A stretch of DNA of 63,625 bases, counting the filler, from Reticulomyxa filosa (Eukaryota > Protista > Foraminifera), in NCBI GenBank assembly GCA_000512085.1. It is 15 parts of 15 records of this genome, joined end to end, with 100 filler letters (N's around TTAATTAATTAA, not from the genome) between each part and the next. Parts side by side here need not be neighbours in the genome. Positions count along the whole stretch, not along the records: positions 53,815 to 58,877 come from ASPP01010321.1; 14 more parts are not named here. One strand, written 5' to 3'. The notes under the pieces are model-generated. The model did not search any database. It was not told where the DNA came from and saw nothing but the letters and a program-made list of their open reading frames with translations. Position 1 is the first letter of the stretch. Every line of letters begins with the position of its first letter. Shown in pieces: positions 1-63,625 of the stretch. A program made the position numbers and the translations under genes.

Positions 1-1150
1 TGTGTGAGGAAGAAGATACTGCTGAGCATTTCTTGGTGGAATGTTTGCGGTACAGTGAATCACGTCGCAGTTTGTGGACAAATATCCAAGAATTGCTACC
101 AGATATCAATGTATTGTCCCTGTCAATGAAACAATTCATTATTGGTGATCGATCGTGGAAACCAGGATCAAAGTTGTGAAAGCAGCTGCCAAGTTCGTAG
201 TCGATACCAAGAGAAGGATTTGGATAATTGTCAAGTTTCTTCAAGTAAATCTCAATTTAAATTTAAATAACTTATTGTTTTTCTTTTGATTATTTTTTGC
301 ATTGACCTTTTTGGTCGTTTTAAGATTTTGTGTGTCTTTCTTTTATTTTTGTGCTTCTTTTTTTGAGTACTGTGTTCTATTTCTTAGAACGAAGTGCTCT
401 TAACTAAAAAGACCTTAGTTTGTGCAGGTAGATAGGGCAAAAAGCAGTGCAAGTTGAGGATTGAGCGAGATAGTAGTCCAATACTTGACACGCACCCACT
501 GCAACCCATCTATAAAAAAAAAATTCTGGAATGGAGCAGCAGACTTACACAAAAAGAAATTAAATAGTGACAATGTGCAGAATCCTTGGTATTATGAAAT
601 TGACAGCAAACTTATCACAAGTGCGTTCGCTGGAGCAGTAAATTTCCAGATCACAATTTGGCAATTGCGTATCAATTATGGAGAAATAATCACAACATCG
701 AAAGTGATGTAAAAATAAGTAGGGAATTATCAACTCTATCCAGAGCATACATTCACGCAGCTGAAGTTGGTATTCAGATGTGCAGACAGATCAATATCCT
801 CACTCAAACAGGCTGCTAATGCAAATTACAAAGTTCCCTCATTCCAAGAAATCATCTTTCGAGAAATAGAAAGAGTCAATATCTGAAAAAATTTTTAATT
901 CATTGGATGAAAGCACAGTTGCAATATTTGAAGACTGAAGTTGCAGACCAGATCCAGGACTAGGAGAATTGATATTTCCTGTCTAATTTGATAGAAGGCG
1001 CAATCATTTGAGAAATTGTATTACATTCATTGACATTTAGTAAACTCAAGATCATTTATCGGTTGATCAAGATATCAATGTATTGTCCCTGTCAATGAAA
1101 CAGTTTGTGGAAACCAGTCCGTAATCAATACCAAGAGAAGGATTTAAAGT
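1..1150 (+). mobile_element. Decayed 3' portions of a non-LTR retrotransposon ORF2 (C-terminal zinc finger, RNase H remnant)
   Basis: Frame 3 from base 3 reads CEEEDTAEHFLVECLRYSESRRSLW (LINE ORF2 C-terminal CCHC motif), then KVVKAAAKFVVDTKRR after a frameshift. About 580-930 holds RNase H-like pieces (WYYEIDSK..GA, IHAAEVGI, RQINILT, LIHWMKAQ). The tail is repeated at 1070-1150. Confidence 0.7.
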
Positions 1151-1353
1151 TTCTTCAAGATAATCTAAATTTAAATTAAAATAACTTCATTGTTTTTCTT
1201 TTGTTTTTGTGTTTCTTTTGATTACTGTATTCTATTTCTTAGAACGAGTTGCTCTTTAAATTAGAAAGACCTGAGTTTATGCATGTAGATGCAAAAAAGC
1301 ATTGCAAGTTGATGATGAAGCTAGAGCCCACAACCAATCCCAAATACTTGACA
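101..1353. repeat. Degenerate direct repeat, 101-490 vs 1070-1353
   Basis: Shared blocks AGATATCAATGTATTGTCCCTGTCAATGAAACA, ATACCAAGAGAAGGATTT, AAGTTTCTTCAAG, TTCTATTTCTTAGAACGA, TGCAAGTTGA and AATACTTGACA occur in the same order in both copies. Confidence 0.85.
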
Positions 1354-2770
1354 TGTTTTCCTCTTTGATCTGTTGTCGTTAATATATAATAAAGAAGATA
1401 AAGATCACTGCGATTATTCTTTAATAGTTTCCCAACACTGGATAGCAATACAATTGGTCGTATTCGCCTTCTTCCATAATTTGGACATGTATCCAATTCG
1501 AAAGATATTTTAATCTTCTTTTCAATATTATTATCCAACCAAGCAGGATTATGCGAATTCCAACCACCAATGATAATATTCACTTTTAAATACATACAAA
1601 TTAAATCTTACAACTGCTGTTACAATATTAGTCATCACTATAGAAGCTACAAAATATTATTAACCTTCTTTCACCTGGACATCTCCAGTATGTTAGCTTT
1701 CGAGAAAAAGCAGTTGACGTTCTGGAATATAATTTCATTGATTATATTCATTATCGTTGTTGATGAACTTCTTTTTTTCTTTGTTCTTTTTATTGTTTTT
1801 ATCTTGGAATTTGAAAAGTATTTTTTATTTCCTCTTTCTTGTTGTTTTACTTGTCCTTTTTAACAATTTTTTGTCTTGTCTTTTGAATAACAGGCAAATC
1901 ACTATCGTGATTGCCTTTCCTTGTTCTTCTTGTGGAAACAATCTTCGAAGGCATGATTATTCCTTCCACAATACTTACATTTCTTTCTTGTTATTTCTGG
2001 ATTTGTTGTGTTTTATTTGTTTGTTTCTTCAACAATCCAAAATTATATATAAAGCATTTCATAGTTCTTTGCTTCTTTTTTTTGATTCTCTTTTCCGTTT
2101 TCATTAACTTTTTGTTCTCCAAATGTTGTCGGGAAAATGTATGTGCCTTAATTGTCGCTGCCAATATCTTACCATTTTTCCCAAATATCTTCAATATCGA
2201 TTTTTGTGATTTCAATGAATGTCCATTAACATGGCCAATTACTAATGTTAGTAATTCTTGCAGAAAAATTCTTTCTAACATTCATTTTTTGCTTCTATAT
2301 ATTTTTTTTTCTTCTTGTATTCTTGTTGTTCTTTCGATTCATTTGATCGATTATCTTGTGAAATAACAATAAGTGCAAAATGCCTCAATTTTTTGCTTGA
2401 TGTTTCATTTTAAACATAATCTCCAAATTCAGAAAATCGATTGATTCCCCATTATGCATATCTACATAAAAATATATATATATATCCCCCTTCATCATTG
2501 GCTAGCTAAAAGTCAACAGGGGGTAACAGTCTAGCAAAAGTGAGTGGCAAGAATGCCAAAATCATCGCTACCCGGCAGCTCATTAAGATACGAGGAAAGC
2601 GCTCGTGCCAGCAACGTGCGAGTAGCCTCATGCTCCTAGCAGAAAAGGTCACTAAATTCCCTAAAACCAAAGAAAAGGCAATCGAAAGCCCCTGAATGCC
2701 TGGAAACTACTTAAGGACCGAAAATCAAAGAAAAATACCCCCGAAGGCCAGGAAACCAACGACTTGAAAT
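1240..2770 (-). mobile_element. Internally deleted non-LTR retrotransposon 5' half (5'UTR, gag-like ORF1, APE endonuclease, RT)
   Basis: Minus-strand motifs in canonical order: GC-richer leader (~2490-2770), CX2CX4HX4C knuckle CKYCGRNNHAFEDC (~1938-1979), APE motifs IIFQNVN (~1715-1735) and IIIGG-WNSHNPAW, and RT motifs RPIVLLSSVGKLL and HVKYLGL. Confidence 0.8.
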
Positions 2771-3339
2771 GCTTCATCAATTTTTATGTTTGTTTTTTAA
2801 TTGCAATAGTTTTATTCAATTTTGTAATCGTGATAACGGATAGTGTTGGATTTTTGTCCATTTTAAGTCTTGAATATGCATTGACATTTTGAAATAGGTG
2901 ATTTAATGAACCATGCTGTTTATAGCACAGTCACATCTTCATCATATTGAACTGCGACGAATACAGTCTGATTCAATAGCACAATATCGTGTTGTCATAT
3001 AATAGTTGAATGAATCAAGGCCGAATGCTCATTTAAATTGGTAAATTTTCGACAATGTAAATCGCAGTGATTCCACAATCAAATAAATCACCATTTGTTG
3101 ACATTTTGTTATTGAATAATATTCCCAAATCCTGTACTTGCCATATATGCCATAATTTCTGTGAGTTGGAATATTCCATAAATGGAATTACTACAAACAT
3201 TGGATGATATATTGATACTTGCATTGTAATATTTACATATCCTTTTATTATTTGCTTTGCTTAGTAATTATAACATACAAACATCGACTATAATTCAAAA
3301 CAAACACACATGAACATTTATACAATAACATATTTGCTT

Positions 3340-5520
3340 ACCAAAGCTTGAATATTTTCCATTGCCTTTTTGAAGCATTTTCGATAGAACTGTATTTCAG
3401 ATATGCATTCTTATAAAACTCTCCAATCGGGTCTGCAAACAGTCTTAATTAGAATATTCCTCATTGTTATAGTCTTCCTTTTCTTGGTGCATTCGAATTT
3501 CAGATTCTTGTTTAAATCTTACAGTCGTTTTCCCAAGTCTTTGATACTTTCCAGTTGGTTTTTGTCCACTGTTTGATTTGTTGATGTTTCATACAAACAT
3601 TTTTATGTTTGTACATATATTTTTTTTGAAAAGAGATTTTAAAAAAAAATTGCAAATAGTGAAAAAAAGACATAACGTCGAATTGCTTCGGACAAAGCTT
3701 CTTCAAATTCTCCTGCACAAACCAAAGCATTAGTGTTGTTATTTCTACATTGTGACACTACAAATCTGATCATCGACTCCTTACTATCTGGGGCCACTTT
3801 GCGATTGTTATCATCAAAAATTTCAGTGAATTGTATTTTGAAAATCCAAAGTGACAGACGTTCTTGCAAAAAGGATATATCTTTCATTGCAAAGAAGAAC
3901 TTATCGGTGATATTCATATCGTTAGAATCGCCATCCTAATTTCGGAACAGCTCTTTGTCAATTTCAGTTCATTTTCGTCCATTCCTGAAATGGCATCATT
4001 GATGACAAAGTTGGACTCTTTCAGTCGCGACAAGTCAATGGACACATTGTATTGTTTCTTTTGTCTTGTTCTGCCAACAGCGACACGATTTTTTTTAATT
4101 CTTTTTATTGTCTGTTTAATCTTCTTATCGTCTCCTGTTCCTCCCGTACCCCCTTTTTCTTCTCCTTCTTTTGCCTGTCCGGCTGTTGGAACCATGTTTC
4201 AATACTATCAATATCCAACTTCACCACAACTTTGGCACTCCGTCTTTTTTCTTCATGTCTTTCGATATGTCCATTTTTCCAGTACTGTACACTATAATGT
4301 CGAGCGAGTCTATACCAATGTCCGCACAAATAGTGCCCGCCGTGTCATTGGTTTGCTTCAGCGCATTCCAATACAAGTTCTTCACTTTCACGCGATGCTT
4401 TGGCGTGTCGATCATCATTACTTTGGGCAGCGACTTTCCTCTCGATAAATCTGAAAACGTCTGCATACAGTCCCGGCAGCGATTGCAACGGCACGTGCGC
4501 TCCTGTAAGCGAAATATGTGATTCTTCAAGTGAAACAGGTACATCGATTGCCATCGTTGGCGTCAGTGCGTAGCTTCAGCTCCTCATGGAATATGCACTG
4601 GTGCTGACACTGGGCTAATAACAGTAGCAGCTGCAGGTATTTGCGTTGTGGTCGTAAGATGTGCTGAATTTGTACTTTTATGCTTCTATCGGATTTGCCG
4701 TCCGGTATCGATTGTATAGACTTTGTTTGCGCGACTATTGTGGCCGATTTCTTGCAAAAACAAAACAAGAAATGATTTAAACATAAAACAAAAGTATTCT
4801 CATTGAATTTAAATGTTGATATTAGTGTTAATGTTGATGTTGACTATATACCTTTTTAAGAATGTCAATTTACAGTAACATTATCTGCGTTTTGGTGGCT
4901 TGCTTCAACCTCACCCAATTCATTTGCGTTCGTAGCTTGATCAGCTCGCGCTTGCTTTCGTCCAATTGCGATCGCAACGTTTCTATCTCCTGCTTGCTCA
5001 AACACTGTTCTTCATACTCGACTTCGTCTTCCGCCAAACTTAGTCACTTTTTCATTAGTTCAAAGCTAGTGAATCCACTATCTAATATTATAATTCATTT
5101 ATATATGTATATAAATATATATTAATTTGATTGAAAATAACCTTACATTAATTGCAACTCTTGCAAAAGTTAACTTTTTCTTAAACCCTTGTATCTTTCG
5201 TTCTTCCGTTTTGTTGTTTCGTCAAATGGCTCTTCGTTGCCTCGCAATTTAGTAGATATTTTATCAGTTGTGCTCATCGTGTTAATTTTTTCGAAAGCTG
5301 TCCACAATATGTCTTGGATCTTGTGATTAAGAGCAAGCCCGCCAAAATGCCTGTCAAGTCTAGCAATTGTTTTTCGCACATTACCTTTTTGAACATCAAG
5401 TGATACGTTTGTTTGTAGTTACTCAGTTTGTTGTTCCAAATCACCTGTTGATTGTTCTCATCTTTGACTCGAAATACGTGCTTCTGGCGTACCAACTTAG
5501 CTTATTACGAAATGAAGATG
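3340..5520 (-). pseudogene. Formin (FH2 domain) pseudogene, multi-exon
   Basis: FH2 motifs spread over several frames: PKHRVKVKNLYWNAL..GTICADI, KKQYNVSIDLSRLK..INDAISGMDENEL, DKFFFAMKDISFLQERLSLWIFKIQF. Multiple stops and frameshifts; boundaries approximate. Confidence 0.7.
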
Positions 5521-5980
5521 TCGCGAGTCCATCATAGTGACTGAAGTGTATATCATTCTTTCTTTGCGAGTCACCACGCGAAAAATCTAACTAAAAAAAT
5601 TTTTATCAAACAACAAGTTTTTTTTCTGAACAAAAAGAAAAAATACTTTAAACTAAGCTATTTTTCTGCAGTACATGTTTTTCAATGCTTCAAATCAAAA
5701 ATATTTTTTCCAATTAATATGCGTATTCTAAAACATTATTTTAAGGTTAAAGATCTTAACTGCAGAACATAAATTGCTATTCTGCTTAAGGTGTAATAAA
5801 GTGCTTCGAAACTGTTGATAATTAAGGATAGCGTGCAAACAAAGTGTAACTTTGGAAGAGGAAGAAAGCACAAATTTATTTAAAAACGCAACGCAGACTG
5901 TAGAATTGGCACCTCAAAATTGTGATTAATAGCTTCCCTTGGCCTTGCGTTAGGATAAATACAAGTGCTAAAACCGTGAA

Positions 5981-7594
5981 ATGAAAAATTTGGAAATCGT
6001 TTCCAACACGGTGGACGCAGTGAAAGAGAGCGATGGTAGTCGTCAGTCAAAAAAAAGCAACGAAAGAAATGTTAATGAAATGGGAAATACGAATCCAATG
6101 GGCCTTAGCACCAATCATCTGAGCAGCATACCAGAAAGCAATGTGTCAAACAATGGAAGAGCGTGGGTAGTGTTACCTATCAATGCGAGTGGCAATGATA
6201 AAAGAGAGCGCCGTGACCCACCAACGGTGCAGCTCTTGAGTGATGAAGTGAAGTCCGAAATGCAAATAAAAAAGCGCAAGAAAGCGCGTGCGTCCATGAG
6301 TGAGTGGGGATCATCAGAAAATATGAATGGGACATTTGAGTTTGTGAAATTGGGAACACAAATCGGGGTTAGTTTTTGGATGTGTGGATGCATTGAAGAA
6401 AAGTTGTTTGCAAACCAAACATTTGATTTGCCTTGGTTTTTAGTGACATTTGAATTGCTATTTTTTTGCACTGTCACGTTTGGACGAGAGTGGTATCGAC
6501 AATGTCACCATTGCATCCTCCCAACGGTCCTTTGGACTTTGACTCACAACAAACTAGTCCATGTCTCTCAAAAAGAAAAAGAGATCAAAGATTCGATCCC
6601 CGAGTTGAGTGCATCACAATTCAAATAAACAAACAATAAAATTATAAATAAATTTATTTATTTATAATTTTATTGTTTGTTTGTTTGTTTGTTGTTTTTG
6701 CTGGCACGATGAAATGAACAAATGAGTGAAGTGGTTCTTTGATCATGACACGAAAGTCATCACTTCAACTGCATCTAACGATTGGACTGGCCATGACTGT
6801 CTCGCGAGGATTGACTCTGTTGTCGCTGCTGTACTTGAGTTACCCCACCCAACTTATATTCAAATCCCTGAAATTGCTGATAGTTTTGTTGGGGAGCATC
6901 TGTGCACTGCAAAGGAAATACAATTGCATGGAAGTCACCGGACACGTCTGCATGGCCATTGCTGCCTGTCTCTTCAGCTGGGGAGATCGCCAATCCAATT
7001 CCAAGTTCCATCTCTTTGGAGTTTTTTTGGTTTTGTCCAGGTTAAAAAAATACAACACTTAATGCATATATAAACTTGGGTGCAACATATGTTGTCAGTA
7101 CATGCATTATCTCGATCTTGTCTGTCAATGAATATTTTAAAAACTCAAGTGCAATGTTTGAATGGAATAGCCTGGTGGCTGATTCGGTGCATGCGAATTG
7201 CCAAGAGTACGCATTGACAGTAAATCAATCATCATATAACGAAATGATGCTGTATTCGAATGCCGTGGCGGCAGTATGTTCGGCAATGGTGTGCGTATAC
7301 ACCGGAGAAATGGCTCATGGACTGATGTTCTGCTACGAAAATCCGAGTATGTATGCTCTTTTTTTAATTAGAAACGCCGGACTTTATTTTGGTGCCATTG
7401 CCTATTTGGAAATGACCAAAAAATTTGGCGTGGTTGTTGCGTCGCAAGTTACCACGGCCAGAAAAGTGCTGACTATTTGTAGCTCATTCTATTTTTTTCC
7501 CAAGCCTTTCATCTTTAAACATCAGCTTGGTTCTTTGGCATTTGCACTTTCCATTGTCCTTGGCGTTCTTGGAAAACGCCAGTTGACTGTTTGA
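5981..7594 (+). CDS. UAA-family nucleotide-sugar/PAPS transporter (SLC35B3/PAPST2-like), about 3 exons
   Basis: Motifs LSYPTQLIFKSLKL, ANCQE, EMMLYSN and VTTARKVLTICSSFYFFPKPF. GT-AG intron 7041-7170 restores the frame; the first intron (~6.6-6.73 kb) is not exactly placed. Confidence 0.85.
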
Positions 7595-8115
7595 TTGCTT
7601 TTCAAAATCGAGATAGCATTTTATTTTTGTTGAAACGAATAAACCACTTGTTTGTTTCATTCATTTATTTGTTTATTTTTTTTTGTTTGTCTGTTGGTTT
7701 TGCTTTTGCTTGTTTTTTTCGTTTTTCAAAGCTAGCAGATGATTTTTTGCTGGTTTTTTGTGTACCTTTACGTGATTGTGACATTGTAACAGCATTTTTC
7801 CTTCATTCTCGATTCTCTAATTTCACTAAACATACTTTATTCGTGAATATTATGTTTAGCTGTTGCAATGATTGTGTGTGATTGATATATGTTCCCGTCA
7901 TTTTTTAATTTTCTTTCATCGACTTAGACAAACTATACTTTGTGACTCAAGAAGATATTGCATCGCTTTTTTTTGTTCAAGCAATATTTTAAGTTGAGTT
8001 GATAACATAGTTAATTAGATGACACAATTTTAGTTATCGAAAAGGGAGTGACATATTCAATAAAAAAAAAATCTATGAACGAACAATCTAATATGTTTTC
8101 CACTTAAACACACAG

Positions 8116-8517
8116 TTATTTAGAAGAGGTCAATTCCAAAATTTGTTGAATTAATTTTTCACTCATTCCTTTATGACGACACAACTCCATAAGTTGCATG
8201 AAGTTCATATCGTCAATGGATTGCATTTGTATCTTTTTCCATTCTTCTGACAATGCCTCATATTTTTTTTCCATATCTTGCAACAGTTGCTGTTGTCGCA
8301 ATCTATAGCGTCTCGCAGCGTGTTTGTTGCTTTCGCGACTGTATATTGTCAGTCATAGTTGAATGACTCGCATCGATCAAAAATTTGACAACATAATTTT
8401 CCCATACCGTTTTGTCTCACTGTCGTGGAAGGATGTGCTGTCCGAATTTGTGTCTGAACTTTTATCTTTTGCTTGTTCAACATTTTTCATTTCCACATCC
8501 CTCTCTCCTTTTGGCAT
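8116..8517 (-). CDS. bZIP transcription factor (2 exons)
   Basis: Splicing GT-AG intron 8339-8407 gives KRRESNKHAARRYRLRQQQLLQDMEKKYEALSEE, a basic region (N-x2-AA-x3-R) plus a short zipper. Putative ATG at 8517. Confidence 0.75.
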
Positions 8518-8941
8518 TTTCAACTAAATAAATATTATGCTTGTAAATATATGGAGTTTTTCCAAACAAGTCTTCGTTTGTTAAGCCACCCCTTTTTTTT
8601 TGATAAAATTCTTTTATTATGGCTTAATAAAAACTTGAAAAAATCAATCCCTATGACCTTTTCCACGTCAAAACATGGTCTAAGTCAATCTGTCTGTAGA
8701 ACTCTTTTCATTTGAAAGGCAACGAAATAGATCGTATTGTTGTCAGCTGAACTTTGTTCGCCGACAAAAATTTATTAAAGTATGAAACCCAAAAAAAAGC
8801 TAATTGTTAAGATTTACTGATTTATAGATACATTAAAAAATTTCAAAAATTTGCTTTTTCGTGAATAACTTGCAAATGTTTAAATTAATTTTCGACTTTT
8901 TTTGATATCGATTGTATAGCAAAGAAGTAGAAAACATAACT

Positions 8942-10263
8942 TCAATTTTTTAAAAAGTTATCATCCTCTCCAAAAATTTGTGCAAATGGTGCGTAATTTC
9001 CATTTGGATTGTGTACCTTTCCACAGTTATGATCATTCAAAATTGCGAAACAAATAACGTCAAAGGCATTTCGGAGTCCATGATCTTCGCAAAGCACTTG
9101 GTTAAAAAGTAGAGCCAAATGTTGAGGTGGACAAGAATAAGCGCCACACCCCCATGCCCCTAAAACAACAGCTTTATGTTGAAAATGAAGTGCGCATTGT
9201 AATACCGTTTTGAATTTGCGCTGAATATTCCGAGCCACTTGTTTGGATGATATTTGCAGTGTCTTTGGGTTCAATGCTGGTTTATGGTACATGGCCGCCG
9301 CAATAAAAGACACTGGAAACGGAGTCGAACACAACTTATATCCACTTTCTTCATTATGTCGAAACACAGTGACATTGGGAGAATAAATGCAACCAAATTC
9401 AGGAATTGGATATTTTTTCAATGTGTTTTCCTGCTTTTTTTTCGTGTGCACATTGTCAATTAATGATACTTGATACAACGAACGTCGAAATAAATTTTCT
9501 TCTTGTGCACCAGAGCCTGATTTCCATCCCCCTCCTGGAGTCCTTTCATTTGCCATATTTAAACATATTGGATTTAATCCTTTTTTATATAAGATTTCGC
9601 ATACATCCAAGCAGTCCATATTCGTCGTGAATATTCTCGTTTTTTTATCTGCTCTTTTTATTTTTATTTGTTCACCCTTTTTGATACTACAAATATAATA
9701 TTTGTATTACGATGTACATATATAGTGCGTATACTCAGAACATACATGGACGCTAGCGTGGAGACTTCTTCCCTCTTTTCCTCGTCTAAGGTAATTGGCT
9801 CTGTTGCTTTAATATGATCTTCTTTTTTTGACACAAATGAGCTTTTATTTGTTGTCGCATCTTGTTCTTTTGATTCTGCAAAGATAACAGCCGCATTTGC
9901 GATTATCTCAAATTCGTTTTTTTTGTTCAAATATATGGTTGTGATGCCATCATCCAATACGTATTTTTCAGCTCTTACAATTGCGTTTGTTTGAGACTGA
10001 ATCAGTATTCTCAAATTATGAAAGGACTTTGAGTACTTTGCTTTTGTTTGTTTTGATGCATTGGCCAATTTCATCAATTCACTTAAGCATTCTTTCCATA
10101 ATGTGCTATTATGGGGCAACTTTTCCAGTTCTTTTCTTATCGATTGGACTTGGTTTGGAGCTTGCACTATTTGCCTAAATAATGACTTTTGATACATTAC
10201 TATGTTTTGTGTCGTTTCAGAGGTGATAGTAGACGCATCACAAGAAAATTCTTTTTCAGTCAT
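8942..10263 (-). CDS. Bacterial-type poly(ADP-ribose) glycohydrolase (TIGR02452/DUF2263 macrodomain), about 420 aa
   Basis: Motifs LNMANERTPGGGWKSGSGAQEENLFRRS (GGG-x6-QEE), IYSPNVTVFR and VLGAWGCGAY. The 59-nt GT-AG intron 9687-9745 joins the two ORFs in frame without a stop. Confidence 0.9.
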
Positions 10264-11192
10264 GCTAATAGATACAAAAGACTATTATTAAAATAAAATA
10301 TAGCCCCCGAGACACACGCCGGAAGAACAACCATATTGTATAATCCAAAGTTAGGAGAGATAGTATTCATTGTCCCGTTTATTGGCTTAACTATAGAAAC
10401 TCTTGAATATCAAAACGCTGCCATCATTTCATGGGATGTCGTATGAATATGCATGTGTAAAAATATATACTTTTTTATTCAGACTCTGTTCTTTTCATTT
10501 GAAAATATCCAATCTCAAACAGATGGAAAGGATATAATAAGGACGCTTTGGAGATACAATCTAGTCTTTGTTATCGATAGTAGAAACGATATTAGAATAC
10601 CTTGTGATATGGGCAACTGCGATCACTCGGCTAAAGAGCAGACTCATATCATATTGAAAGAGGAAGACTTAGTTATTTCTATTCCATTATATTTTGATTC
10701 ATTGACCAAGCAAACTCATTTTCAACATTGCACAAGGACAGACTATCTTATTTTTTTCTTTTTCACATACTATTTTTTTGGATGAATGTCAATTTGTAAT
10801 TTATTCTTGTTTTTTCTTGAAATTATTGTTTACATTTTAGAAAAAATATCAGCTAAAGTGTTCAATCCAGTCAATAGTGAAAGTGAATGTTCAATTGTTG
10901 ATTGATAATGTTGTTTAGCATATTCTCAAATGCTAATTTACAAATCAGATAAAAATCGACATGAAACGCATGATTGATGATATAGGTATCTTAAAATATT
11001 CTTTGTTTTTAAAAAAACCGATATACCTTTTATTCATTGTAAATAATAATTGCATTATTCACAATTTGCTTATATTGGAAATTTTACAAGGGTTTTGACT
11101 CAAAAAAAAATGAATATTTATAAATTGATTTTATTTTTATGCAAATCAGGATAAGTCTTTTTGGTCATGGAATATCTTAATTTTTATATAAT

Positions 11193-12776
11193 TTATTCAT
11201 TTATTCTCTTACTTAAATATTTTAGCATTCTTCTTGCTTCTAATGTTTCTTCGGCCCATTCACCCACTATTGCAGAGGATACTTTCCATGATTCTTCAAA
11301 ATAACTGTATGCAATTTTGTTTTCTTGCATTGTTCTATAGATACATCCTAAATTCCAAAGAATATCTTTAATATCATTGTTTATATTTCCAAATATTAAT
11401 TTTTTTATTTGTAATGCTTTTTTATGAAATTCGATTGCTTTATCATATTGTCCATTATCATCATAAGAACAGCCTAAATTAAGATAAGTATCAGCAACAT
11501 CACTATGATTAATACCAAATAAATGTAATCGAATTTGTAATGATTTTTCAAGGAATTCAATAGCTTTATTATATTGATTTGTATTGTGATAAACATTTCC
11601 TAAAGCAAAATATGATATAGCAACATCATTATTATTTATATCAAAAATTTTTAATCTAATTTGTAATGTTTTTTCAAAAAATTCTATTGCTTTGTTGTTT
11701 TCTTCTTTTTTTTCATAAATATATGCTAAATCATAATAAGAATTTGCAATATCATTATGTAAATTTCCAAATATTGATAATTGAATTGTTAATGCTTTTT
11801 CAAGAAATTCAATTGATTTATTATATTCTTTTTTATCAGCATAGGTTTTTGCTATATTACCATATAATTGAGCAATAAATGAACAATTCATTCCAAAAAT
11901 ATTTGATATAATTTGTAAAGCTTTTCCAAATAATTCAATTGCTTTATCATGTTGTCCTTTTTTATTATATGTAAGCCCAATCAAATTGTATGAAATAGCA
12001 ACATAAGGATGATTTAATCCAAAATTATTTATAGAAATTTTTAAATAATTTTTTAAATAAATAATAGAAGTGTCAAATAATTTTTTGGAAGTATATTCTT
12101 CATCTTTATCTTCAAGGTATTGGAGATGTAATGGAATATTATGATGTATCTTAATATCCCATGGAATAACAGAAAAAGATTCTTTCAAATGTTGATCAAC
12201 AATTACATTGCTTGTAACAAATACTTGAGTTGTAATTTTAGTATTTTCTTTATATTGAAATTTGCAATTAACAATATATACATTTCCATCAATATTTACA
12301 CTATCTAATATTATTAATTCTCTTTTTATTGCATATAACCAATAGGTTCGAAATTGTTTTTTAATTATATTTTCATTTTTTATTAATTGGATAAAAGAAG
12401 AGGATGAATCATCTTTTATATCTGTCCATTCTGATGTTCCATAAGCAACAATAATTATTCCTTGTTCATTATCATGTAACATTTGTTTAACTAATTTTGT
12501 TGCTTCTGCATTTGCTTTTCTCCAATTTCTATTCCAATGATTTTTAAAATCTAATGTTTCTGTAACACTTTCCTTTTTACTTTCAAATTGGTCATAATCA
12601 ATAGCATCATTACTTACATTTTGAATTTGTTCTTTTTTTTTAGTATAATCATTACTTTCAGTAATTATCATCAACACATCTTCAACATTAACAGAACAAA
12701 TTTGTTCCATCGTCGCTTTTGGAGATATTATTGAACGTATTTTTGTTCCATCTTCTACATAGATTTTAGATGACAT
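11193..12776 (-). CDS. TPR-repeat protein (42-aa kinesin-light-chain-type repeats) with uncharacterised N-terminal and central domains
   Basis: Intronless ORF with about 6-7 repeats of VAxSYxxLGxxYxxxxQYDKAIEFxEKALQI. Likely start MSSKIYVEDG at 12776. Confidence 0.9.
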   Translation of the reverse strand: MSSKIYVEDGTKIRSIISPKATMEQICSVNVEDVLMIITESNDYTKKKEQIQNVSNDAIDYDQFESKKESVTETLDFKNHWNRNWRKANAEATKLVKQMLHDNEQGIIIVAYGTSEWTDIKDDSSSSFIQLIKNENIIKKQFRTYWLYAIKRELIILDSVNIDGNVYIVNCKFQYKENTKITTQVFVTSNVIVDQHLKESFSVIPWDIKIHHNIPLHLQYLEDKDEEYTSKKLFDTSIIYLKNYLKISINNFGLNHPYVAISYNLIGLTYNKKGQHDKAIELFGKALQIISNIFGMNCSFIAQLYGNIAKTYADKKEYNKSIEFLEKALTIQLSIFGNLHNDIANSYYDLAYIYEKKEENNKAIEFFEKTLQIRLKIFDINNNDVAISYFALGNVYHNTNQYNKAIEFLEKSLQIRLHLFGINHSDVADTYLNLGCSYDDNGQYDKAIEFHKKALQIKKLIFGNINNDIKDILWNLGCIYRTMQENKIAYSYFEESWKVSSAIVGEWAEETLEARRMLKYLSKRINE

Positions 12777-13661
12777 CTCAGAAATAATAAGGACTTCAAA
12801 AGTTATAATTGAAAAAAATTCTTTGTGTAGTTGAACAGAAAATAGGAATCCCAAAAGAGATTACATATTTATTGATCATATGCATTCTTTCTTGATCGAA
12901 TATCCTACAAACAAACACTTTTATCATATTATGAAACATGGATGCAATTTAAAGTTGTTTCTAATGTGAATAAGCTAAAATACATTATTCTATTAAAAAA
13001 AGCAATATACTTTTTTTGATAAATATAAAAGATTGAAAGAAAATAATAATTTCAAAATAGTAAGGGAAATGTATTTGAATATATTATGGAATATTTTGAA
13101 AGTTAAACATCTTAAATATCGACAAATTAACAATAAAATTTATATAATAATTTATTACTCAAATGTCATCAATTAAGTGTAAATGTAAATAAAATATTTA
13201 TTATTATGGATCATAAGTTACAACAATTTGGTTTTAAAAAAGACAATAATAATTGGCATTATCCAAATAATAATACCCAGTTATTATTGTGGAATTGTTA
13301 TAAAGCATTTGTTAATGAATAAATCATGTATTATACAAACATATATGTGTACATTTATTTTATTTAATAACAAGAAAAGAAATAAAGAGTTTATGATTAA
13401 TTGTTGTAATAATGAAATCAATTTATTTGCTATTTATTTGTCTAAAAATAAAATTATAGGAGAAAACCAATATTTAATTTGCAATAACAAATGCTGTTAA
13501 CAATGGATTACCATTTGTTGAGAAAGACAAAAAAGAAACAAAAAATTATTTTCCAAAATAAAAAAAATACTTAAAATATGTTAATCTTATGATTTATATC
13601 TTTAATTTTAGTGAAAAAAAATCAAATTAGTTAAATTTTTTTGTTTTTGAAAAAAACAATA

Positions 13662-15043
13662 CTATCCCCATATATGAATAGGACCCTTGAATGAACCATG
13701 ACACATATTAATATCATATCCACAATTATCATTGATTTTATTTTTGTTTTCTCGATTCTTAAATAGCAGAAATTTAAGACACAGTATTTCATCATCTTTA
13801 TTACTTCCTTTGATCCTATATAATTCCTTCTTACTTGATCGAATATCCCAAAAACGAATTGTATTATCTCCTGACCCAGAACATATTACATTTGAACTAC
13901 CTCCAACTTCGCTGTTCTTTACTGCAAATTGTGAATATTCAACGATATTTACATTACGTGTATGACCATTGAATATTTGAATTCGTTCACCAGATCGAAT
14001 ATCCCATAAACGGACACTTGTATCTTGTGATCCGGATAATATTGTATTTCCTAGTTCATTTGATCCATATTTTACACTCCTAATCCAATGTTCATGTCCT
14101 TTAAATATAATTAATTGTTTAGTTGTTTCAATATCCCATATACAAATTGTATCGTCAAATGATCCAGAACAAATAGTATATCCATTACCACCAATAATAC
14201 CAATACTATTATTTTTATTATCTTTGTTGATGTTATTGTTTTGTAATGGTGAAAAGTCCACACAGAAAACATTATGTGTATGTCCATTGAAAACATGTAA
14301 TGATTTAGATGTTTCAACATCCCATAAACGCATAGTATTGTCACCAGATCCAGAACATAAATATCGACCACCATTAAATGATGAAAATTCAATACCAAAG
14401 ACATGACTTGTGTGCCCATTAAATATTTGTAATTGTTGATTGTATTTGACATCCCAAAAACGAATAGTTTTATCATATGATGAAGAACAAATGACATTAC
14501 GATGATAATTAAAATGATAATTTAATGAAAATTTTACACTATTTACATAACCTGAATGTCCTTTTAATAATTGAATTTGTTTATTTGTGTCAATATTCCA
14601 TACGCGAATTGTTTTATCATCTGATCCAGAACAAATAAATTGACAACTATCAAGTATTGAATAATCGATATTATTCACACATTGAAGTATGTCCTTTGAA
14701 AGTTTTGAGTAATTTAGATGATGAACGGAACGTGTCAAGCATGAAAAATATTGTTGTCTGTGTTAACAAATAATTATTTGAATAATTTAATTGTCATTGA
14801 ATGAAAAACAAATAGACTTAACATAATTGATAACAAGTTTGTCAAAATCATTTATCCATCCTAATTTAATTCCTAATATTCGAATCCAATGTTCAATAAT
14901 TGTTTTGATATCTTCTTCTAACTGATTCAATTATAAATTACACACAATAAAACTATCAAGACAATCAGCTTTCGAAAGGGTAAACTGTGGCTTACCAATG
15001 TTAGTTGTGTTGAAGCTTGTTTTTCATCGCCGAGGATATTCAT
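13662..15043 (-). CDS. WD40-repeat protein, 3 exons (frameshift near 14690-14705, possible homopolymer error)
   Basis: Repeated GH...ICSGSxDxTIRxWD motifs. Exon 1 MNILGDEKQASTQLTL, exon 2 at 14823-14921, exon 3 begins FMLDTFRSSSKLLKTF and then slips frame at T-runs. Confidence 0.85.
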
Positions 15044-15335
15044 TCTTTTTTCCTCTTAGATGATAAATGTTAGAACTTTTTTCTCTCAAGATCAACAAAA
15101 GGGGTTGTAAAAAACGCTTTGTTTTGGAGTTGCTGTTGTCAAGTTAACAAAAAAAAGCAATTTGGTAATGTCAAAATGACAAAAGACGAACAAAAATTTT
15201 CATTTGAGTTGTCTTGTCATATTTATAATAATGTTTAATGAATTGTTTATGGAATTCTTCAATAAAAAAAGCGAACAAAAATATATAATCATGATTTATT
15301 TGTTTAGTAAAAAAAATGTTTGTTGATTCGTGTCT

Positions 15336-16466
15336 TTATCCCCAAATTTGAATTGTAGCGTTATTAGTGCCTGATGCAATTAGTGCTCCATCTGGTGAAA
15401 CATCCAAACAAGTCAAACTTTGATAATTTTCCAATCTTTGTATTTCGCTCCATGTTTTTACATTCCACAATCGAATTGTACCATCACTTGAACAAGACAC
15501 AATAATTTGACCATCTGGAAAAAATGTTACATCTTCAACATTTTTCCACAATATTTTTAATAATTTTCCTGAGTTAACATTCCATATTCGAATTGTATTA
15601 TCACGTGAACATGATACAATAAATTGACTATCTGGAGAAAACCTTGCACATAATACTATAAAAAAATGAAGTTTCAATTCTTTCAATCTTTCTCCTGATT
15701 TTACATCCGATAAACCAATAGTGGCATCTTCAAATGCTGTTACAACCATTTTTCCATCTGGTGAAAATTCTACACTACTTGCAGCACTTAAACGACAAAC
15801 TAATTTTTTAATTTCTTTTCCAGAATTTGCATCCCATAATCGTATTTTTCTATCGCTTGAACTTGATACAATACTTTTACCATCTGGAGAAAAGTTTACA
15901 TCAAATACTGAATTTAAATTTTCTTCAAATTTCATCAACTCTCTTCCTGATTTCACATCCCATAATCGAATTGTACCATCACTTGAGCATGTAACAGCAG
16001 TATTTCCATCTGGTGAAAAGTTTGCACTATTAACACGATCAGAATGCCCTTTGAAAGTTTGAATTTGCCTACCTGATACTACATCCCATATTCGAACTAT
16101 TTGATCAAGCGATGAAGAAATAAGCTTGCTACCATCTGATGAAAATCGTACTCTAGTTACTCTATCCTTGTGTCCTTTTAACACTTTTAACAATTGGAAA
16201 GATTTCACCTATGTTTTAAAAGTCAAATAAATAATGACAAAGTAAATATAAAAGTAATACTTAACATATTTAAACACAATTTTGTCAAAATCTTGAACCC
16301 ATCCAAATTTAATATGTAAAATCCGAATCCAATGTTGATTTACCACTTTTATCATTGTCTCTGACTAGTTTGACATAAAATAAAACAAACTCTAGACAGC
16401 CAGCTTTTCGAAAGAATGAACTAAGCTTACCAATGAAGTTTGTTTTTCGTTGCCATAACTGTTCAT
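15336..16466 (-). CDS. WD40-repeat protein, 3 exons
   Basis: Seven FSPDG...SxSxDxTIRLWDV repeats. Exon 1 MNSYGNEKQTSL, exon 2 at 16266-16364, exon 3 at 15336-16208. Confidence 0.9.
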
Positions 16467-17378
16467 CTTAACTTCTTTTTTTTCTCTTAGATGCTAAGAT
16501 GAAAAACGTTTGAACTTTTATATCAACATTTAAAAACTCTGTTTACGGTGTTAATCAAATAAAAAAATATTAAAGTGTTAATTTTGTTTTTACGTTGTGT
16601 AACCATGTTTATAGTTGTACTTTTTCAGTAAAAACACATAAAAATTGTTCAATGTGTTATTTTCTTTGAAACAAATGCAAATTATAAAACATAAACATAC
16701 GATATTAAACAACGTAGTCAAATAAATCCATTATTATACAATTTGGAACATTTTTTATGCATGTCAAGATAAAATAGTTGCTTTTGTTAATCATTTAAAC
16801 AATTGTTTAGTAGCTTGACAATAATTGTCTTCACTTTATGTTACAGTATCAATGACCTTGCAGAAAACATAGTGAATTTGATGACTTGGCAATTATCGAA
16901 ATCAAAATTTAACAAATAAATCATCTGCAAAAAAATTCTTAACGAATAATTGAAATAAAAAATAGTGATGGCAAAGTAATCGATAGCCACATAATTGTTT
17001 TCCAACTTTATTGTCAGAAAATTTGTCATCTTTTTAGTGCAGCACAATCGTTTGCGGTTTGTCATATTTTCTTCGTTTCAGTTTACAACTTTTTTAGATT
17101 TCACAAAAGCGAAGACAAAAGTATCAAATGATAAATATTCAAATGTCATAGATTAAAAACGTTGTGAAGAAGATTTGTTTTCTCAAAACGAAAAAGCAAG
17201 AACTAATTTATTGTTTTTATATCCTCTCCAAAGTGCCTATTTGAAAAATGTTGAGTTTTTGTTTTTAAAAAAAACCAAAGACCAAAACAAACAACAAAAG
17301 AAAAGCTATTCAATGCACGTCATTCTGTTCGTTTAGTGCTACAAGTAATTTTTTTCCTCTTTTCTCCACAAGAAGAAA

Positions 17379-19023
17379 TTAGGAAGAATTGAGATGCGCT
17401 TCACGTGGAGGAGGCAGTTTCCATGGCAAGAACTCATTAAAAATACAAAAAACAATGGAGTCTAAGATAAACATAAGAAGAGCAGGAAGCAGGAAAGCAT
17501 ATCCAAAATGTTTATGACATAAGAAAATGAAAGGTCCACCAAAAGCACTGACAAACAAAGGTCCAAAAGCACTTTCAAATTCCAACAAATAATTGAGCAT
17601 CACTCTTTTCTGAGAAGTTTTGTTGAATTCAATGACCAAGGGTAAAAATTCATGTTGGCTCAATCGTTGGGACGTTTGTAGATGCAATTCAATGAAGAAT
17701 CCAAACAAAGAGATGAAAATTAATAAGGTGATTTTATCTTCAGTCATCCATAAAAGATACAAGTGATTGACATGCCATACTCGCCAAATAAAAAGAGATT
17801 TCGAGTTGAAACCAAAGAGTTGATCGTTTCATACAACAAACTCGCGTTAATTTGCACTAAGGCCATGAGCAGTAGACCAAACACGCCAAAGGTCAACCCA
17901 GATTCAAAGTTATGAAACGAGGTCGAGTCTGTATCCGCTTTTGGCTTCCCATTGAAAATGTCAATCGCGCAATACGATGTCCAGAACAGCACTACACTGC
18001 ACATTGTTATCCCCAAAAATATGACTGAACCACAGCACATAGACAGCGCGCAGCGTATCGTCCGTCATAAAATCTTTATAAAACTCGTCTACTTTTTCTC
18101 TGTCACATATATACAAATACATATGTATATACTTTACATTTATATTGATATGCACGCAATCAATATTCTTTAAATGAAATCAACAGCACCCAACTCTTGC
18201 TCACTCACGTCCATTGGCAAGAAGTCGCGCTTTTGTTCGAAAGGCTCCTCTTCCTCGTCACTGTGTCTCTCGTCATCACCACTGTCATACGGATCGCTAT
18301 AATGCTCCATGTTATCATCTGCCTTGGATGAGCGCATGTGGGCCGAGTGTCCTGGTTTGTCGTGATCTTTCTGCAGCAGCGTTTTGATTTCTGTGTCAGT
18401 GTACTGATCGGGGTCTTCGTCGATGCTTTTCAAAAACGTAATTCCAGTGGCATACCTCTTGGATGCTTCATGCGTGTGCGAGAGCGTTGCCAATGTTGGA
18501 ATGTCTTCATAATAGTAGGCAAGTTCATTGGGATTGGGAGACCACCACAAACAAACGCCGGCAGACACAAGTACAATGAGACTTCCCATGGTGAACACCC
18601 ATATGATATTGCTCAATTTGTCTCCAAACAAGTCCCATTCGAGCCACATCCCCACCACGGCGTAGCCCAGCATACGCGACAGTCCTTGAACCACAGTCCA
18701 CGTCCGCAACGTTTCCATATAAGACACCGTGTTGCCAACCGTTACTTCCCATAGCAGCGCTTGCAATGGACGTGACAACACTTTGTGTCAACATATGCCA
18801 CACACACACATACACACACATATGCATAGGTGTTCACGTTGGATTCAAATACGTACACACAAAAATAAAGCATAAAAAAGTTTATTTCAAAAATTGGTTA
18901 TCCACGAGGAACCAACCCCGCGCTAATGTACAATACTGAACAGTAATGGCATGTGTCCATAATGGTAAAAAATACTGTTAATAGCAGTACCACTAATGCC
19001 GTTGAATGTACATTGAATATACT

Positions 19024-19061
<38 letters not shown>
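17379..19061 (-). CDS. SLC45/sucrose-H+ symporter (GPH/MFS)-like transporter, 5' truncated, with apparent frameshifts
   Basis: Multi-TM ORFs with an acidic central loop and LFWTSYCAIDIFNGKP...FESGLTFGVFGLL, resembling the SUT/SLC45 LFxTDWMG..G.P...GV..G..GL motif. Confidence 0.65.
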
Positions 19062-19161
19062 NNNNNNNNNNNNNNNNNNNNNNNNNNNNNNNNNNNNNNN
19101 NNNNNTTAATTAATTAANNNNNNNNNNNNNNNNNNNNNNNNNNNNNNNNNNNNNNNNNNNN
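19062..19161. other. Artificial contig spacer N44-TTAATTAATTAA-N44 (1 of 14)
   Basis: Identical 100-bp spacers also at 24615, 30128, 32245, 33533, 39224, 41239, 45385, 47275, 48876, 53715, 58878, 60818 and 62366. TTAATTAATTAA gives stops in all six frames. Confidence 0.98.
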
Positions 19162-19938
19162 TGTCTAGATTTGATTTTTCTTTACATTTTTTGTATAATT
19201 TTTGTATTAACTTGTCGAACTAATCAATACAAAAAAAAAAAAAAGGAAACTACCCAGTAATTACAACAGAAATATTACTGGAAGACAAATTTTTTTTTTA
19301 ATTTGAAGAAACATAACTTTGATAAATGTATTTATTTAAATGTGTTGTTAGTAGAATACAAAAAAAAAAATTGTTACATACAAACACTTATATGATGTGC
19401 TTTGTTGAATTTTAAAAATATTTATCCAAAGAATTACTCTTTTAATTTTTTAGAAAAAAAAAAACATGTTTCACTTGAATTGAAACGAACATCAAAAGAC
19501 AAAGGGAAAAAATAAACTGTAAGTGATCTGGTGTATTTATTTATTTATATTCACATCTCCAGCATTGATTTGTGATAAAATAGGATGAAAAATATATGCA
19601 AAATACATAAAATCTTGGTTTAAGATCTGTAGTGTTCAGTATTAACACAAAAGATTATTGATTGAGCACATTCCTTTTTATTTTTAAAATATCAATCTGT
19701 GTTTGAAATAAGAAAAATGGATCATCAATTACAATCTACATCTTTTTTGCAGTTGCAATAGACTAAATGCTTTTTATTTTCTTACATGCTTTTTTTTAAT
19801 GATATATGATGCAAGAGATTTGAATAAAATTTTGGAAAAGGACACTAAATTTCAAACGTGTAAATTAAATCAACAAAAATTTACTTAAATTCAACATGCA
19901 TAAATTCTTCAATTATGTCATGTTACGAGAAATATTGC

Positions 19939-21051
19939 TTATTTTTTTTTTTTCTTTGGTTTGTCAATGTCTAAGTCTTGATTAAATGCACTGTCTAAGT
20001 CTTGATTAAATGCACTGTCTAAATTTCTCTTTTTTACTTTAGCCATAATATCATTATCAGTGTTGATAACTGTTTCTATTGTTCCAATTATTGTTTCCAT
20101 ATTTGTATTTTCTGTCTTCAAATCTTCAATTTTGTTACCAAGTTCCAAATTTCTAGTTTTTAATTTGTCAACTGCATCTGTAATTTGACTTTGTAACGAT
20201 GCTAATTTTAATTTTTCATCACTAAATAATATTTTTTCGGAATCAATTGAACTAATCTCATTCAATGAATCTAAATCATCATTATTTAATGCATTATTAC
20301 CATTATTTTGAAGATTTTCAATAGTTTTTTTCATTTTTACAATTGTTGAATTTGCATTAGTTAGTGATTTATTTAATTCTTCTTGCTTACTTTCTAATTC
20401 TTTAACATTTGTTTTCAATTCACCAATTTCTGTATCCTTTTTGATAATATCTTCTTGTAATTTTTTTAATAATTTAATTATTTCTTTATTTGTTGTTTTA
20501 TTATGCATTTCTTGTACATTAATCATATTAATTATTTGTTGAAAATTTTGTTGTTGTTGTTGTTGCTTTTGATCTTGATCTTGATCTTGATCGATTAGAT
20601 CAACACTTTCTAAATTTTTTAGAAAATTTTCCATTTGTATTTTCACATCTTTGATTAATCCTAGGTCAATATCATTAAATTGTTTCATATACGCAACTTT
20701 TTTAGAATTATTATCTAAACGAATTTGCTTTGTAAGCTTGAATTCATTACGAAAATTTTTACATGGATTCTTCATACACACACAGTAAGTTTGTTCATTT
20801 TCTGTACATAACAATTTAATAGCTATTTTCATAAAACCATTTCGTGTAAATTGATTATCTTTATTCTCCCAAAAATCTCCGTCTTGAGATATGTTTGCAT
20901 TATCAATTAAATGATGCATACTATCAATATGACATTGCCTACATATAACATGTTTACCACAATTGCATTTTAAAAGGTGACTCTTATGTAAGCAACCAAC
21001 TTGTGTTGATTGACTTTCAATGCTGCTTGCAATTGAAGAAATAATTGACAT
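19939..21051 (-). CDS. Hypothetical 370-aa protein: Cys/His-rich N-terminus, long coiled coil, basic C-terminal tail
   Basis: Long intronless ORF with CLHKSHLLKCNCGKHVICRQCH, heptad-rich 180-330 aa, duplicated LDSAFNQD and terminal KPKKKKK. Confidence 0.7.
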   Translation of the reverse strand: MSIISSIASSIESQSTQVGCLHKSHLLKCNCGKHVICRQCHIDSMHHLIDNANISQDGDFWENKDNQFTRNGFMKIAIKLLCTENEQTYCVCMKNPCKNFRNEFKLTKQIRLDNNSKKVAYMKQFNDIDLGLIKDVKIQMENFLKNLESVDLIDQDQDQDQKQQQQQQNFQQIINMINVQEMHNKTTNKEIIKLLKKLQEDIIKKDTEIGELKTNVKELESKQEELNKSLTNANSTIVKMKKTIENLQNNGNNALNNDDLDSLNEISSIDSEKILFSDEKLKLASLQSQITDAVDKLKTRNLELGNKIEDLKTENTNMETIIGTIETVINTDNDIMAKVKKRNLDSAFNQDLDSAFNQDLDIDKPKKKKK

Positions 21052-22467
21052 TCTATATACATAAAAAAAAAAAAAAACATGTTATTTATTAATTTAACTA
21101 AAAGATAAGATAAATGTTATACAATGATTGATATTGGATGAATGGAATGATGATTTTGGAGAATGATCAATGGTTATTGATAAATAGAATTTTTTCAGAA
21201 AAAAAAAAATGAAATTAACCCTTTTTGAGGAACTTTTGTTTATTACAATTTTAAATATTTTAAATGTATTTACAACAAATGATGCAAAATGTAACATGCA
21301 ATTTAAATTGTTATTTATAAAAGACATTATCACATAATAACTTTTGATAAAACTCATTTGATACATGAATTGTGAAAAATAATGTTGAAATAGTTTGTAA
21401 ATATAAAATTTTTCTTTTTTATCTCATTTTTGATGCCTGAGATTGTCAGTCTTCGAATTAACAATAATTAAGTTTGCAGGCATTCATTTTTTAGTTGTTT
21501 TTTTTTGAATGAACGTGTATAATAATCACAAAAATAATTATTGATATATCTTTGAATTATTTTTTGCAGCGCGACAATCTGAGTGTGATATCTATAGCAT
21601 TCGTATTGCAAAATCGCGACGATGCAGTAATATGGAGTGGATCCCGCAAAACAGGACTTATTTGACAGTTTTTGACAGATGTGGAATAGGACAAACAGGG
21701 CTATCTAATCATTGATGCCCTACTGGCATTAGTGATGAGCAAATTAGTATCATTTAATTTTTATACAAAGTTCCGCACAAGCGATCAGTCTGTTGGATAT
21801 TCGAAAAGAAATCTCGTTTTGCAAAAAAAAAAAAAAAAAACCACTATTCTTGGGAATCGTAAAAGATATAATTGGTTCATTTGCCCTTGTTGTCATGTTA
21901 AGAGAAATTAGAAAAGGGTAGCTCAAAAAAAAAAAATAAATAAAAAATACACATGCAATCATCTATGATAATAATAATAATATTATTATTATTTTTTGTT
22001 TTAAGCAGACGAAAGGCAATATCTTTCCACTAACAAGTGGTTCTTCGAATCTGTGCGAAGAGTTGAATCAAAATTACTTGAATAGAGTCCCTTTGGGTCT
22101 GCAATTGTTACAAACTGTGGTAATGACAAATACTTTATCAAAGAATGCCGCCGTTGTCAAGCAAAGAACAACAAAAGTGGTATCACCAATTCCACTAGCA
22201 AAGCTTTAGTTGATGTCATTCTTAATATTGAAAAGACATCTCTCCTATTGTTTTGCGGTCCATGCAAATTATGAAAGATAAAGCATACTCACAATCGCTT
22301 CAAGATGACAGCGAGGATGATAAGTCAACTATCGATCAAGATATAATCATGACAGATCAAATTTGAATTTGCTTTTTTTTTCCCACAAATAAGTGTCTTC
22401 GTTTAAATATCTTTTCAAAGAAATAGCTATCATGTTTTTTTTTGTTATCACATCTTTACTTTTTTTT

Positions 22468-22794
22468 TTACTTTTGTCGAGCCACTTTCGAGGAAAAATT
22501 TTTTGTCTTGATTACACTGGGCCCAAATTGATGGAACTGACTTTTGGAAGGATAAATACTGGAGTTGTCAAACTGTTGCGAGATTGAGGACTTGCAGTAG
22601 CTGTCTTTTCCAGTGTACTCCAACGCCAAAAACAATGCTTGAGTGTCATCATTGTCACTTCCATCCGTCAGCGCTTGTACACCAAAATATTGCAAGTGAT
22701 TAGGGTCCATGTTATCGCAGTGTCCCAGCACGTGCAATACTCTAACTTTGTTAGTAACTATTAGATACACACATATAAGCAACCACAACAACAT
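22468..22794 (-). CDS. Hypothetical protein with hydrophobic (signal-peptide-like) N-terminus
   Basis: 108-aa ORF in GC-richer, exon-like sequence. No family recognised. Confidence 0.35.
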   Translation of the reverse strand: MLLWLLICVYLIVTNKVRVLHVLGHCDNMDPNHLQYFGVQALTDGSDNDDTQALFLALEYTGKDSYCKSSISQQFDNSSIYPSKSQFHQFGPSVIKTKNFSSKVARQK

Positions 22795-24530
22795 GAGTTG
22801 TTATGCATGTGCGCGCCCTGTCTGCAACACACACGTCCAAAAAAAAAAAAAAAAGGCAAACATTGGAAGAGCTAAAGTTCTTTTCCACTGTTTTGCACAA
22901 GTAAAAAAAAATTTTTTATCTGAGAGTATTCATAACATTGAATATTTGTGCTATATTTTTTGCATTTCGTAAAAAAAAATGAAAAAAGTATCTTACCAAA
23001 TTTTTTTTTTTGGGTAGATTTTTGGAATGATAGTTTTGTTTTGGGAAACGGTATATTTGCGTTCACTTTTTTCTAAGTCAATTTTGATTCTTTTGTTTCA
23101 AAAAAAGGCGAAATAAGAGTTTTGCTGTAACATGAGTTGTGAATTTTTTGAATCATTTCAATTACACTTGTATATCTTAAAAGACAAAATTTTTGTGACT
23201 AGTTTTTGCCATAAAAATTCATTAACTCAAGTAACTTTTTTGTCATGTTGAATGCGCTTTATATTGATAGACTCCAAAAAAATTGGAAAAACAGAATGAA
23301 AAAAAAAAACATTGTGTATTTTATTTTTTTTTCGTTGCGTCAATACAAAAAAAGTTGAATGATATCAAAAAAGTTTTTTTAAGATAAAAAATTGCTACAA
23401 ATCATAGGAAACAAAGAAATGTTGAATGTTGACGTATTGATGGTGATACCACGACTATCGAACCAAGCAATGGTCAACCAAAAAACGAATCAATAGAAAA
23501 ATAAAAAAATATTTACTTTACGATTGTGATCTATTAACGTCCACTTTAAATATGGTCAAATAAAACTTCAATAAGAAAAAAAAATTATCTCCATTGATAA
23601 TAAGTTGAAAATTACTACCGAACTTCAATTTTTTTTTAATTTAAAAAAAAAAAAAAACTTGGATCAACTAAATAATGCAAGATAATCTAACTGGATCAGT
23701 TAAAGGATAATTAGTAAATTTAAATAGTCGTAACCATGAAATTTACTAACTTTTTTTTAAGCATTTTCAGAAAGTTCTCAATACGTAGATATTTCTTCTA
23801 CGTTGCGTAGTTTTCAATTTTTTGTATTTTTTTTAAAATTTGTGCATTGTAATGGCATGGCGGTTTTTACTTATTATTGGATTTTTTCCTTTTTTTTGTT
23901 CAATGCCAAAACATTAAAATGTTATTTTTTTTTTTTTGTAAAAATTACAATTTTGTTAAATTACCTTTTGCTTTATATACTTTTTGTTTTTACTTTGCAA
24001 TTGATTTTATTAATTTTGTGCACCTTTTTTGTTATTTTTTTTTTCATTTGAATTCAAATTGTTTACAAAGTTTTTCTTTTGATCTAAACGATTCATTTTT
24101 ATCCAAAGCTAATTTTTGATTCAAACAATTTTTTTACTGTGTTGACGTAACAGCTCAATAGCACATTTGTTAAATTCTCAATTCATTTTGCCATTTTTGA
24201 ACAAAAAAATTAAACTATACTGAGCTAAAAAAAAAAAGGATAAAATATTGAAATAATTAGTAAAGATGCAATAAAAAACTAAAATGACACGATTTGTAAA
24301 TATTTTTTTAAAATTAAAAAAAATTAGGCTGAATGTTGTTTTTTCATGAAGAAAATCAATCATCTATATAATGTGCATTTTAAGTGTCAATTTTACTTTG
24401 CATTCTACTGTACATAAATATATATATATATATATATATATATTTTCAAAGTCTTTTTTCCAAATGAAAATATATTTCATATGATGGATCCCATTTGAAC
24501 TGTGCTTATAATAAATGAATAGACAGACTA

Positions 24531-24614
24531 CAGTAGGTTGATTTTATCCATGAAAAATAAACATTTAGATCTAATTTTTTTTTATTTTAAAAAAAATATC
24601 TACAAATCTTGTAG
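24531..24614 (+). mobile_element. Tc1/mariner element terminus (internally deleted copy, cut by contig end)
   Basis: TA|CAGTAGGTTG followed by sequence matching the reverse complement of 47613-47680 (CCATGAAAAAT..ACATTTAGA..ATATCTACAAATCTTGTAG). Confidence 0.8.
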
Positions 24615-24714
24615 NNNNNNNNNNNNNNNNNNNNNNNNNNNNNNNNNNNNNNNNNNNNTTAATTAATTAANNNNNNNNNNNNNNNNNNNNNNNNNNNNNN
24701 NNNNNNNNNNNNNN

Positions 24715-24748
<34 letters not shown>

Positions 24749-24804
24749 TATGTATGTATACGTATATATGTACATATATATATATGTATATAAAGATAAG
24801 AAAA

Positions 24805-26618
24805 CTTGCGGAAACATTAAGTCGTGCAGTATTTTGTTGGAAAGAGAAATGGAACCATTCGGTGTGATTGCTGTTAGAAGACGAGGACGAGGTGGAGATC
24901 CAGCGTTTGGGCAAGGTGCCCGACAAATAATTTTGCGACAAGCTGACGAACTGAAGACTGTTGTTGTTGAGGTCGTGCAAGGAGGAGGAGGAGGGTACAC
25001 TGGGCAGCTCTCCATAAATACCACAGTTGTGAGAAATAAAAGCTTGCAATGGCGGTCGATACAGCGACGAAGGGATTGTACCGACGAGGTGGTGGTTGTT
25101 GAACAGTGTTAAAATGTTCAAACGCGGCGCACATGCGAACAAGTGGTCCAGCCACGAGTGTAAATGGTGGTCCACTAGTTTGTTGTTGTGCAAGGTCAAG
25201 GAAATCAGGTTGCGCATTTGCGTCGGGAACACAGGCAAGCTCGCAGAAAAGTGATTATTGTCCAACGACAGCAGTGCCAATTGCGAGTTGTTTGTAAACA
25301 ATGGAAAAGACCCATGCAATTGATTGTTTGACACGGACAGTTGCGCCAATGTTCGTGAATTTGCAAACGAAGGCAATGTTCCCATAAACTGATTGTGACT
25401 CACGTCCAGTGATATCAATGCCGTCCATTGCTCCAATTCCTTGTCCAACGTACCCTCAAACGAATTGTTTGCCAAATTCAACACTCTCATCATATTCTGT
25501 CCGTTTGTCCATATCCACGTCGGTACTGTCCCCGTCAGTTGATTGCTCGACACGTCCAATCCTTCCATCACTTTCCAATACTTGCCCAGATATTCCGACA
25601 TCGTCCCACTCAACTCGTTCTCTCGCAATAGCAGTGACACCAAGCTGCTCAAATTCCCTAACTCCGCTGGGATTGATCCTGTCAATGCGTTTTCTTGCAA
25701 GCTCAACATTGTCAATACCTTCAAATTACTATATATGTACATATATATATATATATATATATTCCTTTTTACGTATAATTATGTTTGTAACAAAAAAATA
25801 AAATATGAACACAGTTGCATGCACAGCCTCATCTTGCATCAATGAGGAAATTTCTCCTCTTGCACTCTCTTCTTTGCATATAACTTCTCCCAGCGTGCAC
25901 GTAGGTGCATGTTCGAAGTGTACGTATACATATATGTATATACATATATACATATGTATATATATTCTCTCAAACCCGAATTGCGGTGGTATTGTGCCGT
26001 TGAAAAAATTATCCGACAAGTCGACTTCGACTAATAACGACAATTGGGCGAGTTCGACGGGAATGGTGCCATGGAGACGATTGCTGCCAAGAAAGAGGAC
26101 TACAAGGAATCTCCAGTGGGAAATGAACGAAGAGATCGTTCCGGTGAGGGAATTGAAAGACGCCATGAACGTAGTCATTCGCGTGCAGTTTTGAAACATA
26201 CTGCTGGGAATGGACCCGCTCAATCGGTTCATTGCCAGATCAAACGTGGTGAGAGACTTCAAATTCCCATATGACTCTGGGATGCTTCCTTCCAGTTGGT
26301 TCTCCGTAGCACTGATCCAATACAAAGAGGGATTGGAATACCCAAATTCCGGAGGTAGCGTCCCACTCAGCGCATTTCCATCTAACGCTAGCTGCCGTAG
26401 CTGCGAAAGACGAGATAACTCACTCGGAATTGTACCTGTTAATTCATTGAATTGCAGTCCAAGTACTTGCAGTCCACTCAATTGTCTGAATACGTATACA
26501 ACAACAACAACAACAAAATCCTGTTTAATGTATACCTACGTATACGAAAATGTATAAACATAGAATGCAAAATAAATAAATAAATAAAATTTATATATGT
26601 ATACATATATGCATGTAT

Positions 26619-26655
<37 letters not shown>

Positions 26656-27208
26656 GTAACCCCAATTCACTTGGAATTGTTCCCGTCAAATGACTCTCTT
26701 GCAAATACAAAAATTGCAAAAGCGTCAATCGCCCAATTTCAATTGGAATTGTTCCACTTATATTTGTGGAGACAATCCAAAAGTCTCCCAACATTCGCAA
26801 CAAACCGATCTCTTTTGGGATTGTGCCATATAGGTTTGCGTACTCAAATATCAAAATTTGTATCTGTGTGAAGTTGCCTATGCTTTTGTCTATCGTTCCG
26901 TGCAACGAGTTGTTCAACAACTCCATCCCTACCACATGCGCTGCTCGTCTTGCTGCTATTGGACGTCCGCATGTTACACCCCAAAACGAACAGAAATCAC
27001 TCGACGTCACGTTCGTCCAATTTATTGCCCATTGGTGGGTCCATCCTGGTCCGTTCGTGCTATTGTATAATTTCACAAGTGCCAACTTTTCTTCCAACGG
27101 CAACTCCTCGCTTAGTGACGAGTTCCCAGTGGTTGCGCCCCTGCTATAACAGGCTAATTGTGATAGGACGAACAACCACAAGGGGATATTCAACATAAAC
27201 CACCGCAT
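24805..27208 (-). CDS. Secreted/receptor-like protein with plant-specific-type LRRs, at least 3 exons, 3' truncated
   Basis: Signal peptide MRWFMLNIPLWLFVLSQLAC, LRRNT cap (EKLALVKLYNSTNGPGW...CSFWGVTC) and about 20 LxxLxLxxNxLxGxIP repeats. GT-AG introns near 26485-26660 and 25729-25975. Confidence 0.9.
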
Positions 27209-27521
27209 ATACATATATTTCACTGAAATTTTTATTTTTTTCTCTTTCAAATTTTTTTGGATCACAGCACAGGACGACAAGAGCCCCTGGCTTTTTTTTC
27301 CTAGCTTCAAAACAAAAAAAACAATTTTAATTTGCATCAACAGCTTTGAAAAGTGACACTGTGTTTATGTGGATTTTTGTTTAAAATTCTGACAGTTGGA
27401 ATCAGGTATAATATACACGAAACACTGACAAAACGACAAAAGAGTTGTATTACAGTATATTTTGTGCTGAAGTGCAGTTCAAGGGGCAACCAGTATTCCT
27501 CATTCTCACAGTACATATTCA

Positions 27522-28163
27522 ATGCATCGACGTTTGTTGTTACGAGCAACACCCTGCATCAATATTAGGCCACAATATATTATCTTTTCAACTCGGGGCT
27601 ATGAAACTAAGCTGAATACATTTGAAGATTTTGAAAAGGTAGCCCAACACTTCAAACAGAAGCAGTCAGCAGTGGTAACAGAAAGAAGACAGAAGCTTAT
27701 GGAGCAACTTCAAAACGAAATGTTGGAAAAATTTAGCCGGTTGAAACCGTTGTGGGCAGACAAGAATTTCTTCCAACAAAATGCAACCCTGCAAGAGTTC
27801 TTACGTGAGATTGAAATAAAAATCCACACAGAGTGCCAAAGGCGTTTGTCAGAACAAGCAAATAACAATGAGCCTCTCCCTCCAGACCTTCGAACATACA
27901 TTGACAAAAATTTGTTCGAAATGCTCATCATAATGCATGAGATGGATTGGAACTTGAAATTTACCTCGATTGACAAACATCTGAATTCAGAGCCATATCT
28001 TGCAGACGTGTTGCATTGGACCAGAAAAATGTCGACGTGCAGCGTCGAGTTAAACTACCTTAAAATAAATGGACTATTTCCTATTGGCTCCTTGGCCTGG
28101 TCCAGTTATGAGACAGCCGCAAATGCCGAAATCGACAAGCTGAAAAAAATAATACGAATTTAA
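27522..28163 (+). CDS. Hypothetical protein with possible mitochondrial targeting peptide
   Basis: 213-aa ORF with an Arg-rich, acid-free N-terminus (MHRRLLLRATPCINIRPQYIIFSTRGY). Confidence 0.65.
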   Translation: MHRRLLLRATPCINIRPQYIIFSTRGYETKLNTFEDFEKVAQHFKQKQSAVVTERRQKLMEQLQNEMLEKFSRLKPLWADKNFFQQNATLQEFLREIEIKIHTECQRRLSEQANNNEPLPPDLRTYIDKNLFEMLIIMHEMDWNLKFTSIDKHLNSEPYLADVLHWTRKMSTCSVELNYLKINGLFPIGSLAWSSYETAANAEIDKLKKIIRI

Positions 28164-28735
28164 TATGTTTGGAAAGTGATTTTTTTCCATTCATTCATTT
28201 CGTTTTTTTTATTATTATTCTTTCATTATTGTTTTCATTTTAAAACCGTATTGTTCCTGAACAGCTTTTTTTCTACACAAGCAAATTCTTTTTCAAATTC
28301 AAATTCAAGATTACTGTCAGTAATACTTTGGCCCAAGAATCTTCTTCTTTATATATATGTGTACACGTGTACATATAAATGAATGAAAAATCACAATTCA
28401 AACACGACAATATTCACTTTGTTGGGATTTCATGCCAATTAAAAATATATAGTACATACATATATTTTTTTTTCGAGTGGAATCAGTTATTAGCACAATA
28501 CCACTTCTTTTGTTGCCATTGTGTTGAAAAGGAGAAAATGTAAAGATTGGAGAAAATATTTTTGTTGAGGCTTGTGATCCTCACAATCTAAGCGTACATC
28601 GCAATTTTGGATTTGCACAACAAACAAATTTTATTTTATTTTTTTCCAAAAATCTTTTTCGCAAATTTTTTAAAATCCACGTTTGAAATTGTTATCTGAA
28701 GATAGAAAATTTGGAAAACAAGAACAAAAGCATAT

Positions 28736-30060
28736 TCAGAAATTGTAAGGCTTTGGATCAATTTTTTTTAAAGCATCAGTGGAAAGTTTGATGCCGTGAA
28801 TGGCAATGCGTCCTTTTCCACCTCTACTGGGCCATTGCAGACCCCCTCCAAGACAATGGATGTTTCCAAAGGTATGTTGCAAAGTGGTAGCATTGGACAG
28901 AGATTGGAATTTGATCAAGATCGACCCTCCACTGCCACCCCCACTCCATCCGCTTTTTCCTTCCCATCCATTGGCCTGTATAGTGCCGTTATTGATGAGT
29001 TGTTGTTCGATGGTCAATTCAATGATTCCACCACCCCTCCCTCCGCATTGCATATTCCCATGTTTATCCCAGCCACAACCACCACCACTACCGTGAAGAA
29101 GTTCTTTCAACAAGGAGTCTTCTCCATACGTCTTACCCCCTTTGCCATCACTTTTGGTAGCATCAGATTCACCTCCGTTTGTTCCATAGCCCGCACCACC
29201 ACCATTGCTCCAAGAGGAAGTTTTCCCATTTTCACCTTTCCCAGGCCCTTCACCGAAGTTGTATCCCAATCCGGAGCAATCCACAACGGATTTCGCATGT
29301 TTTATCCACAAATGGCTGGTTTTTATATTGAGATGTCCACGATCCTCTTTTTTGCAATCCACGGTCAATCTCAAACAATCCCCAAGCAAATAAACCCCAA
29401 ATTTGTAATGACAACACTCCCTGTTTTTGATCATCAACGTTTTGTTGCTTTCTTTCACCCCAAAAAATCAATGCCATTTCTCAAGGCTGGAATAAACAAT
29501 GACGTGGACAACACATCGTTGACCATTTTCTCACATGATTTCGCCACAAGTGATTGCACTTGTTGCAAATCCTTTTCATTCGCTTTCTTTTCCTCTTTCA
29601 ATTCTGCTTTGCCTTTTGGATCACTGCTACTAATCGCGGGGCTTGGATTTGGCTCAGTCTTTGGTTGGACTTCATCCTTTTGCATCTTGGTTGCTGAGGA
29701 CAATTTCGCAATCTGTTCCTTCGCTTGCTCAATTGCCACCGTCAAATTTTTTATTTCTTCACTTTTTTTTTCACTCTCCATTTTCGCTTGTTTTAATGCA
29801 TTGCTATTCGTTTCCGCCTCACTTTTCCATCGATCTATTTCTTCCTTTTTTTTTTTTTTTTGCAAACAAACATGCAAAAACATCAGCGATTTAAATGTGA
29901 CTTGCCCAAATACCAAATTGTCATTTACACATCACAAAATATCACAAACTGTGCAAGTTTCGTATCGGTCTTGAACACTCTGGAATTTTTTATCAAATTG
30001 TACCATTTCTTCTATCTTTTTGTCCAAAAGTGTTTGCAACTCTTCCTACATTTGCATTCA
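28736..30060 (-). CDS. Coiled-coil protein with C-terminal glycine-rich domain, 5' truncated; frameshift at ~29455-29467
   Basis: Motifs GGGAGYGTNGG, LLHGSGGG, GGRGGGIIEL..NNGTIQANG, GGGSGGSILI and GGKGRIAI. The upstream coiled-coil ORF joins at a T6-G4 run. Confidence 0.7.
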
Positions 30061-30227
30061 CATACGTATGACTTTGTAATCATTTGCTTTTTTTTTTTTT
30101 TTTTTTTTTTTTTTCCCCCCCCCCCCCNNNNNNNNNNNNNNNNNNNNNNNNNNNNNNNNNNNNNNNNNNNNTTAATTAATTAANNNNNNNNNNNNNNNNN
30201 NNNNNNNNNNNNNNNNNNNNNNNNNNN

Positions 30228-30546
30228 ACACAGCATTTTTATTTTTGTTACGAAGTAGCAATGTTATCACTACCCAAAAATTTGTGATCAAACAAGAAAA
30301 AGAAAAGCAGGCAATTACGGTCAAGAGAAACTATGGACCATGTTTTGGTAAGAAAAACAAAAAAAAATTGGAACATTGTCTAGTTTTGTTTGTTTGTTTT
30401 TATAGGATGGAGATATTACTATCAAAGACAAATGCAATGAAATTAGTAATAGTAGTTGTTTATATACGTACAATTGTCACAGAACCACATTAGCAGATGA
30501 AGAGCAGTTCATAGTGAAAGATATAGAAACTTATTCTATCAAATAA
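30228..30546 (+). CDS. TLDc-domain C-terminal fragment (possibly a pseudogene)
   Basis: AFLFLL...YGPCFG / GDITIKDKCN...LADEEQFIVKDIETYSIK*. The apparent intron 30348-30405 does not perfectly restore the frame. Confidence 0.6.
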
Positions 30547-30869
30547 TAATTTGTATTTCACAAATCACATGAATCTAATTCTGAAAAAAGGGTCATAATG
30601 TATATAACTTTATTTATATGAAAAATTTCTTTTCATTCATTTTGCATTAAGAACTAAATCTACTTTCCTTGGTATTTTTTTGTTGCTAACGAAAATAACA
30701 AAGCTAATTTTTTTTTAGGCTAATGAAATAACAAAAGTTTGTTTTTTTGGGGGGCTCTTTATTTCCATTTTCAAATGGATATCACAAATGTTTGTTTTGT
30801 TTTTTTTTCACTTGTGTATTAACCTTATTGTTAAAAATTTTTGATTAAATACTCGTAATAAAAAAGGAT

Positions 30870-31720
30870 TTAGTTGAAGGAGATCCAAAACTGGAAAGCA
30901 CTGTAAATTACTTTCAATTAGCAAACATGGCAGGCACGTACGTTATTGTTGTGAGGAAGCATGCAACGAGAAAGTTATTTAAACTGAAAACCAAAAAATT
31001 GGATATACGAACAATATGAAGATTTTTGGCTATGAAAAATTTGGTGTTGTATATTTTTTAAAAGAATGTAAAAAATATGTTCAATGGATAGCACGTATAA
31101 TTAGAACATGCTAACGAAGCTAAAATAAAAGAAATAAAATTGAAAAGCGATCTTAAGTATTTTAAGTTTGATGACGAATCTATCGCTGATTTGTATTTCG
31201 TTAATATCAATTATGCGAATACCCTCAACGAAAAACGCTGATTGAAAAAAAAATACTATCTTTTATAAAATGTGAAGAACTTAAGATGTAGTACCCTAAT
31301 CTATGGAAAATCGCACAAAGTATAAATTCATGGGACCAAAATGAATTTTGTAGGCGTTTGAACTAAAACGATTAAAAAAATTAAAAGAAGTATTACTGGA
31401 AAGTTAAGTCAAAGTCGAATATAACGACAACCTGTTGGACTCTGGATCAATCGATTGTATTGAAATGCAATCAATTAATATGCATTTTGACAAAGCAACT
31501 GTATATCATATTAATGCAATAGCTTACGGGGAGATTTAGTCCAAACTGATTAAACAAACACAACATCGACAATAAGATAACATTGTACAACGGATTAAAT
31601 GAAAAAGACGACTATCTAGTTCTTTTTGAAAAAATCAACTCAAAGATCGATCAAATAGAAAAAATTAGTTCAAAGCTCGAGCAAATGGTGGCAATATTAG
31701 AAAATAACTTTCAGTAAAAA
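30870..31720 (+). pseudogene. Degenerate coding remnant, possibly a hAT transposase C-terminus
   Basis: YPNLWKIAQSI at ~31291 resembles the start of the hAT dimerisation domain. Many stops. Confidence 0.25.
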
Positions 31721-33213
31721 AAATGTTGTTTATTTTGTTTAAAAAAATTTTGATTGAGTGTTTAATTTATTTATCTACAAGTTCATTTGAAAGTTTGTTT
31801 TTTAAAAACGTTTTCGTTTTCATTAATGAACAAGTGGAAATCCAATTGTCTTAGTTACACTATTTTTTTCATTTCACAAATGTAGTGATTAAATAAGAAA
31901 AATAATACAACAAACACCAAAAGCACGAGTGAAGTATTGCAAGAAATACTTTTTTGAAAGAAAAGATTACATGAACTTTTGTCATCAAGTAGGGCATAGT
32001 CATATACCAACATTTCCAAAAAAAAGATTTGAATACATGTGGATGCAATGAATTAAAAAAAATTTATAATAACAATTGATGATATAAAATGGAGCTCTTC
32101 AACAAACTAGTATCTATGATAATGTTTTTATTTTATCATCTTCATGTAAAAGCGATAACAATTGCTTCATTTTATTATTTTTGATTATTCGGTAATCTAA
32201 GAACAAATTTTATACAAGTCCTTAAAATAAGTTAGTCAAAAGTCNNNNNNNNNNNNNNNNNNNNNNNNNNNNNNNNNNNNNNNNNNNNTTAATTAATTAA
32301 NNNNNNNNNNNNNNNNNNNNNNNNNNNNNNNNNNNNNNNNNNNNGGTGAGTGTTTACTGACCATTTTTCTTGGCATGGTCAACAATTGATGGGATTATTC
32401 TTTTCTTGTTTCAGTTGCTTTTTTTCTTTGAAAAGTTAAGCTTATTGAATGTTGTCGAACAATTTTCAAAGGATTTCGTACACGTATATAGAGACGTCTG
32501 AAAAAAGTCTTTCTCCTTTTTTTATGCATAAGCCCGAAAAAACAACGTACAACTTTTGTGTACTTCCGTATATTTTCCATTTTAGAGCCATCCAAATTAA
32601 AAAGATAACAAAAGACAATACTTAAGGAGCTTTCATGCAAGAAAAAAAAAGAAAAGTTGGAAATTTGCGAGAACAACAGTCAATAATCTACTCTTAAAAA
32701 ACAAGAAATTGCATAGAATGGAACTAAAAATTTTACCAATTATGTGAAAATGTAAGTGCATAATAGGATTTTTGAAAAGTATCCTCCCTTTTTCGAAACA
32801 CAAGCGAAAATGAATCCATTAGTTCTGTCAGATGTTTTTAACATTTAGTATTTTTAAAAGATTTGTTTGTAGAAGGCGATATTTGCTTAAACGGATAACC
32901 ACTCTTATTTTGAGACAATAATATTTTTTTAATCATTTACTCAACAGTGACAAATGCATTAATGAGCGCTTAGTCAAGCATTGGAAGCAGCGCACATTTC
33001 ATTATTCCAATCTTCACAGTCCACTCCTCCAAGCAATTTTGTGAGGCAACTCTATCAAAACCACTTCTACTATTCGCATTATTTATCAAAGATGTTTATT
33101 GATAGATAATTGAACTTTCAAGGATTAAAGTTTAGTTTGTGAGTCACCTTATTTCCATTATTTTAATGATCGAAGATTATTATCAAAATTTCTTAACTTC
33201 AAAGTTAAAAGCA

Positions 33214-33532
33214 ATGGAAAAAAAGGCAATTATGAGATTGATGGAAAATGTGAGTGAGTCCAAAACAGAGTCTGTATCTGCATCTGCAATCGTGCGTTGT
33301 CATTTTCAGACACAGTTGCAACCACATACAAAGGGAAAGCCCAATGCCAATGAAGATATTGCAACGACCATGAAAGTGGCTCCATCCAAAAAAAGTACAA
33401 CTCCAAAACCAGAAACAAGAAAAGGTGCTCAACCTTTGCTATTGAGTCAGAGCCATTGCTTTGTCCATCAAATGGACTCCTTATCTGTCGCTACTTTGGC
33501 AAGAGTTTTGACATATGAATTTCATTTTCAGA
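33214..33532 (+). CDS. 5' fragment of a hypothetical gene
   Basis: Open frame MEKKAIMRLMENV... running into the contig end. Confidence 0.4.
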
Positions 33533-33783
33533 NNNNNNNNNNNNNNNNNNNNNNNNNNNNNNNNNNNNNNNNNNNNTTAATTAATTAANNNNNNNNNNNN
33601 NNNNNNNNNNNNNNNNNNNNNNNNNNNNNNNNTTTTAGGAATCTTCAAGTCACGTAGATACTTTTAAAAAAAGAATTACCTTGTATCTTTCGTAATTTTT
33701 AACAAAATTTTGAAAACTTTTTTCGATTATTTGAAATTTTTTTAAAATTTTTTTTGTTAAAATTTTGTTTTTTTTTAATGTTT

Positions 33784-34100
33784 TTACCATTTTGTTGGTT
33801 TTTGTGCATTGATTACAGTTTCAATTTTTCTTGACATTGACTCAACTAGAGTATCTTGACATAGTTAATGTGACTTTTTTCACATATTTTTTCAATTTTT
33901 TACAAAGTTTTTGTTTGTTGCTAATTTTTTTGACTTTGTATAATTTTACTTTAATTATCCACCAAATGTTATCAATTGGATTTAGGTCTGGTGAATTATG
34001 AGGAAAATTTATCAGTTATATATTATTTCCTTTAAACTAATCCATTATTTCTTTAGCTTTACGACATGATAAATTTTCTTGGTATGACATATACAGCTTT
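33784..34100 (-). mobile_element. Tc1/mariner transposase C-terminal (DDE/D) remnant
   Basis: Minus strand reads YQENLSCRKAK...NFPHNSPDLNPIDNIWWIIK...LVESMSRKIETVINAQKPTKW*, matching Tc1 QDNAPCH / SPDLNPIENxW / SMPRRxxAVI..TKY. Confidence 0.8.
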
Positions 34101-34155
34101 TCTTTTTACGGTTCCGTTACACTTATATAACGCCAGCCAAAATCGAAGCGAAGCT

Positions 34156-34317
34156 ATACTTACATAAAACTTCTTTAGTAAAGATCAAATGCTAGCTCCA
34201 CTAGAACTCAAGGTTCTCTGAACTTTTTTGTTTTCTATTGCAATAAACTCAAAAGTGTAACTCTGCTGTATACTTTTGTTTGCTGCAAGTAGCGCTTTTT
34301 ATTAAAGCGTTGTGTAA
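34156..34317 (+). ncRNA. U1 snRNA-like sequence (divergent or pseudogene; tentative)
   Basis: 5' ATACTTAC, GATC at nt 28, ATTGCA in a predicted loop, U-rich ACTTTTG and a 3' hairpin (TAGCGCTTT/AAAGCGTTG). About 162 nt. Confidence 0.3.
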
Positions 34318-34646
34318 GAATACTAAGTGGGATACTATTATGTGTGGCAGTAATGGAATAGCCACAAAATTAACTTAAAATCAAATTTTAACCTCTCGAT
34401 TAAAAATAGTGATATAACGGAATCCATAATGTAAAAGAAATATAATATTTGAATATTATTGCTTATAGATGAAATATGAATGCAACTCCCCTAGCACACT
34501 ACTTGAAAATTTTTATCTTTGTGCATAATAAACCAAGAGTTAGGGAAAAAAAAACTTCCCTCTTATCTTGTTGAACATTTGTTGAGAATTGTTGTTGTTA
34601 AACAATTGTACGCAGTGCCACTCCATGGTTTCAGTAAAACAACCAT

Positions 34647-36099
34647 CTACACACTGTTGTTGCCATTGGCATTAATGCCATCATTGGCGGCAGCACCGTC
34701 TCCAATCACGGAATTTCTCAACCGAGAGGCCTCTGACCTGCGTTTTTCCTCTTGATACTCAAACTGTGCACGACGAGCTGCTTCCAGTGACTTTTGATGC
34801 CACGTGCGATGTAGCTTGAATCCAAAGACTCTTGGGACGTAATGTTCTTTACTTTTTTCTGGTTTCAGTTCTGGGAACACTAAATAAAACAAGTGCGCAA
34901 AGGTGGTACCAAAGAACGCGCCATCAATGTCTATTACCAATTCATCCACCACGAATTTCCAATGTGTATATGCACTTTTTAATATATTCATTGTAATCAT
35001 TAGTTTTTTTTTTGTTGTTATAAACAAAACAAAAAAAAAAAAAAAAGAAGGAGTTTATTTCAAAACGGATCCCCCCGTTTTTGGAAAAAAACCCTTTTTT
35101 TTTTATTTTTTATTTTTTTTTTAATATTAATAAAAAGTAATATCCAAATAAACTTTCATGACGAGTTGATCGGGGTTTATAGATTTCCTCACAACGAGGA
35201 CAGAACAGTTTGACATGTGCTTTTTGTTTTTGGTCAGTGATTCCGCAAGGCAATATGGCTTGATTATTGCAATGATAACGTGGACACGTGCCAAACTCGT
35301 GATGTCGATACTTTTCCAACTTTGTATATGTGTAATGTATAAAGCAAAGCAAGGTTGTGTTTTGGACATGTGTAACACTTCTCACACAACACATATATAT
35401 ATGTATAAATGTGTATATGTGTACATAAGACAATCATATAATAACAACAATTTGCAAATGAGCTTGTTTTTTTTTTTTTTGCATAAGTTCTTAACCATCG
35501 CGTGTAGCCCACGGTTTGTCAAAATAAATCGGGCGTGAATCAAACCATACAATACTTCTGCGTCATTTTCTGCCATTTCTTGTTGTTCGTCTGACAGATT
35601 TCCACGTTCTGTTTGTTTCGACTCAGATTTTTATTTCAACACTACTTTTTTTTTTTTTTTTTCCTCCCCCTTTTTCCCCCCCCCCCTTTCCGCTTTTTTT
35701 TACATTTCTTCCTCTCTCCGACCCTTTACTACGCTCAACTAACCTCGATCGACATCAGTTATAAGATCTAATGCGTAGTCATAGTACGTCACTTGATTTG
35801 CTAGACCCGTTAGATTAAAGTTATCCGTTATGTACTCGTCGTCGATTTGACAAAAAAATTCATTTCCTTTCAATGTCAAAAAATAACTCACCCAACCAAA
35901 ATCCTCGTCACTTTCAAGGGAGCTGCTCACTTCATCATTTGAATTATGTTCTCTTGTCCCTTTTTCTGTGCGAGGTTGAGTCTGACCTTGAGCTTGTTGT
36001 GGATTCAGGTTTTCTTGCACTTGGAGGTTAAAATGAAGGGAAGGAAAAAAAAAAATAAATTATAACTTTTTACCCTTTTTTTGTTGAACACGAAGCCAT
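34647..36099 (-). CDS. CKB: Casein kinase II regulatory beta subunit, about 5 exons
   Basis: Motifs [69 protein letters not shown] and [11 protein letters not shown]. Confidence 0.96.
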
Positions 36100-36272
36100 T
36101 GCCCCAACACAAAATTTGGTTTTCGAAAGTTTGTTAACAAATGTGCAACACAAAACAAAATTTTAACATCTAAGTTTAACTCCTGAAACAGAGCAAAACG
36201 TACTATTTTACAGGCCTAATATTCCAAAGAAAAAAGGGCGTTTTTTGCATTTTATTTCCTCTGCAATAAAGC
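36100..36272. promoter_or_regulatory. Probable bidirectional promoter
   Basis: 173 bp between the inferred divergent start codons of CK2 beta (36099) and eIF4A-III (36273). Confidence 0.6.
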
Positions 36273-37890
36273 ATGGCTGAAGATCCAAAAAAGAAATCAA
36301 GTATTGTCTAATACAAACAGCTACTATCAATAATACCAACAACAAATAATGCACATTAATTTTTTTCCGTAAATTTCTGTGTACGTGACGTGGGACAGAC
36401 CAGTTCGAAGAAGAACATTTATCCAAGAGCAAAGATGTCGTGGAGTCATTTGAAGATATGGGTTTGAAAAGAGACTTGATGAAGGGAATTCATTCGTACG
36501 GTTTCGAAAAGCCTTCGGCCGTCCAACAAAGAGCTATTATGCCAATACTGAAGGGGAAGGACGTGATCGCGCAAAGTCAATCGGGCACGGGTAAGACTAC
36601 AATATTTGCAATTGCATGTCTCCAAATCGTGGACACAACCACAAGTAACTGTCAAGCGATCGTTTTGTCACCAACGCGCGAATTGGCAGAGCAAACTCGC
36701 AATGTTACGTAACCAAAGAGAGGCACAACAGGGAAACAAAAGAGGGAAAGGAGTTAAGCGACGCAACATCGCACATAACACCCGTTTCTCCCTCCCTTTT
36801 TTTTTTTTTAAAAATTTTTTTTTTTTTATATAAATAATTTTTTTTTAAAAAAAGAAAAGCACACTCTTTCATGGACATAGCAATAACATAACATAACAAT
36901 AGGTGATGTTGGCATTTGGAGAGCACATGAAAGCGCGAGTTCATGCGTGCATAGGGGGTACGTCGGTGGGACAAGACATAAAGGCGATATCTTCGGGAGT
37001 GCACATAGTGAGTGGGACGCCAGGACGAGTGAACGACATGATCAACCGCCGAGTGCTGGACACAAAGTACGTAAAGCTGTTGGTGATCGACGAAGCGGAT
37101 GAACTGTTGGCCAAAAACTTCAAAACCCAACTGTATGACTGCTATCGCTGCTTGCCCCACAGCACGCAAATCGTGCTAATTAGCGCGACCATATCCCCGG
37201 AAATATTGACCATTAGCAACAAGTTCATGAATGACCCCGTTCGCATCCTAATTAAACGAGATGAATTAACGTTGGAAGGTACGCTCTTTTCGTATTTGCA
37301 ATAGACACAAAAAAACATAACTGTTAATTTTTTTTTTTTTTAAATGAATAAATAAATAAATAAATAATAAATATAATAATAATAATAATAATAAATTAAA
37401 AGGAATCAAACAATATTTTATTGCAATCGAAAAAGAAGAATGGAAATATGATACATTGGTTGATTTAAATGAAACACTTACCATCAATCAAGTAATCATA
37501 TTTTGCAACACAAAAAGTAAAGTCGATTGGCTTACTGACAAACTGAGAAATGATAACTTTACTGTCAGTTGTATCCACGGCGGAATGCCGCAAAAAGAAC
37601 GTGACGAAATCACAAAACAATTCCGCGATTGTAAAAGTCGAGTTCTTGTGGCAACAGACGTTTTTGGACGAGGTATCGATATTAGCCAAGTCACCCTGGT
37701 CATTAACTATGATCTGCCCAACTCCAGAGAATTGTACATTCATCGCATTGGCCGATCTGGGAGATTTGGCCGTCGTGGTGTCGCCATCAACTTTGTCAAA
37801 GATGACGAAATTCGTATTTTGAGAGATATCGAACAATTTTACGGAACACAAATCGATGAAATGCCTGCTAACTTACAAGATATGTTATAA
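36273..37890 (+). CDS. EIF4A3: DEAD-box RNA helicase eIF4A-III (exon junction complex core), 4 exons
   Basis: Motifs [45 protein letters not shown] and [36 protein letters not shown]. Confidence 0.93.
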
Positions 37891-38634
37891 CATTGATTCC
37901 AAACAAACAAAACGGAGGGGGATTGAAGCTAATATTGTTTGCTACTTTTTTCTTTTTTTTCCTTCCATCAGATTTTTGCGGTATGTTCTTTTCATTTGCA
38001 AAAAAAAAGCAGTGTTTTAAAAGTTTTTACATTTTAGAGAACTGCACTTATCACCCCTCCAAAAGTCGCTTTTTCATCAGACCAAATCATCAAATCTAAG
38101 AACATCCTTTCTTTTGTTTTTGAAAAATTTACTAACCCATTACTCGGATTTTCCAATAATAAAAAAGTAACTTCATACAAAAGTGCTTGCTAAAAACTAA
38201 CTTGTAAATTATGAATAGAATTGCTTAAGTTCACACGATTTAATGCTTGTGCTAGAATTCATGCAAGGAATTTATTAGTATTCAATTTGGGAAATTTTGT
38301 TTTGTGTTATGCACGAATTTGGATGCACGGCTTTTAAAAATGCTTAACAATGAATCCAAGCACAAGAGAAACCATTTTTTGGTTTCTTGTATTACTTTTT
38401 TATGTTTATTCTCAATGTTTGACAAAGATTCTCTATATTTATACTTGTTGCCAAACAATCTTATTATAATTTTATTTAAGTCATGAGATTTCTTTAAACT
38501 CGGACTTTTCTCAAAAGAGCAATAGAAAGTACGATTGCAGGAGAATTCGGACAAATTTTGAATTACAAAAACAAACAAAAAAAAAAACAAAAACAAACAA
38601 TTGTTTGTATAGAAATTACATTTTGTATTAAAAC

Positions 38635-39223
38635 ATGGGAACTTGCAGAAGCCTCCCTGAAGATCTTGTCGAAAAAGAGAGCATTTTTCACAAATACCAA
38701 CTCGATACGGTGACGTGACATGTGTTTCGTTTTTGTGTTGTTTAAAAAAAAAAAAAGAACATGAAAAAACGTTAAAAAACAAAAAGGTACCGGTAGACAA
38801 ATGGAGTATGGAACAAGTGTACCAATGGGCGTTACATTGTGAAGAGGGCAAGTTGAGAGCATCAGCACCATATTTTAAGTACTATCAAATTGAAGGAAAG
38901 TCGTTAGGATTTCTGACGGAAGAAGATTTGCGTAAAAATTTGAAAATGAAAAGTTTGAAAGTTCGTTTGAGTTTTCAAAAAGCCTTGATGGAGCTAACAG
39001 CGAAACAAGAATGGTCAAACTCAATAAAACAGGAGATGGACAATGAGAAAGTGAATATGAAGCAATTGGTAGAGGAAGCGAATTGCAAAGACGAAACTAG
39101 TGAGCAAGTAAAGTCGAATAGCAATATTAATGCAAATGTTGTTAACAATGACGGCAATAATAATAATGACAATAATGACAATAATGATAATAATAATAAT
39201 AATAACAATAATAATAATAATAA
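38635..39223 (+). CDS. SAM-domain protein with poly-Asn tract, 3' truncated
   Basis: VDKWSMEQVYQW...FKYYQIEGKSLGFLTEEDLRKNLKMKSLKVRLSFQKALMEL. Exon 1 starts MGTC (possible acylation motif). Confidence 0.8.
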
Positions 39224-39323
39224 NNNNNNNNNNNNNNNNNNNNNNNNNNNNNNNNNNNNNNNNNNNNTTAATTAATTAANNNNNNNNNNNNNNNNNNNNN
39301 NNNNNNNNNNNNNNNNNNNNNNN

Positions 39324-40690
39324 TGCAAAAGAAGAACAGAGTGCAAACAAAAAAGAACCAATGAATCAAGATCCAATCAAGAGGCGAGTACTATTATCGC
39401 AGCATATGTCCATTTACTACTATTACACATACATATTTTTTTTTTTGATGGAAATAGACTACTTTTTTTTTTGTACAAGTTGTGTGTTTGCAATGTGTAC
39501 GTATGTTCATGGTTGAACAACTGTTTACAGAGCTCCGGATAATATCACGACAAATGAAGTAGTTTTGGACTATTTCAATTTGAGCGAAATTACTGGAGGG
39601 CAATTGTTGGATATATTTAGTACCAAAAAAGGCAACGTAATTGGCTTCAATTCATTTATCATTGGACTGGCTCGAGTAATTAAAAAAATAATCATTTTTT
39701 CATTTTCTCAATAACATCAATTTTATCACTACAATTCATCTTTTCATAGAAAAAAGAATTAACGCAAAAACACTTATTTTAAAATAGACAAAGCAGTACA
39801 ACAAAGAGATAGCGGGCGAGGTCGATACATTGATAGAAATACATAGACAAGAGTCGACATCAAAGATAGTTTGGTGTGCTGGTTGTTGTTATATCGCGAA
39901 AGATGATGTTGTTTTCGATGGTATGCCAATGGTGTCGGCAAATCAAATATCAGTGAGTAGCAAAAAAAAGAAATTTATTTTAACTTATTATTTAAAAAAT
40001 GATGATCTTGGTATTTAAAACATACAATAGACTCAGGCCGGTTTGACCAATGGAATATGCTCCGCTTGTTAAAGATATGACACAAAGCGTTGAGCAATTG
40101 GCGGAGGACGATACTGACAATAGTAGCAAGGAAACTTGCCAGAACAAAGTCTTCATGATATGGGTAACTCGCAACCCAGACACAATGAAAATGTTGGGAA
40201 TGGACTTTTTACAAACAAATATGGGATAAATGCGCGAGATCTCCGAAAAAAACCAAAACAATGCAAAGCCATTTCATCTAACAATTAGGACACTAGGAGG
40301 CTTTGATTGCATTGTTATTGTCGAAGGCAGCACGGTGCTACAGTGAATGTCTCCACCACAATATCGCATAGTGTTGAGGCTCATCAATCTTGAGCAGCGC
40401 CAAGGCACCAAGGCAAAACACATTATATGTTGCCTCACACTCACAAATGCCTGCAAATTACACAGCAACATCCATTTATTACAGGTATAGATTGTTCTTT
40501 TTTTGTGTGTGATCAATTTTTAGAAGAAGTATATATGTGTAAATAAATATATGTACATACTTTGTTTTTGTAAAAAATAAAAAAAAATGTGACATAATTA
40601 TGTGTATAGGCCATACTGTAATGAAAAAAAAAAGATGCCACGGGGTAGAATGCCACCACAGTCTCCGAAAGGAGCAAATAAGGTTTGTCT
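39324..40690 (+). pseudogene. Multi-exon gene remnant of unknown family
   Basis: Several GC-richer exon-like blocks bounded by AG/GT, with in-frame stops in 40031-40484. Confidence 0.4.
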
Positions 40691-41687
40691 GTTTTTTCTT
40701 TTTTAAAACATAATACTCTGTTGTGTTTGTAATAGGAATTCCCCCGCCTATCCAAATATAGTTCCATTTATTTCCCCCTTCACACACACAAAAAAAATCA
40801 ACAAATTGTGGTTGAAATCTACCTAGTGTGAAAAAGAAAAAGCAAAGGTTTGTATGTTTTTTTTATGTGTATAATCCTTTCGATATAAGATGTGATTTTG
40901 TGTGTGCTTGTTGAAATAGGAATTCCCACTATCAAAGAAAAAAACATATATGCATATACAAATATATTTTTTATATTTATCTCCATCATTCAAAAAAAAA
41001 AGTATTGTCAGTGTGTTATCAAAGGAAAAAAAAAAGATTAAATTGGATATTCAGTTGCAGCAAAGGTCCGGCAAAGTATGTAAGTTTGTTCTATGATGGG
41101 GGAGGGGAAAACGTTGTTAATAAGGGATGGGAAAAAAGTAATAATAAGAAAAAATGATAGAAAAAGAAAAAAAAGATAAAAAAAAGGATGAAGAAAAAAA
41201 AAGGATAAAAAAGAATGAAAAAGAAAAAGAAAAAAGATNNNNNNNNNNNNNNNNNNNNNNNNNNNNNNNNNNNNNNNNNNNNTTAATTAATTAANNNNNN
41301 NNNNNNNNNNNNNNNNNNNNNNNNNNNNNNNNNNNNNNTTTTTTTTTTTTTTTTTTGTAATCAAAAAATTCTTTCGGTCGGTTGTCACCACGTCCTTTTT
41401 CTCTTTTCCTGCTACACGTGTAAACCAGAAGTGAGAGGAAGAGCATATACAATTAATATTTATATTTACAAATCATTAAATAGTCAATTTATTTTATGAC
41501 AGCGGCAAGAATTGTCCACGACATTGCACCAAATACTCGAAAACATTTTTTGAACCATAATGATGATGTGACAACGCATACTGTTTATTATTATTTTTCT
41601 TAGAAGAAAAAGCTTGTAAAAAAAAAGTATAAAAAAAATAGGGTTTGCGTAGACCCGAGACTAGATTCAACATTAGTTTGTACAGGT

Positions 41688-41910
41688 TGTAGGGAAAGTC
41701 CCTATTATAAATCCCCAACTACTAACGGAACGGTGGGACCCCCAGTGGGTTAAAACCCTCTTCTCAACACAACTCACTTTTCTCTCGTTGTACTTGTTTC
41801 TTTCATTTTAGTTGTTATTATTCTTTCTTAATTTACTTTCTTTTACTGAAGTTGTTCTTTTGGAACTAAGTTCCTTTCGTATTACATTTAGTCTTCTCAC
41901 AAATCCCACA
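41688..41910. mobile_element. Solo LTR (223 bp) with 4-bp target-site duplication
   Basis: AGGT|TGTAGGGA...TCCCACA|AGGT: TG..CA ends, short terminal inverted repeat and AGGT direct repeats. A second partial copy lies at 48976-49037. Confidence 0.85.
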
Positions 41911-44434
41911 AGGTCACAAGATTGACCACGACAAGGAAAAGATTTGGTAAGATTATTTTTAAAGAAAATAATTTAAGTAAAAATAAAATATATAAACTAA
42001 CCAAAGCTATAGATTTGTGATTATAAAACAATGGAAAAAAGTACTGATGGGATGTTCAAGATTTATATAAAAAAGGATGATCGAAATAATACTTTTCTTG
42101 CTTTTGGTGATGCTGATGCATGTCTTGCTTAATGAACATGTTGAATTTGTTGTTATATTGATTTTTTGAATGATGGTTCTTGTTTTGATATAGCAAAAAT
42201 GAAACAAGATATCATATTATTCTTTTTGCAATGGTATTATCTAGTACTACTCCCTCTCCCAAAAGGTTTCGCCCAACAAGCGTAGCAAATTGCCACGCGT
42301 TTTACGTGGTTTTAACTATCTCCCTCCAATTTGTTGCTGCCAACAGCACAAATGAATGACAGACAATATCACCTACATTTTTCCAAGTACTTCAACTATT
42401 TTTTGAACAAAATTTTTTTATAATTCTTTTTTTTACGAGAATTATATAGTTGCATTTTTACAAACGATTAAAAACTGAATTGCCGAATATTCTGTAAAGG
42501 CAGTTTTCAAATTAGTTTTTTTTATAGAAAAATAATGCATATATTTTTTTATCAGTGCGAATCTTTTATTAGCATAAAAAAAAAACCCACTAAAATGAAC
42601 TGACGCAAAAATTTACAATCTGATTTATGAAAAAAATTTTTCAAACTTTTGCTTAAATGAAATATATACATCATGGTGAGTCGAAAAATGTATTTTATTT
42701 TTAATAAAAGTGTACGCAATTAAAAAAAATTGCTAAAATCCCTGCCACGTACTCACTCTTGGACCAATTGTGTGAACAACCCATGTTTTTACAAATATTC
42801 GGTGCGATTCTGGAACACCCCCATCCAACATGCTCAATTCTGATACCAACTACCGGTCTTGCTCAATATCTTCCGGTTGCTTGATCTTATCCGCTGTTTC
42901 CAAAGTCGAACGAGATTGTCTAGTTACTGGTACTTCTACCAACAAACAATTTTGGAACATGTCAAGAGTGTGTTTTGAAATATATGACTGAGGATAAACT
43001 TACAAAGGAGGAACGTAACTCTTAATTGTCAATTTTGTTTTTAACCCCACTCAACCTTTTTTTTTAAAAAAACAAAATTGAACGAATGTGATTTCTTTCG
43101 TTTTCTTGGAGATAAAACAAAAAGCATAAAAAAAATGAAGTTAAAATCCAAAATACTCAACAAAACAGTATTGAACAGGAAAAGAACAAAGATAATATCG
43201 CTTATGTTGAAAGTAGTCAAGAGGCAAGCAAAATCAAAAACAACTCTTGCAAAACAATTTAAAATAAATCATAAGCTCCTAGATAATCTTGTAAATGATC
43301 AAGTTCGCTTTTTTTACAGTTCATAAACTTGAAAATTTATTGAAGTCTAAAAGTGGTTATTGGTGTTGTTGAAAGAGTTAGAATAGGTGGAAAAGTTGTG
43401 AAAGTTAGAAGATTTGGAATTGACGATAAGATTTTCACGGACTAAAACGGTCCTTCCTAAAAAAAACAACAACAAAATATTTAAATAAAAAAATATATAC
43501 TTAACTTGTTAGTGGAGCCACTAACATGATAAAAAAAATATCGATAATAATGTAATTCAAATCATTGCAGACGTTGGATCTTTATCAAAATTGACAGTTT
43601 ATAACAGCGACCAGATACTTACACTTTGGACTAGCATAATTTCGAAATAGTAACAGCAATTTGAATGCTAGTACCTGAAGATCATTTGACTTAAATAGAT
43701 CTTGCTTGTATCACAACTAGTTAAAAAAATGAAAGGAGCATATCAAAAAATTCATTTTTTTTAAGTAAAAAAATTTTCATTTAATCACATCATAAAAAAA
43801 TTGTCAGTATTGAAAGTATTTCTTTTGTTTGTATTTGTTTCTTCTTTTATTCGAATTTTCTATGATATAATGATTGTAAATCTTTAATTTATTTTCAACA
43901 TTTTTTACATCACTTTTAAAATAAGTTATAAAATAACCAAAAATTTTTTATGGCATTAATATCACTATATACATTTATGACAAAAGTATTGTGTAAAAAA
44001 ATGGAGAAAAATCAGCATTTCGCAAACTTTTTTGAAAATATATACAATTTTTTTGTTAATTACATGATTTAAATAGAAATTTGATCATTTTAATATGTGA
44101 ATAATTTTGTCGTCACATGTATAAAATCCAATTTATTGTTCATTTTTGCAAATATTACTTTTGATATTATTTAAATATCAGCGTCTTTTAAGATAAATTG
44201 ATTCTTGAGAAAATTGACGAGAATACATTTTCACAAAGCGTCTTGCAAGCGATCCAAATTTTGTTTTGATTTTCCCACGAAGAAGTGTTTGAAGACAGTT
44301 CGAAACTTAAAATTTAAAAAATATATTTTTTAAAATTTTCTTATCAATTGAAAAAATAAAAATAAAAATGTTTTCACAGGAAAAAAAAGAATTTAACTAA
44401 AAAAAGGAAATAGTGATAGTGGCATAAAGAGCAC

Positions 44435-44885
44435 ATGACTGAACCAAATAGGAAAAGTGAATATGTGTTGTCAAACGTCTTTGTCTCAGATATGTGTGCA
44501 CGAACAAAGCGGGAGATCTTGCCATTATATATCAACCAATCAAATTCAAGCAAATATCTCAAAAGGAACAAAAATCAATTACCACAAGAGGAAAATGACA
44601 TAAAAAAAGTAAAAAAGAAAAAGCAATCCATTTTAATGTTTATGTTTGTATGTTGTACAAAATATAGCTGACTCTAAACATCACCACAATTATAGTGTCT
44701 GCAAGAAGGGTTTTGGAGTCTGTTACGTTGCTACGTTGTTCACAAGTTCTCTCCGTTGATCATTTACGACGTATACTTTACATATTTTGAAATAGGTAAG
44801 AGATTTTGAATTATTAATGCTTTTAAAAGGGCATTACGATATAGTTAGTAGTATAAGATTTTCTGCAGATGGTCACAAGATTGTC
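44435..44885 (+). pseudogene. 5' remnant of a WD40 gene
   Basis: VRDFELLMLLKGHYDIVSSIRFSADGHKIV at ~44796-44884 parallels the start of exon 3 of the 15336-16466 gene, then ends abruptly. Confidence 0.6.
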
Positions 44886-45136
44886 TTTTTTTTTATCCTG
44901 TTTTGAGTGTTCAAAAAACAATTCAAAATTAGCATTGAAGAAAATGAAATACTTAGGATACTTTACAAGTCTTATTTATTATACTTTTTCAATTTTTTTT
45001 AAACAGCAAAGTAAAATAAAACATCTTTCAATGCTTGCGTTCAATCAAATCAAACAAGTTTAATTCAACTTACTTTTCTTTTAATCAAACTTTTCAAACA
45101 AAAATACTTTCATTTGTTATTCGACAAAGCAGTAAA

Positions 45137-45384
45137 TTATCCCCAAATACGAATGGGACCTTCGCCTGAACCATAACACAAATTCAAATCATACGTAATA
45201 TCATTTGTCTCCTCTTTCTTTTTCAATCCAATAAATTTAAGACAAAATATTCCGTTATCTTCTTTTTCATCTCCTTTGATCATATACAATTCATTCTTAT
45301 TTGATCGAATATCCCAAAAACGAATTGTATTATCCCATGATCCAGAGCATATCACATTTGAATTAACAATAACTATTCTTCATT
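45137..45384 (-). CDS. 3' end of a WD40 protein (paralog of 13662-15043)
   Basis: VICSGSWDNTIRFWDIRSNKNELYMIKG...CYGSGEGPIRIWG*. Confidence 0.85.
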
Positions 45385-45484
45385 NNNNNNNNNNNNNNNN
45401 NNNNNNNNNNNNNNNNNNNNNNNNNNNNTTAATTAATTAANNNNNNNNNNNNNNNNNNNNNNNNNNNNNNNNNNNNNNNNNNNN

Positions 45485-46239
45485 TCTTGTGAATTCCATT
45501 TACTCCATTTTTTTTCTAATTCATTCCACTCTTTTTCTATCAAATTTTTATTTTCTTCAATCCATTTTCGTAATTTACCATTAAATTCATTAAATCTTTT
45601 CAAGACTTTGTTATCAAATTCACGAATTTGATTTATTGCAAAAAATTTTTGCTCCTTTTGTTGTTTTTCAATTAATATATCTCTTTCGATTGAGCAAAGG
45701 TTATTATATTGTTCTACGCATTTGGTATATTTCAAAATTGCTTCATCCACTTGTTTTTTCAATTCTATCTTTTCCAGACATTTTTTATGAATTTTCTGTT
45801 GTATTGATTTTTGTCTTTCAGTTATTTCTTCAAAATCTTTTGATGCCTTTTTCACGTCAATCTATGTATTCAAACAGACTACATTTTTTATATACTATTA
45901 CAAATAACTGTAAATATAAAATCAAACTCTGATAGATGGTTGATAAGAAAGTAATGTTTTAATTATAAGTGGAATATCATCCATCCGAATTAAAAACTTT
46001 TTCTTGATTTTCTGAAATTCACCGTCAAAACTCCAGATATCATCCCAATTCAGTCCATTTAATTCTACTCTTTTTTCTTCATCCCATTCTTTTAATTTCT
46101 TTTCCAACGTTTCAATTTGTGTTTTTATATTTTTCCATTCATCTGGAATTTCTACCATTTGCTTATTCTCTTTTTCATTTTCACTGTAACTTGAAGTTGC
46201 TATAAATATTAATAAAGGTATAATCAGCGAAAATTGCAT
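45485..46239 (-). CDS. Signal-peptide coiled-coil protein, 2 exons, 3' truncated
   Basis: MQFSLIIPLLIFIATSSYS followed by E/K-rich heptads. A short intron lies at ~45.88-45.93 kb. Confidence 0.6.
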
Positions 46240-46617
46240 AACGCAATGTGGTATGATTTAAATCATAAAAAAAATCTAAATTTAAATTTGTAATTTTTTG
46301 AATATATTTAAAAAAGTTTAAATTATTTGTCGAGATTGTATATATACAACGTTAGATAATATATTTATTTATTGTAGTCAAACATTATAGTTACTCTTTT
46401 TAACTGTTAGCTTAACACAAGTACGCTGTAGTCTCCTGTATTTTGGCTAATTGTTCAACTTTATGTATAATTTTGTTTTTTATATATTGAAGCGATAGTC
46501 AATCATATAACATCAATTTTGGTATAACTTCATATTATAGTATTGCTGAACATGTATAGTTAGCTTTGTGTTGTTAGTAGTATAATCGTCATTAAATTGC
46601 CAGTAATGTAGTATATA

Positions 46618-46725
46618 CATTAACGTCCAAAAAAAATGAACAATACTGAAAAATCTTGTTATTTAAAAAGTTATTATTTTTTCTCTGATTTTTCGGATGT
46701 GTTCACTTTTTTTTGGCCGCTACTG
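46618..46725. mobile_element. Tc1-type MITE (108 bp)
   Basis: TA|CATTAACGTCCAAAAAAAATGAACA... and ...TGTTCACTTTTTTTTGGCCGCTACTG|TA form imperfect ~38-bp TIRs with TA on both sides. Confidence 0.65.
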
Positions 46726-46829
46726 TATTACAAACTATCAAACATTTTTTTATTTTAAATCAAATGTACAAAAAGTATATTTGCAAATCTCAAAGTAGAA
46801 AGAGGTTGTGTAGCTAAAAAAGAAATGGT

Positions 46830-47274
46830 AATAGAAGAGAAAATTATGACGGATTTGTGTTGCAACAATAAACTCAAAATAGCATAGAATCTCATTTATT
46901 TTCAGCATTAAAAAAGGCACGATTTATAGTCGATGAAAAATCATGCAATTATAGTCGATGTGGTCATACAAATAAAGGTATATCATCATTTGGTAATGTT
47001 ATTTCTGTTCGCATCTGTGCATCCAATAATAAAATTAAAGAAAAAAACAAATCCAAAGAAAGGCAATGATAATATTGATTATGTAAAAATACTAAATAAT
47101 TTATTACCTGAAGATATTCGTGTGATAGATATTGCTAATGTGATTGATCAATTCAATGCTCGATTTGATTACAAATGTTATATGTATAAATATTTGTTAT
47201 TTGATAACAAAGAAACAAAACTAAATATGGATGCATGTCAATTATTGTGTGGTACACATGATTTCCGCAATTTT
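46830..47274 (+). pseudogene. tRNA pseudouridine synthase (TruA family, PUS3/DEG1-like) pseudogene
   Basis: Motifs NYDGF, YSRCGHTNKGISSFGNVIS (consensus RCGRTDKGVSA), ILNNLLPEDIRV, FNARF and GTHDFRNF. Contains a stop and a frameshift. Confidence 0.85.
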
Positions 47275-47374
47275 NNNNNNNNNNNNNNNNNNNNNNNNNN
47301 NNNNNNNNNNNNNNNNNNTTAATTAATTAANNNNNNNNNNNNNNNNNNNNNNNNNNNNNNNNNNNNNNNNNNNN

Positions 47375-47730
47375 ACAGTATTACAGATCCAGGACTAACA
47401 CCAAATTTTCTAGTAACTGATCTTATGCTAAATCCACCAATTAACATACCAACAGCAACTCCTTTCATAAAAAGGCTAATATGCTTCGCCATTTCAAAAT
47501 GACAAATGATACGACAAACTTCAAAATAAAAAATATCAAAAAACAATTAAAGATATCACAACAAAAAAAAAGGAGCTAAAATAAAAAAAAAAAATAATAA
47601 TAATAATAAAAACTACAAGATTTGTAGATATTTTTAAAAAAAAAATTAGGTCTAAATGTTGATTTTTCATGGAGAAAATTATCATCATAGGATATCGTTT
47701 TAAGCGTTCAGTTTTCTTTGCAACCTACTG
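47375..47730 (-). mobile_element. Tc1/mariner element left end with the start of the transposase
   Basis: TA|CAGTAGGTTGCAAAGAAAACTGAACG terminus. ATG at 47492 gives MAKHISLFMKGVAVGMLIGGFSIRSVTRKFGVSPGSVI (Tc1-type N-terminal HTH). Confidence 0.8.
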
Positions 47731-48439
47731 TATGAACCTATCGGAAAATATGTTATTCAAACATCAAGTTTTTGGTACCAGAATTAAAAGAAAGGAACTT
47801 AAAATTGAGGGAATTACTCATAGTACTGCCTACACGTAAACCTGACATTAGATTAAAGGTGTGCAAGAAGCGGTGAAATTTGTAGTAGTATCAAAAAGAA
47901 ATATTTAATACTAAATAACGAAACAGAAAAACAACATAAACAAATACATTATGTAATTGAGATAAAAAAAGATATCTGTTTGTGACTGTTTTCTTATTTT
48001 ATTTAAAGTGCTATATCCATTGGATTAGGGCGCTCTAACTTGCTTTCTATGCAAAAAGGGTAGTCTTAAGGAAATGTAGGGTAATGGTCCAATTACTCTA
48101 ACTCCAATCCCAAAATTTCAATGCTGAAAAAAAAAATCGTTAAAAATCAATTGTAAAGGATTCAAATATCACATTGCAGTAGCTTGAACTTTTTCAAAAC
48201 ATTATATTGTTCATTTGTACTCAAAGCAATGTCTATTTTTTGCAGATAATTGAAATGATCTGCTGATAAGCGCAAACCAAAGGCTATTAGGCAAATGTTA
48301 GTCCGAAGGGATTTGCCATTTTGATAACATTGTCATACGTAAAAAAAAGCGGAAAAACAGGACGATGAAATAAGTACAATAAAGAGACGGACGCTAATGT
48401 AATGTGTTTATGTTACAAAATATAGAGAAAGCTTAAGCA

Positions 48440-48829
48440 TTGGAAACGATTATATTTTACTTTAACAAAATTAATCAGATTTAAAATATTTTCATATTCC
48501 AAAGCAATAGTAATAAAGAATGATACTGGCATTTGTATGATTTGTGGTAATGGATATTCGATGTGCTATGGACCATTTGATAAACAGTTCATATGCAGTA
48601 CATTGAAAAACCAACCAATTCACTAAATTCTATTGACATGAAGATAGTATTATAATTGTAAAATATGGACCAGTGAATAATGGTGCAGATACAATATTTT
48701 CTGGATCTGTCGATAATAGTGTTCGTTCGTGGGATGCTGATCAGGTAAAAAAATTCAAATATTCAATTGTCATGAAAGTTGTGTACACTATTGGATTTCT
48801 CCATTTTTTGTAATAGATATTGAAGTTAC
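48440..48829 (+). pseudogene. WD40 pseudogene fragment interrupted by a Tc1 insertion
   Basis: ICGNGYSMCYGPFDK and TIFSGSVDNSVRSWD match GGNGYTICSGSFD / TILSGSQDTSVRLWD of the 13662 gene. Confidence 0.7.
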
Positions 48830-48831
48830 TA

Positions 48832-48875
48832 CAGTAGGTTGCAAAGAAAACTGAACGCCTAAAACATATCTTATG
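48832..48875 (+). mobile_element. Tc1/mariner terminus (cut by contig end)
   Basis: TA|CAGTAGGTTGCAAAGAAAACTGAACGCCTAAAAC, nearly identical to the terminus at 47730. Confidence 0.85.
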
Positions 48876-48975
48876 NNNNNNNNNNNNNNNNNNNNNNNNN
48901 NNNNNNNNNNNNNNNNNNNTTAATTAATTAANNNNNNNNNNNNNNNNNNNNNNNNNNNNNNNNNNNNNNNNNNNN

Positions 48976-49037
48976 AAGTTTTTCTTTTGGAACTAAGTTC
49001 ATTTCGTATTACACTTAGTCTTCTCACAAATCCCACA
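48976..49037. mobile_element. Partial second copy of the LTR
   Basis: Near-identical to 41849-41910 and ends at the same TCCCACA. Confidence 0.85.
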
Positions 49038-49042
49038 GTAGC

Positions 49043-52000
49043 ATGTTAAAAAAGTCTCAAGTGCATCACCAAACCACAATAATACGACGAACCAGTTCCA
49101 AGTCTGAGGGCAACACAGGGCAAATGGAAGATTATGATGATAAGATGAACTACGTGGACGGGGAGGATGACCAAGACGAAGTCAAACTCGCATGCAGTGT
49201 ATTTCACGCAAAGCATGGTTTCGATTCGTCTCCCTCTATCGTCGCGGAGGAGCAACGGCTAGCCCCTTTTTTGGCCGAGTATAATTCACTTTTGTGTTCA
49301 CTGCTGAACCCGCATCAAGTTTGGTCTATCAAATGTGTTGCGAGGCCTACTTTCGCGTTGTTTCGTCGTCGTCTCGACATGCTCAGTCGCAGCGTGACGA
49401 TGGACAAGTTCGTCGATTAGAAGCTGCAAATCGGGCATCTGCAGTGCAACATCTTGGTGCACATGAAGCAGGTACGATTGTGTCTCGGCAACAGGAATGC
49501 GTAGAAGAACTTATCCACGCAGACATGCGCAACTGCAACATGACATATGCAGTGTGAATCAATGTCGATTGGAAGGCTATATACACTGCATTCAGGTCGA
49601 AAGTCTCAACTATCGAGACATGAGCTAGTAGAGTAACATTGCAGGCATGCCAATGTCCATTCGCATCTATCACTTTGGCAGGGTCTGGATTTGGCGAAAC
49701 GTCCACCAACTTCCAATTGGATGATGTCAGTGTTTTGTTCCGACATCGTTTGGTCTTCTTGTTGAGCTATCCGATCAACTCACAAATTCCGATGTTTTTT
49801 TTTTTTTTCGTTTTTCGTTTTTGTGATGAATATTTTACATTTGATTTTTGAAACTCAAAGAAAATTAACAGGAAGTTTGATATATTCAAATGTTGCTTTT
49901 TTGTTTTTTTTAAGGAAAAGAATTTGTTATGAATGTTATGTTTTTGTATTCAAACTGAAAAATGAAAAAACACGTTTGAAAAAGTGTGCATATGAAAACG
50001 ATGTCAATTATAGATCACTGTTTGTTTGATTGTTTGATACTTTTTTTTAAAAAAAAGACGACAATGAGTGGTGCCTTGTGCGGATATGTGATATCGATTC
50101 AATGCTGAGTGTATTATGTTCCAACGTCGAAAGCTAATCGTTGTATTGGAATCGAATAGGTAAACAAAAGTTGCAATTGAGTATAGACGGCGGATAGCAC
50201 TTGTCGGAGTTATCGACATTGAATTCACAACTTTTTAGACTAGTTTTTCCAAAAAAGACTGAACTAATGCCAAGGAAAGCATTAGTAGTAGAGCGGCATT
50301 TGCGGCATTAGAAGCTGCAATGGTGGTGGAGACAACGATTTTTTGTCATAGGTCAAATCCGAGCAAATGACAACTGTGGATATTGTCAAAACGGTAAGTG
50401 CAAGCGAACAAAGAGTGCATGTGGGAGTGAGGGACTTTGGTCGTGCAAGTCAAAAAGAAATTGGACCCGACTATCTGTGAGATAACTTTGCTTCCATAGT
50501 ATTTGCATTCACAACTGTCTCAACTCTCGAATTGCCCTCAAAATCGCATATCCAGAACAAGGATCGTATTATCCGATCGATTGGAGTCTGATGCAAGAAT
50601 ATTATATTCAAATATAGCTAATCAAGTGAATTTCTTTATGGTTTGGAGATGCGAAACTCGCTGGTCGCTGACCATTTGTGGTAGCTCTCAATGCGAAGCA
50701 TATTGAATATGTTGAACTTTATTTTATCTTAGGAAAAGAAAAGGAAAATGAGAAGGGACTTTGGAATAGATGTAATACGATACATTTGTATAAATCAGTT
50801 TGTCATTTACCATAAATACAAGTGATAGTGGTAGATCCGCCCATTCAATTCGGTCAAAGTGACAACACATTTAAGTGACGACTGCCCGCGTGGCTGCTAA
50901 CGACTTTTGTCTAGCCCCATTTTGTTGTGTCCAGCATATCGTTCCATTCGAAGTGACACTACCGTCAACGTGTTGATGCTCAACCATCTGCTGTACAAGC
51001 AAAAAAAATGCATTGAAATGTGGGCTGATAGAAAGAAAGGGGCCGATTGCCTAGAAAAGGAATTGTCATTACAGTTGTTAACAAAGGGTAGCAGTACCAA
51101 TGCCAATAGCAACAACGACAACAATAGCAACAATAATAATAGCAAAGACAATATAATGGACGTACTCAATGTCGAAATGCATCATATGTTCGAGAAAATA
51201 GATTTTTGATTCGTCTCAAAGAATGTCTATCGTATTTGATCATCACAATCTGAAAAGTAAAATGGACTATCGAGTTGTGTTATGAGTCGAAAACCGACCG
51301 TCATGAGTTTGAAACTGACATTTTTTCGCGGAGATTGTGTGTCATTTGACTGAACATCTTGTGATACCAATGAACAAAATTATTGCACAACTTCTTGGCT
51401 CGTTGCAACATTGGGTTGCAGGCCCATCCAAAGCAATGCTGTTGCCATCAGTTGATATCTCCAATATATAAAGGTAGGACTTTCATTGTTGAGTTTGGAA
51501 ACATATGTTCGCAAATGCTGGGACAGTAAATCCATGATTGCTTACTGGAACGTTTCCATGGCATCTGGGGAGGGTACATGGAGCATGATGGAGATAATCC
51601 TTTGACCAATGCAAACAGCACATGTGAAAATTCGGCTGGAACACAAACATATATGCATATACTTATATACATACATAACAGTGGCAATTAGAGTTTGAGA
51701 TTGCAAGATAAGCAAAGCGGCCTGGAGTGAATGTTTGTCGAGACTGTCTTGACATAGCATATCTTTGAAGAAGATGAAGATATGTTCCAAGGCCAGTCGA
51801 AAGTTGCTCAAAGTGGGATGTGTGATAAGAGCATGTATATCAGCATCGCTGACCTAGTAGAAGATGGAACCCTGTCCAATGTATGTTTTTGACATCCGTG
51901 GCGAAGGTGTTTTGGTGGAACAAGAAGTAAAGGCATTTCAATGTGAGTTCATGTTCATGATGATGTAGACCGCCCGTTCGTTATTGCACATGCTGGTGAG

Positions 52001-52600
52001 ATAGTCTCAAATCAAGACTTGAACTTGTGACCAAAGTCGCTCACGGCAATCACAACGTCACAATTCACATTATCTTGATTTGAAGCATTTGCGACAATTG
52101 GTTTACGAGCGTTAGCATTCTGCTTACTCGACCAATTCAATCTCTTTTTTATCTTCTGCTGGTCTTCTTGACTAGTCTTACTGAATTGCAACAGCCTCGC
52201 ATACAGACAAATGATCAGTCTGGTTATAGCTGTTCGCAGCGACACCTTTTGATCTGGACGTGATTGTAGTAACCTTGGAGTAGATATACCACTTGACCAA
52301 TGGCAGCAACGTATCTACAAATTGGTCATCGCCTCGCGATACCATTGAAAGGCACTCAGCATTATGTGTATGCATACTTAGATACAACTCCTGTTCTATA
52401 CCTTCTTCGTGAGACGTCTACCTAAAAGAATAACAACATTGGACACAGATTGTAACTCGTCACAAAGCTGTCATCCATTTCGTCTCTAATGGGGCAGCGT
52501 CTGTGTACTCGCTCCCGCGCTTGTCCATACATTACAATATGAACTTTCACATTACCAAGTCTTTTACTTGGATCTCACCAGCAACTATCAACACATATTT
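49043..52600 (+). pseudogene. Long degenerate coding-like region, family not recognised
   Basis: GC-richer blocks with short broken ORFs, a poly-Asn codon tract and intron-like T-rich gaps. Confidence 0.35.
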
Positions 52601-52659
52601 AATCAGTTCGATTTGGTGTACACATTTGCAGAAAAATGATAAAGTAAGACAAAAGCAAA

Positions 52660-53265
52660 CATTAGAAATGACGTCTTTGCATTTCTTAGCCAAATTAGGA
52701 AGTGATGATAAAGGAATACCTTGGATTTTGTAATACATTTTATGAATATTTTGAAAATAAAAGGGAGGAACTACGACATCAATCAACTGGTTTGCTTTGT
52801 CCATCATTTTTTATGGTTTCCGGAACTATCAATTAATCCATACAAAAACATACAATGTTTGTTTGCTGTTTCAAAAATGGCGCACAAAGATAACAAGAGA
52901 TTGAAACATACCCTAGTACTCTGAGGTCCCACCAAACATCTGAAAACAAATAACAAACAAGGTATAGAATAATTCTGAAAAAGATCAAAACCGATCAAGA
53001 GAACAGAAAAGATAATGTCAAAGTGAAAACAAACAGTTGCTTTTTTTCCATTGGTCAATTCCTTGAACAAGCCGAAATCGGTCAAATACGCATAACTAGA
53101 TTGATCCAATAAAATATTTTCTGGTTTTAAGTCTATGTAGATAATGTCAAAGGAGTGTAAATGTCACAAAGATATATCAATCTAGGCAACTAAGAACTAG
53201 ATATCCACACATCTGTAGTAGTTCAAAACAAAGTACAACTTCACATCTGTTTGAAAGGCCATGAT
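52660..53265 (-). pseudogene. AGC-group protein kinase (PKB/SGK/S6K-like) pseudogene
   Basis: Motifs [48 protein letters not shown] and PPFYFQNIHKMYYKI. Deletions and stops present. Confidence 0.85.
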
Positions 53266-54012
53266 TTGAGCATATAGCAACAACATTATCATTCTCAATG
53301 ATGAATATGACAAAATACGTTGTATTTTTTTTCATTTTTCAAAGAAAAAGCAAAAAATAATCTTTACTAAAAAAACAAAGAAAAAAATTTACATAAATTG
53401 CTGATTTGTTATAAAGTTTAATCTTTATCTATTTACTATAAAAGTATTTTTTGAAACTCTTTTATATTTCTGAATAAAATATTTTTTTTTTTTTTTTTTT
53501 TCCGATCTTGCAAAAAACCAAGTGTGGAAGTGACAGTGTTGGACTCTAAACTTTGTCTTAACACTTTACACTAAAGTCGGCACACTTTGCTTAAATAACA
53601 AGTTAAAGTACCCAATCCAAAAGGACATAGCACTCAAGAAAACAAAACCACAGTCTTTTACTTATCTTTTCGATTTGTAAAGGTTTTTTGGTAGTGAAAA
53701 TTGTAGTTGGTTTTNNNNNNNNNNNNNNNNNNNNNNNNNNNNNNNNNNNNNNNNNNNNTTAATTAATTAANNNNNNNNNNNNNNNNNNNNNNNNNNNNNN
53801 NNNNNNNNNNNNNNAAACGTTTTGATTGTTACAAAAAAATTATTAAAGATGAATAATTTAACAAAAAAGCGAAAGTGTCACCACAACTACAATTTTATTT
53901 CTTGAAAAACCATGAAAAAAACAAATAAATAGAACAGACAACGGGTTTACTTTGCTTTGGGATGTTTTTTAAAAATTGACGCGAAAAATAAACAACGAAG
54001 AACTTTTTAAAA

Positions 54013-54382
54013 ATGTCATTATCTTCCTCGAAAGAAAAGGAAACAACAGTGACAACAACAACAACAACACCAGCGACACCAATAACAGATGCAGAACGAG
54101 ACATATTATCTGGATTAGAGCCAGCGCAGAAGCTGTTTCACTTTGCAAGGAGGGGAAATGTAGCAGGTTGTCGTGATGTGTTGAGGCTGAACCCGACATT
54201 GGTGAATGAAACTGACGAAGGTGGTGACAATGGAGTTTACAAGACTCGAAACACTGCCTTGCACTTTGCCTGTCAGTATGGTCACTTAAACGTAGTCGAA
54301 CTATTGCATAGTATGCAAGCAAACATCGAATCTCGCAATAAGTTTGCTTCTCACTAAACTTTTTTTTTTTTTTTTTTGAAGT

Positions 54383-54413
<31 letters not shown>

Positions 54414-55134
54414 AATTTTCGATACGGAACAGCACAAAAACAAAAATGAGAAAAGATTGAGCTCAACACCGTTGCACATTGCAGCTGCCCATGGACATGA
54501 AGCAATAGTCCGGTTTTTAATAAAAAAGGAGGCCAGTATTAACGCTAAAAATGTGATCGAAAACACGCCGTTGCATTGTGCCATTTATGCTGGACACATT
54601 GGGTGTGCAGAGGCATTGCTAGAAAAAGTCGAAAATGTCAGAGAAACACTTTTGCAGACACCTAATGGGTATCATCTTGCACTTTTGCTTTTTCCCATCT
54701 CTCTTGATCTCTTCTCTTTCCTCTCTTAAAACTTTGTCAGTGGAGAAAGAGTGTGAAAGCCTTCGAAATAACAATTTTTTTAAAAAAAAAAAGTTCCTCT
54801 TATTTTGTCAATCTTTTTTATCTGTCCATTTTTTTTTTAGGCGACTTGCCTTAATGAGACTGTTAGTTTAAGAATAATACAAAAAAGAGGTGATATACAA
54901 ATATATACATATATGCTATTAAATATATAAAATAGGGTGGGTATAAGTCCTGCAAAATATGCATGGAATGGCCCCATGAAAGAATTTCTAAAGCGTATAA
55001 TTGAAACGTCTATTTCTAATGAGGAAAGCACTAAGACAAATGGTAACGGTAATGATAGTAATCATATAACAAGTGGTCAGACTGGATCATGTTTGGAAAA
55101 TACACTCTCACAAGAGCATAAAACAGATCCATAA
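54013..55134 (+). CDS. Ankyrin-repeat protein, 3 exons
   Basis: Motifs NTALHFACQYGHLNVVELL, STPLHIAAAHGHEAIVRFL and NTPLHCAIYAGHIGCAEALL, with GT-AG introns. Confidence 0.9.
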
Positions 55135-57181
55135 AAAAAAGATTCATCTGCAAGGTGGAATGGAAAGAAAATGTGCCATTCCAGTTGATAAAAAAAAAAA
55201 GTAAGGAGGAAGTATTTATTCATTTTATTCGATTTTGTTATTTGTTTAAGGCCGTTTAATTGGCACTGTTGACGTTGTAGCATTGCAATGTTTGTGTTTG
55301 AGTTGTGCAAATTGTTGCTTACATGGAAATGGAAAAGGGCTCCTTCGAAAAAAAAGGAATTGTTTTCTTTACACGAACGTTACTAAAAGAAAAAAGCCAA
55401 CAATTCAATAGCTAGAACCTGGAGAAAATTTTGCAGCATATGTTCAATGAAGGTGTTCTTCAAATGCAATACCCCAACTGCGTTACCGCACAAAAACTTC
55501 ATATTTCGAAACAATTCGTTAAGATCACCGATCCATGTCAGTCTTTTTAGTATAAAATTACGTGTAAATAAGAAGACTTACCGCTACTGATATTGTAACT
55601 TCTTGTTGTGCTCATTCCTTAACCATTATTTGCACGAGAAATTGATCAATCAAAAATAAAACTTTGGCTCTTTCAAACGACAATTCAACTAATTTAACAT
55701 CAGTTTGAAAACCTAAATTAAAAAAGTTTCATTTCCAGCTGAAATTATTTATATAAACAAAGAAAAAGAAAAGCACCAAGTTAGCTTTACAAGGCCGAGT
55801 ATCTTGGGGAGGGCGAGATATCACTATCCATGTTTTCGGGAAAGTAGGGTGGTTGCTTCTCGACCGTGGCTCAGACCATGTATTACTTTCTTGCAACTTT
55901 TCTTGAAAATATATTATGTCCTCCTTTGGTGTGGTAGCACAAAAGCTTTATCAGCATTTTTTGGGTGGTTTTTCAGAAATTTCGTAGCTTCTTTGAACGT
56001 GTAGGTCACTCCAATCTACAAAACCTAGTGTAGCAGATTTCATTCGTGTTTTCTTTCCATCAAACCAAAATCAGATGGTCTAACTTAAGGAACATTGCAA
56101 GAAGTATGACTATGCAACAAACTACTACAATCGCAATAAGAAATGTTTTGTACAGAACGTAATTGACAGTAAAAGAAACCTCATCTAAAGCAATGCCACT
56201 TTTTTGTTAGCTTTTCAAAGCTTCTGTTGACAGACTTCCTGGATAAATTTTGCAGCAATTGCTAAACAAAAAAAAAGCGTTTTTGCTTATTTGTTCAAAG
56301 GAAGACGTGAGGGCATGACACACAAAAATTGCTTTAACACAAGAAACAAAGACTAGCGGCGAACGAAATGAATAACTTTTATATGTGGAATGCTGGTTCA
56401 ATGATATACTTAATTATGATGTTTCCACAATTGATTAGATGATACTTATTTTAGAAATTGCATGATGCGACTTTATGCAGAAATGAGCTCTATTTTACAA
56501 TACACAACTACAGAATATAAGGGGCAAAGACTTAAAAGAATTGCTAAATGCCAAACTAAAGAAACTCTAGTCTGACACTTTGCATTCATCGATTGAGATT
56601 GAATCATTTTTTTTATGTATTGATTTACGAAATACTAAGAGAATTATCTGTTATGCTCATTTCCAAAAACATTGTTATGTTTATCCGCAGTTTTTTTAAA
56701 TATCTCTTTAAGCCATTTTTGATTCAAGAAATATTGTGAATTTAATTGATTCTTTCTGTTTGAATTATATGTCTCACTTATATAAATTGGAGTGTACACC
56801 CAGTTTTACATACAATGCACTGGAAAAACGATTATCGTTGTCTCTGCAACGGGGAGAACTAAAAAAAGGGAGCAAGTGGAACACAAAAGGATTGCAAGTC
56901 TTCTTGTTTCCTTGCAACTAAAAAATTTGGAAGAGAAAGTGTTCAGTTTTACCAACACTAACATAAATGATAATGATAAGACAAGAAATGCAGCATTCCA
57001 TTTTAAGATCACTGATAACTAAGGCCAAAATATTGTCAACGGTCAAAAATTAAAAACTGCATTTGAGGCTGCGCCTGTTTGTTTTTTGTTCATTTCTTCA
57101 CAGTTGCATTTCTCTTTATTTTATTTTAATTCAAAGCAAAATACACAGAAAAAAGTGATTGATAAAATAAATGCGCAGAAG

Positions 57182-58770
57182 ATGAAAAAAAAGAGAAACA
57201 GAAAAATGTATCAAAATAATGGATCAATTGGTATTATTAGCAGGAGCTGCAAGATATAAAAACTTAGCTTATTTGCCTGGAGTAAAAAAAAGATTTAGTG
57301 ATGCTTCGAAATTTATTTGAAGAAATGTATGGATACACGTGTATTGTACGTATGACCCAAATAAACCAGAAACACAATCATTGATTAACTCAATTTAATC
57401 TTTTTTTAATGAAACATTATACTGACTTAGTCGAAACAAACATGAATAACAATGGTAATAACAGGTATTATGATTCGTTCATATTTGTATGGTATGATCA
57501 CGGTAACACGGCATCAGAAAAAGAGATATATTAATCACATCAGATGACGATAAATACAAATCGTTCAAAAAAATTCAGGAATTATTTGCACATGATACAG
57601 ACGTGCTTTTGAATATTCCAAAAATATTTATTTGGAATACATGGTGGAAATGAACAATCTCATCAACGTAAAAGAGGAAATCAACAATGGTATAATAATG
57701 AATCATATTTTTGTCATATTTTCAACAACTCCTGGAAAATTGATCTTTGATTCAATGGATTTTTATAAAGGAAGTCATTTTACAGAATGCTTTTGTAATG
57801 TCATATCCCAAAATATTATATTTATCAAACCTTTGAAAGATAATTTAAGACTGATCAGTAAATCGATTAAACAAAAGGCATTGATCAGACAAATTATTCA
57901 AACTACTACAACTTGTGATCGACATGTTTTGCTTTATAATAATTGTTATTATCATTTGTTATATGCAAATGTTGAGATCGACCAAAATTATCTATGGATC
58001 ATGGATCCAAGCAAATAAAAAAGCATGAAATAGTCAAAGAAATGATCAATGAAAAACAACAAGGAATTGCTGTTGTTTCAACTATATTGATCAATTGGCA
58101 AAGGTCAATGATAAATGGTCTTGGCAAGTACCCTCATTTACAATGATAAACTCAATTCAATATATGAAAAAGAAATTAATCATTGTACCATATTCTGTTT
58201 GCTCATTCCATTCAAAAAATATTACATTTGATAACATTACAATTAATGGTTGTGTTTACGTTATTGGTTGTACTATCGATGGAATTGGGAAGTGTCATAT
58301 TACTCAACAACTTATTCATACTGATAAATCTGTTGTCCATTATCATTTCAAATCTCCTGATGTTGCTGCTATATATAACAATTTGGGACTTGTGCATGAC
58401 AGCAAAGGAGAATATGATAAAGCACTTGAATGTTATCAAAAAGATCTTGAAATTATTTTGAGCAAATTTGGTTTAGATCATCCTGGAGTAGCTACTTTAT
58501 GTAACAATATAAAATATACTTATTATAACAAACAAGAATACGACAAGACAATGAAATTTGCAAAGGAAGCTTTGAATTGGGGAATGAAGAAATTAGATTT
58601 TACTCATCCATATATTGGTGATTCATGTATTCTTTTAGGAAATATCTATCGGAAAAATGAGAAAAAATGAATGCAAAAAAGTGTTACGAAAATGCATTGT
58701 CAATTTTTATACAAAAATTGGTAAATATCATAATACACAAAACGTAATGTTAGAATTGAAAAAATTGTAA
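57182..58770 (+). pseudogene. Caspase-like (peptidase C14 fold) + central domain + TPR gene, pseudogenised
   Basis: Across frameshifts: LVLLAGAARY..LPGVKKD..LRNLF, YDSFIFVWYDHG, LITSD, IPKIFI, IFVIFSTTPGK, GSHFTECFC, then TPRs (VAAIYNNLGLVHDSKGEYDKALECY). Confidence 0.75.
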
Positions 58771-58977
58771 GAATGTTTAAATTTCAATTTAAGTAAAATC
58801 TATTTTGGAGCCAAACTGATCTCAAAAAACAGATTAAATGTGCAATTATTTCAAAAATGTATTGCTTTTGTTTTTTTNNNNNNNNNNNNNNNNNNNNNNN
58901 NNNNNNNNNNNNNNNNNNNNNTTAATTAATTAANNNNNNNNNNNNNNNNNNNNNNNNNNNNNNNNNNNNNNNNNNNN

Positions 58978-59273
58978 GAACTCTCCTTGAGATATTGAAG
59001 GATCTCTTTATCAGATTCCATTTTCTGAATTAATGATCGTTCATGTCTTGATTCAGGAGATGATGTTGTTTTTGATAATGCACCCTGTTGTCCCTGTAGT
59101 TTTTTCATGTATTGAGTCATTTGATGTTGTTCGTCCAATGACGCTTGATATGCTTTGGATTGACGAAGTCGTCTAATGATAACACAAGGAATAATGCTCC
59201 AGATTGGCCTCTTATTTGTTGCTCCTTGTCTAAGGCCAGTTCTTCTGAGGGTTGCAATCATCATTGTTGTCAT
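58978..59273 (-). CDS. 5' fragment of a hypothetical gene
   Basis: ORF MTTMMIATLRRTGL... running into the contig end, with a paralogous start at 60743. Confidence 0.55.
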
Positions 59274-60742
59274 TTTTTTTATTAATTTCTATACTTGAAC
59301 TTTGCGAACCTTTAATTAAAAAAAAGATAACGATGGATTTCAAATTTGAATGCTTCAGTGATGTTTGTTGATGTTGATTAAGATTATTTGTAAAATCCTT
59401 TTTTTGATGTTGATTTGTAACAAATGAGCATTTTTGAAGAAATTTGATAATGTTTTTTGGAATAAACTGCGACCAACATCATTGACCAAAAACAAAAGTT
59501 TGAAAAAAGAAATTTAATTCTAATTTCTGACATAATGGCAATTGATTGTTTTGTAACAAATACATGCTTGAAGACGACAAGTTTAACAAAAAAAAAGTGA
59601 AGAGATTCAGCGTTCAAAATTTATTTTGAAAATTGCGAATTGATGTCATCCTCGTTTAGAAGTACATTTCTTTCTTTTGTGTTCAACAAACGACTTTTTA
59701 CGTTGAAATTCAAATCTATGAATGTGCGCAATAACAAATTGGTAACACAAAAACAGTGATTGTTTTGAGAATACATTGAAAAACGCTGAGTTATGATAAA
59801 GTGTACGTCTATTATTTTGTTTGGTTCTCATAAAACAGAACATGACCATTGTTAAGAAGTTTTATCTTTCTCAATTCAATTCCATTTATCAACAATTACT
59901 TAAATTTATAAATAATTGTCATTACGGTTAATCCCTTTGTCAATATCCAATTTGCTTTTCATAAGAGCTAAACCATGTTTTATTTTGGAGTAAGAACTTG
60001 TGTTGTAATTTCAACTCTTTTATGTGAAACATGGCAAATATTTCATGTTTGAATGAGACTATTTTAGTTTTCAATTAATCTCTCAAGTTTTTCAGCTTTT
60101 CATGTGCTTTGAAAATACAACTCTAAAAAATATTTACTCATTACTTTTTGTTCTTTGTCAATAACAGTTCATTAATAGTGGTATTTTCTAACATATATAC
60201 GACATTTGATTATGTCTTTGTTGTAAGAGATATGTTAAATGAATTGTCCCTGTTATAGACTGCAATGATAAAACACTTTTTAGAATTTTCTTCATTGAAA
60301 AAAAAAAACATGGACAAATGATCCACTTGTCTTGCTTTGATTGTACATAAGTAAAAAGATGTTCTCATTTTTTTCTTCCTCAATCATAAAAAAAAAAACA
60401 GTAATCTGTTATATTTTGCGATCTTGGATTTCAACGCAAAATATCAGTTACCTTAAATTTTTTCAAACACAGAAGAAAGAAAATAGCTTTCCATCGTTTT
60501 CTTTCTTGAACATATTTTTCTTTGAGTTGTATTTTTGTCAACTATTGAGATCAAAAGAAAATAATCTCAAACTTTCTTCTAAAAACATTACTCATCAATC
60601 ATTGTCAAATAATTCATATATTTGCAAAAATTTAAAATATCTTTGAAAGCAAATTCTTTCTACAAGTAACCTTTAAAAGTGAGTTCAAAAAAACCCAAAG
60701 TTCAAGTTTTGAATTGATAATAAAAAAAATCAAATAACAGCA

Positions 60743-60817
60743 ATGATGATTACAACTTTCAGAAGAGCCGGACTTACATGTAGAACAATGGACAAGCTGC
60801 CAAGCTGGGCCCTTGTT
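60743..60817 (+). CDS. 5' fragment of an inverted paralog of the 58978-59273 gene
   Basis: MMITTFRRAGLTCRTMDKLPSWALV vs MMIATLRRTGLRQGATNKRPIWSII, plus a shared upstream CAAAGTTCAAGT...TAATAAAAAAAAT. Confidence 0.55.
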
Positions 60818-60917
60818 NNNNNNNNNNNNNNNNNNNNNNNNNNNNNNNNNNNNNNNNNNNNTTAATTAATTAANNNNNNNNNNNNNNNNNNNNNNNNNNN
60901 NNNNNNNNNNNNNNNNN

Positions 60918-61208
60918 TTGTGCATTTCTGCGGCTATCATCATCTGAAGAATGATCCTTTTTATGGTGTTCGGCCAATGACACAGCCACTGATCCACCCT
61001 TATTTGTGGGTGAATTCACTATTTCCTTTTCTGTTGAGATTTCAGTGCTCAATAGTCGCGTGTCCAATTTTTGTTGTTGTCGAAGCTCTTCTTTCTTCTG
61101 ACCAAGCTCTTTACTTCGTTCCATGCTAAGTTTTTTGATTTCACGATCTAATTCCTCTTTACTTTGTAACTGTGCATCCTGAGAAATCAATGTTTGTTCC
61201 GTTGACAT
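60918..61208 (-). CDS. 5' fragment of a hypothetical coiled-coil protein
   Basis: Open frame MSTEQTLISQDAQ... running to the contig end. Confidence 0.5.
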
Positions 61209-61949
61209 GGTTTCAGGTTTTAAAATTGTCGCTAAAAAATTGTACCAGTTTTTTGTCCCTTAGGTCGTCCTCAACTGTACAAAGTCATTTGTGGAACGAA
61301 AAATCGTTAGTTAAATTTGTTATGATTATTGTACTGCTTAAGCATTGGATTATGAATTAAATTAATTGTTGTGTAAATTTTTTTTGGAAGACAATAAAGT
61401 GGAAGATCTTTACAAAATTAATTTAAACAACATTTCTATGTTTCTGTTGAAGAGTGTCAGAAAAAAATTCATTAGAATTTGAATTTTTTCACGAAATTGA
61501 GAATTGAAAAATATAATTTAAATCTTATCAGTACAGTTTATATTCTTTAATAAAAAATATTATAAAAAGTGTTATACATGTGACATAATCCAGAGTATAA
61601 ATAAAAATTCAAAGTTGATTTTATTTTGTAAAAATATATCCAATTGCTGCTAAGTCAATACATTCGATTACGATCATTTTTGTTTTTTTTCTTATATCAC
61701 TATTGACATCCAAATAAAAGATTCACCATTTATACCATTTTCATTTTACATGCATAACACTTCTTTTTTTTGAAAAAATTATTTTGATTTTTTTACGTCA
61801 GAATAATGAAAATCTGAAATTATTCATTGAAGTTGTTTGTTCTACAAAATATAGATAACAATTTTTCAATAAAAACATTTTGTAAAGTAAATTTTTTGAA
61901 AATCTTTTTTTGTTGTGTCATAACAAACAAGACAGTAAAACTGTTTGCA

Positions 61950-62365
61950 ATATCAATCAGTAAATGCCAATAACGCATTTTGTAGCTTTACTTCACTTTG
62001 GTGATTTATTGTTGGCTGAAAAAGACTTTATTATAACGCTTTCATTTACACATGATTTTTGAGAAAAGATATGATGTTGTGTCAAATTATATCAACTATT
62101 GCCTGCATGCCATTCACAGATCTTGGTAGATTTGTCCTAGCCATTAAAAAAATTCAGAAATATTAACTTTTAGTGTAGATTGTTTGGAAGTACCAAATGA
62201 TCAATTATGGTTAATATAGCATGGAGGACATGCAGATGAAACAGAAGATATAAAGAATGGTGAAGTACTTCTGCAATAAATCATTTGTTATTTATCACTT
62301 ATAGGCCAAAGAATGTTAGTTTGTTTGATTTAAATATATTTTAATGTATTAAGCATGATATTTTA
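61950..62365 (+). pseudogene. Kelch-like beta-propeller pseudogene fragment
   Basis: INHLLFITYRPKNVSLFDLNIF at ~62276-62342 resembles my recollection of a foraminiferan Kelch-like family; the rest is degenerate. Confidence 0.35.
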
Positions 62366-62465
62366 NNNNNNNNNNNNNNNNNNNNNNNNNNNNNNNNNNN
62401 NNNNNNNNNTTAATTAATTAANNNNNNNNNNNNNNNNNNNNNNNNNNNNNNNNNNNNNNNNNNNN

Positions 62466-62508
62466 CGCCCGTCACCAGCGCGACCTTGCCTTGCAGGGGT
62501 AATGACAT
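62466..62508 (-). CDS. Bacterial short-chain dehydrogenase/reductase, 5' end
   Basis: MSLPLQGKVALVTG, with a GGAG Shine-Dalgarno upstream. Confidence 0.85.
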
Positions 62509-62513
62509 GCCTT

Positions 62514-62547
62514 CTCCGCCCAGGGTCCGGCCGGGACCCTAGCGGAG
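62514..62547 (-). promoter_or_regulatory. GC-rich hairpin overlapping the SDR ribosome-binding site
   Basis: Minus strand CTCCGCTAGGGTCC-CGGCC-GGACCCTGGGCGGAG, then AAGGC-ATG. Confidence 0.5.
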
Positions 62548-62573
62548 ATCGATCGCGAACTTAAGCGCAGCCG

Positions 62574-63005
62574 TCAGCCGGTGACGATATAGGCCCGCAG
62601 CGCCTCGGTCTCGTGCTGGGCTTCCTCGAGACGCGCCTTCACGACGTCGCCGATGGAGACGAGGCCCAGCAGTTCGCCGTGGCGAACGACCGGCAGGTGA
62701 CGGAAGCGACCGCTCGTCATGAGCTGCATGACATGCTCGATCGAATCGTCGGGGTCGCAGGTCACGACATCGCGGGTCATGATGGTTCGCGCCTCGAGAT
62801 CGAGGGCTGCGGCGCCGTGCCTGGCGAAGGCATGCACGAGGTCGCGCTCGGAAACGATGCCGGCGACCGAATCGTCGGAATCGAGGATCAGCACCGAGCC
62901 GATGTGACGGTTGCTGAGCTGCTGGGAAATCTGGCCGACCGGCGTACCCGGTGCGACCGTGTGAACGAGACCGCCCTTACGCGACAGGATATCGGAGACG
63001 AACAT
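62574..63005 (-). CDS. Bacterial tandem CBS-domain protein (143 aa)
   Basis: MFVSDILSRKG...GIVSERD...MTSGRFRHLPVV..LLGLVSIGDVVK. GGAGG precedes the ATG at 63005. Confidence 0.93.
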   Translation of the reverse strand: MFVSDILSRKGGLVHTVAPGTPVGQISQQLSNRHIGSVLILDSDDSVAGIVSERDLVHAFARHGAAALDLEARTIMTRDVVTCDPDDSIEHVMQLMTSGRFRHLPVVRHGELLGLVSIGDVVKARLEEAQHETEALRAYIVTG

Positions 63006-63087
63006 GGGTTCCTCCTTCTGTGGTGGATGGGTCTGCCGAACGCCAACACTGTAGCGCGGAGGGAGGTTGCGGGCGATAAAGCCCCTC

Positions 63088-63625
63088 ATGAACGATGCCC
63101 GATCTGCCCTCGTCCTCTTCTCCGGTGGACAGGACTCCACCACGTGTCTGGCCTGGGCGCTAGAGCGATTCGCGCATGTCGAGACGGTCGCTTTCGACTA
63201 CCGCCAGCGGCATCGAATCGAGCTGGATCAAAGGCTTATCGTCCTCGACCAGATCCGGCGCCGGTTTCCGCATTGGGCGGAAAGGCTGGGCGAAGACCAT
63301 TTCATCGACATGGGCGTGCTGGGACAGATCAGTGATACGTCGCTGACGCGCGACGTCGCCTTCGCGATGGAGAAGGACGGGCTGCCCAACAGTTTCGTGC
63401 CCGGCGCAATCTTCCTTCTTCACCTTCGCCGCCGCCATCGCCTGGCGGCGCAACATCCGCAACTTGGTCGGCGGGATGTGCGAGACGGATTTCTCGGGCT
63501 ATCCGGACTGCCGGGACAACACGATCAAGTCGCTGCAGGTGACGCTCAATCTCGGCATGGACCGCGCCTTCGTGCTCCATACCCCCCTGATGTGGCTCGA
63601 CAAGGCCGAGACCTGGGACCTTTCA
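63088..63625 (+). CDS. queC: 7-cyano-7-deazaguanine synthase, 3' truncated; indels at ~63405-63420
   Basis: Motifs [33 protein letters not shown](RN), [13 protein letters not shown] and [12 protein letters not shown]. Confidence 0.95.

Follow-up and report, generated by a model that had tools for sequence, protein, structure and literature searches.

The locus at 56879-58720 (plus strand) of the window, that is, of the whole stretch of 63,625 nucleotides of DNA from the foraminiferan Reticulomyxa filosa that was analysed, is best explained as a pseudogene of a large gene family in which a PB1-like domain, a caspase-like domain, an unnamed central domain (CEN) and TPRs are combined, and whose intact members are likely to be cytosolic ligand-binding signalling scaffolds. 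The TPRs would bind the ligand, the PB1-like domain would provide clustering, and the caspase-like domains would serve mostly as scaffolds; for this explanation as a whole our confidence is evenly balanced. The CEN family is likely a lineage-specific TPR sensor or scaffold, clustered by PB1 rather than by CEN.

Among the proteins found, the closest intact relative of the pseudogene is P0142 (RFI_27043, 831 aa) of R. filosa, with the architecture PB1-like, caspase-like, CEN, TPR; family profiles find these domains in the same order in the pseudogene. A frameshift-aware alignment to P0142 spans 56879-58720, with 357 of 573 aligned residues identical (62%), and is interrupted by one stop and ten frameshifts. 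The first-pass annotation had let the broken gene begin at 57182 and thereby missed the PB1-like domain, with which the gene starts at about 56879, some 300 nt further upstream. The parts of the pseudogene are the following:

56879..57088, plus strand: PB1-like (beta-grasp) N-terminal domain; profile matches at 56882-57019 and 57023-57088, aligned to P0142 residues 10-78
57089..57212, plus strand: AT-rich linker, poorly aligned to P0142 and containing stops; possibly an intron (limits approximate)
57213..57946, plus strand: caspase-like (peptidase C14) domain with six frameshifts, from the family profile and the alignment to P0142
57968..58358, plus strand: CEN of clade B type with three frameshifts and its C-terminal end deleted, from the family profile and the alignment to P0142
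58359..58720, plus strand: shortened array of 42-residue TPRs, about three units, with one frameshift near 58660, from TPR matches and the alignment

The in-frame stop (57020-57022) lies inside the PB1-like domain, the ten frameshifts span 57288 to 58660, and the C-terminal end of CEN has been deleted together with several TPR units. Six of the ten frameshifts fall at sites with no base run longer than three, so that a true pseudogene is more likely than an assembly error, and is the most likely reading of the sequence; that sequencing error alone produced the frameshifts is unlikely on the same count, to which the stop and the large deletion are added. As judged from these lesions, the copy is non-functional. 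The caspase-like region, split over six reading-frame pieces, has the HG and PKIFI strands by which it was recognized in the first place; its last piece matches PF00656 weakly (E=0.025), and an intact paralog does so with E=2.8e-17. The catalytic His is kept (VWYDHG, codon 57499-57501). The position of the catalytic Cys (57642-57644) is within a frameshift, as the earlier description of a disrupted Cys region implied, and the residue once there is thus unreadable. The public partial model P0120 is identical to the last piece of the pseudogene over 70 of 70 residues and is probably a model of this very locus.

The window also holds an intact member of the family, P0001, with the following parts:

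11193..12776, minus strand: intact paralog P0001, single frame, 527 aa, clade A, with a short N-terminus, CEN and a TPR array
12573..12776, minus strand: N-terminal 68 residues, probably a decayed PB1-like start, from a weak profile match and the truncated starts of relatives
12084..12575, minus strand: intact CEN, used for the structure model, from the family profile
11202..12083, minus strand: TPR array, from TPR and family profile matches

The window consists of 15 contig pieces joined by 14 N spacers (19062-19161, 24615-24714 and 12 more, each with N runs around a 12-base spacer), so that adjacency across the spacers is meaningless; P0001 is on the piece 1-19061 and the pseudogene on the piece 53815-58877, which are from different contigs and need not be neighbours. 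That the central regions of the two genes align had been proposed by eye, and the alignment is well beyond chance: CEN of P0001 against 57950-58360 gives a frameshift-aware score of 101, as compared with 31.8 +/- 3.5 (maximum 41) for 100 shuffles, none of which reaches 101. The family CEN profile matches two pieces of the pseudogene with E=3.4e-25 and E=1.7e-5, and P0001 with E=1.4e-69. On this sequence evidence the two central regions are homologous, and TPRs follow them in both genes, as had been described; the genes belong to different clades of the CEN family. By contrast, the N-termini of the two genes, previously called unrelated, are probably related by decay and not by a swap. The pseudogene starts with the PB1-like domain and the first 54 residues of P0001 match the same profile weakly (10.1 bits, reached by none of 500 shuffles, the best of which scores 9.6); since P0024 and P0080, from the subclade of P0001, have similarly truncated starts, the start of P0001 is probably a decayed PB1. 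A family profile scan found no caspase-like module in P0001.

Other observations concern the surroundings. About 1.5 kb downstream of P0001, on the same contig and strand, 8945-9706 (minus strand) encodes a microbial-type PARG catalytic domain (PF10021, E=2.2e-24), and 13481-13537 (plus strand), about 700 nt from the start of P0001 and on the opposite strand, is a short remnant with similarity to the end of the ART-like module in P0089 (E=0.003). At 62273-62341 (plus strand) there is a fragment (E=6e-7) of the same Kelch-type family as the modules that some members carry in fusion with CEN. Further repeat-protein families are represented at 13665-16208 and 24747-27364 (both minus strand) by WD40-repeat genes and an LRR gene with an LRR N-terminal cap.

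Profile searches with CEN returned 38 proteins, 114 representatives among 1.84 billion and, with a two-clade profile, 29 proteins. The final set comprises 139 CEN proteins, including P0001, P0120 and one near-duplicate pair; left out were two pieces from the window, the low-complexity tandem repeats P0100 and P0133, and an unrelated fragment (P0139, a 42-residue cluster member). All 84 named proteins are from R. filosa, the other 54 besides P0001 having no name seen, and a scan with the intact CEN as query through contigs from metagenomes, prokaryotic genomes and viruses, which senses close relatives only, found none; so far, the family appears to be known only from R. filosa. TPRs follow CEN in 126 of the 139 proteins. 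Upstream of CEN there are PB and caspase (37 proteins), PB only (36), caspase only (12), fewer than 60 residues (40), Kelch (3), Kelch and caspase (2), an ART-like module (1) or unassigned sequence (8), in counts that rest on public protein models, in which a decayed caspase region may be skipped as an intron and neighbouring genes may be fused. Many of the 40 proteins without an N-terminal module are partial models. Kelch is assigned from a Pfam match (E=1.2e-9), and the ART-like label is only an Atlas lead (score 0.86) without a Pfam match. Two members depart from the usual order in that a PB1-like domain comes after CEN or CEN-TPR and not before it (P0107 and P0129, possibly through a fused neighbouring gene), and in P0041 (RFI_16440) the CEN-TPR unit occurs twice in a row, which is either a genuine duplication or the product of a fused gene model.

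A tree of 107 CEN rows, built by a quick method that leaves 63 of 104 inner branches open, separates two clades with 97% SH-aLRT. The PB-plus-caspase label is scattered over it (27 changes for 30 rows; shuffled mean 26.4), which is the pattern expected of repeated loss or gain, and Kelch-bearing rows occur in at least three places. The modular family with caspase fusions and terminal TPRs that had been postulated from the two window genes is thus borne out by the 139 proteins, with 51 caspase-like domains among them, and its N-terminal partners vary instead of following a single fixed architecture. The idea of swappable effectors is overstated: PB1 and caspase dominate, and Kelch or ART-like N-termini are found in 6 of 139 proteins, or 8 if one Kelch remnant and one ART-module tail are counted under relaxed scoring. 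Judging from the gene models, members differ in architecture chiefly in whether a caspase-like module follows the PB1-like domain.

CEN is about 160 aa long and is predicted to be a compact alpha/beta domain. Its model, built from 92 rows (pLDDT 90.5, pTM 0.86), has an N-terminal helix/strand half, short strands between residues 87 and 126 (87-90, 94-95, 97-102, 105-108, 113-114, 118-120 and 125-126) and a closing helix that runs into the TPR region. The median pairwise identity of the rows is 43%; in the 92 rows G97 is invariant and W18, G39, Y78, I95, D96, Y100, C104 and I114 are conserved in at least 90%, the conserved columns being mostly hydrophobic or Gly, as expected of a structural domain. 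The first-pass view of an unnamed, NTPase-free domain agrees with these data: a Walker A pattern occurs in one of 109 rows, at a non-conserved spot, no NACHT or NB-ARC is among the Pfam and NCBIfam matches of 20 rows at E<=1, and in the same 20 rows no well-known family recurs, each Pfam family being found in at most one row and each NCBIfam family in at most two. The CEN profile finds nothing below E=0.26 among PDB sequences, Foldseek finds nothing at E<=1e-3 in the PDB and viral libraries, and the Atlas feature search gave no usable match, with structure neighbours at TM <=0.41 (bactofilin or beta-helix rows at TM <=0.40). The best VIA-align values are Z 4.2 (rmsd 4.4, 108 aligned) in the wide search and Z 4.9 (rmsd 6.2, 108 aligned) in a second look, below the tool's typical 7-8 for unmatched models. 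These failed matches do not make the fold new.

Among the weak structural rows, chains of deaminase fold recur (best Z 4.2, rmsd 3.6-5.7), and on that account the true effector of the family might be CEN itself, as a divergent version of a known fold, such as that of deaminases, with enzymatic or ligand-binding function. We consider this very unlikely, as the Z values lie below the 7-8 typical of unmatched models, the conserved columns have the composition of a structural domain, and HxE and PCxxC, the zinc ligands of the cytidine-deaminase fold, are absent from the 92-row alignment. The short strands of the model are spaced at about 19 residues, as they would be in a small beta-helix; the alignment gives this period no significance (it is reached in 471 of 2000 shuffles), and no beta-helix protein is recognizable among the 50 VIA-align rows of the wide search. 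Two succinyltransferase rows of the second look align CEN residues 34-105 to chain residues 13-79 with Z 2.1. A homodimer prediction for CEN scored 0.00, which, with no alignment and an uncertain fold, is evidence in neither direction.

A candidate clustering module is already present in the family in the form of the N-terminal domain, for which a PB1-like fold is predicted. Its model (32 rows, pLDDT 96) has the layout beta-beta-alpha-beta-alpha-beta, and Foldseek places AtNBR1-PB1, itself a filament structure, at rank 1 (E=8e-4, TM 0.61), with PB1 or PB1-like structures in nine of the first eleven rows and ubiquitin-like rows close behind, so that the PB1 match is not far above them. The best PDB sequence match of the profile is Bem1 (E=0.022), and no Pfam PB1 match is among the best 25 of 38 families listed. 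Front-to-back pairing of PB1 domains, by which they can form polymers, uses a basic Lys in beta1 and an acidic OPCA motif. In the family, the beta1 Lys is found in 31 of 57 rows and an acidic D-x-N/D-G-x-x-I-E-T-D motif recurs, with Asp at two of its positions in 44 and 49 of the 57 rows; the other positions that are acidic in the PB1 consensus are often Asn or Gln.

The caspase-like domain is real, with PF00656 matches of E=2.8e-17 in P0124 and E=2.1e-9 in P0037, and that of P0142 matches caspase-7 with E=3e-5, its nearest solved structures being caspase-7, Dronc and caspase-3. Its description as an effector is overstated. Both catalytic positions are readable in 46 of the 51 domains, of which 14 have the His, 5 the Cys and 2 both, namely P0124 (RFI_05058) and P0142 (RFI_27043), both of clade B type like the pseudogene; the inspection of intact paralogs that had been suggested for the His/Cys dyad accordingly finds it in these two and misses it in the other 44, and the domains are predicted to be mostly catalytically dead. 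Tyr is the usual replacement at both sites (27 and 28 of 46). The QACRG and SWR motifs of caspase-7, whose residues bear on Asp specificity, align to NACRG and IFD in P0142, which makes this specificity doubtful.

Such losses might be the outcome of mostly neutral churn, in which one ancestral PB1-caspase-CEN-TPR gene was copied often and most copies are decaying. The dead copy in the window, the loss of the dyad in most members, the many models that are fragments and the extreme duplication on the R. filosa branch (passages of PMC11069148) are in line with it, and, gene duplication being very heavy in R. filosa overall (same passages), the expansion of the family alone need not be adaptive. 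However, the conservation of CEN, invariant at G97 and at least 90% conserved at eight positions in spite of a median identity of 43%, points to selection on the fold, and the dyad has been replaced repeatedly by the same residue and not randomly, so that we regard churn as an improbable account of the family.

The repeats are 42-residue TPRs of the kinesin-light-chain type, kinesin light chains being the best natural PDB matches. Between 1 and 16 units are detected per protein (125 proteins), and within 73 arrays the internal identity is 33% at the median and 71% at most. Members of the family could be immune receptors analogous to NLRs, in which CEN would be an NTPase-free switch and oligomerisation hub that couples sensing by the TPRs to interchangeable effectors. 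The constancy of CEN between variable N-termini and the repeat array, the caspase-like, ART-like and Kelch partners, with Kelch rows in at least three places on the tree, the variable number of TPR units and strands about 19 residues apart, which would fit a two-coil beta-helix, can all be quoted for it. Nevertheless, we think it unlikely: the dyad is missing in 44 of 46 caspase-like domains, partners other than PB1 and caspase make up about 5% of members, the ART label is a lead only, the 19-residue period is not significant, and the TPR arrays show no homogenisation, in contrast to fungal NLR arrays, 21% of which exceed 85% internal identity by a measure that differs from ours (passages of PMC4986451). 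Nothing that would point to a role in immunity was found. Distinctly unlikely is a bolder version, in which CEN would be an undescribed fold acting as an NTPase-free switch, and sensing of foreign or damage signals by the TPRs would lead to PB1-assisted clustering of animal-like caspases, a few active and dozens of them pseudo-caspase regulators, with occasional ART-like or Kelch swaps. If true, it would amount to an independent invention of inflammasome-like logic in Rhizaria, and a receptor function in general would mean that in a giant multinucleate protist sensing by TPRs can lead to the activation of caspases without an NTPase.

In the preferred reading, that of signalling scaffolds, the TPRs would bind a peptide or protein ligand, and CEN, joined to the beginning of the TPR solenoid, would be an invariable structural or regulatory element. 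The PB1-like domain would cluster family members head to tail, and clustering would bring caspase-like domains together; the few dyad-intact members could cleave substrates, and the many dead ones may be scaffolds or tuners. The family would turn over as its genes are duplicated, lose modules, now and then acquire Kelch or ART-like ones, and become pseudogenes. Two members with an intact dyad, P0124 and P0142, can be named as assay candidates, and CEN, being confidently modelled without a clear family or fold match, is a good target for structure determination.

Caspase-like proteins of Reticulomyxa are already known and have been placed next to animal caspases (PMC5982838, PMC10565124) or used as an outgroup (bioRxiv 10.1101/2023.12.11.571055), and their position as sister group or outgroup of animal caspases has, in the passages of these three sources, been used to argue that the last eukaryotic ancestor had caspases. 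At least 51 caspase-like domains of Reticulomyxa belong to one multidomain family and the dyad is missing from almost all of them, a point of relevance to the reading of such outgroup sequences. In the published proteins the PF00656 domain lies nearer to that of animal caspases than to metacaspases, with which the search with P0142 agrees, and some members of the CEN family are already called 'Peptidase C14 caspase domain-containing' in UniRef; the passages on the published caspases, which may or may not be CEN proteins, make no mention of PB1, CEN, TPRs or dyad loss. No description of CEN or of its architecture was found in the literature searched, in which both are apparently undescribed; the family may be mentioned in Glockner 2014, the paper on the genome, or in the supplement of PMC5982838.

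As to known systems, NLR/STAND receptors have a central P-loop NTPase (NACHT or NB-ARC) with Walker A and B. The CEN family resembles them, and especially the fungal effector-NB-ARC/NACHT-TPR proteins (passages of PMC4986451), in a variable N-terminus, a constant middle, a TPR array of variable length and a large number of paralogs. The C-terminal superstructure-forming repeats are present, and the N-terminal variability consists of four module types, dominated by PB1 and caspase, as counted from gene models. Unlike in NLR/STAND proteins, the middle of about 160 aa is without Walker A or NACHT/NB-ARC, most 'effectors' are predicted to be dead, and the arrays are not homogenised as about a fifth of the fungal NLR arrays are (identity measures differ; passages of PMC4986451). 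Though the module-middle-repeat layout is shared, the defining central NTPase is missing and, by its sequence, the family is therefore not a member of NLR/STAND. With kinesin light chains it shares the 42-residue TPR type; unlike in these, no kinesin-binding coiled coil is seen and CEN precedes the array. PB1 scaffolds (NBR1, p62/SQSTM1, Par6, Bem1/Cdc24) are alike in the N-terminal beta-grasp, whose basic beta1 and acidic motif residues are partly conserved in the CEN proteins, whereas in the CEN family the PB1-like domain is fused to caspase-like, CEN and TPR parts and falls below Pfam PB1 detection. Finally, cFLIP is a pseudo-caspase, with the caspase fold and a replaced dyad. Cyanobacterial pseudo-orthocaspases likewise have the caspase fold with the His/Cys dyad replaced, often with Tyr at the His site (PMC6426788), and the CEN family is like pseudo-caspases in the fold, the replaced dyad and the frequent Tyr at the His site, but differs from both in lineage and partners and in that dead members far outnumber the dyad-intact ones within one family.
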